Below are positions 1-19,641 of a stretch of DNA of 19,641 nucleotides, piece after piece (within the stretch, counting starts at the first letter, position 1; every line of letters starts with the position of its first letter). This DNA comes from a virus (taxonomy: Duplodnaviria > Heunggongvirae > Uroviricota > Caudoviricetes). Location of the stretch: the IMG/VR virus record IMGVR_UViG_2671181085_000003; one strand, 5' to 3'. The notes beneath the pieces were generated by a model. That model was not told where the DNA came from, did no database searches, and saw nothing but the letters and a program-made list of their open reading frames with translations. The position numbers and the translations under genes are program-made.

Positions 1-130
1 TGTCATGACGGAATAAAATTTCTGAAACTCTTCACATTTCCGGCAATTGCCTGTAGCCGCAATAATGACGCTGCGTTACTTTTTTGATGCCTGAAAAATA
101 ACTCCATAACGTTAATCTTCATCGTTCTCT

Positions 131-163
131 CCCGCAGCTCCGCTAACTCTGCGGGATTTTTTT
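131..163 (+). terminator. Rho-independent terminator, plus-strand sense
   Basis: Stem CCCGCAG (131-137) / CTGCGGG (149-155) with an 11-nt loop, followed by a T7 run (157-163). In minus-strand sense the hairpin is not followed by a U-tract, so it is plus-strand specific. Confidence 0.55.
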
Positions 164-167
164 ATTT

Positions 168-806
168 TTATCCCCGCCCGATAACCACCACTTTCCCGTC
201 TCCGCCCTCATCACGGGTGCTGATGTCCTGGGATATCCGTCGTGAACCAACCAGCATTTCACCGTAAGGCACCGGCATCGGGTTACCCTGGGCAATCATG
301 TTGTCCAGTGAGGAGAAATACGTGTTCCGTTTACCATTATCTGTTGTCGTGGCAGACGGTGTTTTCGCCCTGGGGGTGAGCATCTGCGTGATACCCCCCA
401 CCATCATGGCCACCCCAAGATTACCGATGACAGCACCAATACCGGTCCAGCTGAACACATATCCCACAACAGCCAGAACAGCACCGGCCACCACCTGAAG
501 AACACCGCCGTTTTTTGCCCCCTCCGTCCGGGGCACCAGATGGATAACATCCCCGTCATTCAACGGCTCACATACTCTGGAATGAAGCTCCTGTTCAGAT
601 ACATCACTGCCCGCAATGCGTAACTGATACCATCCCTCATACAGTTTCTGCCTGAATCCCGGCACCTGCAGCGACAGGGCACGGATGGCCTCCGCTGCCG
701 TGTTCACATACAGACTGATGCGGCGACCAAATCGTTGTAAATCCCCGTGAAGGCAGATGCGGACCAGTGGCGGTGACGCCAGACAGAATGCGTTCGTCGT
801 TGCCAT
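168..806 (-). CDS. I: Tail tip assembly protein I (lambda gpI-like)
   Basis: 212-aa ORF; N-terminus MATTNAFCLASPPLVRICLHGDLQRFGRR and C-terminal TTDNGKRNTYFSSLDNM..GNPMPVPYGEM match my recollection of lambda gpI; positioned after K as in lambda. Confidence 0.85.
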   Translation of the reverse strand: MATTNAFCLASPPLVRICLHGDLQRFGRRISLYVNTAAEAIRALSLQVPGFRQKLYEGWYQLRIAGSDVSEQELHSRVCEPLNDGDVIHLVPRTEGAKNGGVLQVVAGAVLAVVGYVFSWTGIGAVIGNLGVAMMVGGITQMLTPRAKTPSATTTDNGKRNTYFSSLDNMIAQGNPMPVPYGEMLVGSRRISQDISTRDEGGDGKVVVIGRG

Positions 807-1447
807 TTTTCAGAATACCTCTCCCGTTTACTCAGTTGTTCAGGTATATGGTGAAGCAGGTCACCGTTGCCACAGTAAATGGCGGCATGATTCGGCACCG
901 ATGCGCCAAAGCAGCACAGCAGGATATCGCCCGCCTGTGCACAGGACGGAGACACCCGGTAAAAGCCGTTTTCCGCCAGGTTGTCCAGGTACAGGTTCTG
1001 GCCGTTGCGCCACCAGTCATCCTCACGGTGAAAATCCGGCATCTCAATCCCCGCCAGATGGTATGCATCCCGGAACAGGGTGTAACAGTCCGTCACACCG
1101 TGTTCAAAGCGCCGTCCGGTCAGGTGCGGCACACAGCGGAACCGGTGAATTTCACCCCGGCAGACCAGCCACCAGGGCAGGGCACTCTTTATCTGCAGCC
1201 GCCGGTCCGCCTCGCTCAGCCAGGGCAGACCACCGGGATGACTGTGGACCAGTGCCACAATCTCCCCCTGCATCTGTGCCTGCAGCCAGTCTTCCGGTGC
1301 AATACGAAAATACGCCTCCGGCTCTGCGGAGATATTCACGCAGGGCTGGTACCGTTCGCCCTCCGGGGTGCTTATCACGAAGCCGCACGACTCCGCTGGC
1401 GCACACCGCCGGGCATGCGCCAGAATCGCTGATTCAGTCTGTGTCAT
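704..1447 (-). CDS. K: Tail tip assembly protein K (JAMM/MPN plus NlpC/P60-like)
   Basis: Start set at internal ATG (MTQTESAIL...), 10 nt after the L stop, rather than the ORF-track start at 1708. JAMM-type motif HSHPGGLPWLSEAD (HxH-x7-S-x2-D) and NlpC/P60-like Cys (VTDCYTLF) and His (NHAAIY) are visible. The 3' end overlaps I by about 100 nt; the exact start is uncertain. Confidence 0.75.
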   Translation of the reverse strand: MTQTESAILAHARRCAPAESCGFVISTPEGERYQPCVNISAEPEAYFRIAPEDWLQAQMQGEIVALVHSHPGGLPWLSEADRRLQIKSALPWWLVCRGEIHRFRCVPHLTGRRFEHGVTDCYTLFRDAYHLAGIEMPDFHREDDWWRNGQNLYLDNLAENGFYRVSPSCAQAGDILLCCFGASVPNHAAIYCGNGDLLHHIPEQLSKRERYSEKWQRRTHSVWRHRHWSASAFTGIYNDLVAASVCM

Positions 1448-1457
1448 AAAACGGGAT

Positions 1458-2156
1458 TTACTGCGAAAGTTTATTGATGGAAAGGAAACCGCCAAAATTG
1501 ACCGCCATGCCGCGCATCTCACACCCGCGCATGCATTTACTGCATCTGTCCTTCCGGATATCCGTGGTGGGGTTGTCGAACTCATCCGCCACTGCCGGAC
1601 CGTTATACCCGCACTCATCGCCCCGGTAATCCCACATACAGGTGTTCGCCAGCATGATGCGACCGGGAAACAGCGCCCCGTCCGTCTCCGTCGGTGTCGC
1701 CAGCACAAACGAGGCCGTCATGGCCGTCAGCTCTGATAACTGCTCCACCACCCACCGGTCCGTCAGCTCCTGCTCCGGGTCTGCCTCAGGATTGCCTGCC
1801 ACAAAATTCACCGCATCCAGAAAACGCGCATACACCCGGCGACGGACCACCGTGGCACCCACCAGGCTCTGCAAATCCTCCGCCATCCCGGTGACCAGCC
1901 CGAAAAGATTGGACACTGTCAGCGACGGGCGGGCACTGCTGCCCTTTCCGTTCATCTCAAAGCCGCTGCCCTCAATCGGGTACGCCTCATACTTCCGCCC
2001 CTGCCAGGTCACCGGCTCCCCTTTTTCATTCAGCTCATTACAGAAAAAATACCGCTCACCGCCCTGTACCGTCAGGTCGATTTCCCAGAGTACCACCCGC
2101 GGTGACTGCTCTGATTTAACCGACTCGTTCAGACTTTCTTCGTGAATATCCTGCAT
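1458..2156 (-). CDS. L: Tail tip protein L
   Basis: 232-aa ORF, same length as lambda gpL; lies between M and K; contains a Cys cluster (CSKCMRGCEMRG). Confidence 0.85.
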   Translation of the reverse strand: MQDIHEESLNESVKSEQSPRVVLWEIDLTVQGGERYFFCNELNEKGEPVTWQGRKYEAYPIEGSGFEMNGKGSSARPSLTVSNLFGLVTGMAEDLQSLVGATVVRRRVYARFLDAVNFVAGNPEADPEQELTDRWVVEQLSELTAMTASFVLATPTETDGALFPGRIMLANTCMWDYRGDECGYNGPAVADEFDNPTTDIRKDRCSKCMRGCEMRGMAVNFGGFLSINKLSQ

Positions 2157-2485
2157 CAGTTCACCACCTGCTTAAACTCGGCACTGAATTCCACCCGCAG
2201 CATGCGAACCCGTGATGACCACGCAGCACAGGTCACCTTTATCTGCCGGTATGCATAGGGTGGCTTCCACAAAAATGCCTTCCAGCCCCCGTGCTCTGCC
2301 AGAAACGCTTCCAGATGCCGGGCCTCCTCCCGGGTCACGGAAAGCGTCACCCTGTATGTTTTCAGGTCAGCATTCAGCCCTGCCGCCATACGCTGTGAGT
2401 ACCCGTCACCAAAACGCACTTCACGCACCGACGGCTGCGAGTTCACCTCCATATCCGGCTTCACTTTCCAGCGAAAGGTTTTCAT
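2156..2485 (-). CDS. M: Tail tip protein M
   Basis: 109-aa ORF, same length as lambda gpM; start/stop overlaps with H and L typical of translational coupling. Confidence 0.85.
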   Translation of the reverse strand: MKTFRWKVKPDMEVNSQPSVREVRFGDGYSQRMAAGLNADLKTYRVTLSVTREEARHLEAFLAEHGGWKAFLWKPPYAYRQIKVTCAAWSSRVRMLRVEFSAEFKQVVN

Positions 2486-5055
2486 CGCCCGCTCCCTGAT
2501 AACATACCGCCATCACGCAACTGCAGCCGGAGCTCATCCTGCGCCCCCTTGCGGGCCATGTCATACACCGCCTTCATCAGCTGCGGCCCCGCCTGTCCGT
2601 TGATACCGTCGTTCTGAATCACCACGTGATTGTTCTGATTAAAATTAATACCTTCCGCCCGCCGCATCTGCGCCGGACTTCCGGCACCACCCACATAACC
2701 ACCTTCCGCATAGCCGCGCATCAGGCGGTAAAGATTCCCCACACCTATCCGGCTGGTTGCCTCCTTCGTGAAGACAAACTCCCCGCGGTGAACTATCCCC
2801 GCAGGCTCATATTTGCCGCCCGTGCCCGTAAATCCGCCGGTCGCGAAATGAAAGTTCGCCGCCGCAGCCTGAATGGCCGTCCCCGTGGAGGCAGACGCCC
2901 CACCACCGAAAGCACCACCAATGGCGCTGCCGATACGCCCGACAATGCCCACCATGGCCTGTTTAAGCAGGATTTCTGTCATCATGGACAGCACCGAACG
3001 GGTGAATCCCCGCCAGTTCTGTTCGCTGCCGGTCAGCATCGCCGCCATATTCTGTGCAATACCATCAAAGGTCTGCGTGGCCACACTTTTAACCTGCGAA
3101 AAACTGTCCGTCGCACTTTCCGCCCACTCACCCCAGCCGGACTTCAGCCCGGCCAGCCAGTCACCGCGCAGCATGTCTTCATCCGCCCATGTCTGTTTCA
3201 GTGCCCCGGTGACCCGGGCCAGCGCCTGCGGATTATCGCCGTACACGTCACGAAGACGCTGCTCTTCAGACTCCCGCTGTGCCTGACGGTCGGTGAGACC
3301 ACGGGCTTTTGCGCTGATGGCGGCCTGCTTCGCGCTCTGTTGCTCTTCAAACCGTGCAGCCTGCTGTGCAAGTTCATTCAGGCGTTTCTGGTGCTCCACC
3401 TTGTCGCCCAGCTCAGCCAGCTGGCGTTTGTACTCCAGCGTTTCTTTCTCATGAGCCAGCAGGGATTTTTCCTGCCCGGATAACTGCCGTTTCGTGGCAG
3501 CCTCTTTCAGGACCGCATACTGACTTTCCGCTTTCCATAAATCACGGCGCTGCTGGCTGATTTTCTCATTCGCACCGCTGTGCTTCTCCAGCGTCCGGAG
3601 CTCAGTTTCAAGCGCCAGCAGGGCTGCATGCGCCCGGTCTTCCTGACGCTCACCGGCAGACACCTTCACACCGGACGGCTTTTTCAGCGTCGATTCATAA
3701 TCCTTTTTCGCCGACGCCATCAGCGTGTTGTAATCCGCCTGCAGGATTTTCCCGTCTCTCAGGGCCCTGTTCAGTTCTTCCTGACGGGCGGTATATTTCT
3801 CCAGCGGCGACAGCAGGCGTTCATACGCTTTCTGCGCCTCTCCGGTATACTTCAGCTGTGACGCCTCACGCTCAGCCCTGTCCCTTGCCGCCAGTTCACC
3901 GGCTTTTTCCATATCCGACTGCAGCGTTGCCGCCGCCAGCCCCAGACGGGCATTTTCCCGGTCATCCCATGCACCCTGAAGGTTGGCCCGGAAAGAGGAG
4001 GTTTTACCGCGGCGCTGGCTCCGGCTCTGGTACCACTGCCATTTTTTATCCGCTTCATCAAATGCCTTCTGCGCACTGGCGAGCATGTCCGCAGAAGATT
4101 CCGGACGACCGATATCCAGAATGGCATCCCACATCGATTTGAACGCCTTTCCTGTTTTATCCGCCCAGGTTTCCAGCGTCCCCATGTTCTCTTTCAGGCG
4201 GCGGGTCTGGTCATCAAAGCCTTTCGTGGCAATATCGTTCGCCGCCTGTAAGGCACCGGCCTCGTCTCCGGAACGCTGCAGCTGAGCAACATACGCAATC
4301 TGCTCTGCCGTCACGTTACGGAACTGGCGTGCCATCGCAGTCAGCCCCGACGTCGGGTCAGTGGTCAGTTTTCCGAAAGCCTCTGCAACCTTGTCCACCT
4401 CCACACCGGAGGCAGACGCAAAACGCGCCACACTCTGGTTAATGGCATCAAACTGTTCACCACCACGCACACCGGCACTGACCAGGGCTGCCAGTGACTC
4501 TCCCGCCTGGTTAAACGTCAGCCCTGCCGCCTGCCCGGCTCTGGAGAGCGTCAGCATGCGCTCTGCCGTCAGTCCTGACTGATTACCGGAAAGAACCAGG
4601 GTTTTATTAAACGCTGAAAGCGTGGAATCCCCCTGGTACCAGGCATACGCCAGCGCACCTGTCGCGGCGACCAGTGATGTGATCCCGACGGCAGGTAGCG
4701 AGACGGCTCCCGCCAGTCCCCGGAACATCGGGATAAGACCACCGAACGAGTCTTTCACCTGACCGCCCTGTTGCAGCAGGATGAGCCAGGGATTCTGACC
4801 ACCGGCAAGCTGCGTGGCAACGTCGGTGAACTGCATGGGTAGCATACGCATGGCGGCTTTATACTGCCCGACGGACATCCCGGCTTTTTGTGCAGCCAGC
4901 GCCTGGCGGCTCAGCCCCTGCTCAACAGCACTGGCGGTTTTTCTGGCGTCAGTCTCCAGTCCTGAAAAATGACGCCTTACGCGGGTCATCTGCTCATCGA
5001 AACGAACCGCATCCAGACTCAGGTCAATAACAAGATCACCAACCGGCTGGGACAT
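2482..5055 (-). CDS. H: Tail tape measure protein H
   Basis: 857-aa ORF (lambda gpH is about 853 aa); long alpha-helical Ala/Gln/Glu-rich middle region and Gly-rich C-terminal part typical of tape measure proteins; position between T and M. Confidence 0.9.
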   Translation of the reverse strand: MSQPVGDLVIDLSLDAVRFDEQMTRVRRHFSGLETDARKTASAVEQGLSRQALAAQKAGMSVGQYKAAMRMLPMQFTDVATQLAGGQNPWLILLQQGGQVKDSFGGLIPMFRGLAGAVSLPAVGITSLVAATGALAYAWYQGDSTLSAFNKTLVLSGNQSGLTAERMLTLSRAGQAAGLTFNQAGESLAALVSAGVRGGEQFDAINQSVARFASASGVEVDKVAEAFGKLTTDPTSGLTAMARQFRNVTAEQIAYVAQLQRSGDEAGALQAANDIATKGFDDQTRRLKENMGTLETWADKTGKAFKSMWDAILDIGRPESSADMLASAQKAFDEADKKWQWYQSRSQRRGKTSSFRANLQGAWDDRENARLGLAAATLQSDMEKAGELAARDRAEREASQLKYTGEAQKAYERLLSPLEKYTARQEELNRALRDGKILQADYNTLMASAKKDYESTLKKPSGVKVSAGERQEDRAHAALLALETELRTLEKHSGANEKISQQRRDLWKAESQYAVLKEAATKRQLSGQEKSLLAHEKETLEYKRQLAELGDKVEHQKRLNELAQQAARFEEQQSAKQAAISAKARGLTDRQAQRESEEQRLRDVYGDNPQALARVTGALKQTWADEDMLRGDWLAGLKSGWGEWAESATDSFSQVKSVATQTFDGIAQNMAAMLTGSEQNWRGFTRSVLSMMTEILLKQAMVGIVGRIGSAIGGAFGGGASASTGTAIQAAAANFHFATGGFTGTGGKYEPAGIVHRGEFVFTKEATSRIGVGNLYRLMRGYAEGGYVGGAGSPAQMRRAEGINFNQNNHVVIQNDGINGQAGPQLMKAVYDMARKGAQDELRLQLRDGGMLSGSGR

Positions 5056-5898
5056 ATCTCACACCTCCGGAAATCCCCGCTGAAGCCATCATTAATGCGA
5101 CATCATCCTCGCTGACATCCACCACATCCGCAGAAGGTGAAATATCGCCCCCTCCCTCCCCACCGAACCGGACGCCTCCGGCAAGTCCTGCCGCTTTCTG
5201 CATCAGCATGTCTTCCTCATCCGGCCTCTCCGTCTGCGCTTCCTCACGCCGGGGGACGAGCAGACTGAAATCCGAGGGATGCATATCCGGATCGCAAAAA
5301 AACAGGCTGAGTACGGCGTACGTCAGCCCGGAAAAATGCATATCCAGCTGGGTATCGTGAAAATAATGCGTGCGGTAAAAACGTCGCCAGTCGGCATATT
5401 CGGTGGATGTCATCCCGGCAAGCATGGCTCGCCAGTCGGCTCTCCCCATCTCACGCGCCAGTTTCAGGACAAAGTTCAGCTCGCCTTCGAATGCTTTTTT
5501 GATGTTACCGGCTCAGTCGCTTCTGCTTTCCCGGTTTGTTCAGGATCGGCATCGTGCCGGTTATCCAGCATACCTGAAAGATAAAGCACCCGGTTCGTTG
5601 CCTGATTCAGTGCATCAGCAGGCCATCCCAGCATCACTTCACGGCGGATCTGCTGCATCTCTGTCTCCGGAGAGGCCAGAGTGCCTTTGAGGGAATGGGA
5701 ATGCCATAGCGACATCGCCACAAGCAGGGATGCCGTTTCCAGATATCGCTGGTTAATGTGCACGGCATCATGCTCCGTTGTCTCCTGTTGTGCTGCGTCT
5801 GAAACAAACTTCATATAATCAAACCGCTGCAGCGCAGACAGCTCCGACAGCGTGACGGACACCCCGTTATATTCAAATTGTTCTGTTTTCAGGAACAT
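5036..5898 (-). CDS. T: Tail assembly chaperone G-T fusion, made by programmed -1 ribosomal frameshift
   Basis: The T frame (5036..5512 open) is -1 relative to G and overlaps the G 3' end; slippery heptamer A_AAA_AAG at 5494-5500 (minus strand) sits in the correct register at G codons 134-135. Predicted fusion is about 287 aa. Confidence 0.7.
5476..5898 (-). CDS. G: Tail assembly chaperone G
   Basis: Start at internal ATG (MFLKTEQFEYNGVSVTLSELSALQ...), giving 140 aa, the lambda gpG length; the ORF-track start upstream at 6012 is rejected. Confidence 0.8.
   Translation of the reverse strand: MFLKTEQFEYNGVSVTLSELSALQRFDYMKFVSDAAQQETTEHDAVHINQRYLETASLLVAMSLWHSHSLKGTLASPETEMQQIRREVMLGWPADALNQATNRVLYLSGMLDNRHDADPEQTGKAEATEPVTSKKHSKAS
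5494..5500 (-). other. -1 programmed frameshift slippery heptamer A_AAA_AAG
   Basis: Zero-frame reading TC-A AAA AAG (Ser-Lys-Lys) in G; the -1 frame reads AAA AAA and continues open into T. Confidence 0.65.
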
Positions 5899-5914
5899 GC
5901 TTGATCTCCTCCCC

Positions 5915-6664
5915 TCAGCCCGCAGCGCCATCCGTGACGGTGATCTCCGCCACCGCCGCAAACTCACCGTTGCCGGTGACAACAGGGATCTGCGCTTTAC
6001 CTGCCGCAACACCTTTCACGGTGATCGTGTTCCCTTTCACGGTAATGGTGGCGAAATTCTGATTTGCCGACGTTGCGCGGAATGTTTTATCCGTTGCGCC
6101 TTCCGGCTGAACGGCCACAGTCAGGGTGGTGCTCTGACCTTTTGCCACATTCCCCGTTAGTGGCGTCACGGTAATACCGGTGACCGGTGTGATTTCTCCC
6201 CGATCCTCCGCCAGTGACGGACGACCAATATTGGTGATTTTTACCGTACGGGTGATCACTTCTTTGGCGGTCACCGCTTTACCAATGGCGCTCACCCAGC
6301 CACGGAACACATCCACCGTGCCGTTCGGGAAGCGGATTTTGTAGGCCCGGGTCTCGCTGCTGTCAAACCAGGCAATCAAATCGCGCTGCCCTTTCTCGCC
6401 GGGCTTCCAGGCCAGCGTAAAACTGGTGTCACCGGCGGATTTCTGCCCCTGCCCGGTGGATACCCAGTCAGCATCCTCATCATCCAGATAGTTATCGTCG
6501 TAGGATTCCGCCGTCATCTCGCCGGGGGTCAGATCCTTTATTTTTGCCAGACGCGTCCACTCATCATCTGAGAGCGGGTTTGCATAAGCATCGCCCTTAC
6601 CGGTGTAAACCCAGAGCGTGGTGCCGGAACCTTTTACCGGCGCCAGGGGATTTGGTGTTGCCAT
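5915..6664 (-). CDS. V: Major tail tube protein V
   Basis: 249-aa ORF (lambda gpV is about 246 aa); C-terminal Ig-like (Big_2-type) segment with TVTV/ITV repeats; lambda gene order. Confidence 0.9.
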
Positions 6665-6671
6665 ATCATCC

Positions 6672-7067
6672 TCACATCTCGTATGTAATGGAATAAGTCA
6701 GATCTGCAGAGCTCCACAATGCCATATCGTCATCACGACGATACTCATAGCCCTGCGTAACCAACGTGGTAATCATGCCTGCCAGTGCAGGGATCGCCGC
6801 CATCGCCGGGTAAATCCGGCTTTCCATCCACTGATCAAGCTCTGAATCCGGTACCTGTGCCGGTAAAAACACCTCAATATGCAGTGTGGCCCGCCAGGTA
6901 TCAGCATCCAGCTCTTCACCGGTATACTCTGCATCCGTCAGATAAACCGCGACCGCCGGAAAATCCGCCTCCTCAAAAACAGCGGGGCGACCATCAAACA
7001 GCGTCGCCCCGCTGTCATGCTTCTCCAGTGCATCCAGTACGGCTGCACGGATATCAGTATGTTTCAT
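6672..7067 (-). CDS. U: Tail terminator protein U
   Basis: 131-aa ORF, same length and position as lambda gpU. Confidence 0.85.
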
Positions 7068-7639
7068 CGTTTTATCGCAATCCTCAGTTGTTGTTTCAGC
7101 GCGTATGCCAGTTCTTTGGGCAGGCGTTCACGACGGATACGGTCAACGTTTTCATCAAACGCCTGTTTCAGTGGGGCCGCCATCGGGATTTTCACCACCT
7201 GAATGGGAAGGCGATTACGCTTTTTCCTGCCCTTGTCGTCATTGCCCTCCTCATATCTGGCCTGGGGAAGACGTTGCATAACATGCCAGCGCCCATTATT
7301 TAATCGCTGGATAAATGCCCGCTGATAACGATGCTGACCGGCTTTGAGTATGCTGTCCGGACGACGCCCCAGCATTCTGATCCCCAGCTTAATCACTGGG
7401 AGATCACCGCGGTTAACGATAATTTTTGCATTCGGATTTCTGACCGTGGCCCGTTTCAGTCTGGAGCGTTCCTTAACCAGTTTCCGGCGTACCTTTGTCT
7501 CCCGGGCAACCTGTGATGAAGACTGATTAATCGCCGTTGTGGCCACGCGGTTAATCGTCATTGCTGAAGCCGCCGGAATGGCGTTATTACGAACCCGGCT
7601 CAGATTATCAATCGCCTGATCAAGCCCTTTTATCGCCAT
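7064..7639 (-). CDS. Z: Tail completion protein Z
   Basis: 191-aa ORF between FII and U, as in lambda. Confidence 0.8.
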   Translation of the reverse strand: MAIKGLDQAIDNLSRVRNNAIPAASAMTINRVATTAINQSSSQVARETKVRRKLVKERSRLKRATVRNPNAKIIVNRGDLPVIKLGIRMLGRRPDSILKAGQHRYQRAFIQRLNNGRWHVMQRLPQARYEEGNDDKGRKKRNRLPIQVVKIPMAAPLKQAFDENVDRIRRERLPKELAYALKQQLRIAIKR

Positions 7640-7654
7640 AATTTCACCCTGCGT

Positions 7655-8008
7655 TTATCGTCGCCGGTTAACAGCGGGTGGTTGCCCACGGTTGAGCCAG
7701 AGATAACAGCTTCCCCCGTCATCCGGAGAAACACGATCCACCCAGAACATCTCGCCGTTAATGGTCAGCGTGTCACCACGCCGCACGGCACGCACCGTAT
7801 CCGTCCGCACAAATAATGACGGGCTGCTTCCTTCAATACGGACCCCGCCACCGGCAAAACCCAGCGACTCCGGATCGTCAAAAACCCCCTGAACTTCGCC
7901 GCCACGTTGTGCTCCGGAGGTGAACTGCGCACGGATCCCCATCACTTCAACGATCGTACTGTCCACCCCGGCAAGGGCAGCATCAAAGGCATTCTGAAAA
8001 TCACGCAT
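7655..8008 (-). CDS. FII: Head-tail connector protein FII
   Basis: 117-aa ORF, same length and position as lambda gpFII. Confidence 0.8.
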   Translation of the reverse strand: MRDFQNAFDAALAGVDSTIVEVMGIRAQFTSGAQRGGEVQGVFDDPESLGFAGGGVRIEGSSPSLFVRTDTVRAVRRGDTLTINGEMFWVDRVSPDDGGSCYLWLNRGQPPAVNRRR

Positions 8009-8384
8009 ATTCAGCCGTTCCGTGCTGTATCATGGCCGTTGCCAGTGATGATGGCACCAGAACACGCATACCCCGTAACGCCAGCTCAACGGGACGACCT
8101 GTCTCCGGGCAATACCCCATTACTTGCAGGCACTTCCGTACCCGGACGGCTTTAACATCATCCGGAGCATCCGTGTTGTTCAACTGCTCACCATCGTCTG
8201 TGTGATTTTGATCAGCCCCGCTCTCATCAGAGTGCATAATGCCCTCCGGGGAAACAGCAAGCTCCTCTTCCCACTCAGACACACGTTGAGCAATATCCGC
8301 AGCACTCCCCGACATATCCGCCTCGCGCCCCAGCAGGCCAGCCAGTTCACGAAGACGATTCAGATTTTCTTCTTTTGTTGCCAT
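8001..8384 (-). CDS. FI: DNA packaging / head assembly protein FI
   Basis: Start chosen at ATG 8384 (MATKEENLNRLREL...) preceded by a GGGGG Shine-Dalgarno-like run; the ORF-track start at 8432 is a GTG. Acidic middle region; position between E and FII. Confidence 0.65.
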   Translation of the reverse strand: MATKEENLNRLRELAGLLGREADMSGSAADIAQRVSEWEEELAVSPEGIMHSDESGADQNHTDDGEQLNNTDAPDDVKAVRVRKCLQVMGYCPETGRPVELALRGMRVLVPSSLATAMIQHGTAEYA

Positions 8385-8435
8385 CTCAGCCCCCTGTGAA
8401 AAAAGACACGGGGGCATATCGCCCCCACTCACGGA

Positions 8436-9464
8436 TTATTTCACCTGAACCACCACAAACTCATCCGGATCCGGCAGCACCATCAGCGGAGCGGACTGCG
8501 TCATGGTGAATTCACGGGCCGGATCGCCAACGGTCAGCCAGTGTTTCGGATAACGGGAAGAGGCCACCACACCTTCGGACAACGCCTGCGCATCCTGAAT
8601 GGCACCATAGCAACGGATGCCATCAGCAGCCGTATTTCCCAGGACCAGCGTGCCCTCCGGCAGATAACGTTTTTCGGTACCGTCCTCTGCCACATAAGAC
8701 GTTTTCGCCACCACAATGGCCAGATCGCCGTAATACCCCTTGAAGGACACCACTGCGCCCAGATCTTTCACTGCCGTTTCGAGTTGTGAATTTGAGCCGC
8801 GACGGGTATCCAGTTTTTCGCGGAACAGCTTAAAGCCATTCAGCAGACGCCAGACCGTACCGTCCATAATGGCGATATTCACAAGACCGCTGGCCTGATC
8901 GCAGTAGAGGTCAATATCATGCGTCGGATCAAACGTATCACGGTCCTGCTCAGACCATTTTTTACCGTCAGCCTGCTCAATGTTATTTCCTTCAGAGCGC
9001 CCGAAATCAACCTCGACAGTATCAAACTGCTCCCCTTCCATGGTGTATTTGCCATACAGAACGGCATTCACCGCCTGCATTTCTTCCACCTGGACAATGG
9101 CGTGCTCTTCCTGTTTGAGGTTATCGGTGATGATACGCAGACGACGGTAGGCCGGGTCGTTCAGCTGCGCCGGATCTTCACCGGGAAGGCGCTCCACCGC
9201 CTGCTGGTAATTAAATTCGTGTTTCGGCTTGACGTAGCCCGGACGCAACACGCGGGTTTCACCACCACGATGACGCAGCACTTTTCCTTCAACAACCGGG
9301 GAGACATAGGCTGCCACCGGCGTTTTTCCGGTAATTTTATCCAGCATCACCTCTTCGGTGTGGAAATTCACCGTACGGCGGAAAAACAGCTCCAGAAACA
9401 GCACACGAAATTTCACTTTTTGTTCGGTATAACCGAGTAACTGGCGGGTCGTAAACAATCCCAT
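8436..9464 (-). CDS. E: Major capsid protein E
   Basis: 342-aa ORF; long conserved stretches match my recollection of lambda gpE (GYVKPKHE, EEMQAV, KLDTRRGSNS, ETAVKDLG, GDPAREFTM, QSAPLM, DPDEFV). Confidence 0.95.
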   Translation of the reverse strand: MGLFTTRQLLGYTEQKVKFRVLFLELFFRRTVNFHTEEVMLDKITGKTPVAAYVSPVVEGKVLRHRGGETRVLRPGYVKPKHEFNYQQAVERLPGEDPAQLNDPAYRRLRIITDNLKQEEHAIVQVEEMQAVNAVLYGKYTMEGEQFDTVEVDFGRSEGNNIEQADGKKWSEQDRDTFDPTHDIDLYCDQASGLVNIAIMDGTVWRLLNGFKLFREKLDTRRGSNSQLETAVKDLGAVVSFKGYYGDLAIVVAKTSYVAEDGTEKRYLPEGTLVLGNTAADGIRCYGAIQDAQALSEGVVASSRYPKHWLTVGDPAREFTMTQSAPLMVLPDPDEFVVVQVK

Positions 9465-9521
9465 AAATCAGTTCCTTTCATTCAGAAATCAGTCAGGCCA
9501 ACGCGGTGGCCTGATAACGTG

Positions 9522-9869
9522 TTACGGCAGCGCCACGTGACTCAGGGCTGTGCCGACAAAGGCGTTGGCCTTTTTGTGTTCATCCACACTTTCAGGCCAG
9601 CGGACTGCCTCCGTCGCAAAGGTCCCCGACTTGTAATACGTCAGCACCGTCTCTGTGCCTTCAAGCGGCAGTACCAGTATGCCAACCGCACTACCGGCTT
9701 TCTGTCCGTCCCAGACCACCAGTTTCCCGGTGGCTTCATCCAGCATCAGGGGCGTCAGTGCCGGTGTTGCCTGAGAAATCCCGCTGCTGCCTGTGGCGGT
9801 ATGAGCCGGATCATTACCGGCAAAAATACGTACTTCCGCACGCTGTTCAGTGATGGTTTTCGTCACCAT
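9522..9869 (-). CDS. D: Head decoration protein D
   Basis: 115-aa ORF with DPAHTAT, TPLMLD, WDG, AVGIL and YKSGTF motifs matching lambda gpD. Confidence 0.9.
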   Translation of the reverse strand: MVTKTITEQRAEVRIFAGNDPAHTATGSSGISQATPALTPLMLDEATGKLVVWDGQKAGSAVGILVLPLEGTETVLTYYKSGTFATEAVRWPESVDEHKKANAFVGTALSHVALP

Positions 9870-9904
9870 TTTGTTAAAACCTCATATTGATGTCAGCACT
9901 GACT

Positions 9905-10507
9905 TCATGGCATGGCCATGAGCATTTTCACGTCCGCATCACCGTCTGCTGACGTCTGTGGCACGCCACCCTGCACCGCTGCCGGTGAATAGTTCGCCAT
10001 GAAATGTTCAAACAGGGCGGTTGTGGATGCAGAAACCGGTTCTGCCTTACCTGATCCCGCAGCCAGCACAGCCCGGGCGTTCTCCACGGTCATTCCCGGG
10101 CAGGCCGCCAGTTTTTCAGCCTGCGCCTCAGCCCCTTTTGCCTCATCCAGATCCATAATCTGATCACGGAGTGAGAGCCCGGCATCCGCCCGTGGTGCAG
10201 CCGCCAGGACAGGGCGGGCTTTTTCCACCGTCATCTCCGGCATCGCCGCCAGCGTTGCCGCCAGTTGTTCACGACCTTTCGCTTCTTCACACGCCATAAT
10301 GCGATCGGCTTCACTCTGCGCGGATGCCACCGGCTGCTGCGGTGCTGCCGCGGCCAGAATCGCCCGGGCCTGTTCAACGCTCATGCCCTGTTGTCCTGCC
10401 AGCATCGTGGCAAGCTGTTCACGTCCTTTCGCTTCCTGACACGTCAGGATCCCCATCACTCGCTGGTTCTCCTGCGCGGCAGCTTCCGTTGCGGTTAATT
10501 GCGGCAT
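9905..10507 (-). CDS. Nu3: Scaffolding protein Nu3 (internal in-frame start within C)
   Basis: Internal ATG at 10507 (MPQLTATEAAAQENQRV...) preceded by a perfect AGGAGG Shine-Dalgarno with about 5-nt spacing; in frame with C and sharing its stop, as for lambda Nu3. Confidence 0.6.
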   Translation of the reverse strand: MPQLTATEAAAQENQRVMGILTCQEAKGREQLATMLAGQQGMSVEQARAILAAAAPQQPVASAQSEADRIMACEEAKGREQLAATLAAMPEMTVEKARPVLAAAPRADAGLSLRDQIMDLDEAKGAEAQAEKLAACPGMTVENARAVLAAGSGKAEPVSASTTALFEHFMANYSPAAVQGGVPQTSADGDADVKMLMAMP

Positions 10508-11410
10508 AGTGCCTCCTGTATCATGTGTGTTCAGCGCCGCAGCCATCACGCTGATGGCATCCGACGCATTGATTAATTCATCCGCCAGTCCGGCCTTAAT
10601 ACCGGACTGACCTTCAAAAACGGCAGCCTCTGTCCCCGTGACGGCATCCACAGACAGACCGGTATACATCGCCACTTTTTCGGCAAACATCCGGTGCGCC
10701 GCATCAATCCGCTGCTGCATGTCCTGGCGAACCTCTGACGGCAACGCTTCAAACTGATTGCCATCCACCTTATGCGCCCCGGCATAAATCAGCGTGATAT
10801 CCACTCCGGCCTGCGCCAGATGACCGGCATAGCTGACATGGCCCATCATCACGCCAATGGAGCCGATACGGGATGTCTGGGTAACCAGCCGTCGGGAGCA
10901 GGCCGACGCCAGCAGCATGGCCGCAGAACAGGCCGTGTCATTACACAGTGCCCAGACCGGCTTCTGCTGACGGAGGCGGTAAATCATGTCAGCGCAGTCA
11001 AACGCACCGGCGGCCTGCCCGCCCGGACTGTCAATATCCAGCAGTACGCCCCGGACAGAGGTGTCCGCCATTGCCTGCTGAAGACAGGCAACAATGCCGT
11101 CATAGCCTGTCATTCCGGAAAATGGCCGCATGCCACCCAGCCGGTGCACCAGCGTGCCGGTCACCGGCAGTACAGCAATACCGTTCACCACCCGGTAAAC
11201 ACGGGCCGGTCGTTTACCTCCGGCCATGTACTCGTCCGTTTCAGCCAGCATCCCGGGCGCATCAAGCTGTACCTGCTGTTGTGGTAACGAAAGACTTGCT
11301 GCCCCCATCTCGCGCCCGAGCGCGCAAAAGAAAACCCGCGCATAGGCGGGCTCCAGAAGCAGCGGTTCATTGAATGCTGCGGCAATAATGTGTGAAAGAT
11401 TACGTCTCAC
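9905..11410 (-). CDS. C: Capsid assembly protease C (S49/ClpP-like), with in-frame scaffold region
   Basis: 501-aa ORF; N-terminal AAFNEPLLLEPAYARVFFCAL and the VLPVTGTL, GMTGYDGI, AFDCAD, KPVWAL, RLVTQTSRIGSIGVMM, KVDGN blocks match lambda gpC. GTG start overlapping the B stop. Confidence 0.85.
   Translation of the reverse strand: MRRNLSHIIAAAFNEPLLLEPAYARVFFCALGREMGAASLSLPQQQVQLDAPGMLAETDEYMAGGKRPARVYRVVNGIAVLPVTGTLVHRLGGMRPFSGMTGYDGIVACLQQAMADTSVRGVLLDIDSPGGQAAGAFDCADMIYRLRQQKPVWALCNDTACSAAMLLASACSRRLVTQTSRIGSIGVMMGHVSYAGHLAQAGVDITLIYAGAHKVDGNQFEALPSEVRQDMQQRIDAAHRMFAEKVAMYTGLSVDAVTGTEAAVFEGQSGIKAGLADELINASDAISVMAAALNTHDTGGTMPQLTATEAAAQENQRVMGILTCQEAKGREQLATMLAGQQGMSVEQARAILAAAAPQQPVASAQSEADRIMACEEAKGREQLAATLAAMPEMTVEKARPVLAAAPRADAGLSLRDQIMDLDEAKGAEAQAEKLAACPGMTVENARAVLAAGSGKAEPVSASTTALFEHFMANYSPAAVQGGVPQTSADGDADVKMLMAMP
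10055..10462 (-). repeat. Tandem triplication of a ~40-aa module in the C/Nu3 C-terminal region
   Basis: Three consecutive copies of I-M-x-x-x-EAKG-(R)E-x-x-A-x-x-LA-x-x-x-x-M-(T/S)-VE-x-AR-x-(V/I)-LAA visible in the translation and as repeated DNA. Confidence 0.7.
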
Positions 11411-12992
11411 GTGGTGTTGTCTCCTCTTCCGGCCTGCGGCTCTCCGCTATCTGCTGCTGATACGCCTGCGCTATCCACACCGGACGTGAGAGTCCGGCTT
11501 TTTCCCGCTCTGCGGATTCCCTGACCTGCTGGCGGAAAATGTCCTGATAATCCTCACCCATCAGCGCCAGCTCTTTCTCATACGTGCTCAGTCCGGCCTC
11601 AATGCGCATCACCGATTCCTGGACCTCCTTGAGCCCGTCAATGGCCATTCTTCCTGCGCCAATCCACTCTGCCCGCGACCAGGCTGAACGCGCCTGATAA
11701 AAATCAAAACGTGCCCGTGGCGGACGGATAATCCCCCGAAGAAGTGCCTCTTCCAGCCAGCAGGAAAACATCTGCGTGGCCAGCCGGGCCGCAATAAATT
11801 TTCGTCGTCCCATAAAATAACGCCACGACTCATTGGCGGAGGCGCGGGCACTTGAGTAACTGACCTTCGAGTAATCACGAGACAACTGTTCGTAGGAAAC
11901 GCCAAGACCGGCGGCGATATACCGCAGCAGCGCCTGTTCAAGCGCAGAAAATCCATTGTCTGAATCCTGCGCAGTCTGCAGTTTCAGATCATCCCCGGGG
12001 AAAAGGTGCGGAATTTTGACACCACCCAGCGTCACGTGATTCGTGTCATACCAGCTGGAGAACTTCTCCAGAATATTAATAAGCGGATTATCCTTCTGCT
12101 CCTGTGGCGCGCCGGCGATATATTCAAAGGCCTTTTCGGTATCAAGTTCACTTTCAATCGTCGCTGCATACATCGCCTTCACTATGGCCGACTGAAGCTG
12201 TGTTGCCTGCAGGGAATCGAGCATCTTCAGCCGTTCCATGACGCTGTAAAACTGATTAGCCCCACGGGTCTGCCCGTCCTCCACCGGCTCGAAAATATGC
12301 AGCATGGTCGGACGCCCGGTGGGAAGTTCACGCGGGATCCGTTCCCATCGTCCACTACCAGAGAACGGAAAATCATCCTCACAGATATGGTACGCGACGG
12401 CACGGCCATATCGATCGACCTCCACACCGGCCCGCAGAAAACGGTACCCCATACCGTGTCCAGGCGTGTCCACCCGTTTCGGACTCACGGCTTTAAAACG
12501 CGTACGGAATAACTGCGTGGTTTCCGTATCCCAGACCGGCTGCACAAAGATTTCGCCGTTAAACGCATGAACGCCCACACCTTCACGGATAAATTCCGTG
12601 AACGTGCGTTTTCCTTCCACGTCGATCTCGCCAAACATCCCTTCTGCGTATTCCGACCAGGCCGCCTCCACCTCATCGACAAAACTTTTTGCCGCAGTCT
12701 CCCGCATCCCCAGCCAGCGCCAGTTCGGACGGTAGCTGATCAGAAACATATGCCCGACAATATGATCCTTATGCAGGGCCACCGCATTAGCCGCTATCCC
12801 GTTATTGCGCACCAGATCATCTGCACGGGCATTCCCCAGACGCAACGCGGGCAGCAGGGCCGCATCGGCACTCTGCGAGGGTGGCAACCACTCCGCCATT
12901 TGCCCGCCAAATCCTGCACCGCCCCCGTGGTAGCTGAGACTCTCCCGAAGCGGAACGCCGTTCACATCAATCAGGACAGGCGTTCGTTTCAT
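11400..12992 (-). CDS. B: Portal protein B
   Basis: 530-aa ORF (lambda gpB is about 533 aa) between W and C. Confidence 0.9.
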   Translation of the reverse strand: MKRTPVLIDVNGVPLRESLSYHGGGAGFGGQMAEWLPPSQSADAALLPALRLGNARADDLVRNNGIAANAVALHKDHIVGHMFLISYRPNWRWLGMRETAAKSFVDEVEAAWSEYAEGMFGEIDVEGKRTFTEFIREGVGVHAFNGEIFVQPVWDTETTQLFRTRFKAVSPKRVDTPGHGMGYRFLRAGVEVDRYGRAVAYHICEDDFPFSGSGRWERIPRELPTGRPTMLHIFEPVEDGQTRGANQFYSVMERLKMLDSLQATQLQSAIVKAMYAATIESELDTEKAFEYIAGAPQEQKDNPLINILEKFSSWYDTNHVTLGGVKIPHLFPGDDLKLQTAQDSDNGFSALEQALLRYIAAGLGVSYEQLSRDYSKVSYSSARASANESWRYFMGRRKFIAARLATQMFSCWLEEALLRGIIRPPRARFDFYQARSAWSRAEWIGAGRMAIDGLKEVQESVMRIEAGLSTYEKELALMGEDYQDIFRQQVRESAEREKAGLSRPVWIAQAYQQQIAESRRPEEETTPRET

Positions 12993-13195
12993 AACCTCAC
13001 TCCCAGCGGACGACGGCGACGGCGGGTTGTCCCCAGTACCGACTCCGCATCATTGATCGCACGGTTAAGCTCATCCAGAGAAGCCGCCGTATATTCAATT
13101 CTGCGACCATCTTTCTGGACAGACACCACCCGTTTACCGGTTAATAAATCAAGGCGCGCCTGACGCAGCGCCTGCAGTTCAGCGACTGTAACCAT
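12989..13195 (-). CDS. W: Head-tail joining protein W
   Basis: 68-aa ORF, same length and position as lambda gpW. Confidence 0.85.
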   Translation of the reverse strand: MVTVAELQALRQARLDLLTGKRVVSVQKDGRRIEYTAASLDELNRAINDAESVLGTTRRRRRPLGVRL

Positions 13196-15107
13196 TCACT
13201 CCTCCGGACAGCTTCGCTGCCAGTTCTTTCAGGGTTGGCCGGGTCGTCTCTTCTTCCCGGGATTTTGCCAGTACAGCCAGATCAAGCTGCCAGCGTTGCA
13301 CGGACACACGTAATGCCGCGTAGGCATACACCAGGCAGTCCAGCGCTTCGTTACGCCGCTTTTTGTTATCCCACAGCAGACGCATCTTTCCTTTTTCCCA
13401 CTTCTCCACCAGCTCTTCCGCCACCAGTTGCTGCGCCTCTGTCTGCGAAAAAATCTCCGGATCATCAGGAAAACGGATGGCATACGACGTGGCTTCATCC
13501 GCAGGCGTGGGATCGGCTTTCATACGGGCATAGAGAATTTCTTTTGCAGTGTCCGTCCCCACTTCACACAGATACACGCCCCGCTGATTGCGGGTTTTTG
13601 GCATGGTGATCACCGGCTTGCCATAGACAGATGCGCCTTTTACCGGCAGCACCTGGAAAACACCGTGTTTTTTTGATCTCTGATAAACGATTTCACCATC
13701 GATCCCCCCGGTGTCCCAGCAGACACGGGAAATGGTCATTTCAGTGCCATCCGCATGGCGGTATTTTTTGTTGATCGCCGCATCCACACGTAACAGCGTC
13801 TCTTCCTCATCTGGACGTCCCATAATGATGATTTTATCCACCAGAAAGGCTTCCTCTCCCGGAGCCCATCCCCAGACATACATCTCAAAACGGTTTCGCT
13901 GCGAGTCAATGCCCGCCGTCAGATAAACCACCCGGGCAGGCACCGCCGCCGTGTAACGCACAACCTTATCCATCAGTACCTGGTGATCGAGTTTTTCGCC
14001 CACGGCCTCTTCCCAGGTCTCGCCCAGCGTGGTGTTCACAAAAGTTTTCAGGCCGTTGGGATCTTTCAGTGCATCCAGCCAGTCATAGACTATCTGTACC
14101 CAGGTGGTGAACGGACTGTACGCCGTCCAGATATGGAATGTGATGGAGCGCGGCGGCGGAATTTCATTACCCGCAGCGCTGAAAAACGTCAGACCGTCAC
14201 GGGTCCACATCCCCGTGTTTTCACAGATCCACCGCCCGTTGCTCTGGTCAAGCTCAGACTGATGGATCACGCAGCCATGATGTTCACAGAGGTAGAAAAC
14301 GCTTTCGGGGCTGTCCTTCTCCCATTTAAGGCCAAAAGGCGTGGATTCATCGCCAAATTTCAGATACTGCTCCTCCCCACAGTGCGGGCAGGGCACATAA
14401 AAACGCATGAAATGCGCCGACTCGTTGGCCGCTTTTTCGATCTGGCAGGAACCTTTTATTTTAGGCGTCGAGCCGCGAATGGATTTTGGCCATACAGAGC
14501 CCTCAATACGCTTATCCCCCAGCAGGGTTGGCGAGCCCTCTTTTTCAACATCCGGCTCGAACGAGGAAAGTTCGTCATAGCAGACCACATCCACGGATTT
14601 TTCACGGTAGTTTTTGGCGGCAGCGCCGCCCAGGCACCAGAAACCCACACCCGATGAAAAGCGTTTCAGCGTGAGGGTATTATCACGATGTTTACGTCCC
14701 AGCCAGGGAGAAAGTTTTTTCAGGCAGGGAACATCGCGAATCGTCGCCTCCACGTGAGACTTCATAAAATCTTCAGCGGCAGAATCCGTAGGCTGAAAAA
14801 GCAGACTGTTTCGGGATTTATGCTCAATAAAATACCCGGCGACTCCCAGCAACATCTTTGTATAGCCAACACGGGCAGATTTAATCAGATTAACAGTGCG
14901 GATCTGATCATTCCCCATACTGTTCATGATGGCGATCTGGAACGGCAGCGTTTTCCATTCTCCCTCACCATATGAAGATTCTTTAGGCAGATAATAATTT
15001 TGATCAGCCCATTCAGCTGGCGTCACCGGCAATGCCCTTATCAGGGGCTGTAATGCTGTTGTGACAGCGCTCATCATATTATTCAGTTGTTGCTCTGATA
15101 TATTCAT
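13179..15107 (-). CDS. A: Terminase large subunit A
   Basis: Start chosen at ATG 15107 (MNISEQQLNN...), which overlaps the Nu1 3' end by about 29 nt as in lambda; 642 aa with extended similarity to my recollection of lambda gpA (EWADQNYYLPKES, SARVGYTKMLLGV, CPHCGEEQYLKFGD, HIWTAYSPFTTWVQIV, FVNTTLGETWEE, RNEALDC). Confidence 0.9.
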   Translation of the reverse strand: MNISEQQLNNMMSAVTTALQPLIRALPVTPAEWADQNYYLPKESSYGEGEWKTLPFQIAIMNSMGNDQIRTVNLIKSARVGYTKMLLGVAGYFIEHKSRNSLLFQPTDSAAEDFMKSHVEATIRDVPCLKKLSPWLGRKHRDNTLTLKRFSSGVGFWCLGGAAAKNYREKSVDVVCYDELSSFEPDVEKEGSPTLLGDKRIEGSVWPKSIRGSTPKIKGSCQIEKAANESAHFMRFYVPCPHCGEEQYLKFGDESTPFGLKWEKDSPESVFYLCEHHGCVIHQSELDQSNGRWICENTGMWTRDGLTFFSAAGNEIPPPRSITFHIWTAYSPFTTWVQIVYDWLDALKDPNGLKTFVNTTLGETWEEAVGEKLDHQVLMDKVVRYTAAVPARVVYLTAGIDSQRNRFEMYVWGWAPGEEAFLVDKIIIMGRPDEEETLLRVDAAINKKYRHADGTEMTISRVCWDTGGIDGEIVYQRSKKHGVFQVLPVKGASVYGKPVITMPKTRNQRGVYLCEVGTDTAKEILYARMKADPTPADEATSYAIRFPDDPEIFSQTEAQQLVAEELVEKWEKGKMRLLWDNKKRRNEALDCLVYAYAALRVSVQRWQLDLAVLAKSREEETTRPTLKELAAKLSGGVNGYSR

Positions 15108-15588
15108 CGAGTAAATCCGGTAATTTATCCCCCGCCCGCGCACACTGATTTGCCCCCTTCGCAATAAGGGTTTTCAGATGGTCAAGATGGCGCGGTGTTA
15201 AATCAGGAAACTGTCGCTGCATGGATAAAGGGATGGAATCAAGCGTACTGGATAACGCCATTGCCAGCTTACTGAGGGCAAAAATACAGAACCCGGTGTC
15301 AATAAGTTTTCCTTTTGACACCTCATTTTTTAACTGCTGTGTAACAGCCTGTTCCGCTGTCAGTTCCCATCTAGCAATAAGCAATTTCTCCTCATAGTCG
15401 TCTTCGCTATCGCCATCAGGCACATCGTTTTTACTTCTCCTCAGATACGATATGTAAAAATCGCGCCAGGCATCCAGATCCAGTTGCCCTCGCTTATTCG
15501 ATATCGGAGCACCCGGCAATTTCTGCAATCTGCGAAGCTGGCGATCGGTCAGACTTAAATGCCTGGCAACTTCAGTCTGCGTAGCCAC
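15079..15588 (-). CDS. Nu1: Terminase small subunit Nu1
   Basis: 169-aa ORF with a GTG start. The C-terminal two thirds resemble lambda Nu1 (TGFCIFALSKLA...LSMQRQFPDL..RHLDHLK); the N-terminal HTH region differs from lambda. Confidence 0.85.
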   Translation of the reverse strand: MATQTEVARHLSLTDRQLRRLQKLPGAPISNKRGQLDLDAWRDFYISYLRRSKNDVPDGDSEDDYEEKLLIARWELTAEQAVTQQLKNEVSKGKLIDTGFCIFALSKLAMALSSTLDSIPLSMQRQFPDLTPRHLDHLKTLIAKGANQCARAGDKLPDLLDEYIRATTE

Positions 15589-15635
15589 TCCTCACCTCGC
15601 AAAAACTCTCACCTCACAATCACAACAAAACAGGT

Positions 15636-15735
15636 CATGTCCGGTTCACATGCCCATTTTTTGCGCATGTCCGGTTCACAGAAGACCTGTTTTTATATTT
15701 TTCATATAGTTAACTTGCAGAGAAACCGGACATGG
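15636..15735. promoter_or_regulatory. cosB-like terminase binding region with three R elements
   Basis: CATGTCCGGTTCACA at 15636-15650 and 15666-15680 (direct, 30 bp apart) plus an inverted copy AACCGGACATGG at about 15722-15735, separated by an AT-rich stretch (15681-15720). This mirrors the lambda R1/R2-bend-R3 layout but with different repeat sequence. Confidence 0.65.
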
Positions 15736-15771
15736 ATCCCGGAAAATTTTCATAAATAGTGAAAACCCGCG

Positions 15772-15783
15772 AGGTCGCCGCCC
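15772..15783 (-). other. cosN cohesive-end site
   Basis: Minus-strand sequence GGGCGGCGACCT followed by CGCGGGTTTTC.CTATTTATGAAAATTTTCC, matching the lambda left end as I recall it, lying about 190 bp upstream of Nu1. Confidence 0.85.
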
Positions 15784-16006
15784 CGTAACGGTCTGGATCA
15801 CCGGAAAGGACCCGCCAACGACTTTCGCGTGCAGGCATTAAAAATTTTGCAGTTCCATGCCTAGTTGAAACCTCGATTTCTATAACATCCAATTTTGTAA
15901 ATTTAGATATAGCTCAACTTTTCCCAATGTTTTCAATTGTATAAAAACAATTGGCGTTACGCTATAACACTATACTTAGAATAAGTAAAGATTTTAAGGA
16001 GTTTTA

Positions 16007-17074
16007 ATGAGTCAACATCAATATTATCCACAGCTGAAATGGAAGCCTGCTGAATATGAATCTCTGATGCTTTTAGATCAAACTACGCTCTCTGGTTTTA
16101 CTCCGATCATTACCATTCCAGACATAGACTGGGATTATGAAAACGAATGCTACAAGAAGAGTTTGAGTTCTTACTTATCTGACTTCGGTATTAACCTTGC
16201 GGCATCCTGGAAAGCCAATCGTCCTGTTTTGCTGGATGTTAAATATTTAGATAAACATGGTTCGAGCCGCCATCATCCTCTAGATATGTGTATCCAAGAT
16301 GCTAGAGTAAATGGTAAGGAAATTATCCCTGTTGTTTCTCCCACATATTCAACAAACTATATACATGCTGTTCAACGCAACTTAATCAATGGGCTCGCTA
16401 TATCTATCACCCCCCAGACATGGCACCAATTCACAAGTCTGGTTAACCACTTAAATATTCATCCTAGTTTAATTGATGTAATCATTGATTTTGGAGATAT
16501 TCAAAACGCAACTGATAGTTTAAAACAACAAGCATTAAGCATGGTCAACACATTATCAGGCCAAGCTCCGTGGAGAAACTTGATTTTATCTTCAACCGCA
16601 TACCCGGCATCACAGGCAGGGATACCGCAACATCAAGTTCATCATATTCCGCGCCATGAATACGATCTTTGGATGTACGTAGTACAGAATTTTAGCAATG
16701 GAAGAACGCCAAGTTTTAGTGATTATCCCACCGCTAGCTCTACCATTACGAGCGTAGACCCACGCTTCATGTCTCAGTATGTCTCAGTGAGATATTCGAA
16801 CGATACCTCATGGATCTTTGTAAAAGGTACCGCAGTTAAAGGAAATGGATGGGGCCAAACTAAAAACTTATGTACTACCCTTGTTAGTTCGCCAGAGTAT
16901 CAAGTCTTTGGCTCCAAATTTAGTTGGGGGGATGATTACATTTACCAAAGATCATTAGGCGCTAACAAATCTGGCGGCTCTAAAGAATGGCGTAAAGTTG
17001 CACATACGCACCATATTACGTTAGTCGTGAGACAGCTTTATTGGTTGGCGCAGACTCAGCCTGCCAAGCCTTAA
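16007..17074 (+). CDS. Hypothetical protein, 355 aa, no recognisable motif (accessory island gene 1)
   Basis: ATG preceded by AAGGAG with about 5-nt spacing; about 38% GC in a sample versus GC-rich flanks; opposite strand to all phage late genes. Confidence 0.7.
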   Translation: MSQHQYYPQLKWKPAEYESLMLLDQTTLSGFTPIITIPDIDWDYENECYKKSLSSYLSDFGINLAASWKANRPVLLDVKYLDKHGSSRHHPLDMCIQDARVNGKEIIPVVSPTYSTNYIHAVQRNLINGLAISITPQTWHQFTSLVNHLNIHPSLIDVIIDFGDIQNATDSLKQQALSMVNTLSGQAPWRNLILSSTAYPASQAGIPQHQVHHIPRHEYDLWMYVVQNFSNGRTPSFSDYPTASSTITSVDPRFMSQYVSVRYSNDTSWIFVKGTAVKGNGWGQTKNLCTTLVSSPEYQVFGSKFSWGDDYIYQRSLGANKSGGSKEWRKVAHTHHITLVVRQLYWLAQTQPAKP

Positions 17075-17636
17075 CTTTCCAGCCTACGCGTTTCTTTAAG
17101 GCTGTTCTGACTTCAAGCCTGAGATTCGCCATTGGAATATTTTCCGCAATAATATTCCATAACTCAAATCGGGGCTTGCTTTTGATTCCTTTGGAATAGC
17201 CCCATCGTTCAAGTACGTCGATACATTCATCTTTCCAAAGCAATTGAGCGAGCATCAATGTGTCATGGTTTCGATTAAGCTTTTCTCCACGCATGTGCTT
17301 TATAAGAATGGCGCCTTTTGACCCAACAGAAACCGTTTTAACGCCCCACCAACCTGGGATTAACTTTAATGCTCCCTCAAGATGTTTCTCAGCTACGACA
17401 AGAGTAACCTTGTCCATTACAGAAGAATAATGCTTGATTTGAAGAGGCAAACGCTCCAAAGAGTCATATTCACTTTTGAGCTCGTACCCGTGTATAACAC
17501 CATTTATTACAGCAATGTCTGCTCTACTGGCGCCAAGGGATATGGAAAATTCATCGACCACAAGGCAGTCTGGATCTAAATGCGATTCTTTCAAAAGCTT
17601 ATGATGCACCGCGAACCTAACATCTTGATCTTTCAT
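17016..17636 (-). CDS. Hypothetical protein, 206 aa, predicted PD-(D/E)xK-fold nuclease-like (accessory island gene 2)
   Basis: ATG preceded by AAGGAG with 5-nt spacing; N-terminal region reads CLVVDEFSISLGASRADIAVINGVIHGYELKSE, a hydrophobic-D ... E-x-K arrangement typical of PD-(D/E)xK nucleases. AT-rich. Confidence 0.7.
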   Translation of the reverse strand: MKDQDVRFAVHHKLLKESHLDPDCLVVDEFSISLGASRADIAVINGVIHGYELKSEYDSLERLPLQIKHYSSVMDKVTLVVAEKHLEGALKLIPGWWGVKTVSVGSKGAILIKHMRGEKLNRNHDTLMLAQLLWKDECIDVLERWGYSKGIKSKPRFELWNIIAENIPMANLRLEVRTALKKRVGWKVKAWQAESAPTNKAVSRLT

Positions 17637-17664
17637 GACTTCTCCTTACTCCCTCCGTTATTGA

Positions 17665-17693
17665 ATTATAGCGCACTGCATTTTACTGCATTT
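17665..17693 (-). promoter_or_regulatory. Candidate sigma70 promoter for island gene 2, overlapped by a tandem direct repeat
   Basis: Perfect TATAAT -10 on the minus strand (plus coordinates 17665-17670) about 28 nt upstream of the ATG; -35 is weak; a 10-bp element ACTGCATTT(T) occurs twice in tandem at 17675-17693. Confidence 0.4.
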
Positions 17694-17986
17694 GAGAGAT
17701 TTGACCACTTCAATCACAAAATGCTTATCTGCAGCAACAAGATTCATAGCCATACGACTATGGTGATTACCTTTTGTCTGGAAAACTGACCATTCCACGA
17801 AGATCAGATAGGTCTATAGAATCTTGGTTTGTCATAGCGTTCGCCTTACTTTGAGATGAACCTTTGCTGCATAGGAGATCAGCCCGTCAAGGCTCACCAG
17901 CACTAACTGACTACTCAAAGGCTCATTCCAAAGGGTTTGGTTCGACGTGGTTGAGTGCGCTGCGATGCGCGGTGAAATACCTGTAC

Positions 17987-18014
17987 AAAAATGCCCCGCA
18001 TCTGCGAGGCATTT
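17987..18014 (-). terminator. Hairpin terminator downstream of Rz/Rz1, possibly bidirectional
   Basis: Long inverted repeat AAAATGCC-C-CGCA-TC-TGCG-A-GGCATTTT, A-rich on one side and T-rich on the other, about 40 bp after the Rz stop. Confidence 0.55.
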
Positions 18015-18052
18015 TCCTGAAAGTCACGTATTAAATTTCAGTGAAATTAAAA

Positions 18053-18490
18053 TTATTTTAAGCACTGCGTCCTGATGTACTCCTGCAGGTAGTTGACCTG
18101 CGCGGTTATCTTGTCGATTCCACTTCGGAGACGGTAATAATTGAGTTCAGCATCTGCTGTAAGTCCTGGGCTTTCTCCATCGCCCATGCTGCTGGCTCCG
18201 GTCGTTGACTTTGCACAGGTGGCGGCGACTTGCAGGCGCTTACGCCCAGCAGAAACATCAGCACGGAGACTTTCGATAGTCGCGTTAGCATCAGCAAGCT
18301 CCTTTGTGTATCTGGCGTCAAGTTCTGCTACATCACGTTGACGCTTCTGCATGTCAGCGATGATGTACCTGGCTTTATCGCGCTGTTCTTTATAGGTAAT
18401 GGCGTTATCACGGTAATGATTAACAGCCCATGACAGGCAGACGATGATGCAAATAACCAGAGCGGAGATAATCGCGGCTACTCTTCTCAC
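18053..18490 (-). CDS. Rz: Spanin inner-membrane subunit Rz (i-spanin)
   Basis: Strong similarity to my recollection of lambda Rz ([46 protein letters not shown]). Probable GTG start at 18490 overlapping the R stop (GTGA); the ORF-track start at 18505 is TTG. Confidence 0.85.
18106..18291 (-). CDS. Rz1: Spanin outer-membrane lipoprotein subunit Rz1 (o-spanin), embedded in Rz in another frame
   Basis: ATG at 18291 preceded by AAGGAG; signal peptide with lipobox ([20 protein letters not shown]) followed by a Pro-rich segment ([13 protein letters not shown]); wholly inside Rz. Confidence 0.75.
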
Positions 18491-19020
18491 TGATCTATCC
18501 CCCAACAGGCTAATGCGCTTTCCTGGTCACGACGAATAACCTGTCCGTAGCAGTTATTTGAACGTGTGCGGCAATCACGCCCACCGTCCTTAATCCACCA
18601 GCGAATCGACTCACAGGCACCTTTACGATCACCGGCATTAAGCCGCTTATAAAACGTCGACGGGAAACACTTACCCGGGCCAATGTTGTAAGGACAGAAT
18701 GACGCAATACCCGCTTTCTGGGGTTCAGTCAGTGGCACTTTGATGTTTTTCGCCACCCATGCCAGCGCCTTATCACGCTCAATGGCGTTAACCCGGTCGC
18801 ATTTCCCCTTCGACAGCTTCATGCCAGGAATAACAGGCTTGCCATCCACCATGATGGCACCTCGGCAGATGGTCCAGATACCCGCACCATCACGGTATGC
18901 CGTGGTGTGGTTGCCTTCCTTTTCATCCAGAAACTGGTCGAGGATTTCAGGCGCAGAAGCACCTGCGGCAATCAGCGCCAGAACGGCAGCCGATAAACCA
19001 TAGCGGAGTTTCCTGCTCAT
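18487..19020 (-). CDS. R: SAR endolysin (T4-lysozyme-like GH24 fold, phage 21 R-type)
   Basis: N-terminal weakly hydrophobic Gly/Ala-rich signal-anchor-release segment ([16 protein letters not shown]); catalytic E-x8-D-x5-T spacing ([16 protein letters not shown]); resembles my recollection of R21. Confidence 0.85.
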
Positions 19021-19024
19021 CAGC

Positions 19025-19240
19025 TTACTCTCCCCGTGCCGCCTTACGCCGGTCCTCTCTGATTTTGAAATACAGGTTCGTCAGGTACGTCAGCAGACCA
19101 AACAGCAGACTCCCCAGCACGCCTATTGCCGCCCACTGAGACGGGGAAACCCTGTCCAGCAACTGCAGGAACCAGTAGCCCGTTCCCACCGCTGACGTGG
19201 TGTATGACACACCTGTTGTGATTTTTTCCATCTGGTACAT
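19025..19240 (-). CDS. S: Pinholin (phage 21 S-type), dual-start MYQM
   Basis: [15 protein letters not shown]...[51 protein letters not shown] closely matches my recollection of S21; two Met codons three codons apart; GGGAG Shine-Dalgarno. The ORF-track extension to 19333 is rejected. Confidence 0.85.
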
Positions 19241-19349
19241 ACCCCGTCTCCCGCAATCCGGAAGCTCACAACATGAAAAAGGCCGCCAGTGCTCCACTGA
19301 CAGCCTCGTGTAGTTACTCTGAGTGCCCAACAATTCCCTGTCAAACGTG

Positions 19350-19379
19350 TTGACATTAAGAATCGCTTTTGTGTAGAAA
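19350..19379 (+). promoter_or_regulatory. Promoter-like element A (TTGACA-TTAAGAAT)
   Basis: Consensus -35 TTGACA at 19350-19355 with a weak -10-like TAGAAA about 18 nt downstream; the spacer shares (T/A)TAAGAAT with element B. Confidence 0.3.
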
Positions 19380-19423
19380 AATTATGGCATGCATAACAAT
19401 AAAACCTCACAGCCGTACTATTT

Positions 19424-19474
19424 CCACCAGAAGCATGACGCATTTCTCCCTGTGCTTACTGGTGGATTTTTTTT
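19424..19474 (+). terminator. Rho-independent terminator, plus-strand sense
   Basis: Imperfect 12-bp stem CCACCAGAAGCA / TGCTT(A)CTGGTGG followed by a T8 run (19467-19474). Confidence 0.55.
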
Positions 19475-19499
19475 GCCCCGCAAATACCGCTGACACATA

Positions 19500-19530
19500 T
19501 TGACAATAAGAATATTTTTCATTTAAAAAT
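19500..19530 (+). promoter_or_regulatory. Promoter-like element B (TTGACA-ATAAGAAT)
   Basis: Consensus -35 TTGACA at 19500-19505 with an A/T-rich -10-like TAAAAA(T) 18-19 nt downstream; the spacer motif is conserved with element A. Confidence 0.3.
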
Positions 19531-19575
19531 ATTCATGTACAAAAATGTTTCTCTGGAGTGTCCATAGAGCTCACC

Positions 19576-19608
19576 CGCCAGTCCATTCCGGTAACTGGCG
19601 GCTTTTTT
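19576..19608 (+). terminator. Rho-independent terminator, plus-strand sense
   Basis: Stem CGCCAGT / ACTGGCG with an 11-nt loop, followed by a T6 run (19603-19608); no A-run upstream, so it is unidirectional. Confidence 0.65.
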
Positions 19609-19641
19609 ATCATGCCGCAGTGTCTGTGCTGTTCACTTCCA

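Follow-up and report, generated by a model that had tools for sequence, protein, structure and literature searches.

The head maturation protease gene of a lambdoid prophage raises two questions: whether a repeated module in its C-terminal part is an oddity of this prophage or a regular feature of its type, and whether an ATG inside the gene starts a separate scaffolding protein. The window, that is, the whole stretch of 19,641 nt of viral DNA that was analysed (IMGVR_UViG_2671181085_000003), is filled by the late (head and tail) operon of the prophage, encoded on the minus strand. The genes follow the order terminase, portal, a 501-aa protease ORF, decoration, major capsid, and then head-completion and tail genes. 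The minus strand carries the portal gene at 11400-12992, the decoration gene (shp/D) at 9522-9869, and the major capsid gene at 8436-9464. Their order, with C between portal and decoration, is that of lambda and phage 21. The portal and protease genes overlap by 11 nt (11400-11410), identically to genes 4 and 5 of phage 21. Between the decoration and major capsid genes there is a terminator-like hairpin (window 9493-9514, minus strand; 8-bp stem with five GC pairs, followed by a T-rich tail), at the location of the annotated rho-independent terminator between D and E of phage HK629. This hairpin may have a role in the ratio of upstream to downstream head proteins.

The gene under study, a head maturation protease/scaffold fusion, occupies 9905-11410 on the minus strand; it begins with GTG, encodes 501 aa and ends with the stop codon at 9905-9907. 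It is a homolog of lambda gpC, since it contains an S49 (SppA-type) peptidase domain (aa 146-293, window 10532-10975, minus strand; Pfam PF01343, E = 2.5e-35), matches phrog_53 'head maturation protease' (4.8e-223), and can be aligned with SppA at the Ser and Lys positions. The solved SppA structures 3rst and 4kwb are matched at ~1e-17. Ser162 (minus-strand codon 10927-10925) is aligned with the Ser of the SppA 'AASGG' motif, and Lys214 (codon 10771-10769, minus strand) with a position reading Ala in 3rst. Both residues are invariant across lambda, phage 21 and Gifsy-1 in the family alignment, and they are the predicted catalytic pair. The C-terminal tail of the protein, delimited by alignments and AlphaFold, covers aa 457-501 (window 9908-10042, minus strand); its extreme end is conserved (..LMAMP in the window, ..LLNTPV in lambda). 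We also observed that phrog_1999 ('unknown function', 135 positions) matches only the portion from module 2 of the repeat to the C-terminus (window 9905-10318, aa 365-501), and these limits suggest that in some phage annotations a Met within module 2 has been taken as the start of a shortened ORF.

The repeat itself consists of three tandem modules of about 46 aa, encoded on the minus strand. Module 1 (Tri1 box) covers aa 314-359 (window 10334-10471; ENQRVMGILTCQEAKGREQLATMLAGQQGMSVEQARAILAAAAPQQ), module 2 (Tri box), aa 364-409 (10184-10321; AQSEADRIMACEEAKGREQLAATLAAMPEMTVEKARPVLAAAPRAD), and module 3 (Tri3 box), aa 411-456 (10043-10180; GLSLRDQIMDLDEAKGAEAQAEKLAACPGMTVENARAVLAAGSGKA). All three were delineated using the EAKG motif, which occurs at aa 326, 376 and 423 of the 501-aa ORF, together with the alignment, a module HMM and the phage 21 annotation. 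Identity between the modules is 41-52% in protein and 51-61% in DNA. Local alignment scores of module pairs range from 81 to 108, compared to a mean of about 25 (sd about 5, maximum 53) in 2000 composition-preserving shuffles, of which 0 reached the observed score. With z = 11-17, three consecutive copies in the C-terminal part of the C ORF, as claimed in the earlier note, are thus confirmed. The interval proposed there, 10055-10507, begins at the internal ATG and stops in the core of repeat 3; the actual repeat span is 10043-10471.

DNA-level searches missed the modules: Tandem Repeats Finder yielded only a trivial 11-nt repeat, and a direct-repeat finder only short chance-like pairs, because the repeat is visible only at the protein level. 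In profile comparisons, phrog_8399 'head scaffolding protein' (131 positions, with a single module) has three distinct matches within the C-terminal 200 aa, and the module HMM finds three modules in the window ORF and one in lambda. Sequence searches of the 200-aa scaffold part against Pfam, NCBIfam and PDB gave no significant match.

The closest known counterpart is phage 21. The window gene and phage 21 gene 5 are 95.5% identical in DNA over 1506 nt, ungapped, with a GTG start in both; the difference comes down to point substitutions only, with 27 of 501 amino acids changed. A 656-nt query of the region is 94% identical to phage 21, and the tblastn identity to 21-type phages is 90-95%. Phage 21 and the window also agree in the lengths of genes 5 and 6 (501 aa and 200 aa), the nested ATG with a ribosome binding site (RBS), the three repeat units, and the portal, shp and major capsid genes on either side. 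The remainder of the window is less similar, about 68% of its length being matched by phage 21 at about 87% identity, and is nearer to prophage-derived phages, e.g. PhiR12.

The layout has already been annotated in this phage. GenBank record M81255 ('Bacteriophage 21 head gene operon') contains gene 5 (501 aa) and the nested gene 6 (200 aa), and within gene 6 it marks the repeat regions 'Tri1 box', 'Tri box' and 'Tri3 box', labelled 'function unknown; putative'. Transferred to the window, these boxes fall at 10337-10440, 10190-10300 and 10046-10159 and translate to the units described above, e.g. IMACEEAKGREQLAATLAAMPEMTVEKARPVLAAAPR. The products in OL657228 (complete phage 21 genome, 2021-era) are named 'capsid protease/scaffolding protein' and 'scaffolding protein', and a note in the Gifsy-1 record cites the phage 21 gp5 UniProt entry as containing 'Scaffold protein GP6'. 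Moreover, 1870 of 5426 complete E. coli genomes carry the region at 90-99% identity (in 1866 of them at least 80% of the query is covered), with up to five copies per genome, and it occurs in many isolated or induced coliphages as well. Given the annotation in a classical phage and the commonness of the prophage, the finding is ordinary; judged by sequence, the triple repeat with an internal start is the normal phage 21-type layout, already annotated, and is neither new nor anomalous.

Lambda C/Nu3 resembles the window locus in having an S49 protease, an in-frame nested scaffold gene, a common C-terminus of the two products and the same place in the head operon. Lambda C (J02459) can be aligned over its whole length with 58% identity over aligned columns, and the tblastn identity to lambda-type phages is about 53%. 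In contrast to the three modules of the window, lambda has one module of the family (ENSRIMGILNCEEAHGREEQARVLAETPGMTVKTARRILAAAPQ), preceded by a low-complexity Thr/Ala/Gln-rich linker that is 36 aa longer. Both the lambda C (J02459) alignment and the module HMM therefore bear out the single lambda copy given in the earlier note. A candidate remnant of a second module in lambda (DRLMQ...) was dropped, because alignments of the lambda tail to module 2 and to the post-repeat tail are both weak, and to the same degree (scores 22 and 28). Lambda Nu3 contacts C, E and itself according to two-hybrid tests and earlier work, and a table entry reads 'C may degrade Nu3' (PMC3224144).

Apparently lambda-type C loci (L018-L026, L043, L044, L049, L051-L054 and others) were also seen in assemblies of unrelated organisms, namely Neobacillus, Kitasatospora, Chromatium, Shewanella, Pseudomonas, Oceanobacillus, Leeuwenhoekiella, an Akkermansia MAG, Paenibacillus and Enterococcus. 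The assignment of these loci to the lambda type is based on the match length and the module position as in lambda. They often reside on short contigs with coverage of about 1 and look like contamination with lambda control DNA.

The second question concerns the internal start. The in-frame ATG at 10507 and its AGGAGG Shine-Dalgarno (SD) sequence, both pointed out in the earlier note, are present. The SD sequence occupies 10512-10517 on the minus strand (10517-10512 in the direction of reading), within the Gly-Gly codons GGA GGC. The nested in-frame gene (9905-10507, minus strand; ATG at 10507-10505) shares the stop codon of the protease gene and encodes 200 aa; it is the equivalent of phage 21 gene 6 and lambda Nu3. 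Gene 6 of M81255 starts exactly at the position corresponding to window 10507, so its CDS corresponds to window 9905-10507, and the RBS of the phage 21 records falls at 10513-10518, or at 10514-10518 for the one labelled putative in M81255. This agrees with the proposed reading of a separate Nu3-like scaffold, a putative 200-aa product that would carry all three modules.

It might be supposed that the internal ATG is unused and that only the 501-aa protein is made, a scaffold-like fragment being released from it by proteolysis. The spacer between AGGAGG and ATG is only 4 nt, which is on the short side, and the pattern AGGAGG-N3-9-ATG occurs in the window near its chance frequency (two occurrences vs 1.2 expected), the second one, at 7251-7240, being out of frame inside a tail gene. 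Moreover, the Gly-Gly-x-Met peptide might be kept for reasons of the protein. As the pattern alone is not rare, the evidence for the start rests on its conservation in homologs. The Met of the internal start is invariant in 13 of 13 diverse homologs. We then considered 24 distinct homolog sequences upstream of the start, from Escherichia, Salmonella, Trabulsiella, Providencia, Enterobacter, Kluyvera, Serratia, Erwinia and an Aeromonadaceae MAG. In 21 of the 24, GGAGG, GGAG or GAGG is located 3-5 nt before the homologous ATG; for the other three (L017, L029 and L048) the script chose an earlier Met and the DNA before the homologous ATG was left unread, and the peptides of two of them (L017 and L048) continue into a GG-N-M motif. 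A purine-rich SD sequence is retained where the encoded residues are not Gly-Gly (QENTM, KEDKM, GVNM, GEVM), which argues against constraint on the peptide. Conversely, where Gly-Gly is encoded, the first codon is always the rare GGA, though other synonymous sites are saturated between these genes. Further, two independent annotations of phage 21 place gene 6 at the equivalent of 10507, and the length of the 131-position 'head scaffolding protein' family of PHROGs is that of the lambda product starting from the homologous ATG. Hence we regard an unused ATG as unlikely; from the conservation of the SD sequence with the ATG and the 'putative' annotation, we infer that the internal ATG is used for translation.

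Still less probable is that the scaffold gene starts not at 10507 but further upstream, at the homolog of the annotated lambda nu3 start. In J02459, NC_001416 and HK629, nu3 or 'capsid assembly protein' is indeed annotated from an upstream ATG (lambda 5132, 201 aa), and PHROGs, along with the 131-position family phrog_8399, has a 201-position scaffold family (phrog_8940) that mirrors the nu3 annotation. However, the annotated start is located 210 nt upstream of the site homologous to the window start, and the homologous codon encodes Ile (ATT) instead of Met both in the window (10706-10708) and in phage 21. The records of phage 21 take the downstream start. Lambda itself has the SD sequence and the ATG at the homologous site, with AGGAGG at 5332-5337 and ATG at 5342 (locus L001, J02459, 2833-2845, corresponding to lambda 5332-5344). 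Given the Ile at the homologous codon and the family-wide conservation of the SD sequence and ATG at 5332-5342, it is rather the GenBank start of lambda nu3 at 5132 that is suspect; it is probably too far upstream, the conserved start being 5342 with a product of 131 aa.

The naming of the repeats as 'boxes' in M81255 invites the reading that they are nucleic-acid elements, i.e. sites bound by proteins, a promoter for antisense transcription or a structured RNA, and not protein modules. In OL657228, moreover, gene 6 contains two annotated matches to the CII-site pattern TTGYN6TTGY, read on the opposite strand. These are kept in the window at 10255-10268 and 10489-10502 (plus strand), where the coding strand reads Q-L-x-A. 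However, the pattern occurs three times in the window vs 3.6 expected, and the matches, being at chance level, are probably meaningless. No promoter-like sites were found inside the repeats, and a search of the whole window against Rfam gave no match. The sole signal of this kind is a hairpin within module 2 (10201-10217, opposite strand) that weakly resembles a terminator. Two mechanical antisense ORFs of 77 and 61 aa are also present (10265-10498 and 10324-10509, plus strand); they are in all likelihood spurious, a by-product of a coding sequence rich in G+C and Ala, because the codon-position statistics favour the minus-strand frame. Specifically, the differences between the window and Gifsy-1 in the repeats are distributed over the codon positions of that frame as 31/31/83, and the amino-acid differences amount to 32% in the repeats and 30% in the protease domain. 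Substitutions mostly at third codon positions and conservation of the repeats at the level of the protease point to selection on the protein. Together with the units being barely alike in DNA, to the extent that DNA repeat tools miss them, this makes it highly improbable that the boxes act as nucleic acid; we treat them below as protein modules.

The comparison of copy numbers among relatives, proposed earlier, was run using our own module HMM on C homologs from viral contigs and from genomes, one for each species, and yielded a range of one to four modules. Lambda-type genes of many Enterobacteriaceae contain one module, and phage 21-type and Gifsy-type genes contain three. A Buttiauxella gene (L012) has two weakly matching modules, and one viral contig (L142) has four, three of which are very alike. 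Another viral contig (L132, 2501-3853) has two modules through an exact 150-nt deletion between modules 1 and 2. The junction lies in a short stretch, GAAGCGAAAGGA|CGTGAACA, common to these two modules, which points to unequal recombination or slippage. One more contig (L097) carries a 19-aa in-frame deletion inside module 2. In two viral contigs (L128 and L133) the matches are 1 nt shorter and the reading frame is cut short (within module 3 in L128); these may be frameshifted copies (pseudogenes or sequencing errors). In a profile search, 565 proteins among 1.84 billion cluster representatives contained the module (E <= 0.001). When the best 150 of these 565 were rescanned, 51 proteins had at least 400 aa, and among them one module was found in 50 and three modules in one. 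Three modules are thus typical of one clade, but exceptional across the whole family.

Within that clade, the age of the triplication can be assessed from orthologs. The Salmonella Gifsy-1 'prohead protease; Lambda gpC homolog' (STM2605) and prophage homologs from Trabulsiella and Providencia have three modules and a GG-x-M start with AGGAGG, their tail lengths being unlike that of the window protein. Overall protein identity to the window ORF is 65% for Gifsy-1, 71% for Trabulsiella and 62% for Providencia. Window module 1 and its counterparts in these three homologs and in two viral contigs (L136 and L142) are 76-81% identical; for module 2, compared across the same set, the figure is 62-74%. 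For module 3 the identity to module 3 of the homologs is 52-60%, which is no closer than that of window module 2 to those units (55-60%). Paralogous modules within one protein are 43-57% identical. Corresponding modules are orthologous across phage lineages, and therefore the triplication is older than the split of these lineages and has been kept ever since. Judging by these sequence comparisons, it is old and stably inherited and is not a recent expansion.

An origin of the triplication in this prophage alone, whether by recent duplication, by recombination or as an artefact of assembly, can be practically dismissed: unequal recombination does occur in relatives (the 150-nt deletion fusing modules 1 and 2 in L132, the in-frame deletion in L097, the three very similar modules of the four in L142), but the repeats of the window are only 51-61% identical in DNA, all three have orthologs in phage 21, Gifsy-1, Trabulsiella and Providencia, and the region is carried at 90-99% by 1870 of 5426 E. 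coli genomes. The earlier suggestion that a repeat expansion reflects recombination thus stands for the relatives, where inter-repeat recombination has occurred (L132), but not for the window, where there is none and the architecture is old.

Structural models were built for the 200-aa product by AlphaFold using an alignment of 23 sequences. The model as a whole is of low confidence (pLDDT 68.8, pTM 0.28); it contains three similar helical units with pLDDT of 75-82, linkers with block means of about 61-64 and one stretch below 50, and a predicted tail helix at residues 160-173 of the 200-aa model (about aa 461-474 of the full protein) with pLDDT of about 50-64. AlphaFold of a single module (module 2) gives a helix at 2-27, a loop and a helix at 34-43, with pLDDT 84. 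The two models disagree in whether the first helix of the module is kinked at EAKG. Fold searches returned generic helical hairpins only, with no significant fold match. The predicted structures fit a scaffold part organized as beads on a string of helical modules. Lambda gpNu3 is reportedly intrinsically disordered, as the title of a 2011 paper has it, and the modelled beads-on-a-string arrangement is compatible with that too.

Taken together, the region is very probably a lambda C/Nu3 gene pair of the phage 21 type, with one frame, two nested products and a modular scaffold part. In the 501-aa product, an S49 serine protease at the N-terminus would be followed by the scaffold part at the C-terminus, and the internal SD sequence and ATG (10517-10505) would direct the synthesis of a 200-aa Nu3-like scaffold with the same C-terminus. 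The scaffold part would comprise three helical modules of about 46 aa, short flexible linkers and a short tail. By analogy with lambda C/Nu3 and other phage scaffolds, the abundant small product would drive the assembly of the coat around the portal, the common scaffold part would bring a few copies of the protease into the procapsid, and the protease would then digest the scaffold and itself. The modules would be interaction units, binding either the coat protein or each other, and a molecule with three such units would therefore have a higher valency than that of lambda with its one. The conserved module is the natural candidate for one of the contacts reported for lambda Nu3 (with C, with E or with itself), but whether the modules are coat-binding or self-association units at all is about evenly balanced.

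Two known systems are relevant here. The scaffolding protein of P22 binds the coat via a C-terminal helix-turn-helix; there is one such unit, at the extreme C-terminus, and the scaffold is recycled rather than digested. The likeness lies in small helix-loop-helix units (predicted here) in a flexible, extended scaffold that is removed after assembly. However, no sequence match or significant fold match to such a unit emerged for the Tri modules, and coat binding by the latter would follow by analogy. In herpesviruses (UL26/UL26.5), the abundant scaffold is translated in frame within the protease gene, and the common C-terminus targets both products into the procapsid; the nested protease/scaffold arrangement of the window is analogous. 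The herpesvirus protease, to our knowledge, has an unrelated fold and no sequence relationship to the protease of the window.

Since the layout is annotated in M81255 and is carried by about one third of complete E. coli genomes, the discovery value of the locus is small. The details added beyond the existing annotation are the conservation of the SD sequence and ATG, the range of one to four copies and the predicted helical hairpin, the copy-number part being minor. One tentative possibility, which we consider rather doubtful, is that the number of Tri modules is an evolvable 'valency dial' of lambda-type scaffolds, changed by unequal crossing-over (as in L132 and probably L142). If true, the copy number would tune the coat/scaffold contacts per molecule and hence the fidelity of assembly or the loading of the protease, and the much longer flexible linker of one-module lineages could be a compensating solution. 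The series of scaffolds with one to four modules, combined with the same protease and related coat proteins, is a natural resource for asking what the module does in lambda Nu3.

What the first reader, a model, noticed from the sequence alone, without database searches (positions are those of the whole stretch)
15589..15800. cos site with lambda-type cosN but divergent cosB repeats and a divergent Nu1 N-terminus
The 12-nt cohesive-end sequence GGGCGGCGACCT and about 40 bp after it match the lambda left end as I recall it. The three R-like repeats in cosB (CATGTCCGGTTCACA twice, plus one inverted copy) do not resemble the lambda R sites I remember, and the Nu1 N-terminal DNA-binding region also differs while the C-terminal part is lambda-like. 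It is established that lambda and phage 21 share cosN but differ in cosB/Nu1 specificity, so this phage probably has a non-lambda, possibly 21-like, packaging specificity, in keeping with its 21-type lysis cassette.
Basis: partly seen in the sequence, partly recalled or inferred. Interest (0 to 1): 0.5.

Follow-up and report, generated by a model that had tools for sequence, protein, structure and literature searches.

The report
Lambda-type cos with unstudied terminase sites
This is the DNA-packaging start site of a lambda-like E. coli prophage: it is cut at the same place as lambda, but its small terminase subunit and binding repeats are of a common, unstudied type, neither lambda's nor phage 21's.

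Summary
On the minus strand the window has an exact lambda cohesive-end sequence (GGGCGGCGACCT, 15783..15772), the lambda cosQ heptamer, and an I2 spacer matching lambda at 32 of 33 bases. From bp 46 on, similarity to lambda and phage 21 falls to chance level (27% and 23%).

That stretch holds three exact copies of ATGTCCGGTT. One (R3') points forward at bp 50-60, where lambda R3 lies. The other two (R2', R1') are inverted. An IHF-like site lies between R3' and R2'.

The small terminase subunit (TerS) aligns with lambda Nu1 and 21 gp1 only from about residue 64-73 onward. Its N-terminus is a predicted winged helix-turn-helix with a different recognition helix.

The "21-like specificity" reading is not supported. 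TerL is 93% identical to phage 21 gp2, but cosB, TerS and the first ~27 TerL codons form a foreign cassette.

In 12 enterobacterial relatives the sites sit at fixed positions. TerS residue 20 tracks the site sequence: Arg with ATGTCCGGTT, Asp/Asn with A[T/C]TTCCGGTT.

About 1,136 of 5,426 complete E. coli genomes carry this cos type. It is probably a further, uncharacterised packaging specificity beside lambda, 21 and N15. No binding or packaging was tested.

The parts
15807..15813 (-). cosQ-like heptamer GGGTCCT (bp -30..-24 from the cohesive end); in lambda this is the packaging termination signal
   Evidence: Identical to lambda and 21 at the same distance from cosN. Invariant in 41 unique relatives, and sequence similarity between relatives breaks off just upstream of it.
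15772..15783 (-). cosN cohesive-end sequence GGGCGGCGACCT (bp 1-12); the predicted 12-nt 5' overhang left by the staggered TerL nicks
   Evidence: Exact and unique in the window. 12/12 identical to lambda and 21. Cleavage itself was not tested.
15735..15771 (-). I2 spacer between cosN and cosB (bp 13-49)
   Evidence: bp 13-45 are 32/33 identical to lambda and 30/33 to 21. I2 (lambda bp 18-50) is essential and conserved in lambda-like phages (PMC4856287).
15724..15734 (-). R3' : forward copy of the core CATGTCCGGTT at bp 50-60; the predicted critical TerS site that positions TerL on cosN
   Evidence: Same position as R3-lambda, bp 50-65 (PMC9026076). bp 48-65 are invariant in 41 unique relatives. 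Found at cosQ+78 (+/-1) in all 12 enterobacterial loci.
15700..15712 (-). I1' : IHF-like site TAACTATATGAAA (bp 72-84) between R3' and R2'
   Evidence: Two mismatches to YAANNNNTTGATW, which is not significant on its own (119 matches in the window against 129 expected). It is 2 bp from where I1 lies in lambda and 21. L114, L116, L119 and L127 carry a perfect consensus at this position.
15666..15676 (-). R2' : inverted copy AACCGGACATG (bp 108-118); the predicted partner of R3' across the IHF bend
   Evidence: At cosQ+134 (+/-1) in all 12 loci. Close to R2 of lambda (bp 100-115) and of 21 (bp 107-122).
15636..15646 (-). R1' : second inverted copy AACCGGACATG (bp 138-148), 30 bp from R2' and pointing the same way; predicted accessory site
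   Evidence: Detected in 4 of the 12 related loci (WIN, L001, L114, L123), and lost by a 30-bp deletion in L110. In lambda and 21, R1 points the same way as R3 (PMC4669245).
15079..15588 (-). Small terminase subunit (TerS, Nu1 homologue), 169 aa, GTG start. Residues 1-54 are a predicted winged helix-turn-helix; the proposed recognition helix is residues 15-22 (about 15520-15549)
   Evidence: Pfam PF07471 over residues 49-150. PHROG 57 'terminase small subunit' over the full length. 46% identical to lambda Nu1 over residues 73-164. AlphaFold model and Foldseek hits.
13179..15107 (-). Large terminase subunit (TerL, gpA/gp2 homologue), 642 aa from the MNISEQQ start; overlaps the TerS 3' end by 29 nt, much as in lambda
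   Evidence: Pfam GpA_ATPase and GpA_nuclease. 93% identical to 21 gp2 and 66% to lambda gpA. The first 30 residues are only 33% identical to 21.
15026..15746 (-). Proposed specificity cassette: cosB + TerS + the first ~27 codons of TerL, with no DNA similarity to phage 21 or lambda
   Evidence: blastn against 21 finds only 15821..15743 (cosQ-cosN-I2) and 15025..13082 (rest of TerL onward, 92.6%).

Best explanation
This is the packaging initiation and termination site (cos) of a lambda-like prophage read on the minus strand. It lies directly upstream of the prophage's own terminase genes.

Shown by sequence:
- cosQ, cosN and the I2 spacer are the pan-lambda versions.
- cosB is built on the lambda plan: R3, an IHF-like site, an inverted R2, and an extra R1.
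- The repeated word is different: ATGTCCGGTT.

Inferred mechanism:
- Dimers of the 169-aa TerS bind R3' (bp 50-60) and the inverted R2' (bp 108-118) through an N-terminal MerR-like winged helix-turn-helix. The recognition helix is about residues 15-22 (DRQLRRLQ).
- An IHF-induced bend at bp 72-84 would bring the two sites face to face, as proposed for lambda.
- R1', three helical turns beyond R2' and pointing the same way, would be an accessory site.
- The TerS C-terminus holds TerL, whose nuclease then makes the staggered nicks at cosN, leaving GGGCGGCGACCT overhangs.

Predicted specificity:
- The site word and the recognition helix differ from those of lambda (CGTTTCC[G/T]TTCT; SIRTIQNWQEQ) and 21 (C[A/G]TGTCGG; DPRTIERWQSQ).
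- The phage is therefore predicted to start packaging only on its own kind of cos.
- It keeps the cut site and termination signal shared with lambda and 21.
- Arg20 of TerS is a candidate contact for the G in ATGTCCGG.

Origin: cosB, TerS and the TerS-binding N-terminus of TerL travel as one cassette, here set into a phage-21-like head module.
For: 1. Anatomy and register with lambda and 21.

2. Position: R3 at cosQ+78 (+/-1), the IHF-like site at +101 and R2 at +134 (+/-1) in all 12 enterobacterial loci, whose TerS is 60-99% identical.

3. Protein-DNA covariation:
- Six loci with Arg at TerS residue 20 (WIN, L001, L121, L123, L125, L126) have ATGTCCGGTT at both R3 and R2.
- Six loci with Asp or Asn (L114, L116, L118, L119, L127, L128) have A[T/C]TTCCGGTT at both.
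- The split does not follow overall TerS identity. Asp-type P0010 is 81% identical to the window protein, while Arg-type P0036 is 60%.

4. Wider clade: in 29 distant loci (L005-L033: Pseudomonas, Aeromonas, Azospirillum and others), most TerS proteins with the MATQxEVAxHLxLS[DE]R N-terminus have TTCCG[G/C]TTCCGGTT 15-30 bp upstream of the TerS start. Four loci with a divergent helix (L027-L030) lack it.

5. Footprint in 41 unique close relatives: R3' is invariant, and variable columns cluster between the sites (4/33 core against 25/71 non-core columns, Fisher p=0.011).

6. TerS N-terminus: it aligns with the lambda and 21 winged helix-turn-helix. The AlphaFold domain model has pLDDT 86. Its best fold matches are MerR-type winged HTH proteins, viral TerS DNA-binding domains and the RppC entries 6hlk and 6hn7, with TM 0.6-0.75.

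7. Cassette boundaries.

8. Viability: PhiR12 phages, deposited as complete genomes with E. coli K-12 or E. coli C as host, carry the same TerS (99.4%) and the same three cores.
Against: - Nothing was tested biochemically. Binding of TerS to the repeats, the IHF requirement, the cut positions and the lack of cross-packaging are all inferred.
- cosB and the DNA-binding end of TerS are adjacent and inherited together. The Arg/G covariation could therefore reflect one ancestral event spread by recombination, rather than several independent ones.
- The window's own IHF-like site is no better than chance by consensus match.
- The fold-search E-values are not significant (0.09-1.3). A sequence-profile search did not reach any lambda-type TerS structure.
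- The repeat shares CATGTC..GG with the 21 R boxes. N15 terminase is known to package lambda DNA despite divergent sites (PMC4669245). Partial cross-recognition therefore cannot be excluded.
Confidence: 0.72

Rival explanations
1. One reading: cosB and TerS have phage 21 packaging specificity, so 21 terminase and this terminase would package each other's DNA.
For: - The repeat core CATGTCCGG differs from the 21 R-box core CATGTCGG by one inserted C.
- TerL is 93% identical to 21 gp2, and the lysis and head genes are 21-type.
- cosN, cosQ and I2 are shared.
Against: - In register, cosB is 23% identical to 21's.
- The shared letters sit 2-3 bp out of register. In lambda, changes of more than 1-2 bp in the cosN-R3 distance impair nicking (PMC4669245).
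- R1 points the other way.
- The recognition helices share almost no residues, and the wing differs by 5 residues.
- gp1 of 21 aligns only from residue 64 on.
- Relatives of this TerS have ATTTCCGGTT, so the 'ATG' that resembles 21 is a local variant within the TCCGGTT class.
Confidence: 0.08
2. The repeats have nothing to do with terminase. They could be operators for another regulator, or part of a hairpin or terminator that happens to lie between cosN and the TerS gene.
For: - The terminator scan reports a weak hairpin, CCGGGATCCATGTCCGG followed by a T-rich run, over R3'.
- A 10-nt inverted repeat brackets R2'-R1'.
Against: - One terminator-like hit against 0.5 expected.
- The bracketing inverted repeat is not conserved in close relatives.
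- The sites keep a fixed distance from cosQ and cosN across genera, and they change together with the TerS recognition helix.
- R3' sits exactly where R3 lies in lambda.
Confidence: 0.05
3. The site is a relic in a defective prophage: correct in sequence, but no longer used for packaging in this particular host.
For: Many E. coli lambdoid prophages are defective. Only 19.6 kb of this one is visible, and a foreign two-gene insert lies next to cos.
Against: - TerS, TerL, holin, endolysin and Rz reading frames are all intact.
- All cos subsites are intact and match those of the deposited PhiR12 phages.
- This would not change what the element is, only whether this copy is active.
Confidence: 0.12

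Closest known systems
Phage lambda cos (cosQ-cosN-I2-cosB with R3, I1, R2, R1) and gpNu1/gpA terminase
   Same: - Identical 12-nt cohesive-end sequence and identical cosQ heptamer.
- I2 is 32/33 identical.
- R3 at bp ~50-60, an IHF-like site at bp ~72-86 and an inverted R2 at bp ~108-118.
- TerS gene immediately downstream, with a short TerS/TerL overlap.
- TerS C-terminal two thirds 46% identical; TerL 66% identical.
   Different: - R word is ATGTCCGGTT, not CGTTTCC[G/T]TTCT.
- R1' is inverted like R2' and lies 30 bp from it, rather than pointing the same way as R3.
- The TerS N-terminal ~60 residues are not alignable by BLAST, the recognition helix is different, and the wing is 5 residues shorter.
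Phage 21 cos and gp1/gp2 terminase (M81255)
   Same: - Identical cosN and cosQ.
- TerL 93% identical, with DNA similarity of 92.6% from window 15025 onward.
- 21-type holin and head genes.
- R core superficially alike: CATGTCGG against CATGTCCGG.
   Different: - cosB is 23% identical in register.
- gp1 aligns only from residue 64 (40% identity).
- Different recognition helix and different R1 orientation.
- The TerL N-terminal 30 residues are only 33% identical.
Phage N15 (simple cosB) and the Monarch group (complex cosB): one TerS/R specificity occurring in two cosB architectures (Feiss et al. 2015, PMC4669245)
   Same: The same pattern appears in this TerS clade. Enterobacterial members, including the window, have a complex R3-I1-R2(-R1) cosB. 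Aeromonas, Pseudomonas, Azospirillum and some Escherichia/Enterobacter members have a single compact TTCCGGTTCCGGTT site just before the TerS start.
   Different: - R3 of N15 is GAGGTTGTTGTT at bp 48-59 (PMC4669245), unrelated to TCCATGTCCGGT here.
- N15 TerS aligns only with residues 59-164.
- N15's cohesive end differs at bp 9 and 12, whereas this one is identical to lambda's.
PICI cos sites and Rpp proteins (Fillol-Salom 2019; Murialdo & Feiss 2022, PMC9026076)
   Same: Lambda-like cosQ and cosN combined with a completely different cosB read by a TerS-like winged helix-turn-helix protein. RppC structures are among the best fold matches to the modelled DNA-binding domain (6hlk TMq 0.75).
   Different: This is a complete phage terminase with its own TerL-binding C-terminus, next to full head genes. 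It is not a satellite that borrows a helper's TerS. Its cosB is tripartite, not R3-only.

Membership tests
Lambda-type cos site (lambda-like cohesive-end phages as defined in PMC4669245) | 12-base cohesive-end sequence with strong identity to lambda's | tested here: met
   GGGCGGCGACCT, 12/12. That it is actually cut to give 5' overhangs cannot be tested here.
Lambda-type cos site (lambda-like cohesive-end phages as defined in PMC4669245) | Conserved 7-bp cosQ upstream of cosN, and a conserved I2 spacer between cosN and cosB | tested here: met
   GGGTCCT at bp -30..-24. I2 bp 13-45 is 32/33 identical to lambda.
Lambda-type cos site (lambda-like cohesive-end phages as defined in PMC4669245) | Complex cosB: R3 at about bp 50-65, an IHF site, an inverted R2, and R1 pointing like R3 | tested here: inconclusive
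   R3' and R2' positions and orientations match. The IHF-like site is at the right place but is weak in this window and perfect in four relatives. R1' points the opposite way to lambda and 21 R1.
Lambda-type cos site (lambda-like cohesive-end phages as defined in PMC4669245) | Terminase nicks cosN, and packaging depends on cosB | not testable with these tools
   Needs virion end mapping and cosmid packaging assays.
Nu1/gp1 small terminase family (Pfam PF07471, PHROG 57) | Sequence membership | tested here: met
   PF07471 E=1e-18, but over residues 49-150 only. PHROG 57 E=2e-55 over residues 1-169; the N-terminal 57 aa alone score E=6e-10. No NCBIfam model matched.
Nu1/gp1 small terminase family (Pfam PF07471, PHROG 57) | N-terminal winged helix-turn-helix DNA-binding domain | tested here: met
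   AlphaFold model with pLDDT 86: helix 4-10, helix 15-22, a loop/wing, then helix 38-54. Top Foldseek hits are MerR-type winged HTH proteins, phage TerS DNA-binding domains (7lw0, 7lwr), and 6hlk/6hn7_B with TM 0.6-0.75. E-values are not significant for so small a domain. A tight dimer, as in lambda, was not tested.
Nu1/gp1 small terminase family (Pfam PF07471, PHROG 57) | C-terminal TerL-binding segment paired with a gpA-type TerL encoded immediately downstream | tested here: met
   The gene order and 29-nt overlap resemble lambda's. TerL has GpA_ATPase and GpA_nuclease domains. The TerL N-terminus varies along with TerS type. Physical binding was not tested.
Phage 21 packaging specificity | R boxes matching the 21 consensus (C[A/G]TGTCGG) in the 21 register and orientation | tested here: not met
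   5/21 identical over bp 46-66 and 34/145 over cosB. There is one extra C, a 2-3 bp offset, and R1 is inverted.
Phage 21 packaging specificity | gp1-type recognition helix (VDPRTIERWQSQ) | tested here: not met
   The window has LTDRQLRRLQK, and BLASTP gives no alignment before residue 64.
Lambda packaging specificity (lambda, 434, phi80) | R boxes CGTTTCC[G/T]TTCT and the Nu1 recognition helix | tested here: not met
   3/21 identical over bp 46-66. The helix differs. phi80 and 434 TerS align only from residue 64-73 on.
N15/Monarch packaging specificity | R3 = GAGGTTGTTGTT at bp 48-59 | tested here: not met
   The window has TCCATGTCCGGT at bp 48-59. The N15 sequence is taken from PMC4669245. 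N15 TerS aligns only with residues 59-164.

The most novel reading that the evidence does not exclude
This cosB/TerS cassette defines a fourth experimentally distinct packaging specificity among lambda-like cohesive-end phages, carried by about a fifth of sequenced E. coli genomes. Within it, a single TerS residue (Arg20 against Asp/Asn20) paired with a single base in the site (ATGTCCGG against ATTTCCGG) acts as a natural specificity switch. Co-resident prophages that share cosN and cosQ would then be kept from starting packaging on each other's DNA.
Probability: 0.45. Interest if true: 0.5.

Novelty: new member of a known kind. Interest (0 to 1): 0.35.

Why it matters
Only three packaging specificities (lambda, 21, N15) have been documented among lambda-like cos phages. 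Feiss and colleagues noted that little diversity had been seen because few examples had been studied (PMC4669245).

This type is very common in E. coli prophages. It comes with a ready-made natural experiment: matched changes in one TerS residue and one base of the site. That makes the rules of TerS-DNA recognition directly testable.

It also bears on three practical questions:
- which co-resident prophages can package or interfere with each other;
- which helper phages satellites (PICIs) can exploit;
- the design of cosmid or phage-delivery vectors with orthogonal packaging signals.

The mechanism itself is the known lambda one. The gain is a new instance and a clean specificity hypothesis, not a new principle.

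Tried and rejected
- Sequence searches of the PDB, with the whole TerS and with a 21-sequence profile of the N-terminal domain, found no lambda-type TerS structure. They gave only generic helix-turn-helix matches such as sigma factor region 4. This is uninformative for homology.
- Foldseek with the full-length model gave weak hits. The domain-only model was cleaner but still not significant by E-value.
- The IHF consensus scan of the window is at chance level. The I1' call therefore rests on position and on relatives, not on the match itself.
- A full-text search for the repeat sequence returned only unrelated primers. Two keyword searches found no description of this cos type. PMC9836094, on co-transfer in lambdoid phages, does not mention terminase.
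- A footprint test counting any variable column was not significant (p=0.23), because one 30-bp deletion allele marks many columns. Only the version requiring at least 2 sequences was significant (p=0.011).
- The terminator-like hairpin over R3' and the inverted repeat around R2'-R1' were considered as alternative functions and set aside.

Full report
**Layout of the window.** The region belongs to a lambdoid prophage read on the minus strand.
- A phage-21-type holin lies at 19333..19025, with Pfam 'Bacteriophage P21 holin S' at E=2e-32.
- A lysozyme with a signal-anchor-like N-terminus follows at 19020..18487, then Rz at 18505..18053.
- Next comes a low-GC two-gene insert (16007-17636), and then the cos region.
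- Downstream are a Nu1-family small terminase subunit (TerS, 15588..15079, GTG start) and a gpA-family large subunit (TerL, 15107..13179).

**Checking the observation.**
- GGGCGGCGACCT occurs once, exact, at 15783..15772 on the minus strand.
- I numbered bases from the first base of the cohesive end and compared in register with lambda (J02459) and phage 21 (M81255).
- bp 1-12 are 12/12 identical to both phages.
- bp 13-45, the I2 spacer, are 32/33 identical to lambda and 30/33 to 21.
- The cosQ heptamer GGGTCCT sits at bp -30..-24 as in both phages.
- From bp 46 to the TerS start, identity drops to 39/145 with lambda and 34/145 with 21, which is chance level.
- CATGTCCGGTTCACA is present twice, exact, 30 bp apart (15636-15650 and 15666-15680).
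- Its 11-nt core CATGTCCGGTT recurs inverted at 15724-15734.
- The 10-mer ATGTCCGGTT occurs three times in 19.6 kb, all in this 110-bp stretch.
- A 15-nt direct repeat exceeded all 2,000 shuffles of the region, whose maximum was 13.

**Anatomy in phage orientation.**
- R3' (CATGTCCGGTT, forward) occupies bp 50-60. R3 of lambda lies at bp 50-65, with contacts at bp 55-63 (PMC9026076).
- An IHF-like sequence, TAACTATATGAAA, lies at bp 72-84. The annotated I1 of phage 21 and the corresponding lambda sequence lie at bp 74-86.
- R2' (AACCGGACATG, inverted) is at bp 108-118. Lambda R2 is at bp 100-115 and 21 R2 at bp 107-122.
- R1' is a second inverted copy at bp 138-148. In lambda and 21, R1 points the same way as R3 (PMC4669245).
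- The IHF-like match has two mismatches to the consensus and is not significant on its own (119 matches in the window against 129 expected). By the same measure, lambda's own I1 also has two mismatches.

**The small terminase subunit.**
- BLASTP aligns only residues 73-164 with lambda Nu1 (46% identity) and 64-166 with 21 gp1 (40%).
- Pfam Phage_Nu1 covers residues 49-150.
- A multiple alignment does line up the N-termini as homologous helix-turn-helix units. The proposed recognition helix reads LTDRQLRRLQK, against ASIRTIQNWQEQ in lambda and VDPRTIERWQSQ in 21. The loop that forms the wing is five residues shorter.
- PHROG 57 ('terminase small subunit') covers the whole protein (E=2e-55), and the first 57 residues alone match it at E=6e-10.
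- An AlphaFold model of residues 1-57 (pLDDT 86) has helices at 4-10, 15-22 and 38-54.
- Its best Foldseek matches are MerR-type winged helix-turn-helix proteins and phage TerS DNA-binding domains (7lw0, 7lwr). They also include the RppC entries 6hlk (TMq 0.75) and 6hn7_B (TMq 0.70). None has a significant E-value.
- Sequence-only searches of the PDB did not reach any lambda-type TerS structure.

**Is it phage-21-like?**
- TerL is 93% identical to 21 gp2 and 66% to lambda gpA.
- At the DNA level, similarity to 21 (92.6%) begins at window 15025, about 27 codons into the TerL gene, and continues through the head and tail genes.
- Upstream of that point, the only similarity to 21 or lambda is the cosQ-cosN-I2 block (15821..15743).
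- The first 30 residues of TerL are 33% identical to 21, but 83% identical to the TerL of a Klebsiella relative that has the same TerS type.
- So cosB, TerS and the TerS-binding end of TerL form one cassette, set into a 21-like head module.
- The 21 R boxes (C[A/G]TGTCGG) share CATGTC..GG with the repeat here. They lack one C, lie 2-3 bp out of register, and belong to a gp1 whose DNA-binding end is lambda-like.
'Possibly 21-like' does not.

**Relatives and covariation.**
- TerS proteins 60-81% identical to this one were found in Klebsiella, Salmonella, Citrobacter, Enterobacter and other E. coli, and their loci were fetched.
- In all 12 loci the layout is fixed: R3 at cosQ+78 (+/-1), the IHF-like site at +101, and an inverted R2 at +134 (+/-1). 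The IHF-like site is a perfect YAANNNNTTGATW in L114, L116, L119 and L127.
- R1 is detected in four of the twelve, and is always inverted.
- The site word tracks TerS residue 20. Six loci with Arg20 have ATGTCCGGTT at both R3 and R2. Six loci with Asp20 or Asn20 have A[T/C]TTCCGGTT at both.
- The split cuts across overall TerS identity. Asp-type P0010 is 81% identical to the window protein, and Arg-type P0036 is 60%.
- Further out, 29 loci were examined: three phages (LPPA33, phiARM81ld, 705R4) and 26 genomes from Pseudomonas, Aeromonas, Azospirillum, Microbulbifer, Enterobacter mori, E. whittamii and others. They encode TerS with the same MATQxEVAxHLxLS[DE]R start.
- In most of these, TTCCG[G/C]TTCCGGTT lies 15-30 bp before the start codon. 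That places it about 55-70 bp from a cos-like end where the end can be read. The arrangement is a compact cosB like N15's.
- Four loci with a divergent helix (L027-L030) lack the motif.
- This links the TCCGGTT core to this TerS N-terminus. It is the main evidence that the repeats are TerS sites.
- Caveat: the sites and the DNA-binding end of TerS are adjacent and inherited together, so the number of independent events is unknown.

**Footprint in close relatives.**
- Eighty IMG/VR loci with 99%-identical TerS gave 41 distinct cos sequences once the window and PhiR12_1 were added.
- Similarity between them starts just upstream of cosQ.
- bp 48-65, which include R3', are invariant.
- Variable positions cluster between the sites: 4/33 core columns against 25/71 other columns vary in two or more sequences (Fisher p=0.011).
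- One locus (L110) has lost exactly 30 bp between the two direct repeats, fusing R2' and R1'. This resembles the unequal crossing-over Feiss proposed for the origin of N15's simple cosB (PMC4669245).

**Frequency and viability.**
- At least 80% of the 301-nt cos region is present in 1,136 of 5,426 complete E. coli genomes.
- Five PhiR12 phages, deposited as complete genomes with E. coli K-12 or E. coli C as host, match the cos region at 93.3% over the 85% that aligns. Their TerS is 99.4% identical, and the three cores were read in PhiR12_1.
- This suggests the arrangement supports phage growth. I could not find or read the paper describing those phages.

**What is known.**
- Feiss et al. [quoted passage not shown]
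- The R3 of N15 that they quote (GAGGTTGTTGTT, bp 48-59) is unrelated to the sequence here.
- Full-text searches for the repeat sequence and for cosB/Nu1/prophage terms found no description of this type.
- The library lacks most subscription-journal papers, so an earlier mention cannot be ruled out.

**Verdict.**
- This is a genuine lambda-type cos with the standard cut site and termination signal. Its cosB/TerS pair is of a common, apparently unstudied type.
- The mechanism is most likely the lambda one: TerS dimers on R3' and R2' across an IHF bend, positioning TerL on cosN.
- A distinct initiation specificity is predicted, and Arg20 is a candidate contact for the G that sets this sub-type apart from its ATTTCCGGTT relatives.
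- Binding, cutting and cross-packaging all remain untested.
- I rate it as a new member of a known kind, of moderate interest.

Noticed in passing
window 16007-17636 (insert spans about 15830-18050): A low-GC (0.34-0.44) two-gene insert lies between Rz and cos. One gene (16007-17074, +) matches Pfam Beta_protein PF14350 and the PADLOC models PD-Lambda-2_C and 'beta'. The other (17016-17636, -) is an sce7726-family protein (NF033832; PADLOC 'cll'). The genes are convergent, with overlapping 3' ends. The insert is absent from PhiR12_1 at this position. It looks like a candidate anti-phage defence cargo pair.
   Followed up: partly
window about 15025 (inside the TerL gene, 13179-15107): There is a mosaic junction. 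DNA similarity to phage 21 (92.6%) starts about 27 codons into TerL. The first 30 TerL residues are 33% identical to 21 but 83% identical to a Klebsiella relative with the same TerS type. This fits co-inheritance of the TerS C-terminus with the TerS-binding end of TerL.
   Followed up: yes
L110 (IMG/VR UViG_2675903621_000013), aligned to window 15646-15676: A 30-bp deletion exactly between the two direct repeats fuses R2' and R1' into one site. This looks like unequal crossing-over and would be a natural two-site cosB variant.
   Followed up: no
L005-L026 (e.g. L006 bp 54-70; L007 1475-1492): A broad proteobacterial clade of TerS (Pseudomonas, Aeromonas, Azospirillum, Microbulbifer, Enterobacter mori, E. 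whittamii) carries a compact tandem motif, TTCCG[G/C]TTCCGGTT, 15-30 bp upstream of the TerS start. A GGGTCCTT cosQ-like sequence lies further upstream. This is an N15-like 'simple cosB' version of the same recognition class.
   Followed up: partly
window 15591-15619: The Shine-Dalgarno-like element is duplicated (GTGAGGTGAG and GCGAGGTGAG on the phage strand) just upstream of the GTG start of TerS. Some relatives use ATG at the same codon and others use GTG.
   Followed up: no
window 15627-15636 and 15684-15693: A 10-nt perfect inverted repeat (AAAACAGGTC / GACCTGTTTT) brackets the R2'-R1' pair. It is disrupted in most close relatives, so it is probably fortuitous.
   Followed up: partly
L001 3056-3178 (PhiR12_1); window ORFs 15559-15759 (+), 15676-15801 (-), 15710-15892 (-): Short open reading frames run across cos. 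One is annotated as 'hypothetical protein' in the PhiR12 records and in several other phage records. These are probably annotation artefacts over a non-coding packaging site.
   Followed up: no
window 18106-18321 (-), inside Rz (18053-18505): An embedded out-of-frame ORF has a lipoprotein-like signal (…LLGVSAC) followed by a proline-rich stretch. It looks like an Rz1 spanin partner nested in Rz.
   Followed up: no

What the first reader, a model, noticed from the sequence alone, without database searches (positions are those of the whole stretch)
15800..18050. AT-rich two-gene island between the lysis cassette and cos: candidate uncharacterised defence/abortive-infection module
A ~2.2 kb stretch between the Rz terminator and cosN is visibly AT-rich (about 38% GC in a sample of gene 1) against GC-rich phage genes on both sides. 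It carries two ORFs with strong Shine-Dalgarno sites: a 355-aa protein with no motif I recognise and a 206-aa protein with a PD-(D/E)xK nuclease-like motif. This slot, between the lysis genes and cos/terminase, is where lambda carries accessory genes such as bor, and is in my recollection a common place for lambdoid prophages to carry morons. A nuclease-like protein paired with an unknown partner is a common layout for anti-phage systems. I have a weak recollection that size-matched adjacent pairs are annotated in some genomes as sce7725/sce7726 family proteins, but I cannot verify membership from sequence alone.
Basis: partly seen in the sequence, partly recalled or inferred. Interest (0 to 1): 0.85.

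Follow-up and report, generated by a model that had tools for sequence, protein, structure and literature searches.

The report
Prophage beta–cII (sce7726) gene pair
The AT-rich island between the lysis genes and cos of this lambda-like prophage carries a convergent pair of genes, a TIM-barrel "beta" protein and a restriction-endonuclease-like "cII/sce7726" protein. Both are the conserved core of two already validated anti-phage systems (P4 Gop-beta-cII and PD-lambda-2), here without the extra toxin genes, so it is a probable but untested defence cassette of a partly known kind.

Summary
A roughly 2.0-kb insert (about 15822-17831, 40% GC against 56% in the structural genes) lies between the Rz terminator and cosN (15772-15783). 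It holds two real genes with AAGGAG ribosome-binding sites.

- **ORF1 (355 aa):** a full-length Pfam Beta_protein (phage P4 beta). The model is a confident but orphan TIM barrel.
- **ORF2 (206 aa):** an NCBIfam sce7726 / PADLOC "cll" (P4 cII) protein. It has a PD-(D/E)xK fold and an invariant E29, D40, E52-x-K54 motif.

ORF1 is not a member of the sce7725 family. No gop, HigB or HTH-peptidase partner is present.

Across 91 unique pairs from many phyla and phages, beta and sce7726 are almost always convergent neighbours. Their 3' ends overlap in 88 of 91 pairs. Every one of 49 viral contigs found through beta also carries sce7726. Gop (P4) and HigB plus HTH-peptidase (PD-lambda-2) are add-ons placed upstream of beta.

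My verdict is a new variant, the bare two-gene core, of a known and mechanistically unsolved defence family, sitting in a variable moron slot. The most likely working is a nuclease effector restrained or licensed by the faster-evolving beta protein. That mechanism is inferred, not shown.

The parts
15772..15783 (-). cosN cohesive-end 12-mer of the host prophage. This is context and marks the left limit of the slot.
   Evidence: Exact single match to GGGCGGCGACCT, with 0.01 matches expected by chance. The flanking sequence reads like the lambda left end (the lambda sequence is from my own knowledge).
15822..17831 (.). AT-rich inserted island (moron), 40.3% GC.
   Evidence: Composition. The left border is where homology to about 1155 other E. 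coli genomes' nu1-cos ends. The right border is where homology to the sequence downstream of Rz in P22 and other phages begins. The whole island is present in 126 of 5426 complete E. coli genomes.
15903..16006 (+). Conserved upstream region of the beta gene. It holds promoter-like GTATAAAA, CGCTATAAC and TATACT elements and an AAGGAG ribosome-binding site at 15996-16001.
   Evidence: Sequence similarity with the Edwardsiella, Klebsiella, Pantoea and Pectobacterium cassettes starts about 105 nt upstream of the ATG and is lost beyond that. Sequence read. Promoter function is inferred.
16007..17074 (+). ORF1, a beta-family protein (355 aa) with an orphan TIM-barrel fold. It is transcribed against the direction of the phage late genes.
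17016..17074 (.). 59-nt overlap of the two convergent 3' ends. It encodes the conserved C-terminal helix of beta on one strand and the disordered, non-conserved tail of ORF2 on the other. There is no room for an intergenic terminator.
   Evidence: ORF coordinates. ORF2 residues 188-206 have pLDDT below 50 and are absent from most homologues. 88 of 91 unique beta/sce7726 pairs overlap, with a median overlap of 50 nt.
17016..17636 (-). ORF2, an sce7726 / P4-cII-family protein (206 aa): an N-terminal PD-(D/E)xK nuclease fold plus a C-terminal helical domain. It runs in the same direction as the phage late genes.
17637..17725 (-). Conserved upstream region of ORF2. It holds AAGGAG at 17647-17642, TATAAT at 17670-17665, and the direct repeat AAATGCAGT-A-AAATGCAGT at 17693-17675, which is a candidate operator.
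   Evidence: Conserved across five enterobacterial genera for about 85-90 nt upstream of the ATG, with no similarity beyond. A promoter-like site was found in the scan. The 46-aa ORF at 17658-17798 is not conserved, so it is not a third gene.
17988..18015 (-). Rz terminator hairpin of the host phage. This is context and marks the right limit of the slot.
   Evidence: 13-nt inverted repeat, 92% complementary, followed by a T-run (repeat I7).

Best explanation
The island is a self-contained, horizontally acquired two-gene cassette. It is the bare beta/cII (sce7726) core of the family that includes P4 Gop-beta-cII and PD-lambda-2, carried as a moron in the Rz-cos slot of a lambdoid prophage. It most likely protects the lysogen against other phages.

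Proposed working, inferred rather than shown:
- The PD-(D/E)xK protein ORF2 is the DNA-cutting effector.
- The fast-evolving TIM-barrel protein beta senses infection and restrains or licenses the nuclease. It does this either by binding it or through an enzymatic activity of its acidic barrel pocket.
- The obligatory convergent, 3'-overlapping transcription of the two genes couples their expression levels, so that each transcript is antisense to the other.
- A phage trigger, or disturbance of this balance during infection, frees the nuclease and aborts or excludes the infection.

What is shown here: family membership, the folds, the intact catalytic motif, conservation of the pair and its layout, and the variability of the slot. 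What is inferred: the defence phenotype of the two-gene form, which protein is the effector, and the antisense coupling.
For: Homology:
- ORF1 is Pfam Beta_protein and matches PADLOC PD-Lambda-2_C and beta. ORF2 is NCBIfam sce7726 and PADLOC cll.
- The beta-then-convergent-cII layout is the same as in P4.

Published function:
- gop-beta-cII protects against lambda and P1 (PMC9122126).
- It is triggered to kill by phage orf184 (bioRxiv 10.1101/2023.04.06.535777).
- The PD-lambda-2 beta-like component C is required for defence (PMC9519451).

The pair is an obligate unit:
- 78 of 80 genome loci found through sce7726 have a convergent beta gene.
- 49 of 49 viral contigs found through beta have a convergent sce7726 gene.
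- Pairwise identities of the two proteins correlate at r=0.90.

The bare pair is common. About half of the loci, including all the enterobacterial ones, have no co-directional neighbour. Others carry HigB plus HTH-M78 peptidase, HTH-S24 peptidase or coiled-coil proteins upstream of beta.

Protein-level support:
- Beta evolves faster than the nuclease (27.7% against 41.2% median identity; the nuclease is more conserved in 97.8% of locus pairs). That is what one expects of a sensor or antitoxin-like partner.

Moron character:
- AT-rich insert in a variable slot with its own conserved upstream regions.
- The same slot is used in a Klebsiella-type prophage that has a different terminase and endolysin.
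- Other slots are used in phage Rac-SA53 and in Gordonia phages.
Against: - No experiment exists for a two-gene beta/cII form.
- In P4 the known toxic protein is Gop, which is absent here: tblastn finds nothing in the window or in 135 other loci.
- In PD-lambda-2 the toxic protein is the HTH-peptidase, also absent here.
- The published PD-lambda-2 clone extends only 396 bp beyond beta. Beta can therefore act in defence without an intact sce7726 gene, which weakens the idea that the nuclease is the effector.
- The P4 gene name cII comes from a clear-plaque (lysogeny) phenotype (my recollection of Ghisotti 1990; the paper could not be read).
- sce7726-like genes occur without beta in hundreds of lytic Staphylococcus and Bacillus phages, so the nuclease also has uses other than defence.
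- Beta keeps an enzyme-like set of acidic residues (E16, D77, D161, D239), which a pure binding sensor would not need.
- Promoter and antisense regulation rest on consensus matches and gene geometry only.
Confidence: 0.55

Rival explanations
1. It is a restriction-modification-like pair. The TIM-barrel beta protein modifies DNA, or a DNA precursor, to mark self. The sce7726 nuclease cuts unmodified incoming DNA. The convergent layout controls the timing of the two activities, as it does in many type II R-M systems.
For: - The convergent gene order and an intact PD-(D/E)xK nuclease whose closest structural matches include many restriction enzymes.
- Beta has an enzyme-like acidic pocket.
Against: - The DpdA and TGT hits are no better than hundreds of unrelated TIM barrels. 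The top hit is a designed barrel and Foldseek E-values are only about 1e-4.
- P4 beta is reported to neutralise Gop, and PD-lambda-2 needs beta for defence in a clone lacking an intact sce7726 gene. Neither is expected of a modification enzyme.
- Beta evolves faster than the nuclease, which is unusual for a methylase-like partner.
Confidence: 0.1
2. It is a selfish addiction (toxin-antitoxin-like) module. It stabilises the prophage or simply spreads as a cassette, and gives the host no meaningful protection against phages.
For: - The cassette is compact (about 1.8 kb), carries its own upstream regions, and is found in unrelated flanking contexts across genera.
- It is frequently associated with classical toxin-antitoxin parts such as HigB and HTH-peptidase.
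- gop/beta is described as toxin-antitoxin-like.
Against: - Both characterised relatives gave real phage resistance.
- It sits in prophage moron slots next to the lysis and packaging genes and in the P4 defence hotspot.
- The convergent, separately transcribed layout is unlike a type II toxin-antitoxin operon.
Confidence: 0.15
3. The pair serves the phage's own life cycle, or acts as counter-defence, rather than protecting the host. Possible roles are lysogeny control, DNA processing or recombination, breakdown of host DNA during lytic growth, or destruction of a host immune signal by the TIM-barrel enzyme.
For: - The P4 cII gene was named for a lysogeny phenotype (my recollection).
- ORF2 lies in the late-transcript direction directly after the Rz terminator. 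Q-antiterminated transcription would therefore raise ORF2 expression and run antisense to beta during lytic growth (geometry).
- sce7726-like genes are widespread in strictly lytic myoviruses.
- The closest solved structure belongs to an MmcB-like DNA-repair family.
Against: - The pair is common in chromosomal loci with toxin-antitoxin-like neighbours, in phyla as distant as Patescibacteria and Acidobacteria.
- It is non-essential and only patchily present: 126 of about 1155 E. coli genomes that carry this nu1-cos region.
- Its relatives have been shown to act against other phages.
Confidence: 0.15

Closest known systems
Gop-beta-cII of satellite phage P4 (DefenseFinder/PADLOC 'gop_beta_cll'; Ghisotti 1990; Rousset 2022)
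   Same: - Homologous beta (both 355 aa; 22% identity; same Pfam family) and cII (27% identity, catalytic motif kept).
- Same beta-then-convergent-cII arrangement.
- Both lie next to cos in a variable cargo slot of a mobile element.
   Different: - No gop gene: no ORF of the right size upstream of beta and no tblastn hit.
- The 3' ends overlap by 59 nt, whereas P4 has a 27-nt gap with an annotated terminator.
- ORF2 lacks the roughly 60-aa C-terminal extension of P4 cII.
- The carrier is a lambdoid prophage, not a satellite.
- PADLOC scores are far below those of P4's own proteins: 37.6 against 621 bits for beta, and 108 against 376 bits for cll.
PD-lambda-2 (Vassallo 2022, E. coli ECOR42)
   Same: - ORF1 scores better against the PD-Lambda-2_C models (109.6 bits) than against the P4 beta model.
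[quoted passage not shown]
- Natural PD-lambda-2-type loci also end with a convergent sce7726 gene (19 of 80 loci; L036 confirmed with the PADLOC A, B, C and cll models).
   Different: - The HigB-like component A and the HTH-M78 peptidase component B are absent from the window.
- The published system was defined as three genes without sce7726.
sce7725/sce7726 gene pairs (NCBIfam NF033831/NF033832)
   Same: ORF2 is a clear sce7726-family member. Genome papers list the two families as neighbours.
   Different: - ORF1 gives no hit to the sce7725 model. Neither do ten other beta proteins, including those from myxobacteria.
- The partner here is the Pfam Beta_protein family. I could not establish how sce7725 relates to beta.
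Lambda morons in the Rz-cos interval (for example bor)
   Same: Same interval of a lambda-type genome, deviant base composition, own expression signals, and variable content between related prophages.
   Different: The cargo is unrelated. bor is a single lipoprotein gene for serum resistance, whereas this is a two-gene nuclease and TIM-barrel cassette.

Membership tests
NCBIfam NF033832 sce7726 family (ORF2) | Whole-protein score at or above the curated cut-off (70 bits), with a full-length match | tested here: met
   185.7 bits, E 7.5e-55, residues 1-183 on profile positions 1-182 of 184.
NCBIfam NF033831 sce7725 family (ORF1) | A match to the family model | tested here: not met
   No hit at E<=1 for ORF1. 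No hit at E<=0.01 for ten other beta proteins.
Pfam PF14350 Beta_protein (ORF1) | Score above the gathering threshold (27 bits), full-length | tested here: met
   190.4 bits, E 7.8e-56, residues 6-342 on 1-342 of 342.
Gop-beta-cII defence system | A beta homologue is present | tested here: met
   PADLOC beta 2.7e-10. Same Pfam family as P4 beta. BLASTP against P4 beta 2e-7 over the full length.
Gop-beta-cII defence system | A cII homologue is present, convergent to beta | tested here: met
   PADLOC cll 2.2e-31. BLASTP against P4 cII 9e-19. The layout matches P4.
Gop-beta-cII defence system | A gop homologue sits upstream of beta in the same operon | tested here: not met
   No ORF of 70 aa or more lies between cos and beta. 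tblastn with P4 Gop finds nothing better than E 0.68 in the window.
Gop-beta-cII defence system | Confers resistance to phages (lambda, P1) and is toxic when triggered | not testable with these tools
   Needs plaque and toxicity assays.
PD-lambda-2 defence system | Component C (beta-like) is present | tested here: met
   PADLOC PD-Lambda-2_C 4.3e-32 and 2.2e-25.
PD-lambda-2 defence system | Component A (HigB-like) and component B (HTH plus M78 peptidase) lie upstream of C | tested here: not met
   No such ORFs in the island. They are readily detected in the 19 loci that do have them.
PD-(D/E)xK (restriction-endonuclease-like) nuclease superfamily (ORF2) | The core alpha-beta-beta-beta-alpha-beta fold | tested here: met
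PD-(D/E)xK (restriction-endonuclease-like) nuclease superfamily (ORF2) | Catalytic D...(D/E)-x-K residues are present and conserved | tested here: met
   D40, E52, K54 and E29 are invariant in 98 of 98 unique relatives and are kept in P4 cII.
PD-(D/E)xK (restriction-endonuclease-like) nuclease superfamily (ORF2) | Metal-dependent nuclease activity | not testable with these tools
   Needs a biochemical assay.
A specific TIM-barrel enzyme family (ORF1) | A fold or sequence match that stands out from generic (beta/alpha)8 barrels | tested here: inconclusive
Type II toxin-antitoxin operon | Co-directional, co-transcribed toxin and antitoxin genes | tested here: not met
   The genes are convergent, each with its own upstream region.
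Lambdoid moron | A non-essential insert in a late-region gap, with deviant composition and patchy presence among related phages | tested here: met
   40% against 56% GC. Present in 126 genomes, against about 1155 that carry the same nu1-cos. Related prophages hold other cargo in the slot.

The most novel reading that the evidence does not exclude
The convergent, 3'-overlapping beta/sce7726 pair is itself an autonomous and ancient immune module. It pairs an orphan TIM-barrel enzyme with a PD-(D/E)xK nuclease whose expression is coupled by obligatory antisense transcription. Gop (P4) and HigB plus HTH-peptidase (PD-lambda-2) are interchangeable add-ons bolted onto this core. On this reading, PD-lambda-2 as published lacks its natural fourth gene, and current defence-system finders miss the commonest form of the family, the bare pair. 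There are at least 4,392 beta clusters at 50% identity.
Probability: 0.35. Interest if true: 0.65.

Novelty: new variant of a known kind. Interest (0 to 1): 0.45.

Why it matters
Gop-beta-cII and PD-lambda-2 are validated anti-phage systems with no known mechanism, and they have been treated as unrelated three-gene systems. This window shows their shared parts, beta and a cII/sce7726 nuclease, standing alone as a compact cassette in a lambdoid prophage.

The comparative data show that this pair is the conserved core across many phyla. The gene geometry (convergent, 3' ends overlapping) is kept in 88 of 91 unique pairs. That gives a minimal two-gene system in which to ask three questions: what the TIM-barrel beta protein senses or catalyses, whether the nuclease is the effector, and whether convergent transcription is part of the switch.

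As I recall their rules, defence finders require gop or the PD-lambda-2 A and B components. If so, they under-count this family. That point is a recollection and was not tested.

Tried and rejected
- **Third gene in the island.** Small ORFs flank the pair, for example 46 aa at 17658-17798. Similarity to the Edwardsiella, Klebsiella, Pantoea and Pectobacterium cassettes stops about 85-105 nt upstream of each start codon, so these ORFs are not conserved. Gop gives no tblastn hit.
- **sce7725 membership of ORF1.** Rejected.
- **Solved relatives of ORF2 by sequence.** None. Only the fold-level match exists.
- **Rfam families in the window.** None at gathering score.
- **Intrinsic terminator between the genes.** None is possible because the ORFs overlap. 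Folding the overlap region shows ordinary hairpins without T-runs.
- **Literature on mechanism.** Searches for sce7726, sce7725, PF14350, gop-beta-cII and 'beta family protein' found only the three functional papers cited and incidental genome annotations. One apparent hit (PanDA, '2TM-beta family protein') is unrelated. Ghisotti 1990 could not be read.
- **Native PD-lambda-2 locus.** I could not check whether the ECOR42 locus has an sce7726 gene, because that contig is not in the searchable collections.
- **Locus L011** (Xenorhabdus koppenhoeferi). It has sce7726 with no trace of beta, a single exception that I did not follow up.
Full report
**1. What is in the sequence**

The window is the late region of a lambda-like prophage read on its minus strand. 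In order it holds holin, lysozyme and Rz (19333-18053), then the island, then cos, the small terminase subunit (15588-15079), the large terminase subunit, and the head and tail genes.

The lambda cohesive-end 12-mer GGGCGGCGACCT occurs once, at 15772-15783 on the minus strand, where 0.01 matches are expected by chance. Downstream of Rz there is a terminator hairpin at 17988-18015.

Between these landmarks the GC content falls. Every 400-nt window from 15601 to 17800 is at or below 0.445, and no window in 1-14600 is below 0.495. The insert borders can be placed by homology:
- The nu1-cos region is shared with about 1155 complete E. coli genomes, and that similarity ends at window position 15815-15821.
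- The sequence downstream of Rz that is shared with P22-like and other phages begins at about 17832.

The insert 15822-17831 is 40.3% GC, against 55.9% for the structural genes.

It holds two ORFs, each behind an AAGGAG ribosome-binding site: 16007-17074 (+, 355 aa) and 17016-17636 (-, 206 aa). They are convergent and their 3' ends overlap by 59 nt. The whole island is present at 98.9-99.9% identity in 126 of 5426 complete E. coli genomes. There NCBI's annotation already names the genes 'beta family protein' and 'sce7726 family protein'.

**2. What the two proteins are**

ORF1 is a full-length member of Pfam PF14350 Beta_protein (7.8e-56), the family named after the beta protein of satellite phage P4. 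It also matches phrog_9159 and the PADLOC models PD-Lambda-2_C (4.3e-32) and beta (2.7e-10). It does not match NCBIfam sce7725.
- Its AlphaFold model, built on 33 homologues, is confident (pLDDT 94.3, pTM 0.92).
- The model is a (beta/alpha)8 barrel with a helical C-terminal extension.
- In 87 unique relatives with a median 28% identity, the residues Y6, P8, E16, P33, D77, P108, D161, P200, R216, D239, Y240, Y263, W328 and H336 are each kept in at least 93% of sequences.
- D77, D161 and D239 lie at or just after the predicted strands 74-77, 156-164 and 236-238, and E16 lies just after strand 9-11. That is where TIM-barrel enzymes place their catalytic residues. Beta therefore looks like an enzyme of an orphan family. 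This is an inference.
- The family is large: 4392 clusters at 50% identity reach E<=1e-3, and nearly all are single-domain proteins of about 355-370 aa.

ORF2 is a member of NCBIfam sce7726 (185.7 bits against a cut-off of 70). It also matches PADLOC 'cll', the P4 cII protein (2.2e-31), and is 27% identical to P4 cII over its whole length.
- Its model has pLDDT 88.8. The last 19 residues are disordered.
- The N-terminal domain has a restriction-endonuclease-like fold, followed by a small helical domain.
- E29, D40, E52 and K54 are invariant in 98 of 98 unique relatives.

**3. Relation to known systems**

P4 carries gop (133 aa), beta (355 aa) and cII (264 aa). The first two are co-directional and cII converges on them. 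Published results:
- Rousset et al. showed that gop-beta-cII protects against lambda and P1. They cite Ghisotti 1990 for Gop being toxic without beta (PMC9122126).
- Silas et al. found that phage orf184 triggers cell death through this system.
- Vassallo et al. found PD-lambda-2 in E. coli ECOR42: a HigB-like component A, an HTH-peptidase B that is toxic when over-expressed, and a 'P4 beta-like' component C that is needed for defence against lambda-vir (PMC9519451).

The window has beta and cII only. There is no ORF of useful size between cos and beta. P4 Gop finds nothing in the window, with a best E of 0.68. The small ORFs in the flanks are not conserved in the closest cassettes from other genera.

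**4. The pair is the conserved unit**

I first scanned one genome per species with the sce7726 profile. This returned 80 loci from Proteobacteria, Firmicutes, Bacteroidota, Acidobacteria, Nitrospirota, Elusimicrobiota, Patescibacteria and others. In 78 of them a beta-family gene converges on the sce7726 gene. One exception is cut off by a contig end. The other, L011, has no trace of beta.

I then ran the reverse test on viral contigs, using beta as the query. All 49 loci carry a convergent sce7726 gene. The same layout is seen in Escherichia phage Rac-SA53 (54% and 30% identity, in the nin region), in Gordonia phages DumpsterDude and Powerball (after the lysis cassette), and in a Mycolicibacterium phage.

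Over 91 unique pairs:
- The 3' ends overlap in 88, with a median overlap of 50 nt.
- Pairwise identities of the two proteins correlate at r=0.90.
- Beta is the faster-evolving partner: median identity 27.7% against 41.2%, with sce7726 more conserved in 97.8% of locus pairs.

In the window, the overlap pairs the conserved C-terminal helix of beta with a disordered, non-conserved tail of ORF2. The closest relatives in other genera overlap by only 11 nt. What is conserved is therefore the tight convergent packing with no room for an intergenic terminator, not a particular overlap sequence.

What lies upstream of beta varies:
- Nothing, in about half the loci, including all the enterobacterial ones.
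- HigB plus HTH-M78 peptidase in 19 loci. For L036 these were confirmed as PADLOC PD-Lambda-2 A, B and C (1e-40, 2e-150, 3e-40), followed by a convergent 'cll' gene (2e-22).
- HTH-S24 peptidase, coiled-coil proteins or unknown proteins in a few loci.
- Gop, only in P4.

So the bare pair in this window is the commonest natural form, and the two published three-gene systems are elaborations of it. The published PD-lambda-2 clone extends only 396 bp beyond the beta end. An sce7726 gene there, if present, would have been truncated.

**5. The slot**

Related E. coli prophages with the same nu1-cos region carry different cargo between Rz and cos: YlcI/YnfO plus PerC, a TonB-family gene, or DUF1398. 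A Klebsiella-type prophage has a 77%-identical cassette in the equivalent place, between endolysin/holin and a different small terminase subunit. The orientation is the same, with sce7726 co-directional with the late genes.

The cassette that moves is about 1.8 kb (window about 15903-17725). It includes about 105 nt upstream of beta and about 85-90 nt upstream of sce7726. The latter region has a perfect TATAAT and a conserved direct repeat, AAATGCAGT-A-AAATGCAGT, which could be an operator.

**6. How it most likely works**

What is shown: family membership, the folds, the intact nuclease motif, the obligate pairing and its geometry, the moron character of the insert, and the anti-phage function of two relatives.

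What is inferred: this two-gene form protects the lysogen against other phages. The nuclease is the effector, and beta restrains or licenses it. Three observations support a sensor or antitoxin-like role for beta:
- It evolves faster than the nuclease.
- It is reported to neutralise Gop in P4.
- It is required for defence in PD-lambda-2.

In this model the convergent overlapping transcription ties the two expression levels together.

The geometry has one further consequence. Late transcription of the prophage itself would read ORF2 in sense and beta in antisense, so the balance between the two should shift on induction.

I put 0.55 on the defence reading, and clearly less on the individual mechanistic steps. 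The main counter-evidence is as follows:
- The two-gene form has not been tested.
- The known toxic parts (Gop, and the HTH-peptidase of PD-lambda-2) are absent here.
- Beta worked in a PD-lambda-2 clone without an intact sce7726 gene.
- Beta looks like an enzyme rather than a mere binder.
- sce7726-like genes occur without beta in hundreds of lytic Staphylococcus and Bacillus phages.

The rivals are an R-M-like pair (0.10), a purely selfish addiction module (0.15) and a phage life-cycle or counter-defence function (0.15).

**7. Novelty and score**

Both families are named, and both are components of validated defence systems. It is a new variant of that kind: the bare beta/sce7726 core in a lambdoid prophage.

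The comparative result has some value because the mechanism of the whole family is unknown. That result is that the convergent pair, not the published three-gene sets, is the conserved unit, and that PD-lambda-2-type loci carry sce7726 as a fourth gene.

Interest is 0.45. It would rise to about 0.65 if the pair proves to be autonomous and the antisense coupling is real.

Noticed in passing
window 15636-15650, 15666-15680 (+) and about 15727-15737 (inverted): The sequence CATGTCCGGTTCACA is repeated twice in direct order, and a partial inverted copy (AACCGGACATG) lies between the nu1 start and cosN. The position and spacing fit the cosB terminase-binding R sites of lambda-type phages.
   Followed up: partly
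window 17693-17675 (-), upstream of ORF2: The direct repeat AAATGCAGT-A-AAATGCAGT sits immediately upstream of a perfect TATAAT (17670-17665). It is conserved in the Edwardsiella, Klebsiella, Pantoea and Pectobacterium cassettes while the surrounding sequence is not, which makes it a candidate operator for an unknown regulator. The beta upstream region shares a CGCTATAA(C/T) element with it (15960-15968).
   Followed up: partly
L036 5001-8122; also L044, L048, L049, L053, L056-L058, L061, L064, L065, L069, L071-L073, L079, L080, L082, L083: PD-lambda-2-type operons (HigB-like A, HTH-M78 peptidase B, beta-like C) are followed by a convergent, overlapping sce7726 gene in 19 of the 80 genome loci. 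The published three-gene PD-lambda-2 clone stops 396 bp beyond beta, so it may lack a natural fourth component.
   Followed up: partly
phage records found (for example Staphylococcus phages vB_SscM-1 and UHP46; Bacillus phages Moonbeam and phiNIT1): Weak sce7726-like matches (about 26-29% identity over 60-70% of ORF2) occur in about 241 Staphylococcus and 33 Bacillus phage records, mostly large lytic myoviruses. The beta search found only 7 phage records, so the nuclease family also exists without beta.
   Followed up: no
L002 247-648 (P4 gop): P4 Gop reads like a small membrane protein, with two hydrophobic N-terminal segments followed by a coiled-coil-like tail. It has no Pfam match and no homologue in any of the 135 other loci. 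The 161-166-aa coiled-coil ORFs upstream of beta in L052 and L063 might be functional analogues.
   Followed up: no
L011 5001-5567 (Xenorhabdus koppenhoeferi): This is the only locus with room downstream where sce7726 has no beta partner and no beta remnant detectable by tblastn.
   Followed up: partly
L004 3956-4633 (Gordonia phage DumpsterDude): The sce7726 homologue (E 1e-68 to the profile) is not annotated in the GenBank record. A 71-aa gene (gene 32) is called on the opposite strand instead.
   Followed up: no
window 19201-19641: GC drops to about 43% upstream of the holin gene at the right edge of the window, presumably the late promoter and Q-dependent region. I did not examine it.
   Followed up: no

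What the first reader, a model, noticed from the sequence alone, without database searches (positions are those of the whole stretch)
17016..17636. Island gene 2 has a PD-(D/E)xK nuclease-like core motif
The N-terminal region reads CLVVDEFSISLGASRADIAVINGVIHGYELKSEYD. A hydrophobic beta-strand ending in Asp (RADIAV) followed about 13 residues later by a hydrophobic strand carrying E-L-K is the signature spacing of the PD-(D/E)xK restriction-endonuclease-like fold, with an acidic residue upstream (VVDE). At 206 aa it would be a compact stand-alone nuclease, a plausible effector of a defence or toxin module.
Basis: partly seen in the sequence, partly recalled or inferred. Interest (0 to 1): 0.6.

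Follow-up and report, generated by a model that had tools for sequence, protein, structure and literature searches.

The report
Phage P4 cII-type nuclease gene
The gene encodes a restriction-enzyme-like (PD-(D/E)xK) nuclease of the phage P4 cII / "sce7726" family, always paired tail-to-tail with a TIM-barrel "Beta" protein gene; here the pair is a two-gene, gop-less relative of a known anti-phage system, carried as cargo in a lambda-like prophage.

Summary

The protein is not an orphan. It belongs to NCBIfam sce7726 / Pfam Phage_P4_cII and is 27% identical to P4 cII. Its convergent neighbour (16007-17074, +) is a Pfam Beta_protein, predicted to be a TIM barrel. P4 gop-beta-cII is a published defence system against lambda and P1, and Beta-like PD-lambda-2C is required for PD-lambda-2 defence.

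The window has no gop. The 2.0-kb low-GC island (15816-17831) holds only the pair.

- In 78 of 79 testable genome loci from many phyla, and 64 of 64 viral loci, the two genes are convergent.
- In 33 of 34 lineages their 3' ends overlap (median 53 nt; 59 nt here).
- At least 22 loci add PD-lambda-2 A/B upstream of Beta.

Verdict: a gop-less variant of a known defence family. The nuclease fold is well supported; the effector role and any antisense control are inferred. Interest is moderate.

The parts
17016..17636 (-). sce7726 / P4 cII-family gene (206 aa), predicted PD-(D/E)xK nuclease
17289..17564 (-). Nuclease core, residues 25-116 (beta1-beta2-beta3-alpha-beta-alpha-beta-beta). Candidate catalytic codons: E29 (17550-17552), D40 (17517-17519), E52 (17481-17483), K54 (17475-17477), Q66 (17439-17441), Y70 (17427-17429).
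   Evidence: Secondary structure of the model. Conservation: E29, E52, K54 and Q66 151/151, D40 150/151, Y70 144/151.
17079..17279 (-). C-terminal helical domain, residues ~120-186, with conserved N121, W134, E137, R183 and W186. It may bind nucleic acid.
17016..17074 (.). 59-nt overlap of the 3' ends of the two convergent genes. It encodes the non-conserved tail of the nuclease and the last 19 residues plus stop of Beta.
   Evidence: ORF coordinates. Overlap is present in 75 of 77 genome loci and 33 of 34 lineages below 60% identity, median 53 nt. No terminator-like site lies between the genes.
16007..17074 (+). Beta-family gene (355 aa), the obligate partner, predicted TIM barrel
17637..17728 (-). 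Upstream region of the nuclease gene that travels with the cassette. It holds the Shine-Dalgarno (17641-17646) and a promoter-like site (17680-17707).
   Evidence: Similarity to cassettes in Edwardsiella, Klebsiella, Pantoea and Pectobacterium extends to about 17693-17742. Promoter-like TGGTCA-16-TAAAAT, a consensus match only. Sequence.
15816..17831 (.). Low-GC cargo island holding only the two genes, inserted between the Rz lysis gene and cos/terminase small subunit of a lambdoid prophage
   Evidence: Phage backbone homology stops at 15815 and resumes at 17832. GC is 0.38-0.44 against about 0.55. Another phage carries an anti-repressor gene and a hypothetical gene in this slot.

Best explanation
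The gene encodes a catalytically competent PD-(D/E)xK nuclease of the phage P4 cII (sce7726, Pfam Phage_P4_cII) family. It has an N-terminal nuclease core with candidate catalytic residues E29, D40, E52 and K54, a QxxxY helix, and a small C-terminal helical domain. It works as an obligate two-gene unit with the convergent Beta gene, a TIM-barrel protein with enzyme-like invariant acidic residues. In this window the pair is a gop-less, two-gene version of the P4 gop-beta-cII anti-phage system. It is carried as a moron in the variable slot between the lysis genes and cos/terminase of a lambdoid prophage, where it most likely protects the lysogen against other phages. Proposed mechanism (inferred, not shown): the nuclease is the DNA-cutting effector and Beta controls or licenses it. 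Because the two genes overlap at their 3' ends with no terminator between them, their transcripts must be partly antisense. That offers a way to balance their expression.
For: Shown by computation:
- Family membership.
- Conservation of E29, D40, E52, K54, Q66 and Y70 across 151 cluster representatives.
- Obligate pairing with Beta: 78 of 79 testable genome loci from Proteobacteria, Bacillota, Bacteroidota, Acidobacteriota, Patescibacteria and others, 64 of 64 viral loci found from the Beta side, and plasmids.
- The same beta-right, cII-left orientation in P4 itself.
- Island anatomy and its occurrence in 124 of 5426 complete E. coli genomes.

From the literature:
- P4 gop-beta-cII protects against lambda and P1 (PMC9122126).
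Against: - No experiment assigns a role to cII within gop-beta-cII. The published toxin is Gop, with Beta as its antidote, and gop is absent here.
- The bare Beta-cII pair has not been tested for defence in any paper I could find.
- The PD-lambda-2 clone that gave defence extends only 396 nt beyond gene C. If that strain has a convergent cII-like gene, it was truncated and so was dispensable there.
- The historical name cII points to a regulatory phenotype in P4 (my recollection of Ghisotti 1990; the paper was not available).
- Antisense regulation rests only on gene geometry and the absence of predicted terminators.
Confidence: 0.6

Rival explanations
1. The protein is a DNA-binding regulator that uses the nuclease fold and C-terminal helical domain to bind DNA without cutting, as its P4 name cII suggests. 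Beta would then be the functional protein.
For: Several database names call homologues 'regulatory protein'. A C-terminal helical domain is present. In PD-lambda-2, defence was obtained with a clone that cannot contain an intact convergent gene.
Against: All four catalytic-type residues plus Q66 and Y70 are conserved across 151 clusters at 50% identity or less. That pattern is typical of active enzymes. Non-catalytic PD-(D/E)xK derivatives usually lose these residues (general knowledge).
Confidence: 0.15
2. The pair is a restriction-modification-like system. The Beta TIM barrel chemically alters DNA (or a nucleotide pool) to mark self, and the nuclease cuts unmarked DNA. Convergent genes are a common R-M layout.
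Confidence: 0.1
3. It is a phage DNA-metabolism or repair nuclease (MmcB-like or resolvase-like) serving the prophage's own replication or recombination, not defence.
For: The closest structure is 3dnx, DUF1052, the MmcB-like family. One homologue is named 'DNA repair protein MmcB-like'. DUF1052 was linked to archaeal Holliday junction resolvases (PMC1189080).
Against: No Pfam PF06319 hit even at E up to 1. The gene sits in a low-GC accessory island present in only 124 of 5426 E. coli genomes, and in different slots of different elements. It is non-essential in P4. Strict linkage to Beta and frequent linkage to toxin modules fit conflict systems.
Confidence: 0.1
4. The motif is a chance match in an unrelated protein.
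For: The loose pattern arises in 2-5% of shuffled sequences.
Confidence: 0.01

Closest known systems
Phage P4 gop-beta-cII anti-phage system (Rousset et al. 2022, PMC9122126; DefenseFinder/PADLOC 'gop_beta_cll')
   Same: There are homologues of both beta (22% identity, same 355-aa length) and cII (27% identity, catalytic-type residues kept). The beta-right, cII-left convergent layout is the same. Both are carried as non-essential cargo next to cos of a mobile element.
   Different: There is no gop gene or remnant. Here the 3' ends overlap by 59 nt, whereas in P4 they are 27 nt apart with an annotated terminator. P4 cII has an extra ~60-residue C-terminal extension (264 against 206 aa). The host element is a lambdoid prophage, not a P4-like satellite.
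PD-lambda-2 (Vassallo et al. 2022, PMC9519451)
   Same: Its third component is a Beta-family protein, and the window's Beta hits PADLOC PD-Lambda-2_C at E 4.3e-32. In at least 22 genome loci, HigB-like A and HTH-peptidase B sit directly upstream of a Beta gene that is convergent with an sce7726 gene.
   Different: The window has no HigB-like or Xre/IrrE genes. The published system is described as three genes, with no nuclease.
DUF1052 / MmcB-like family (PF06319, PDB 3dnx)
   Different: There is no sequence-profile match. DUF1052 lacks the C-terminal helical domain (146 aa against 206 aa), and the PD-(D/E)XK survey does not list Beta among its co-occurring genes (PMC3424549).
RecB/Cas4-type PD-(D/E)xK nucleases
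   Same: D...ExK is followed by an invariant Q66 and a 95%-conserved Y70 (QxxxY) in the next helix. I recall this as the RecB-family motif (Aravind et al. 2000; own knowledge, not checked here).

Membership tests
PD-(D/E)xK nuclease superfamily | alpha-beta-beta-beta-alpha-beta core fold | tested here: met
PD-(D/E)xK nuclease superfamily | Acidic residue at the start of beta2 and (D/E)xK on beta3, conserved in the family | tested here: met
   D40 lies on beta2 and E52-L-K54 on beta3. Conservation is 150/151, 151/151 and 151/151.
PD-(D/E)xK nuclease superfamily | Metal-dependent phosphodiester cleavage | not testable with these tools
   Needs biochemistry.
sce7726 family (NCBIfam NF033832) / Pfam PF26915 Phage_P4_cII | Profile score above the curated cutoff over the full length | tested here: met
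   185.7 bits against a cutoff of 70, residues 1-183 matching profile positions 1-182 of 184. PF26915 is precomputed on the 99%-identical P0001 and named.
gop-beta-cII defence system | cII homologue | tested here: met
   PADLOC 'cll' E 2.2e-31. BLASTP to P4 cII E 9e-19.
gop-beta-cII defence system | beta homologue adjacent and convergent | tested here: met
   PF14350 E 7.8e-56. The layout is the same as in NC_001609.
gop-beta-cII defence system | gop gene upstream of beta | tested here: not met
   tblastn with P4 Gop gives no hit better than E 0.68, and none near the island. No plus-strand ORF of 20 aa or more lies between 15760 and 16006.
gop-beta-cII defence system | Protection against phage infection | not testable with these tools
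   Needs plaque assays.
PD-lambda-2 | HigB-like toxin (A) and Xre-HTH/IrrE peptidase (B) upstream of the Beta-like C | tested here: not met
   The island holds only two genes. A and B were found in other loci such as L031, but not here.
DUF1052 / MmcB-like (PF06319) | Pfam profile match | tested here: not met
   No Pfam family at E up to 1. The resemblance is structural only.
Type II restriction-modification | Cognate DNA methyltransferase next to the endonuclease | tested here: not met
   The partner is a TIM-barrel Beta protein with no methyltransferase domain.

The most novel reading that the evidence does not exclude
The Beta (TIM-barrel enzyme) plus cII (nuclease) pair may be the ancient, self-sufficient core of one large cross-phylum defence superfamily. 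In this reading, gop-beta-cII and PD-lambda-2 are the same core with different toxin modules bolted on (Gop; HigB plus Xre/IrrE peptidase; an HTH-S24 peptidase). The bare pair, as in this prophage, would be a complete anti-phage system that current detection tools miss. The near-universal 3' overlap of the convergent genes would be a built-in antisense switch setting the nuclease-to-Beta ratio.
Probability: 0.3. Interest if true: 0.7.

Novelty: new variant of a known kind. Interest (0 to 1): 0.45.

Why it matters
The mechanism of gop-beta-cII and the role of PD-lambda-2C are unknown. If cII is an active PD-(D/E)xK nuclease, there is a concrete candidate effector with point mutants to test (D40, E52, K54). 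If the Beta-cII pair is the conserved core, two published systems become one family. The family is large: 5,661 clusters at 50% identity at E <= 0.001, and 1,388 at E <= 1e-30. I expect the bare pair to be missed by rules that require gop or PD-lambda-2 A/B (my inference; the detection rules were not run here). It occurs in 124 of 5,426 complete E. coli genomes in this slot alone. The conserved convergent overlap also offers a tractable case for studying antisense control of a conflict system.

Tried and rejected
- Pfam scan of the 206-aa protein found nothing at E up to 1, because the local copy lacks PF26915.
- Sequence and profile searches of the PDB gave only noise, such as TAF1 and PTK2B at E > 0.1.
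- The afdb50 fold library was unavailable.
- A gop remnant was sought by tblastn and an ORF listing, with no result.
- No nucleotide similarity to the P4 left end.
- No Rfam family in the island.
- Promoter and terminator scans were at or below shuffle expectation, so the promoter-like site upstream of the nuclease gene is only a lead.
- Ghisotti et al. 1990 could not be read, so P4 cII phenotypes are cited from memory or through Rousset 2022.
- The diverse Beta alignment A2 was too divergent for a collection scan; A3 was used instead.
- I tried to learn whether the original PD-lambda-2 strain (ECOR42) has a convergent cII-like gene. Only the clone coordinates were available. The two best plasmid matches to the IrrE-like protein that I opened were HigB-IrrE pairs without Beta, so the question stays open.
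- Specific enzyme families for Beta were rejected because all TIM-barrel hits are generic.

Full report
**1. The observation**

The minus-strand ORF 17016-17636 starts with ATG and encodes 206 aa containing the quoted peptide. A strong Shine-Dalgarno (AAGGAG, 17641-17646 on the minus strand) precedes the start. Homologues begin at the same residues.

On its own the motif is weak. A loose version occurs in 4.5% of shuffles of the protein, and a stricter version with the upstream Glu in 2.4%. Among the window's 65 ORFs of at least 100 aa it occurs only here.

**2. What the protein is**

- It matches NCBIfam NF033832 'sce7726 family' over its full conserved length (E 7.5e-55, 185.7 bits against a cutoff of 70).
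- It matches the PADLOC 'cll' model of the gop-beta-cll system (E 2.2e-31) and PHROG 984.
- Database relatives carry Pfam PF26915, named Phage_P4_cII.
- It is 27% identical to P4 cII over about 195 residues (E 9e-19), and P4 cII keeps the D and E-x-K. RefSeq itself annotates P4 cII as 'sce7726 family protein'.
- The family is large. A profile search of 1.84 billion cluster representatives found 5,661 at E <= 0.001, 3,700 at E <= 1e-10 and 1,388 at E <= 1e-30.

**3. Fold and active site**

An AlphaFold2 model built from a 45-sequence alignment has mean pLDDT 92.4 and pTM 0.85. Its element order is H3-18, E25-32, E37-45, E47-54, H63-73, E76-82, H83-92, E98-104, E110-116. Four helices follow (126-182), then a low-confidence tail.

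This is the alpha-beta-beta-beta-alpha-beta PD-(D/E)xK core. E29 lies on beta1, D40 on beta2 and E52-x-K54 on beta3.

Conservation across 151 sequences from different 50%-identity clusters:

| Residue | Conserved |
|---|---|
| E29, E52, K54, D58, R62, Q66, E137, R183 | 151/151 |
| D40 | 150/151 |
| Y70 | 144/151 |

Q66-x-x-x-Y70 in the helix after beta3 resembles the RecB/Cas4-type motif. That comparison rests on my own knowledge and was not verified here.

I could not inspect side-chain geometry because model coordinates are not exposed.

**4. The partner and the locus**

The convergent neighbour, 16007-17074 (+), 355 aa, is a full-length Pfam Beta_protein (PF14350, E 7.8e-56). It is 22% identical to P4 beta, which is also 355 aa. 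It also hits PADLOC PD-Lambda-2_C.

P4 has the same layout, gop-beta on one strand and cII convergent. No gop exists here. tblastn with Gop finds nothing, and no plus-strand ORF of 20 aa or more lies between 15760 and 16006.

**5. The island**

- GC falls to 0.38-0.44 between about 15500 and 18000, against about 0.55 elsewhere.
- Homology to lambdoid phage backbones stops at 15815 and resumes at 17832. The island is therefore about 2.0 kb and holds only the two genes.
- It lies between the Rz-type lysis gene and cos/terminase small subunit. Phage IdasGreatGrand carries an anti-repressor gene and a hypothetical gene in this slot.
- The stretch shared at about 75% nucleotide identity with Edwardsiella, Klebsiella, Pantoea and Pectobacterium runs only from about 15994 to about 17728. 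That is the two ORFs plus about 90 nt upstream of the nuclease gene.
- The whole segment is present in 124 of 5,426 complete E. coli genomes, always annotated 'beta family protein | sce7726 family protein'.
- It is absent from deposited phage genomes, but common in IMG/VR viral contigs.

**6. Conserved architecture (new here)**

I took 80 genome loci retrieved with the nuclease alignment. They span Enterobacterales, Vibrionales, Alpha- and Betaproteobacteria, Myxococcota, Bacillota, Bacteroidota, Acidobacteriota, Nitrospirota, Elusimicrobiota, Atribacterota and many Patescibacteria.

- 77 had a Beta-family ORF convergent with the nuclease gene.
- One more was recovered after allowing for Ns. 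One locus is cut by a contig end. One (L009, Xenorhabdus koppenhoeferi) truly lacks Beta in the 2.8 kb held downstream.
- That gives 78 of 79 testable loci.
- The 3' ends overlap in 75 of 77 loci, and in 33 of 34 lineages sharing less than 60% identity (median 53 nt, interquartile range 41-81).
- Searching from the Beta side in viral contigs, all 64 loci with enough flanking DNA had the convergent nuclease gene. 61 of those overlap, and Beta identities go down to 22%.
- RefSeq-annotated plasmids show the same layout.

The overlap mostly covers the non-conserved, low-pLDDT tail of the nuclease and the last helix of Beta. No terminator-like site lies between the genes, and there is no Rfam family.

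**7. Variable add-ons**

In at least 22 loci, two further genes sit directly upstream of Beta on its strand. One is a HigB-type toxin (PADLOC PD-Lambda-2_A, E 9.6e-41; Pfam HigB_toxin). The other is an HTH plus M78/IrrE peptidase (PD-Lambda-2_B, E 1.8e-150). These loci amount to PD-lambda-2 A-B-C plus a convergent cII-like nuclease.

Other loci have an HTH-S24 peptidase or small coiled-coil proteins in that position. By my count from the listing, roughly half have no tightly linked co-directional gene upstream of Beta. These bare pairs include ones in P4-like primase elements of Enterobacteriaceae and in the nin region of an E. coli phage-plasmid.

HigB-IrrE pairs also exist without Beta, so the modules are separable.

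**8. What is known experimentally**

P4 gop-beta-cII, cloned with its native promoter, protects E. coli against lambda and P1. Gop is toxic without Beta (PMC9122126).

In PD-lambda-2, B is toxic, A neutralises it, and the Beta-like C is required for defence (PMC9519451). That clone extends only 396 nt past gene C, too short for an intact convergent nuclease gene, if the strain has one.

I found no paper that assigns a fold or role to cII/sce7726. The term sce7726 appears only in six papers unrelated to defence mechanism. The large PD-(D/E)XK survey does not mention cII.

**9. Mechanism**

- Shown: fold, conserved catalytic-type residues, obligate pairing, convergent overlap, mobile-element cargo status, and homology to two validated defence systems.
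- Inferred: that the protein cleaves nucleic acid, that it is the effector, that Beta regulates or licenses it, that the bare pair is sufficient for defence, and that the overlap causes antisense regulation.

Rivals are a non-cutting regulator, an R-M-like pair, and a phage repair nuclease. They are weighed in the rival-explanations section of this report. The conservation of the catalytic set argues most strongly against the regulator-only reading.

**10. Verdict**

The gene is nevertheless already a named family member and a homologue of a component of a known system. What is new is the gop-less two-gene form in a lambdoid prophage, the evidence that cII is a bona fide PD-(D/E)xK protein, the cross-phylum convergent-overlap architecture, and the link between gop-beta-cII and PD-lambda-2. 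I rate it a new variant of a known kind, interest 0.45.

Noticed in passing
window 17016-17074; loci L003-L082 and L083-L148: The 3' ends of the nuclease gene and the Beta gene overlap in nearly every lineage examined (33 of 34 lineages, median 53 nt), across many bacterial phyla and in viral contigs. Long convergent overlaps conserved this widely are unusual and suggest antisense coupling.
   Followed up: partly
window 16007-17074: The Beta protein, called an 'antitoxin' in the literature, is predicted with high confidence to be a TIM barrel with conserved Asp, Arg and His residues. It looks like an enzyme rather than a simple binding antidote. No specific enzyme family could be assigned.
   Followed up: partly
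L031:5001-8122, L158:746-4106 and about 20 other loci: PD-lambda-2-type genes A (HigB-like) and B (HTH-IrrE peptidase) sit upstream of Beta, with a convergent sce7726/cII nuclease gene as a fourth, undescribed neighbour. The published PD-lambda-2 clone ends 396 nt past gene C, so it could not include such a gene intact.
   Followed up: partly
window 16051-16074 and 17449-17472: A 24-nt inverted repeat (79% complementary) lies in the 5' parts of the two convergent genes. By my translation, it makes both proteins carry a similar peptide: EYESLMLL in Beta (E16 and L20 conserved) and EYDSLERL in the nuclease (D58, L60, R62, L63 conserved). It may be chance.
   Followed up: no
window 15934-15953: A perfect palindrome, CAATTG-N8-CAATTG, lies about 55 nt upstream of the Beta start, in island DNA not shared with cassettes from other genera. 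It could be an operator or part of a promoter region.
   Followed up: no
window 15636-15650 and 15666-15680: Two identical 15-nt direct repeats (CATGTCCGGTTCACA), 30 nt apart, lie just upstream of the terminase small-subunit gene. They may be terminase-binding (cosB-type) sites.
   Followed up: no
L157 (E. coli plasmid pSTEC1024_3, CP061267.1 36334-37969): A second, divergent Beta-sce7726 pair (41-nt overlap, no gop) sits in a different phage slot, between a replisome-organizer gene on one side and hok, DUF968, RusA and an antiterminator on the other. The bare pair has therefore been acquired more than once by E. coli phage-like elements.
   Followed up: partly
L009 (Xenorhabdus koppenhoeferi, 5001-5567): This is the only testable locus where the sce7726 gene has no Beta gene in the 2.8 kb downstream, making it a possible natural orphan or a decayed cassette.
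   Followed up: no

What the first reader, a model, noticed from the sequence alone, without database searches (positions are those of the whole stretch)
16007..17074. Island gene 1 encodes a 355-aa protein with no recognisable catalytic motif
No Walker A, no kinase catalytic loop, no HExxH and no transmembrane segment are apparent. It contains several His-His pairs (RHHPLD, HQVHHIPRHEYD, HTHHITL) and a DFG tripeptide in a context that does not fit a protein kinase. It is encoded on the strand opposite to every phage late gene, like lambda bor, with its own strong RBS. It may be the sensor or partner of the nuclease-like gene 2, or an independent moron.
Basis: seen in the sequence. Interest (0 to 1): 0.6.

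Follow-up and report, generated by a model that had tools for sequence, protein, structure and literature searches.

The report
Beta-family partner of a prophage nuclease
The 355-aa gene is a member of the known "Beta protein" family (satellite phage P4 beta) with a predicted TIM-barrel fold, and it always sits tail-to-tail with a P4-cII-like nuclease gene, so it is half of a two-gene version of a known anti-phage system whose chemistry is still unknown.

Summary
The ORF is real: 16007..17074 (+), 355 aa, AAGGAG 5 nt before the ATG, and all quoted motifs are present. It is under purifying selection (dN/dS about 0.06). It is not an orphan. It matches Pfam PF14350 Beta_protein over its full length (E=8e-56) and NCBI annotates it as "beta family protein". 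AlphaFold2 (pLDDT 92) predicts a TIM barrel with no specific solved relative. Gene 2 (17016..17636, -) belongs to the sce7726 / P4-cII family and has a PD-(D/E)xK nuclease fold with invariant E29, D40, E52 and K54. The two genes converge and their 3' ends overlap by 59 nt. This pairing held in nearly every related locus examined, across Proteobacteria, Bacteroidetes, Actinobacteria phages, plasmids and soil metagenomes, and almost all pairs overlap at the 3' ends. P4 has the same beta-> <-cII layout plus the toxin gene gop, and gop-beta-cII protects against lambda and P1. Gop is absent here. The module (15883-17742, low GC) fills the variable slot between Rz and cos. It is best read as a gop-less variant of a known defence system. 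Which protein senses and which kills was not determined, and the chemistry of beta is unknown.

The parts
15883..17742 (.). Whole transferable two-gene module (beta + sce7726/cII-like), a low-GC island
   Evidence: A single 1.86-kb blastn alignment at 75% identity to the Klebsiella prophage module L013. Homology stops at these ends. GC is 0.38-0.44.
15883..16006 (+). Conserved 5' region of gene 1 (presumed promoter region), with the Shine-Dalgarno AAGGAG at 15996-16001
   Evidence: The region is included in the DNA homology to L013. The SD was read from the sequence. No strong sigma-70 consensus was found.
16007..17074 (+). Gene 1: beta family protein, 355 aa, predicted TIM barrel
17016..17636 (-). 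Gene 2: sce7726 / P4-cII-like protein, 206 aa, PD-(D/E)xK nuclease fold. SD AAGGAG at 17642-17647
17016..17074 (.). 59-nt antisense overlap of the 3' ends of the two genes
   Evidence: Coordinates. The overlap recurs in relatives. No terminator-like structure lies between the genes. The gene 2 tail encoded here (residues 188-206) is predicted to be disordered.
17637..17742 (-). Conserved 5' region of gene 2: promoter-like TGGTCA-16-TAAAAT (17707-17680), TATAAT at 17665-17670, and tandem AAATGCAGT x2 at 17675-17693
   Evidence: 82% identity over 91 nt to the Klebsiella module, while flanking DNA is unrelated. Promoter scan. The small ORFs here (17658-17798, 17767-17835) are not conserved.
17990..18017 (-). 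Strong hairpin flanked by an A-run and a U-run (bidirectional terminator-like) just downstream of Rz. It is not part of the module but insulates it.
   Evidence: RNA fold -22.6 kcal/mol, z=-4.8, and 0 of 200 shuffles folded as well.

Best explanation
Gene 1 encodes the 'beta' component of a self-contained two-gene prophage cargo module. Its obligate partner is the convergently transcribed gene 2, a P4-cII/sce7726-type PD-(D/E)xK nuclease. The module is a gop-less relative of the P4 gop-beta-cII anti-phage system and sits in the variable slot between Rz and cos of a lambdoid prophage. SHOWN: family membership, predicted TIM-barrel fold, an enzyme-like set of invariant polar residues, near-universal pairing and co-evolution with the nuclease gene, tail-to-tail 3' overlap, and location in mobile elements at cargo hotspots. 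INFERRED: the module is expressed from its own promoters in the lysogen and protects it against superinfecting phages, probably by abortive infection. The nuclease is the DNA-damaging effector, and beta is the faster-evolving component that couples a phage cue to nuclease activity, acting as a sensor/regulator or antitoxin-like restraint. Beta probably does this through an enzymatic or ligand-binding activity at the C-terminal face of the barrel. The 3' overlap implies that the two transcripts are antisense to each other, which could balance their expression.
For: Family: Pfam Beta_protein E=7.8e-56, PGAP naming, phrog_9159. Relation to validated systems: PADLOC PD-Lambda-2_C 4.3e-32 and beta 2.7e-10 for gene 1, and cll 2.2e-31 for gene 2. 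Gene 1 is 22% identical to P4 beta over the full length, and both are 355 aa. Gene 2 is 27% identical to P4 cII. P4 has the same beta-> <-cII convergent layout. Literature: gop-beta-cII protects against lambda and P1, and gop is toxic without beta (PMC9122126). The system is triggered to kill by phage orf184 (10.1101/2023.04.06.535777). [quoted passage not shown] Pairing: 79 of 80 IMG/VR loci seeded on gene 2 carry beta. All 9 viral and 77 of 77 metagenome loci seeded on divergent beta with enough DNA carry a convergent sce7726 gene, and 76 of those 77 overlap at the 3' ends. The same pairing occurs on plasmids of alpha-proteobacteria, Rhodococcus and Acinetobacter. Mantel r=0.83. Beta diverges faster than the nuclease in 84% of locus pairs. 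Nuclease fold of gene 2. Cargo slot: otherwise identical prophages, with the same small terminase WP_000235436.1, carry other genes there. The island is present in 126 of 5426 complete E. coli genomes. Prophage contexts elsewhere are the lysis-terminase gap or next to integrase. Insulating terminator.
Against: No experiment exists for any gop-less beta/sce7726 pair that I could find. In P4 the reported toxin is gop, which is absent here, so the effector in this module is only inferred. Solo sce7726 homologues occur in virulent Staphylococcus, Bacillus and Lactobacillus phages, so the nuclease is not necessarily a suicide effector. Beta also occurs without sce7726, downstream of an Xre-M78 peptidase in the PD-lambda-2 architecture. 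There it could be the effector rather than a sensor. The chemistry of the TIM barrel is unknown: only generic fold matches were found and there is no sequence link to any solved protein or other Pfam family. The near-invariant family Arg at position 133 is Ser in this protein. Promoters were not convincingly predicted, and no transcription data are available.
Confidence: 0.6

Rival explanations
1. Beta is the effector and the nuclease-fold protein is the regulator or sensor. Under this reading the TIM barrel is a hydrolase (for example a metal-dependent phosphodiesterase or nuclease, or a nucleotide-degrading enzyme) that kills or arrests the infected cell. sce7726 would recognise phage DNA structures and release it.
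Against: P4 beta was reported to neutralise gop toxicity rather than to be toxic (cited in PMC9122126). The sce7726 catalytic residues are invariant, which argues that it cuts nucleic acid itself. The fold matches are generic across dozens of TIM-barrel families.
Confidence: 0.2
2. The module is a restriction-modification-like self/non-self pair. Beta would modify or repair DNA, or a nucleotide pool, to protect the host, and the PD-(D/E)xK protein would cleave unprotected incoming DNA without cell death.
Against: Gene 1 has no methyltransferase or TGT signature and matches only Beta_protein in Pfam. gop-beta-cII behaves as a programmed-cell-death/abortive system when triggered by a single phage protein. 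Beta also works with non-nuclease partners.
Confidence: 0.08
3. The module is a selfish addiction or stability element, or a phage-benefit function such as DNA processing during lytic growth or counter-defence, with no role in excluding other phages.
For: The toxin-antitoxin-like descriptions in the literature. The pair also occurs on large plasmids next to partition genes. Solo sce7726 genes occur in strictly lytic phages.
Against: Two homologous systems gave measurable phage resistance. The module occupies variable cargo slots known to hold defence genes and has its own regulatory regions behind a terminator.
Confidence: 0.1
4. Gene 1 is an independent moron unrelated to gene 2.
For: The genes are on opposite strands and each has its own RBS.
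Against: Near-100% co-occurrence, fixed relative orientation, overlapping ends and correlated divergence across phyla.
Confidence: 0.02

Closest known systems
P4 satellite gop-beta-cII anti-phage system (Ghisotti 1990; Rousset 2022, PMC9122126)
   Same: A beta homologue of identical length (355 aa) with a full-length alignment. A cII/sce7726 homologue. Identical beta-> <-cII convergent arrangement. Both lie next to a cos site in a variable cargo locus of a mobile element.
   Different: There is no gop gene, the reported toxin. Identity is only 22% for beta and 27% for cII. P4 cII is 264 aa with a C-terminal extension that is absent here (PADLOC profile positions 5-195 of 265 matched). P4 has a 27-nt gap with a terminator between the genes, whereas this module has a 59-nt overlap. 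The carrier is a lambdoid prophage, not a P4-like satellite.
PD-lambda-2 (Vassallo 2022, PMC9519451): HigB-like A + Xre-M78 peptidase B + beta-like C
   Same: Gene 1 gives its best PADLOC hits to PD-Lambda-2_C (4.3e-32 and 2.2e-25). Both belong to Pfam Beta_protein.
   Different: The A and B components are absent from the island. The strongest hit covers only residues 141-344. The partner here is a nuclease on the opposite strand. True PD-lambda-2-type loci have beta co-directional after the Xre-peptidase gene and lack sce7726.
sce7725 / sce7726 family gene pair (NCBIfam NF033831 / NF033832)
   Same: Gene 2 is a bona fide sce7726 family member (185.7 bits against a cut-off of 70). The two families are reported side by side in genomes (PMC12457778). 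One divergent beta (L112) weakly matches the N-terminus of the sce7725 model (E=0.01).
   Different: Gene 1 itself does not match sce7725. The relationship between beta and sce7725 rests on one weak partial hit.
Lambda bor (a lysogen-expressed cargo gene between Rz and cos)
   Same: Same genomic slot and the same opposite-strand orientation relative to the late operon.
   Different: There is no sequence or functional relationship. Bor is a small outer-membrane lipoprotein.
Generic (beta/alpha)8 TIM-barrel enzymes
   Different: Identity is 5-13%, Foldseek TM-scores are only 0.24-0.53, and there is no profile-level sequence link. No particular TIM-barrel superfamily stands out.

Membership tests
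Pfam PF14350 Beta_protein / NCBI 'beta family protein' | Full-length match to the family HMM above the gathering score | tested here: met
   190.4 bits against a cut-off of 27, with residues 6-342 on profile positions 1-342 of 342. PGAP annotates the identical protein as a beta family protein.
Pfam PF14350 Beta_protein / NCBI 'beta family protein' | Family-wide invariant residues present | tested here: met
   Y6, P8, E16, P33, D77, P108, D161, P200, R216, D239, Y240, R262, Y263, G274, Q284, D309, W328, H335 and H336 are all present. The exception is the 97%-conserved Arg at position 133, which is Ser here.
P4-type gop-beta-cII defence system | Beta homologue | tested here: met
   BLASTP E=2e-7 over the full length against P4 beta. 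PADLOC beta E=2.7e-10.
P4-type gop-beta-cII defence system | cII homologue adjacent and convergent to beta | tested here: met
   BLASTP E=9e-19 against P4 cII. PADLOC cll E=2.2e-31. Layout compared.
P4-type gop-beta-cII defence system | gop gene (small membrane toxin) upstream of beta | tested here: not met
   tblastn with P4 gop found nothing in the window below E=0.1. There is no co-directional ORF upstream of gene 1 here or in other non-P4 lineages.
P4-type gop-beta-cII defence system | Confers phage resistance / triggered cell death | not testable with these tools
   This needs cloning and phage challenge. Only homologues have been tested.
PD-lambda-2 | Component C (beta-like) | tested here: met
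   PADLOC PDLC03984 E=4.3e-32 and PDLC03983 E=2.2e-25.
PD-lambda-2 | Components A (HigB-like) and B (Xre HTH + M78 peptidase) encoded upstream in the same orientation | tested here: not met
   The island holds only two non-nested ORFs of 60 aa or more. Genuine examples with B were identified on plasmids for comparison.
PD-(D/E)xK nuclease superfamily (gene 2, the partner) | alpha-beta-beta-beta-alpha-beta core with E...D...ExK catalytic residues | tested here: met
Classical type II toxin-antitoxin operon | Two co-directional, co-transcribed small genes | tested here: not met
   The genes are convergent, with separate 5' regions.
Type II restriction-modification system | A DNA methyltransferase (or other recognised modification enzyme) paired with the endonuclease | tested here: not met
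   Gene 1 matches only Beta_protein in Pfam. No MTase or TGT family hit was found in 108 family members.

The most novel reading that the evidence does not exclude
The beta/sce7726 pair, not the three-gene P4 locus, is the ancestral and by far the commonest form of this system. It would be a phylum-spanning two-gene immune module in which a previously unclassified TIM-barrel enzyme family (thousands of sequence clusters, no solved structure) controls a PD-(D/E)xK nuclease. Its expression would be balanced by obligatory antisense overlap of the two convergent mRNAs. On this view gop (P4) and HigB/Xre-M78 (PD-lambda-2) are lineage-specific add-ons to the same TIM-barrel sensor or enzyme, which may act on a nucleotide or nucleic-acid ligand by chemistry not yet seen in phage defence.
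Probability: 0.3. Interest if true: 0.65.

Novelty: new variant of a known kind. Interest (0 to 1): 0.4.

Why it matters
The finding turns an apparent orphan into one half of a recognisable defence-type module. It also shows that the textbook P4 gop-beta-cII locus is an elaboration of a much more widespread two-gene core. In every P4-unrelated locus examined the toxin gop is missing, yet the pair is strictly conserved. The accepted picture of gop as toxin and beta as antitoxin therefore cannot explain the core system. Beta is a large family (about 3750 clusters at 50% identity) with a confident TIM-barrel model, invariant acidic, basic and histidine residues, no solved structure and no known reaction. 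It is a well-defined target for biochemistry. The near-universal 3' antisense overlap of the two genes is an unusual and testable regulatory feature. For genome annotation, tools that require all three P4 genes may miss these loci.

Tried and rejected
(1) I looked for a gop remnant or third gene in the 17637-18052 gap. The small ORFs (46 aa, 22 aa) are not conserved in the Klebsiella module, and only about 90 nt of promoter-like DNA is. tblastn with P4 gop was negative.
(3) I looked for an intrinsic terminator between the convergent genes and found none.
(4) I searched the literature for any study of the gop-less pair, of sce7726 or of PF14350. Nothing mechanistic turned up. One broad query was wasted on amyloid-beta papers. 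The Ghisotti 1990 paper is not held.
(5) A protein-kinase reading of the DFG tripeptide is rejected. D161 lies in a barrel beta-strand of a TIM fold.
(6) A metalloprotease, Walker A or membrane-protein reading is rejected. The model is a single globular domain.
(7) The first locus scan of genome contigs returned only 8 loci. Co-occurrence statistics therefore rest mainly on the IMG/VR and metagenome scans, which contain many near-identical contigs. After removing duplicates, 117 distinct pairs remained.

Full report
OBSERVATION. The window is the late region of a lambdoid prophage. Tail, head, portal and terminase ORFs (168-15588) and the lysis genes S/R/Rz (18053-19333) all lie on the minus strand. 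Between the small terminase gene/cos and Rz lies a low-GC stretch, with GC 0.38-0.44 against 0.52-0.62 elsewhere. The ORF of the finding is listed at 16007..17074 (+), ATG start, 355 aa. The quoted peptides RHHPLD, HQVHHIPRHEYD, HTHHITL and DFG are present. AAGGAG sits 5 nt upstream of the ATG. The ORF is under strong purifying selection. Against the orthologues from Klebsiella, Pantoea, Pectobacterium and Edwardsiella (77-79% amino-acid identity, no frame disruptions) dN is 0.145-0.158 with saturated dS, giving dN/dS of about 0.06-0.08.

WHAT GENE 1 IS. Profile search resolves the 'no recognisable motif' problem at once. The protein matches Pfam PF14350 Beta_protein end to end (E=7.8e-56, 190 bits against a cut-off of 27). 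It matches PHROG 9159, of unknown function. In PADLOC it matches PD-Lambda-2_C (4.3e-32, 2.2e-25) and 'beta' of gop-beta-cll (2.7e-10). RefSeq annotates the identical protein as 'beta family protein' (WP_062881308.1). The eponymous P4 beta protein is also 355 aa and aligns over its full length at 22% identity. An exhaustive profile search finds 3753 cluster representatives at 50% identity with E<=1e-3, and 1427 with E<=1e-30. Nearly all of the best 150 listed are single-domain proteins of 350-370 aa.

ARCHITECTURE AND CO-OCCURRENCE. The two genes converge and their 3' ends overlap by 59 nt. P4 has the same beta-> <-cII layout, preceded by gop. Gop is absent from the window and from all other lineages inspected. 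Of 80 IMG/VR loci seeded on gene 2, 79 carry beta and 78 have it convergent and adjacent. The exceptions are one locus where beta is replaced by a kinase fragment and a PP2C phosphatase gene (L062), one rearranged locus and one locus with a broken beta. All 9 viral loci and 77 of 77 metagenome loci with enough DNA, seeded on divergent beta proteins, carry a convergent sce7726 gene. In 76 of those 77 the 3' ends overlap by 29-185 nt, most often by 140 nt. The pair is also found in an E. coli Rac-type phage, in Gordonia and Mycolicibacterium phages, in a Bacteroidetes MAG, and on plasmids of Agrobacterium, Rhizobium, Sinorhizobium, Rhodococcus and Acinetobacter. Over 117 distinct pairs the two identity matrices correlate (Pearson 0.83, and 0 of 500 Mantel permutations reached it). 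The nuclease is the more conserved partner in 84% of comparisons. No terminator-like structure lies between the genes, so the two mRNAs are expected to be antisense at their 3' ends. This last point is inferred.

MODULE LIMITS AND CONTEXT. DNA homology to the Klebsiella module runs from 15883 to 17742 and stops there. It includes about 125 nt upstream of gene 1. It also includes about 105 nt upstream of gene 2, which contain promoter-like hexamers, a perfect TATAAT and a tandem AAATGCAGT repeat. Small ORFs in the 17637-18052 gap are not conserved. A strong hairpin flanked by A and U runs (z=-4.8) lies just downstream of Rz and should insulate the module from late transcription. The island is in 126 of 5426 complete E. 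coli genomes, whereas 1149 genomes carry the neighbouring terminase/cos segment. Sister prophages with the identical small terminase carry YlcI + Rha, small hypothetical genes, or a TonB-family gene in the same slot. In other genera the pair again sits between the lysis cassette and terminase, or next to the integrase of a P2-like element. This is a typical variable cargo locus.

WHAT IS KNOWN FROM EXPERIMENT. P4 gop-beta-cII protects E. coli against lambda and P1, and gop was reported to be toxic without beta (PMC9122126). The system causes cell death when the phage accessory gene orf184 is expressed (bioRxiv 10.1101/2023.04.06.535777). [quoted passage not shown] I confirmed that PD-lambda-2-type loci exist with beta co-directional after an Xre-HTH + Peptidase_M78 gene and without sce7726. 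Beta is therefore a modular component used with at least two different partner sets. I found no study of a gop-less beta/sce7726 pair.

MECHANISM. The following are shown: membership of the Beta family, a predicted TIM-barrel fold with an enzyme-like invariant site, an obligate co-evolving nuclease-fold partner, and autonomous cargo status in mobile elements. The following is inferred, at about 0.6 overall. The module is a lysogen-expressed anti-phage system, probably abortive. The PD-(D/E)xK protein damages nucleic acid, and beta couples a phage cue to that activity. The faster divergence of beta fits a component that contacts variable phage factors. Its reuse with other effectors fits a sensor or regulator. 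The alternative that beta is itself the effector, with sce7726 as the DNA-sensing regulator, is not excluded (about 0.2). This is because beta occupies the 'toxin' position behind RosmerTA-like Xre-M78 genes. An R-M-like protective-modification model (about 0.08) and a pure addiction or phage-benefit model (about 0.1) are less likely. The 'independent moron' reading is effectively refuted.

COMPARISON AND NOVELTY. The locus meets the beta and cII criteria of gop-beta-cII but fails the gop criterion. It meets only the C criterion of PD-lambda-2. It should therefore not be filed as a full member of either system. It is a two-gene variant of a known kind. The comparative data suggest that this variant is the common core form. 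A weak N-terminal hit of one divergent beta to the NCBIfam sce7725 model (E=0.01) hints that the annotated sce7725/sce7726 pairs are a further branch of the same module. The finding as posed, an orphan with no motif, is explained by a known family. What remains open and moderately interesting is the chemistry of the beta TIM barrel, the role assignment within the pair, and the conserved antisense overlap.

Noticed in passing
window 17016-17074; also L003, L004, L012, L023-L191: The 3' ends of beta and sce7726 overlap in antisense in almost all lineages, by 11-185 nt and most often by 140 nt in a soil-metagenome clade. The length of the overlap varies, so the tail-to-tail overlap itself seems to be what is kept, not a particular sequence. 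In the window the overlap encodes a disordered 19-aa tail of gene 2.
   Followed up: partly
window 17653-17742 (minus strand): About 90 nt upstream of gene 2 is 82% identical to the Klebsiella module, while the surrounding DNA is unrelated. It holds a perfect TATAAT (17665-17670) and a tandem direct repeat AAATGCAGT-A-AAATGCAGT (17675-17693) that could be an operator.
   Followed up: partly
window 16403-16405 (codon 133 of gene 1): The Arg that is 97% conserved across the Beta family is Ser in this protein. It is Ser or Thr in the nearest relatives and Lys in the next clade. A consensus Glu at position 36 is Thr here. This may mark altered or lost activity in this subclade.
   Followed up: no
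window 17990-18017: A very stable hairpin (GCCUCGC-AGAU-GCGGGGC extended by A/U runs; z=-4.8) lies immediately downstream of Rz. It looks like a bidirectional terminator separating the late operon from the cargo module. The simple terminator scan missed it.
   Followed up: partly
L062 4001-5810 (IMG/VR contig): In one lineage the sce7726 gene is followed by a co-directional protein-kinase fragment and a PP2C-like phosphatase gene instead of beta. This is the only clear case among the gene-2-seeded loci of the nuclease gene without beta.
   Followed up: partly
phage records (for example Staphylococcus phage vB_SscM-1 at 118880-119371, and Bacillus and Lactobacillus myophages): Distant sce7726/cII-like genes occur alone in about 290 large virulent phage genomes, with no beta detected in those records. 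This suggests a separate use of this nuclease fold for the phage's own benefit.
   Followed up: no
L195 1830-4586; L196 1744-4187 (plasmids): Beta family genes also occur co-directionally after an Xre-HTH + Peptidase_M78 gene (PADLOC PD-Lambda-2_B, also RmrA-like). In Marinibacterium a DUF6932 gene precedes them. This is a second architecture, of the PD-lambda-2 type, without sce7726.
   Followed up: yes
L112 (metagenome) beta protein, residues 5-49: There is a weak hit (E=0.01, below cut-off) to the N-terminus of NCBIfam sce7725_fam. The annotated sce7725/sce7726 neighbour pairs may be a divergent branch of the beta/cII module.
   Followed up: no
window 15589-18052 compared with L192-L194: The interval between the small terminase gene/cos and Rz is a variable cargo slot. 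Prophages with the identical small terminase protein carry YlcI + Rha, small hypothetical genes or a TonB-family gene there instead of the beta/sce7726 module.
   Followed up: partly
L003 3276-3488 (Escherichia phage Rac-SA53): In Rac-SA53 the beta/cII pair lies next to a hok/mok toxin-antitoxin locus and an IS1 insertion, a small cluster of addiction or defence-type cargo.
   Followed up: no

What the first reader, a model, noticed from the sequence alone, without database searches (positions are those of the whole stretch)
17016..17074. The two island genes converge and overlap by 59 bp at their 3' ends
Gene 1 (plus) stops at 17074 and gene 2 (minus) stops at 17016, so the last ~19 codons of each are encoded on opposite strands of the same DNA and there is no room for a terminator between them. 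Their transcripts must be complementary at the 3' ends, which would allow transcriptional interference or RNA duplex formation and could couple their expression reciprocally. The verified tail codons also leave open a sequencing or annotation artefact.
Basis: seen in the sequence. Interest (0 to 1): 0.5.

Follow-up and report, generated by a model that had tools for sequence, protein, structure and literature searches.

The report
Tail-to-tail overlapping β–cII prophage genes
Two real genes of a P4-type (β / cII) anti-phage module in a lambda-like prophage overlap tail to tail by 59 bp; overlap is the rule for this gene pair across bacteria, but its length here comes from one lost stop codon and looks incidental rather than a purpose-built regulatory device.

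Summary
A 355-aa Beta_protein gene (16007-17074, +) and a 206-aa sce7726/cII gene (17636-17016, -) share 59 bp. It is not an artefact: 127 complete E. coli genomes carry it and RefSeq annotates the same coordinates. The pair is a gop-less relative of the P4 gop-β-cII defence locus, inserted between Rz and cos of a lambdoid prophage.

In 162 homologous loci from many phyla the two genes are always convergent. In 158 they overlap, by 11-167 bp, always in the same relative frame. The conserved ends of the two proteins abut on the DNA. Site-by-site conservation switches from the β frame to the cII frame at one point, so the overlapping tails are unconstrained run-ons.

The closest relatives overlap by only 11 bp. 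Here a single T→C change, silent in β, turned the cII stop TAG into TGG and added 16 codons. That equals the simulated median, and the added residues are predicted to be disordered.

No terminator lies in the junction, so complementary 3' mRNA ends follow logically. Reciprocal regulation remains untested, and lineages with a spacer (P4, Photobacterium, Xenorhabdus) show that coding overlap is dispensable.

The parts
16007..17074 (+). β gene (Beta_protein family, 355 aa). Predicted TIM-barrel-like fold with a long C-terminal helix, residues 325-350.
   Evidence: ORF. Pfam PF14350 E=7.8e-56. PADLOC PD-Lambda-2_C 4.3e-32 and 'beta' 2.7e-10. 22% identical to P4 β. AF2 pLDDT 91. Weak Foldseek hits to TrpA/TIM barrels.
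17016..17636 (-). cII-like gene (sce7726 family, 206 aa). Predicted PD-(D/E)xK-type nuclease fold with the motif D40 ... E52-x-K54.
   Evidence: ORF. NCBIfam NF033832 E=7.5e-55. PADLOC 'cll' 2.2e-31. 27% identical to P4 cII. Invariant D40, E52 and K54 in alignment A1. AF2 pLDDT 89. Best fold hits are 3dnx and tRNA-splicing endonucleases.
17016..17074 (.). The 59-bp tail-to-tail overlap. Codon position 1 lies opposite 1, position 2 opposite 3, and position 3 opposite 2 ('phase 1').
   Evidence: The phase was worked out from the coordinates. The same phase holds in all 158 overlapping homologous pairs.
17064..17066 (-). cII codon 191, TGG (Trp), where the closest relatives have the stop TAG. The base at 17065 is C here and T in the relatives. 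It is the third position of β Ala353 (GCC versus GCT), so the change is silent in β.
   Evidence: Junction comparison of the window with Edwardsiella, Klebsiella, Pantoea and Pectobacterium loci. cII is 190 aa and ends WK(V/I/T)(R/K)(V/A)* in relatives.
17016..17066 (-). Stop-loss extension of cII: 16 added codons (W191-T206) plus the new stop TAA at 17016-17018. It is encoded opposite the conserved C-terminal helix of β.
   Evidence: Residues 190-206 have pLDDT < 50. The extension length equals the simulated median of 16 codons, 5-95% range 12-48.
17064..17074 (.). Equivalent of the 11-bp overlap seen in the closest relatives. This is the inferred state before the stop loss.
   Evidence: L007-L010 and L115-L124 all overlap by 11 bp.
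17009..17014 (+). β His335-His336, the nearly invariant 'NHH' motif. It is used as the anchor for the β end of the junction.
   Evidence: H335 and H336 are invariant in A2. His is present in 82 of 83 loci at this column.
17079..17081 (-). cII Trp186, the last conserved residue of the LKxRxxW motif. It is used as the anchor for the cII end of the junction. It lies 70 nt from the β His336 codon here, against 31 nt in 69 of 83 loci.
17637..17742 (-). cII upstream region, conserved across genera. It holds a Shine-Dalgarno sequence, TATAAT at 17670-17665, and TGGTCA-16 nt-TAAAAT at 17707-17680. It is the probable cII promoter and travels with the module.
   Evidence: blastn limits of homology, alignment A3, promoter scan, sequence. 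Promoter activity is inferred, not shown.
15883..16006 (+). β upstream region, with a Shine-Dalgarno AAGGAG and a partly conserved AT-rich stretch (TTAGATxTAGCTCA ... GTATAAAA). It is the probable β promoter.
   Evidence: Alignment A4, homology limits, sequence. Promoter activity is inferred.
17986..18016 (-). Strong hairpin flanked by an A-run and a T-run, between Rz and the module. It looks like a bidirectional intrinsic terminator. It is the first strong structure a β read-through transcript would meet.
   Evidence: strand folding gives -20.2 kcal/mol, z = -5.75, with 0 of 200 shuffles as stable. Sequence. The simple terminator scan did not report it.
15772..15783 (-). cosN, an exact match to the lambda cohesive-end sequence GGGCGGCGACCT. 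It places the module at the right end of the phage genome, between Rz and cos.
   Evidence: Neighbouring genes.

Best explanation
Identity and context. The two genes are a stand-alone β–cII module. β is a TIM-barrel-like Beta_protein and cII is a PD-(D/E)xK-like sce7726 protein. They are distant relatives of the β and cII genes of the P4 gop-β-cII anti-phage locus. The module sits as a low-GC moron between Rz and cos of a lambdoid prophage.

Family architecture. In this family the two genes face each other with no intergenic spacer. The last constrained codon of β and the last constrained codon of cII are adjacent on the DNA. Each reading frame therefore runs on into the other gene until it meets an antisense stop. 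These run-on tails are what is seen as 'overlap'. They are not under dual coding constraint.

This lineage. In the Enterobacterales lineage of the window, a 39-nt insertion at the junction had reduced the overlap to 11 bp. In the E. coli / E. albertii element a single T→C transition at 17065 is synonymous in β (Ala353). It converted the cII stop TAG to TGG and extended cII by 16 disordered residues to the next stop at 17016. That produced the 59-bp overlap.

Shown: gene identity, family-wide convergent overlap in one phase, partition of constraint, the stop-loss difference, and the absence of a junction terminator.

Inferred: the direction of the mutation (by outgroup parsimony), neutrality of the tail, two convergent promoters, and the consequence that each mRNA is antisense to the partner's 3' end or more.
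For: Gene identity.

Context: low GC of 0.38-0.44 against about 0.55; Rz, lysozyme and holin on one side, small and large terminase on the other; cosN exact.

Family geometry: 83 of 87 genome, phage and window loci and 79 of 80 viral loci have a convergent β partner. 80 and 78 of these overlap, by 11-167 bp, and every overlap length is 2 mod 3. The loci span 36 clusters at 60% cII identity and many phyla.

Anchors: the β His to cII Trp distance is 31 nt in 69 of 83 loci and 70 nt in the window clade.

Partition of constraint: in 62 distinct junctions, information content follows β codon periodicity up to position +27 and cII periodicity from +29.

Tail lengths: cII has 0-28 residues after the Trp and β has 2-47 after QL. 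Observed lengths sit at mean percentile 0.68 and 0.57 of synonymous-reshuffle simulations.

Stop loss: GCTAGG in four genera against GCCAAG in the window. Ten further viral relatives have 11 bp. More distant Vibrionales relatives also have short cII tails. A second, independent extension occurs in Cronobacter P0002.

Extension: 16 codons, equal to the simulated median, with pLDDT < 50 for residues 190-206.

The published random 3'-extension model for convergent overlaps (Kingsford 2007) is summarised in PMC3887535.
Against: The polarity of the TAG/TGG difference rests on parsimony with few outgroups. A stop gain in the common ancestor of the 11-bp relatives is not formally excluded.

Neutrality of the tail is inferred from disorder, variability and simulations, not from a functional test. 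All 29 near-identical E. coli-type copies examined keep the extension, but they are too similar to be informative: there is one variable site in the overlap.

The near-universal absence of any spacer or terminator across phyla is not explained by neutral run-on alone. It could reflect selection.

The loci were selected by similarity to the query alignment (best 80 of 385 and of 120 hits), so more distant family members are under-sampled. Loci are phylogenetically related, so counts are not independent events.
Confidence: 0.75

Rival explanations
1. The terminator-less convergent junction is selected. Transcripts from the two facing promoters collide or pair at their 3' ends (transcriptional interference, RNase III cleavage of the duplex). 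This sets the β:cII ratio reciprocally, much as 3'-overlapping convergent transcripts do in mscL-arfA or in type I toxin-antitoxin pairs. The 59-bp version would simply lengthen the obligatory duplex.
For: No terminator-like hairpin in the junction. The first strong hairpin on the β side is about 0.9 kb downstream.

Both genes have their own upstream regions conserved across genera.

The zero-spacer convergent layout is kept in 158 of 162 pairs across phyla.

There is precedent for regulation through a convergent 3' overlap in mscL-arfA (PMC10070815).

β has been called an antitoxin-like partner in P4 and in PD-λ-2 (PMC9122126; PMC9519451). A set ratio could therefore matter.
Against: No expression data are available.

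Coding overlap is dispensable in P4 (27-bp spacer with a 13-bp-stem terminator), Photobacterium (+14) and Xenorhabdus (+39).

Overlap length varies from 11 to 167 bp even within close clades (41, 35 and 44 bp in the Rac-type clade). Lengths match neutral expectation.

No conserved RNA structure or Rfam family is present.

A conserved junction is also expected from simple inheritance, because any spacer must be inserted at one precise point.
Confidence: 0.2
2. True dual coding. Both overlapping C-terminal tails are functional peptide segments, and the shared 59 bp is under selection in both frames.
For: The β tail in the overlap is part of a confidently modelled helix, 325-350. Q343 and L344 are nearly invariant. 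The frame relation is invariant across the family.
Against: Conservation follows only one frame at a time and switches at the junction.

The cII tail beyond residue 190 is absent in the closest relatives and predicted to be disordered.

cII tails range from 0 to 28 residues, and their sequence patterns (for example GG/DD opposite β His-His) mirror the β codons.

In this phase each gene's synonymous third positions face the other gene's second positions. Dual constraint would therefore show as loss of third-position freedom, which is not seen.
Confidence: 0.04
3. Sequencing, assembly or annotation artefact. A frameshift or missed stop makes one ORF look too long.
For: None, beyond the general rarity of long convergent overlaps.
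Against: The identical junction occurs in 127 complete E. coli genomes, in E. albertii (L011) and in 30 viral contigs. PGAP annotates the same coordinates. Both proteins match their family profiles end to end.
Confidence: 0.01

Closest known systems
P4 satellite gop-β-cII locus (DefenseFinder/PADLOC 'gop_beta_cll'; Ghisotti 1990; Rousset 2022, PMC9122126)
   Same: It has a β gene of the same Pfam family and the same length (355 aa). It has a cII gene of the sce7726 family. The two are convergent, and the locus sits in a variable hotspot of a mobile element next to cos.
   Different: There is no gop here. Identity is only 22% for β and 27% for cII. P4 cII is 264 aa, with a C-terminal extension. 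P4 has a 27-bp spacer holding a strong terminator instead of an overlap. The host element is a lambdoid prophage, not a P4-like satellite. Defence activity of the two-gene form has not been tested.
PD-λ-2 (Vassallo 2022, PMC9519451): HigB-like A, Xre-peptidase B, β-like C
   Same: β here scores best against the PADLOC PD-Lambda-2_C models (4.3e-32). In 13 of the fetched loci, full A-B-C operons are followed by a convergent, overlapping cII gene with the same junction.
   Different: No A or B gene is present in the window. PD-λ-2 is published as a three-gene system without cII.
Convergent (tail-to-tail) overlapping genes produced by 3' extension to the next stop (Kingsford 2007 model, as summarised in PMC3887535; 'phase 1' preference, bioRxiv 10.1101/2025.11.07.687268)
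   Same: The origin is loss of a stop and run-on into the neighbour. The phase (1-1, 2-3, 3-2) is the one most common for natural convergent overlaps longer than 4 nt. The length is as expected by chance.
   Different: Here the overlap is inherited by a whole gene-pair family across phyla rather than being a sporadic event at one locus.
mscL-arfA convergent pair in E. coli (PMC10070815), and 3'-overlapping type I toxin-antitoxin transcripts such as txpA/RatA and bsrG/SR4 (own knowledge)
   Same: The layout is tail to tail, with complementary 3' transcript ends that can regulate the partner.
   Different: In those cases regulation has been shown experimentally. Here nothing has been measured, and both partners are protein-coding over the whole shared stretch.
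Lambda-type morons at the Rz-cos end (for example bor; own knowledge)
   Same: It is an accessory, low-GC insert between the lysis cassette and cos. One gene (β) lies antisense to late transcription, and terminator-like structures lie at the insert's edge.
   Different: The cargo is unrelated to bor. It is a two-gene convergent module rather than a single gene with its own promoter and terminator.

Membership tests
Pfam PF14350 Beta_protein | Match to the family HMM above the gathering score (27 bits) over the full profile | tested here: met
   190.4 bits, E=7.8e-56, profile 1-342/342, residues 6-342.
NCBIfam NF033832 sce7726 family | Match to the family HMM above the curated cut-off (70 bits) | tested here: met
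   185.7 bits, E=7.5e-55, profile 1-182/184. RefSeq gives the protein the same name.
gop-β-cII defence system (P4 type) | β homologue present | tested here: met
   PADLOC 'beta' 2.7e-10. BLASTP against P4 β: 22% identity, E=2e-07.
gop-β-cII defence system (P4 type) | cII homologue present, convergent with β | tested here: met
   PADLOC 'cll' 2.2e-31. 27% identity to P4 cII. The arrangement is convergent as in P4.
gop-β-cII defence system (P4 type) | gop gene directly upstream of β | tested here: not met
   tblastn of P4 gop against the whole window gives a best E of 0.68. There is no ORF adjacent to the β start. No gop homologue lies next to any of 82 other β-cII pairs.
gop-β-cII defence system (P4 type) | Anti-phage activity (λ and P1 in Rousset 2022) | not testable with these tools
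   This needs plaque assays with the cloned two-gene module.
PD-λ-2 | HigB-like A and Xre-peptidase B genes upstream of the β-like C gene | tested here: not met
   tblastn of PD-λ-2 A and B representatives (validated by PADLOC) against the window gives a best E of 0.47 and 0.84.
PD-(D/E)xK nuclease fold (for cII) | Restriction-endonuclease-like core with a D ... (D/E)xK motif | tested here: inconclusive
   Invariant D40, E52 and K54. In the confident AF2 model the best PDB hit is 3dnx (E=2.9e-4, TMq 0.42), followed by tRNA-splicing endonucleases at E of about 0.06-0.1. This is suggestive. Catalysis has not been tested.
Convergent overlap by stop-loss 3' extension | Close relatives carry an in-frame stop at the point where the query reads on, and the extension ends at the next in-frame stop | tested here: met
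   TAG in L007-L010 and L115-L124 against TGG at 17064-17066 here. The next stop is at 17016-17018.
Antisense-regulated convergent gene pair | Overlapping 3' transcript ends shown by RNA mapping, and expression of one partner changed by transcription of the other | not testable with these tools
   Only the absence of a junction terminator could be checked.

The most novel reading that the evidence does not exclude
The zero-spacer, terminator-less convergent junction is the regulatory core of β–cII modules. In uninfected cells, head-on transcription and 3' RNA pairing hold the predicted cII nuclease and its β partner at a fixed ratio. Termination of the untranslated read-through may depend on Rho. 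A phage that perturbs host transcription, termination (anti-Rho or antitermination factors) or RNase III would tip that ratio and trigger the system. The gene overlap would then be the visible trace of a transcription-sensing switch shared by gop-β-cII, PD-λ-2-like and stand-alone β–cII loci.
Probability: 0.12. Interest if true: 0.7.

Novelty: new member of a known kind. Interest (0 to 1): 0.3.

Why it matters
For this locus the result is mainly a clarification. The overlap is real, but its 59-bp length is a by-product of one stop-loss mutation, so it should not be read as a designed regulatory element.

The wider observation may be useful to people working on phage defence in three ways:
- β (Beta_protein) and cII (sce7726) form a conserved core pair. 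It is found alone, with gop, or behind PD-λ-2 A/B genes.
- The pair is almost always convergent, with no spacer or terminator.
- cII is easily missed or mis-called for this reason, as in Gordonia phage DumpsterDude and possibly in the three-gene description of PD-λ-2.

Constructs that clone 'β' or 'PD-λ-2C' up to its stop codon will cut the partner gene. Any study of these systems needs to consider antisense transcription between the two genes.

Tried and rejected
- I looked for a hidden terminator or conserved RNA structure in the junction with the consensus scan, RNA folding of both strands and Rfam at E<=1. Nothing was found.
- I tried to read Ghisotti 1990 for P4 transcript maps. The paper is not held.
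- I sampled P4-type long-cII loci in viral contigs. Only 3 near-identical copies were found, so they give no information on how common the 'spacer plus terminator' state is.
- I used polymorphism among 29 near-identical E. coli-type copies to test selection on the tail. There is only one variable site in the overlap, so this was uninformative.
- I followed HigB / ImmA-IrrE pairs on plasmids to see whether PD-λ-2 always carries β-cII. Many such pairs lack β altogether, so I dropped this line.
- I considered that the 39-nt junction insert of the window clade is a decayed tandem duplication of the formerly shared segment. By eye the similarity (CAGCCT...TTAA) is too weak to claim.
- The terminator-like site at 15742-15726 overlaps a cosB-type repeat. 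I do not treat it as a terminator for cII.
- A Wilcoxon comparison of observed tails with simulated means is biased by the skew of the simulated distribution. I rely on the percentile measure instead.

Full report
**1. The observation**

The window holds an ORF on the + strand at 16007-17074 (355 aa) and one on the - strand at 17636-17016 (206 aa). They share 17016-17074, which is 59 bp. The β stop TAA is at 17072-17074 and the cII stop TAA is at 17016-17018.

Both are real genes:
- The first matches Pfam PF14350 Beta_protein over the whole profile, E=7.8e-56.
- The second matches NCBIfam NF033832 'sce7726 family', E=7.5e-55.

The same 1.9 kb is present at >=99% identity in 127 of 5426 complete E. 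coli genomes. RefSeq annotates the same two CDS with the same 59-bp overlap in independent assemblies.

**2. What the genes are and where they sit**

PADLOC models named 'beta' and 'cll' hit the two proteins, and β scores best against PD-Lambda-2_C. These models derive from the P4 satellite locus gop-β-cII. That locus protects against λ and P1 (Rousset 2022, PMC9122126) and is triggered by a phage accessory gene (bioRxiv 10.1101/2023.04.06.535777). PD-λ-2 has a third component 'related to a P4 phage antitoxin' (PMC9519451).

The window proteins are distant members of these families: 22% identical to P4 β and 27% to P4 cII. Neither gop nor the PD-λ-2 A/B genes are present in the window.

Structure predictions are confident:
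- β has pLDDT 91 and a TIM-barrel-like fold ending in a long helix at 325-350.
- cII has pLDDT 89 and a restriction-endonuclease-like core. Its best PDB hits are 3dnx and tRNA-splicing endonucleases, and it has invariant D40, E52 and K54.

The module is a low-GC insert, 0.38-0.44 against about 0.55. It lies between the lysis genes (holin, lysozyme, Rz) and cos plus the terminase genes of a lambdoid prophage. An exact lambda cosN sequence is at 15772-15783.

**3. Homologous loci**

P4 itself has the same convergent β-cII layout. However, it has a 27-bp spacer that holds a strong terminator.

I fetched 80 loci from one-genome-per-species contigs, spanning Proteobacteria, Firmicutes, Myxococcota, Acidobacteriota, CPR and others. 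I fetched 80 more from viral contigs, plus phage records. In each locus I located both genes with profiles built from the data.

| Sample | Loci with a convergent β partner next to cII | Of these, overlapping |
|---|---|---|
| Genome contigs, phage records and window | 83 of 87 | 80 |
| Viral contigs | 79 of 80 | 78 |

- Two of the four genome exceptions are contig ends.
- Overlaps range from 11 to 167 bp.
- Every overlap length is 2 mod 3. That is the frame relation with codon position 1 opposite 1, 2 opposite 3 and 3 opposite 2, called 'phase 1' in bioRxiv 10.1101/2025.11.07.687268.
- The genome set contains 36 clusters at 60% cII identity.
- The only pairs with a gap are P4 (+27), a Photobacterium element (+14) and a Xenorhabdus element (+39).

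The overlap is a family trait.

**4. Anatomy of the junction**

I used alignment-based anchors: the second His of the β 'NHH' motif and the Trp of the cII 'LKxRxxW' motif. The two motifs lie exactly 31 nt apart in 69 of 83 loci.

In 62 distinct junctions of this type, per-site information content shows a clean pattern:
- Up to position +27, β codon positions 1 and 2 are conserved and position 3 is free.
- From +29 on, cII positions 1 and 2 are conserved and position 3 is free.

The constraints of the two proteins abut and are not shared. Beyond that point each ORF simply runs on through the partner's constrained end until an antisense stop occurs.

The tails vary accordingly. cII has 0-28 residues after the Trp, and β has 2-47 residues after QL. 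The recurrent patterns in cII tails (GG or DD, then stop or Leu) are the antisense image of the β His-His-(Ile/Leu) codons.

Simulations that reshuffle the partner's synonymous codons reproduce the tail lengths. Observed values sit at mean percentiles 0.68 (cII) and 0.57 (β). This is the random 3'-extension picture proposed for convergent overlaps in general (Kingsford 2007, as summarised in PMC3887535).

**5. Why the overlap is 59 bp here**

The window belongs to an Enterobacterales clade in which the anchor distance is 70 nt rather than 31. This is a 39-nt insertion exactly at the constraint boundary. It now encodes an 11-residue β tail.

In the closest relatives the overlap is only 11 bp. 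These are Edwardsiella, Klebsiella, Pantoea and Pectobacterium loci plus ten viral contigs, with 77-85% cII identity. There cII is 190 aa and ends at a TAG that is the reverse complement of CTA in β 'GCT AGG'.

The window reads 'GCC AAG'. The T→C at 17065 is synonymous for β Ala353 and turns the cII stop into TGG (Trp191). The frame then stays open for 16 codons, to TAA at 17016-17018.

- More distant Vibrionales relatives also have short cII tails, so the extension is most simply the derived state.
- A second, different extension in a Cronobacter protein shows that such stop losses recur.
- With β held constant at the protein level, simulated extensions have a median of 16 codons and a 5-95% range of 12-48. 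The observed 16 is exactly typical.
- AlphaFold gives pLDDT < 50 for residues 190-206, which is the added tail.

**6. Transcription**

No terminator-like hairpin lies in or near the junction. Folding of 16980-17120 is no more stable than shuffles on either strand. Rfam finds nothing. The same scan detects the P4 terminator.

Homology with relatives from other genera extends about 90-105 nt upstream of cII. That stretch includes a conserved TATAAT and a TGGCCA-16-TAAAAT pair. Homology extends less far upstream of β, to an AT-rich conserved block. This suggests two facing promoters that travel with the module. Promoter activity is inferred, not shown.

It follows logically that the two mRNAs are complementary over at least 59 nt. 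With no intrinsic terminator before the strong hairpin at about 17986-18016, they are probably complementary over much more, unless Rho intervenes.

Whether this couples expression is untested. The possibility is real, given the mscL-arfA precedent (PMC10070815). However, lineages with spacers exist, overlap length is free to vary, and tail lengths look neutral. Together these argue that coding overlap as such is not the selected feature.

**7. Verdict**

The finding is a true, annotated overlap in a gop-less β–cII module. It arose by run-on after a stop loss, on top of a family-wide zero-spacer convergent architecture.

- The specific 59 bp is ordinary.
- The family-wide rule is a modestly interesting, apparently unreported regularity. 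It has practical consequences for annotation and cloning of these defence loci.
- It leaves open, at low probability, a role for convergent transcription in their control.

Noticed in passing
L041, L047, L054, L056, L065, L069, L072, L074, L075, L078, L083 and two more (e.g. L074: A 919-1200, B 1213-2406, β 2408-3517, cII 4121-3468 in β-forward orientation): In 13 genome loci the β gene is the third gene of a PD-λ-2-type operon (HigB-like A, Xre-peptidase B; PADLOC E=2.4e-39 and 3.1e-146). A convergent, 3'-overlapping cII/sce7726 gene follows it. The published PD-λ-2 is described as three genes, so a fourth, overlapping component may have been overlooked.
   Followed up: partly
L005 (Gordonia phage DumpsterDude, MT024859) 2956-3633 (+): A full-length sce7726/cII ORF (43.5% identical to the window protein) overlaps gene 33 (β-like) by 89 bp. 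It is not annotated. Instead a 71-aa 'gene 32' is called on the opposite strand inside it. This looks like a mis-annotation caused by the overlap.
   Followed up: partly
window 15636-15650, 15666-15680, 15724-15734: There are three copies of CATGTCCGGTT between cosN and the small-terminase gene: two direct, 30 bp apart, and one inverted. Their position and layout suggest cosB-type terminase-binding sites. The weak 'terminator-like' call at 15742-15726 overlaps the inverted copy.
   Followed up: partly
window 17986-18016 (-): A very stable hairpin (-20.2 kcal/mol, z = -5.75) is flanked by an A-run and a T-run just downstream of Rz. It looks like a bidirectional intrinsic terminator marking the edge of the inserted module. 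The simple terminator scan missed it.
   Followed up: partly
window 17033-17078 (junction) compared with 31-nt-type loci: The window's clade has a 39-nt insertion exactly at the boundary between β and cII constraint (anchor distance 70 against 31 nt). Photobacterium (71) and Xenorhabdus (72) look like +1 and +2 derivatives in which the genes no longer overlap. The origin of the insert is unknown. A decayed duplication of the shared segment was considered but is not convincing.
   Followed up: partly
E. coli genomes: H17 (NZ_CM129638.1), H26 (NZ_CM136150.1), H30 (NZ_CP042350.1): Some copies of the module are damaged. One has an IS1 inserted between or within the two genes. One has β annotated as two pieces. 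One genome holds only 56% of the query in one place and has a second place.
   Followed up: no
L004 (Escherichia phage Rac-SA53, KU052037) 4001-5636: A 54%-identical β–cII module (41-bp overlap) sits in the early region of a Rac-type phage, next to an IS1 and a hok/mok locus. As in the window, cII points the same way as the surrounding phage genes and β points against them.
   Followed up: no
window 18106-18321 (-) inside 18053-18505 (-): A 71-aa ORF with a lipoprotein-like signal (…LLGVSAC…) is embedded out of frame in the Rz gene. This is the usual Rz1-in-Rz arrangement of lambdoid lysis cassettes.
   Followed up: no

Follow-up and report, generated by a model that had tools for sequence, protein, structure and literature searches.

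Two trans-acting small RNA genes are predicted on the plus strand of the window, the whole 19 641-nt stretch of DNA analysed, where the SASA esterase gene (nanS-p) of a Stx-like lambdoid prophage is separated by a spacer from the holin gene; the first of them, unit 1, would encode a sponge of the host small RNA GcvB. A probability of about 0.6 was assigned to this reading. In enterobacteria, the uptake of amino acids and peptides is controlled post-transcriptionally mainly by GcvB. The slot is already known for regulatory RNAs (PasA/EcOnc51 on the holin side and EcOnc52 on the esterase side), and units 1 and 2 are best read as two more putative sRNA genes at that place. They would be transcribed independently from sigma-70 promoters, in the slot and orientation of the Hfq-dependent PasA/EcOnc51 and EcOnc52, each cassette comprising a promoter of the form TTGACA-N18-TA(G/A)AAA, a largely unstructured 5′ body of approximately 40 nt and a U-rich stretch with an intrinsic terminator. 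Hfq usually binds at a module of this last kind, a U-rich stretch followed by an intrinsic terminator. The sequence of unit 1 apparently comes from a gcvB fragment (nt 33–93) read on its opposite strand, and the unit 1 RNA would be complementary, from its very 5′ end, to the whole G/U-rich R1 seed of GcvB. Most likely it would titrate GcvB in trans as an anti-sRNA (sponge) and so relieve GcvB repression of amino-acid and peptide transporters. Unit 2 is a mosaic member of an esterase-proximal cassette family found in most Stx phages and is probably also an Hfq-dependent trans-acting sRNA.

Putative promoters and terminators of the two units

The holin gene lies at 19025–19240 and the esterase stop codon at 19610–19612, both on the minus strand. 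Re-reading of the sequence between them bore out, position for position, all the elements described in the initial annotation. The putative unit 1 promoter (19350–19379, plus strand) consists of a -35 TTGACA at 19350–19355, an 18-nt spacer and the -10-like hexamer TAGAAA at 19374–19379; that of unit 2 (19500–19529, plus strand) has TTGACA at 19500–19505, again an 18-nt spacer, and TAAAAA at 19524–19529. Downstream of TTGACA the sequence reads TTAAGAAT at the 19350 site and ATAAGAAT at the 19500 site. The -35 elements are perfect, the 18-nt spacers compare with approximately 17 bp in a standard sigma-70 promoter, and both -10 hexamers match TATAAT at 4/6 positions, without T at position 6. A composite pattern TTGACA-N17-18-TARAAA, drawn up post hoc with the sites already seen, matched the two sites and nothing else when both strands of the 19.6 kb were scanned, and gave no match in 200 dinucleotide shuffles; TTGACA alone was not enriched in the window (8 found, 10.5 expected). 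TTGACA and AGAAAA were unchanged in seven unit 1 variants. Neither unit was called by a generic promoter/terminator scan, because the -10 hexamers are without T at position 6 and the terminator loops are longer than 8 nt.

Each promoter site is followed, approximately 45 nt further on, by a strong hairpin and U-tract. The intrinsic terminator of unit 1 (19423–19474, plus strand) has a 14-bp stem and a 15-nt loop (19423–19466) followed by U8 (19467–19474), with a ΔG of -19.7 kcal/mol (z -4.75; 0/200 shuffles as stable); its stem arms are invariant across variants, its loop variable. That of unit 2 (19575–19608, plus strand; stem 19575–19601, U-tract 19603–19608) abuts the esterase stop codon, has a ΔG of -15.3 kcal/mol (z -3.07) and a U-tract of six U's only, and its core stem CCGCCAG/CTGGCGG is invariant throughout the esterase-proximal family. 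T-runs come after the hairpins on the plus strand alone, the minus strand having AAATAGTA and GTGAGCTC there; both elements are intrinsic (Rho-independent) terminators by definition, with a G+C-rich hairpin and a U-tract directly after it, and they terminate on the plus strand only. The predicted sRNAs are of approximately 89 nt for unit 1 (19385–19474, plus strand; 5′ end placed by analogy with PasA, 3′ end in U8) and approximately 74 nt for unit 2 (19535–19608, plus strand; 5′ end likewise predicted).

The imperfect -10 elements, and a mosaic slot with IS insertions and deletions, are what would be expected of non-functional debris, in which the terminators are scars of recombination or do no more than stop transcription of the esterase or moron genes, TTGACA is fortuitous and the gcvB piece is decaying. 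This is improbable, since the composite promoter is present twice where none is expected, and TTGACA, -10, stem arms and U-tract stay invariant while loops and 5′ flanks vary. The terminators moreover work only on the strand opposite the esterase gene, homologous units have been detected as Hfq-bound RNAs, and complementarity to GcvB is maintained across variants.

Three proposals of the initial annotation were not supported. The near-palindrome TGTCAA-ACGTG-TTGACA (19339–19355, no strand assigned) is present and had been offered as an operator, but it was judged incidental because its left half varies in close relatives (TGTAAA, TATAAA, TATCAACGGTA) and TTGACA is invariant. The region had also been taken for the place of a Q-dependent late leader; it is the esterase–holin spacer instead, and a pR′-like promoter (TTGCAA-N17-TATATT) with a tR′-like terminator was found directly downstream of Q, approximately 8.6 kb to the right. 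The units are accordingly not a lambdoid pR′-tR′ late leader of the 6S RNA/StxS kind, lying as they do on the strand opposite the late genes and at that distance from Q. It is scarcely credible that they are pR′/tR′-type late promoter–terminator units left inverted by recombination. A promoter with a terminator nearby is a superficial likeness only, the pR′/tR′-like pair sits in its normal place beside Q, all relatives carry the units in the same orientation, and a blastn-short comparison of the units with the Q-proximal region, all other parts of the window and the adjoining 9 kb on the right gave only matches of ≤12 nt. The evidence points to trans-acting sRNAs, one of them predicted to be directed at GcvB.

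The esterase–holin slot in other prophages

PasA lies between esterase and holin genes on the opposite strand ('> < >') and is stabilized by Hfq; it is 85 nt long, with an additional 236-nt read-through form (PMC8550237, text and table S6). Units 1 and 2 share this position, between the sialate O-acetylesterase and holin–lysozyme genes on the opposite strand, and a 3′ stem-loop with a U-tract (U8 and U6) is present in each. The same two-unit layout was found in E2348/69 PP2 and Sakai Sp12. The homologous slot of E2348/69 and Sakai yields Hfq-bound RNAs in the orientation of the plus-strand units (PasA, EcOnc51/EcOnc52), which favours the earlier prediction of two small plus-strand units of approximately 70–90 nt antisense to the late operon. 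In Sakai Sp4 the EcOnc52 Hfq-CRAC peak covers the esterase-proximal unit alone; this unit retains its own TTGACA promoter, the first unit having been removed by IS629.

Unit 1 resembles PasA (EPEC E2348/69), which is EcOnc51 of EHEC Sakai Sp12, in occupying the same esterase/class II holin slot in antisense, as the first of two tandem units, and in its size of approximately 85–90 nt, its promoter geometry TTGACA-N18-(C/T)AGAAA and an intrinsic terminator with a long U-tract. The RNA-seq 5′ end of PasA lies 6 nt past the CAGAAA of its TTGACA-N18-CAGAAA promoter. The analogy used to place the 5′ end of unit 1 is a soft one, because mature PasA may be a cleavage product of a longer transcript (Zhu et al. 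preprint). The transcribed sequences differ: local alignment of unit 1 with PasA/PasC RNA gave z 0.6–1.5 (0.6–0.7 with PasA/EcOnc51), and unit 1 has CCACCAGAAG and not the PasA seed GCCAGCACCU, which overlaps the 5′ arm of the terminator. Hfq dependence was shown by experiment for PasA and is predicted for the window units.

Unit 2 has its counterpart in EcOnc52 (Sakai Sp4) and the second unit of the PasA locus ('pasA.E2348C_0688.IGR', the 236-nt read-through form), which is likewise esterase-proximal, has a TTGACA promoter of its own and ends in a terminator next to the esterase stop codon. Its similarity to unit 2 covers the promoter and the start of the transcribed part (AAAAATA..TC..TACAAA.AT). 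The body and terminator loop of EcOnc52 are unlike those of unit 2 (z 1.5), the 3′ half of which is of the 933W type. Against PasA, PasC and EcOnc52 unit 2 reached z 2.5 at most, the values against PasA/PasC (2.2–2.5) coming only from the terminator 3′ arm and T-run; the PasA seed does not occur in unit 2, which has GCCAGUCCAU, with only GCCAG in common. Since the bodies are without significant similarity to PasA, PasC or EcOnc52, experimental support transfers to the window units by position and architecture only. Units 1 and 2 belong to neither the PasA nor the PasC family by sequence, the basis on which blastn had been used to delimit both (Pearl Mizrahi 2021; Zhu 2026).

Nothing could be learned from a three-sequence MAFFT alignment that included the PasA and PasC loci, and a family-wide survey with manual reading was used in its place. 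In 87 loci the slot held one to three cassettes, with promoters and terminators conserved and bodies exchangeable; at least one cassette adjoined the esterase stop codon in 81 of them. The spacers fell into classes with one cassette (933W type, with DUF1378/DUF826 ORFs), two (the window and the PasA type) or three (L014, L017-19, L088). On this survey the PasA locus is modular, an array in which one, two or three cassettes are lined up; censuses of Pas sRNAs based on BLAST would miss the alleles described here.

Exchangeable bodies also bear on whether the RNAs, or their transcription, might act in cis on the nanS-p–S spacer of the late mRNA, adjusting holin expression and lysis timing by way of RNase III cleavage or interference with transcription. 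The late transcript is complementary to both units over their full length, late transcription runs head-on towards their promoters, every cassette type keeps the antisense orientation, and the 3′ end of the esterase gene is among the PasA partners listed by RIL-seq. Such a role is nevertheless unlikely: the bodies are exchangeable and unrelated in prophages with near-identical holin leaders, as would be expected of trans targets more than of a shared role in cis, and the units overlap neither the holin ribosome-binding site nor any late-strand ORF. The approximately 41 partners of PasA are mostly in trans, and it is gcvB, not the late mRNA, that explains the sequence of unit 1.

Complementarity of unit 1 to GcvB

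The 5′ segment of unit 1, AUGGCAUGCAUAACAAUAAAACCUCACAGCCGU (19384–19416, plus strand), forms 29/33 gapless pairs with GcvB nt 61–93, the R1 seed. GcvB was taken as a candidate partner after a CA-rich motif had been noticed. None of 5000 shuffles paired at 29/33 (maximum 28), and the site ranked first over both strands of the window. The duplex was calculated at -38.0 kcal/mol (z -4.4 to -4.9), a stability matched by none of 300 dinucleotide shuffles, and the minimum free energy structure of the full-length cofold contained the same helix (ΔΔG -26.7, shuffles -11.1 ± 3.1, 0/200). In an energy-only scan of the window two GC-rich coding sites paired with R1 as strongly (-39 kcal/mol), and energy alone is therefore unspecific.

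On the minus strand, 19384–19444 is homologous to gcvB nt 33–93, with a weaker extension to 19360 (gcvB nt 106). This antisense homology had a local alignment score of 38 (dinucleotide shuffles 18.3 ± 2.7, 0/1000), identity to E. coli gcvB within R1 being 25/33, and the five unit 1 variants all scored 30–43 against gcvB. Among 216 comparisons (12 cassettes with 18 sRNAs) unit 1 with gcvB was the sole outlier (z = 8.0); for unit 2, PasA, EcOnc51/52, PasC, Min27, L024, L029, L080 and the L017 middle unit nothing above z of approximately 3.4 was obtained against the 18 core sRNAs. The alignable part is limited to nt 33–93(-106), gcvB nt 1–40 and 95–206 giving no similarity, and the Rfam GcvB model (RF00022) had no match at E ≤ 10 on either strand of 19200–19641. 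Searched against Rfam, the same region gave chance-level matches only at E ≤ 10 (RybB-like, E 2.6; SpF03, E 2.2), and the whole window gave none at gathering score. An exact 15-mer scan of a collection of genome contigs for the R1-like core returned chance matches only, the best local score around any 15-mer match being 48, of which the 15-mer itself contributes 30.

The pairing register was kept in the unit 1 variants (26–30 of 33). Of five substitutions in the paired stretch between the window and L089, one disrupts a pair, two give rise to new pairs and two leave pairing intact via wobble. Pairing is poorer in the L017/L088 variant (26/33, with a duplex z of -1.3). Unit 1 was carried by 47/5426 E. 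coli genomes and annotated in none; carrier strains include 2013C-3181, STEC17-190, RM10410, O104:H21 94-3024 and O91 RM7190. GcvB was at least 99% identical to the K-12 gene in 5390/5426. No conserved ORF was found in unit 1, its 44- and 34-aa ORFs crossing the terminator and losing their start codons in variants; small proteins were rejected as products of the units, the ORFs of 26–44 aa either having no conserved start or crossing terminators.

The same homology might be read on the late strand, where the gcvB-like sequence is sense-oriented and would be transcribed by Q-modified polymerase; a GcvB-like fragment (nt 33–93, with an R1-like G/U-rich seed) in the late mRNA would then mimic GcvB during lytic growth. 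This was considered highly improbable. The minus strand has neither a promoter nor a terminator module of the Hfq type, the -35/-10 elements and U-tract all being on the plus strand, the flanking parts of gcvB and any Rfam GcvB match at E ≤ 10 are missing, and substitutions keep pairing with GcvB via wobble and not identity to GcvB.

An anti-GcvB sponge on the plus strand, the preferred reading for unit 1, would do the job shown for an unrelated prophage sRNA, AgvB (EcOnc01), a prophage-encoded anti-sRNA antagonizing GcvB (PMC4104026). Each is in form a short prophage sRNA whose CA-rich, unstructured 5′ end can pair with GcvB R1 and precedes a terminator, both contain AUAACAA, and both lie in the late/moron region with transcription against the late operon. 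They differ in slot (esterase–holin for unit 1, moron–esterase for AgvB), in length (approximately 89 nt and 60 nt), in the extent of complementarity (29/33 pairs within approximately 60 nt of homology, against a 12-nt exact core) and in antisense similarity to gcvB (z 8.0 and 2.0), and unit 1 has CAUAACA instead of the CACAACA consensus. In the same computations AgvB–GcvB gave -26.2 and -16.2 kcal/mol, weaker than unit 1; the AgvB ends used are approximate, having been located via the CACAACA motif and terminator, as the AgvB coordinates in Tree 2014 (table S2) are approximately 150 nt off in NC_002695.2. Covariance models of AgvB and AsxR (RF02702 and RF02703, conserved 42-nt 3′ region) had no match at gathering score or E ≤ 10. 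Anti-sRNAs of the AgvB/AsxR kind are characterized by a 5′ region that can pair with a core sRNA's seed (GcvB R1 in the case of AgvB); unit 1 has such a region and unit 2 does not.

SroC is described as a GcvB sponge from gltIJKL mRNA and a processed fragment (PMC4474525). The predicted function of unit 1 is the same, base-pairing antagonism of GcvB, but SroC is a core-genome mRNA fragment and unit 1 a stand-alone prophage gene, apparently from the gcvB antisense strand. No description of a GcvB antagonist in the esterase–holin slot was found in the literature. If the reading is right, unit 1 would be a second, sequence-unrelated prophage antagonist of GcvB, in non-O157 STEC, and phages would have targeted GcvB more than once.

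A more detailed account is put forward tentatively, at somewhat short of even odds: that unit 1 is an inverted host gcvB fragment provided with a cassette promoter and terminator and acting as a long-antisense anti-GcvB RNA, in a spacer that is a swap array. The esterase–holin spacer of Stx-like phages would then be an array of one to three units in which sRNA and anti-sRNA bodies are swapped between conserved promoter/terminator modules, and antisense-strand capture of a host sRNA gene would be one route to phage sponges. Unit 1 would, if so, be a clear example of the origin of a sponge by capture of the antisense strand of its target's own gene.

Unit 2 and the esterase-proximal family

To judge from its sequence, unit 2 is a member of a widespread esterase-proximal family of 933W, Min27, BP-4795 and most IMG/VR relatives. 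The family was defined here by a promoter TTGACAAT(A/G)AGAA..TTTTCATT(T)A(A/G)AAA, a body with UCCAU(A/U/G)G and a terminator CCGCCAG...CTGGCGG with its U-tract abutting the esterase stop codon, all of which were found in unit 2. Across promoter, body and terminator the unit shares approximately 77% identity with its counterparts in BP-4795 and other Stx phages, with local-alignment z of 14.6–22.9 against the Min27, L024 and L017 middle units, and in the alignment its promoter was the best-conserved block of the family. Position and strand are those of the 933W/Min27/BP-4795 cassette; in 933W-type phages DUF1378 and DUF826 ORFs fill the rest of the spacer instead of unit 1. By the survey, nearly all Stx phages carry an unnamed, unannotated cassette beside nanS-p: neither a name nor expression data for the 933W-type unit were found in the literature, and no Hfq-CRAC peak is listed for it in Sakai Sp5. 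The sRNA svsR is a different RNA, located at the 3′ end of cI.

No partner of unit 2 was found among the 18 core sRNAs, and a match between its terminator and that of GcvB (z -4.0) was rejected as a hairpin–hairpin artefact. RNAalifold returned only the invariant 6-bp stem for the family, without covariation. By eye, an eighth stem pair was seen as C-G in most members, U-A in the window and U-G in L011.

A further terminator-like hairpin with a U-tract lies on the minus strand at 19274–19307, approximately 35 nt upstream of the holin start. This element is assigned to the late/moron strand and is separate from units 1 and 2. It was kept across 12 sequence types, with 93% of cells paired (23–73% in slid controls) and compensatory changes in four pairs.

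Promoter-like and terminator elements

All elements that the initial annotation placed at 19337-19641 were found there by sequence inspection. On the plus strand, unit 1 (a predicted sRNA gene at ~19385-19474) has a -35 box TTGACA at 19350, followed by TTAAGAAT, and a -10-like TAGAAA at 19374-19379; unit 2 (~19535-19608) has TTGACA at 19500, followed by ATAAGAAT, and a -10-like TAAAAA at 19524-19529, and the spacer is 18 nt in both. Unit 1 contains a terminator hairpin (stem 19423-19466 plus U8, dG -19.7 kcal/mol, z -4.75), as does unit 2 (stem 19575-19601 plus U6, dG -15.3 kcal/mol, z -3.07), and the elements are polar because T-runs lie 3' of the hairpins on the plus strand only. TTGACA by itself was not enriched in the window; TTGACA-N17-18-TARAAA matched only the unit 1 and unit 2 sites in the whole window and was matched in none of 200 shuffles. 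Neither unit was called by a generic promoter and terminator scan, since neither -10 hexamer ends in T and each hairpin loop is longer than 8 nt. No conserved ORF fitting either unit was found. The near-palindrome around the first TTGACA had been proposed as an operator, which is unlikely since its left half varies among relatives (TGTAAA, TATAAA, TATCAACGGTA).

Homology with known sRNA loci

In the window, which is a lambdoid prophage whose late genes are encoded on the minus strand, the units occupy the spacer between the SASA-family carbohydrate esterase gene nanS-p (minus; stop codon 19610-19612, running on past the right end) and the class II holin gene (19025-19240, minus), which is followed by the lysozyme gene (18487-19020, minus). 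A 642-bp stretch is shared at 100% identity with several non-O157 STEC chromosomes. In prophage PP2 of E2348/69, PasA was mapped to the esterase-holin interval, running against both genes ('> < >') (PMC8550237, table S6), with a major form of 85 nt and a minor form of 236 nt; Hfq stabilises it, its RIL-seq partners place it 12th and EcOnc51/EcOnc52 are its EHEC homologues (PMC8550237). Like the window, E2348/69 PP2 and Sakai Sp12 carry two tandem units, each TTGACA-N18-(C/G)A(G/A)AAA with a terminator, and the terminator of the second unit abuts the esterase stop codon. The PasA RNA-seq 5' end lies 6 nt past the CAGAAA hexamer. In Sakai Sp4, where the first unit was lost through IS629 insertion and the second retains its own promoter, the EcOnc52 Hfq-CRAC peak spans the second unit alone; both array positions are therefore experimentally supported as Hfq-bound RNAs. 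Zhu, Shabalina and Storz, in a preprint of 2026, place PasA and PasC between esterase and holin genes and say that copies of pasA do not occur in tandem; the array is absent from their description.

In position, orientation and architecture both units represent PasA/EcOnc51-EcOnc52 alleles; judged by sequence comparison, both fall outside the PasA/PasC families. Unit 2 is a member of an unnamed esterase-proximal family found in most Stx phages: it is ~77% identical to the Stx-phage cassette, with local-alignment z of 14.6-22.9 to the Min27, L024 and L017-middle units vs at most 2.5 to PasA, PasC and EcOnc52. No pairing partner of unit 2 was identified among 18 core sRNAs. The feature is real and belongs with an already-known kind, the Hfq-type sRNAs and anti-sRNAs of prophages. 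The two units are most likely transcribed from sigma-70 promoters, constitutively or in the lysogen, to yield trans-acting Hfq-binding sRNAs. Established here are the elements with their polarity and non-chance occurrence, the homology of the slot, the family assignment of unit 2 and the match of unit 1 to gcvB in pairing and homology; transcription, 5' ends, Hfq binding and sponge activity are inferred.

Cassette survey

Eighty IMG/VR loci were retrieved via the esterase C-terminus and combined with reference phages to give 87 loci. At least one cassette (promoter, body and terminator) lay beside the esterase stop in 81 of these, and several of the other six were truncated contigs. Spacers of ~381 nt (window, L008, L010, L012, L081) or ~450 nt (PasA type) hold two cassettes, and those of ~507 nt (497-508; L014, L017-19, L088) hold three: one resembling unit 1 of the window, one resembling its unit 2 and having TTGATA, and one of the 933W type. 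Spacers of ~690-734 nt (933W, Min27, BP-4795) hold one cassette plus the late-strand ORFs DUF1378/DUF826. The window arrangement appears to derive by deletion from the three-cassette array, the middle body being joined to the esterase-proximal terminator; analogously, PasC looks like the PasA 5' half fused to the terminator of the second unit.

Within each cassette family the -35, -10, stem arms and U-tract are invariant or nearly so, and the 5' flank and loops vary. That the units are non-functional debris is improbable, being contradicted by this conservation pattern. Somewhat less improbable, though still unlikely, is cis-antisense regulation, acting on the late mRNA and on when lysis occurs: the unit RNAs would be perfectly complementary to the late transcript, but such control leaves unexplained the exchange of unrelated bodies beside near-identical holin leaders.

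Unit 1 and GcvB

Of 5426 complete E. coli genomes, 47 carried unit 1, in none of them annotated; its body matched only its own variants and was absent from the phage collection. Its 5' region holds CAUAACAAUAAAAC, one base off the CACAACA motif that led to identification of AgvB, a prophage sRNA, as an anti-GcvB RNA (Tree et al.). Pairing was computed with K-12 GcvB, to which the gene is at least 99% identical in 5390 of the 5426 genomes. A duplex without bulges is predicted between the 5' segment of unit 1 and GcvB nt 59-91 (-38.0 kcal/mol; z -4.4 to -4.9 vs dinucleotide shuffles, 0/300 as stable). Gapless pairing with nt 61-93, the G/U-rich R1 seed region, comprises 29 of 33 positions (25 Watson-Crick, 4 G-U), reached in 0/5000 shuffles and the top such score on both strands of the window; an energy-only scan was less specific, two GC-rich coding sites reaching -39 kcal/mol. 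The full-length cofold MFE dimer contains the same helix, with ddG -26.7 kcal/mol vs -11.1 +/- 3.1 for shuffles (0/200), and GcvB was the sole strong partner among the 18 core sRNAs. All variants keep the register (L089 30/33, L090/91 29/33, L017/L088 26/33). Five substitutions separate the window from L089 in the paired stretch, of which two stay paired by wobble, two make pairs and one breaks a pair.

The unit 1 minus strand also aligns with gcvB nt 33-93 at the DNA level, as AATGCG(TCA)TG(C)TTCTGGTGGA..TACGGCTGTGAGGTTTTATTGTTATGCATGCCAT, with a score of 38 vs 18.3 +/- 2.7 for shuffles (0/1000). Five variants score 30-43 and differ in the gcvB characters retained, and in a matrix of 12 cassettes by 18 sRNAs unit 1-gcvB was the only outlier (z 8.0; next best 3.4). 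Unit 1 did not resemble gcvB nt 1-40 or 95-206, and Rfam GcvB gave no match. The homologous segment runs from the RNA 5' end into the terminator 5' arm and loop; the -35 box, terminator 3' arm and U-tract lie outside it. Unit 1 apparently originated from the antisense strand of gcvB. A sense GcvB mimic within the late mRNA would draw on the same homology and is decidedly unlikely, as the minus strand has no promoter or terminator module. Most likely an anti-GcvB sponge, the unit 1 RNA would base-pair with R1, starting at its own 5' end, and block or destabilise GcvB, so that expression of GcvB-repressed amino-acid and peptide transporters would rise.

AgvB, shown to antagonise GcvB (PMC4104026), was taken from Sakai Sp10 as benchmark; the same computations gave a duplex of -26.2 kcal/mol, a cofold ddG of -16.2 kcal/mol and an antisense-homology z to gcvB of only 2.0. 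Unit 1 has the same function by prediction, with much longer complementarity, and, though AgvB-like on paper, lies outside the AgvB family by Rfam search. AgvB1 (CACAACA motif plus terminator) was located at rc ~18-80 of L093 (Sakai Sp10), ~150 nt off the Tree 2014 table S2 coordinates on NC_002695.2; the coordinates for EcOnc51 and EcOnc52, by contrast, match exactly. Within the library searched, no paper described either cassette type or a GcvB antagonist at this position. The more novel reading, which is testable, has unit 1 as a gcvB fragment captured in antisense and the slot as a modular array of cassettes.

Late operon and neighbouring features

In L001, from one of the STEC chromosomes that share the 642-bp stretch, the antiterminator gene Q lies ~8.6-8.7 kb to the right; a methyltransferase gene, two tRNA genes and further morons separate it from the esterase gene. 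Immediately 3' of Q on the late strand, a pR'-like TTGCAA-N17-TATATT is followed ~75 nt further by a hairpin and T-run (AAACCCGTGACCGAGCGGGTTTTT); this element (L001 ~18150-18316) is the genuine late leader and can be compared with the StxS/6S RNA unit. The units had been assigned to the late-leader region; they sit in an intercistronic spacer mid-late operon and the pR'-like promoter adjoins Q, so they are not in the late leader. The other suggestion, pR'/tR' units inverted by recombination, is very improbable, contradicted by the absence of similarity between the unit region and the Q-proximal region or any other nearby sequence.

Rfam identified five full-length STnc100 copies (119-172 bits) on the late strand of L001, to the right of the window (11803-12782 and 14542-14754), four of which form a tandem just upstream of the esterase gene; sRNA genes therefore crowd the whole late/moron region of the prophage. 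A late-strand hairpin with U-tract lies at 19274-19307 (minus), ~35 nt ahead of the start codon of the holin gene. Among prophages it diverges widely in sequence and conserves its structure (93% of cells paired vs 23-73% in slid controls; compensatory changes at four pairs), and it is probably an intrinsic terminator barring non-antiterminated (moron/esterase) transcription from the lysis genes. Just upstream of the holin start, a near-invariant small stem-loop, CUUCCGGAUUGCGGGAG (19257-19273, minus), overlaps the Shine-Dalgarno-like GGGAG and is similar to the sdi-type structures by which the dual starts of lambdoid holins are determined. Between the terminase and lysis genes (~16007-17636) lie a plus-strand ORF of 355 aa, which the matching genome labels 'beta family protein' and in which an IS3 element splits it, and a minus-strand 206-aa 'sce7726 family' ORF; this moron-like pair could form an accessory or defence module.
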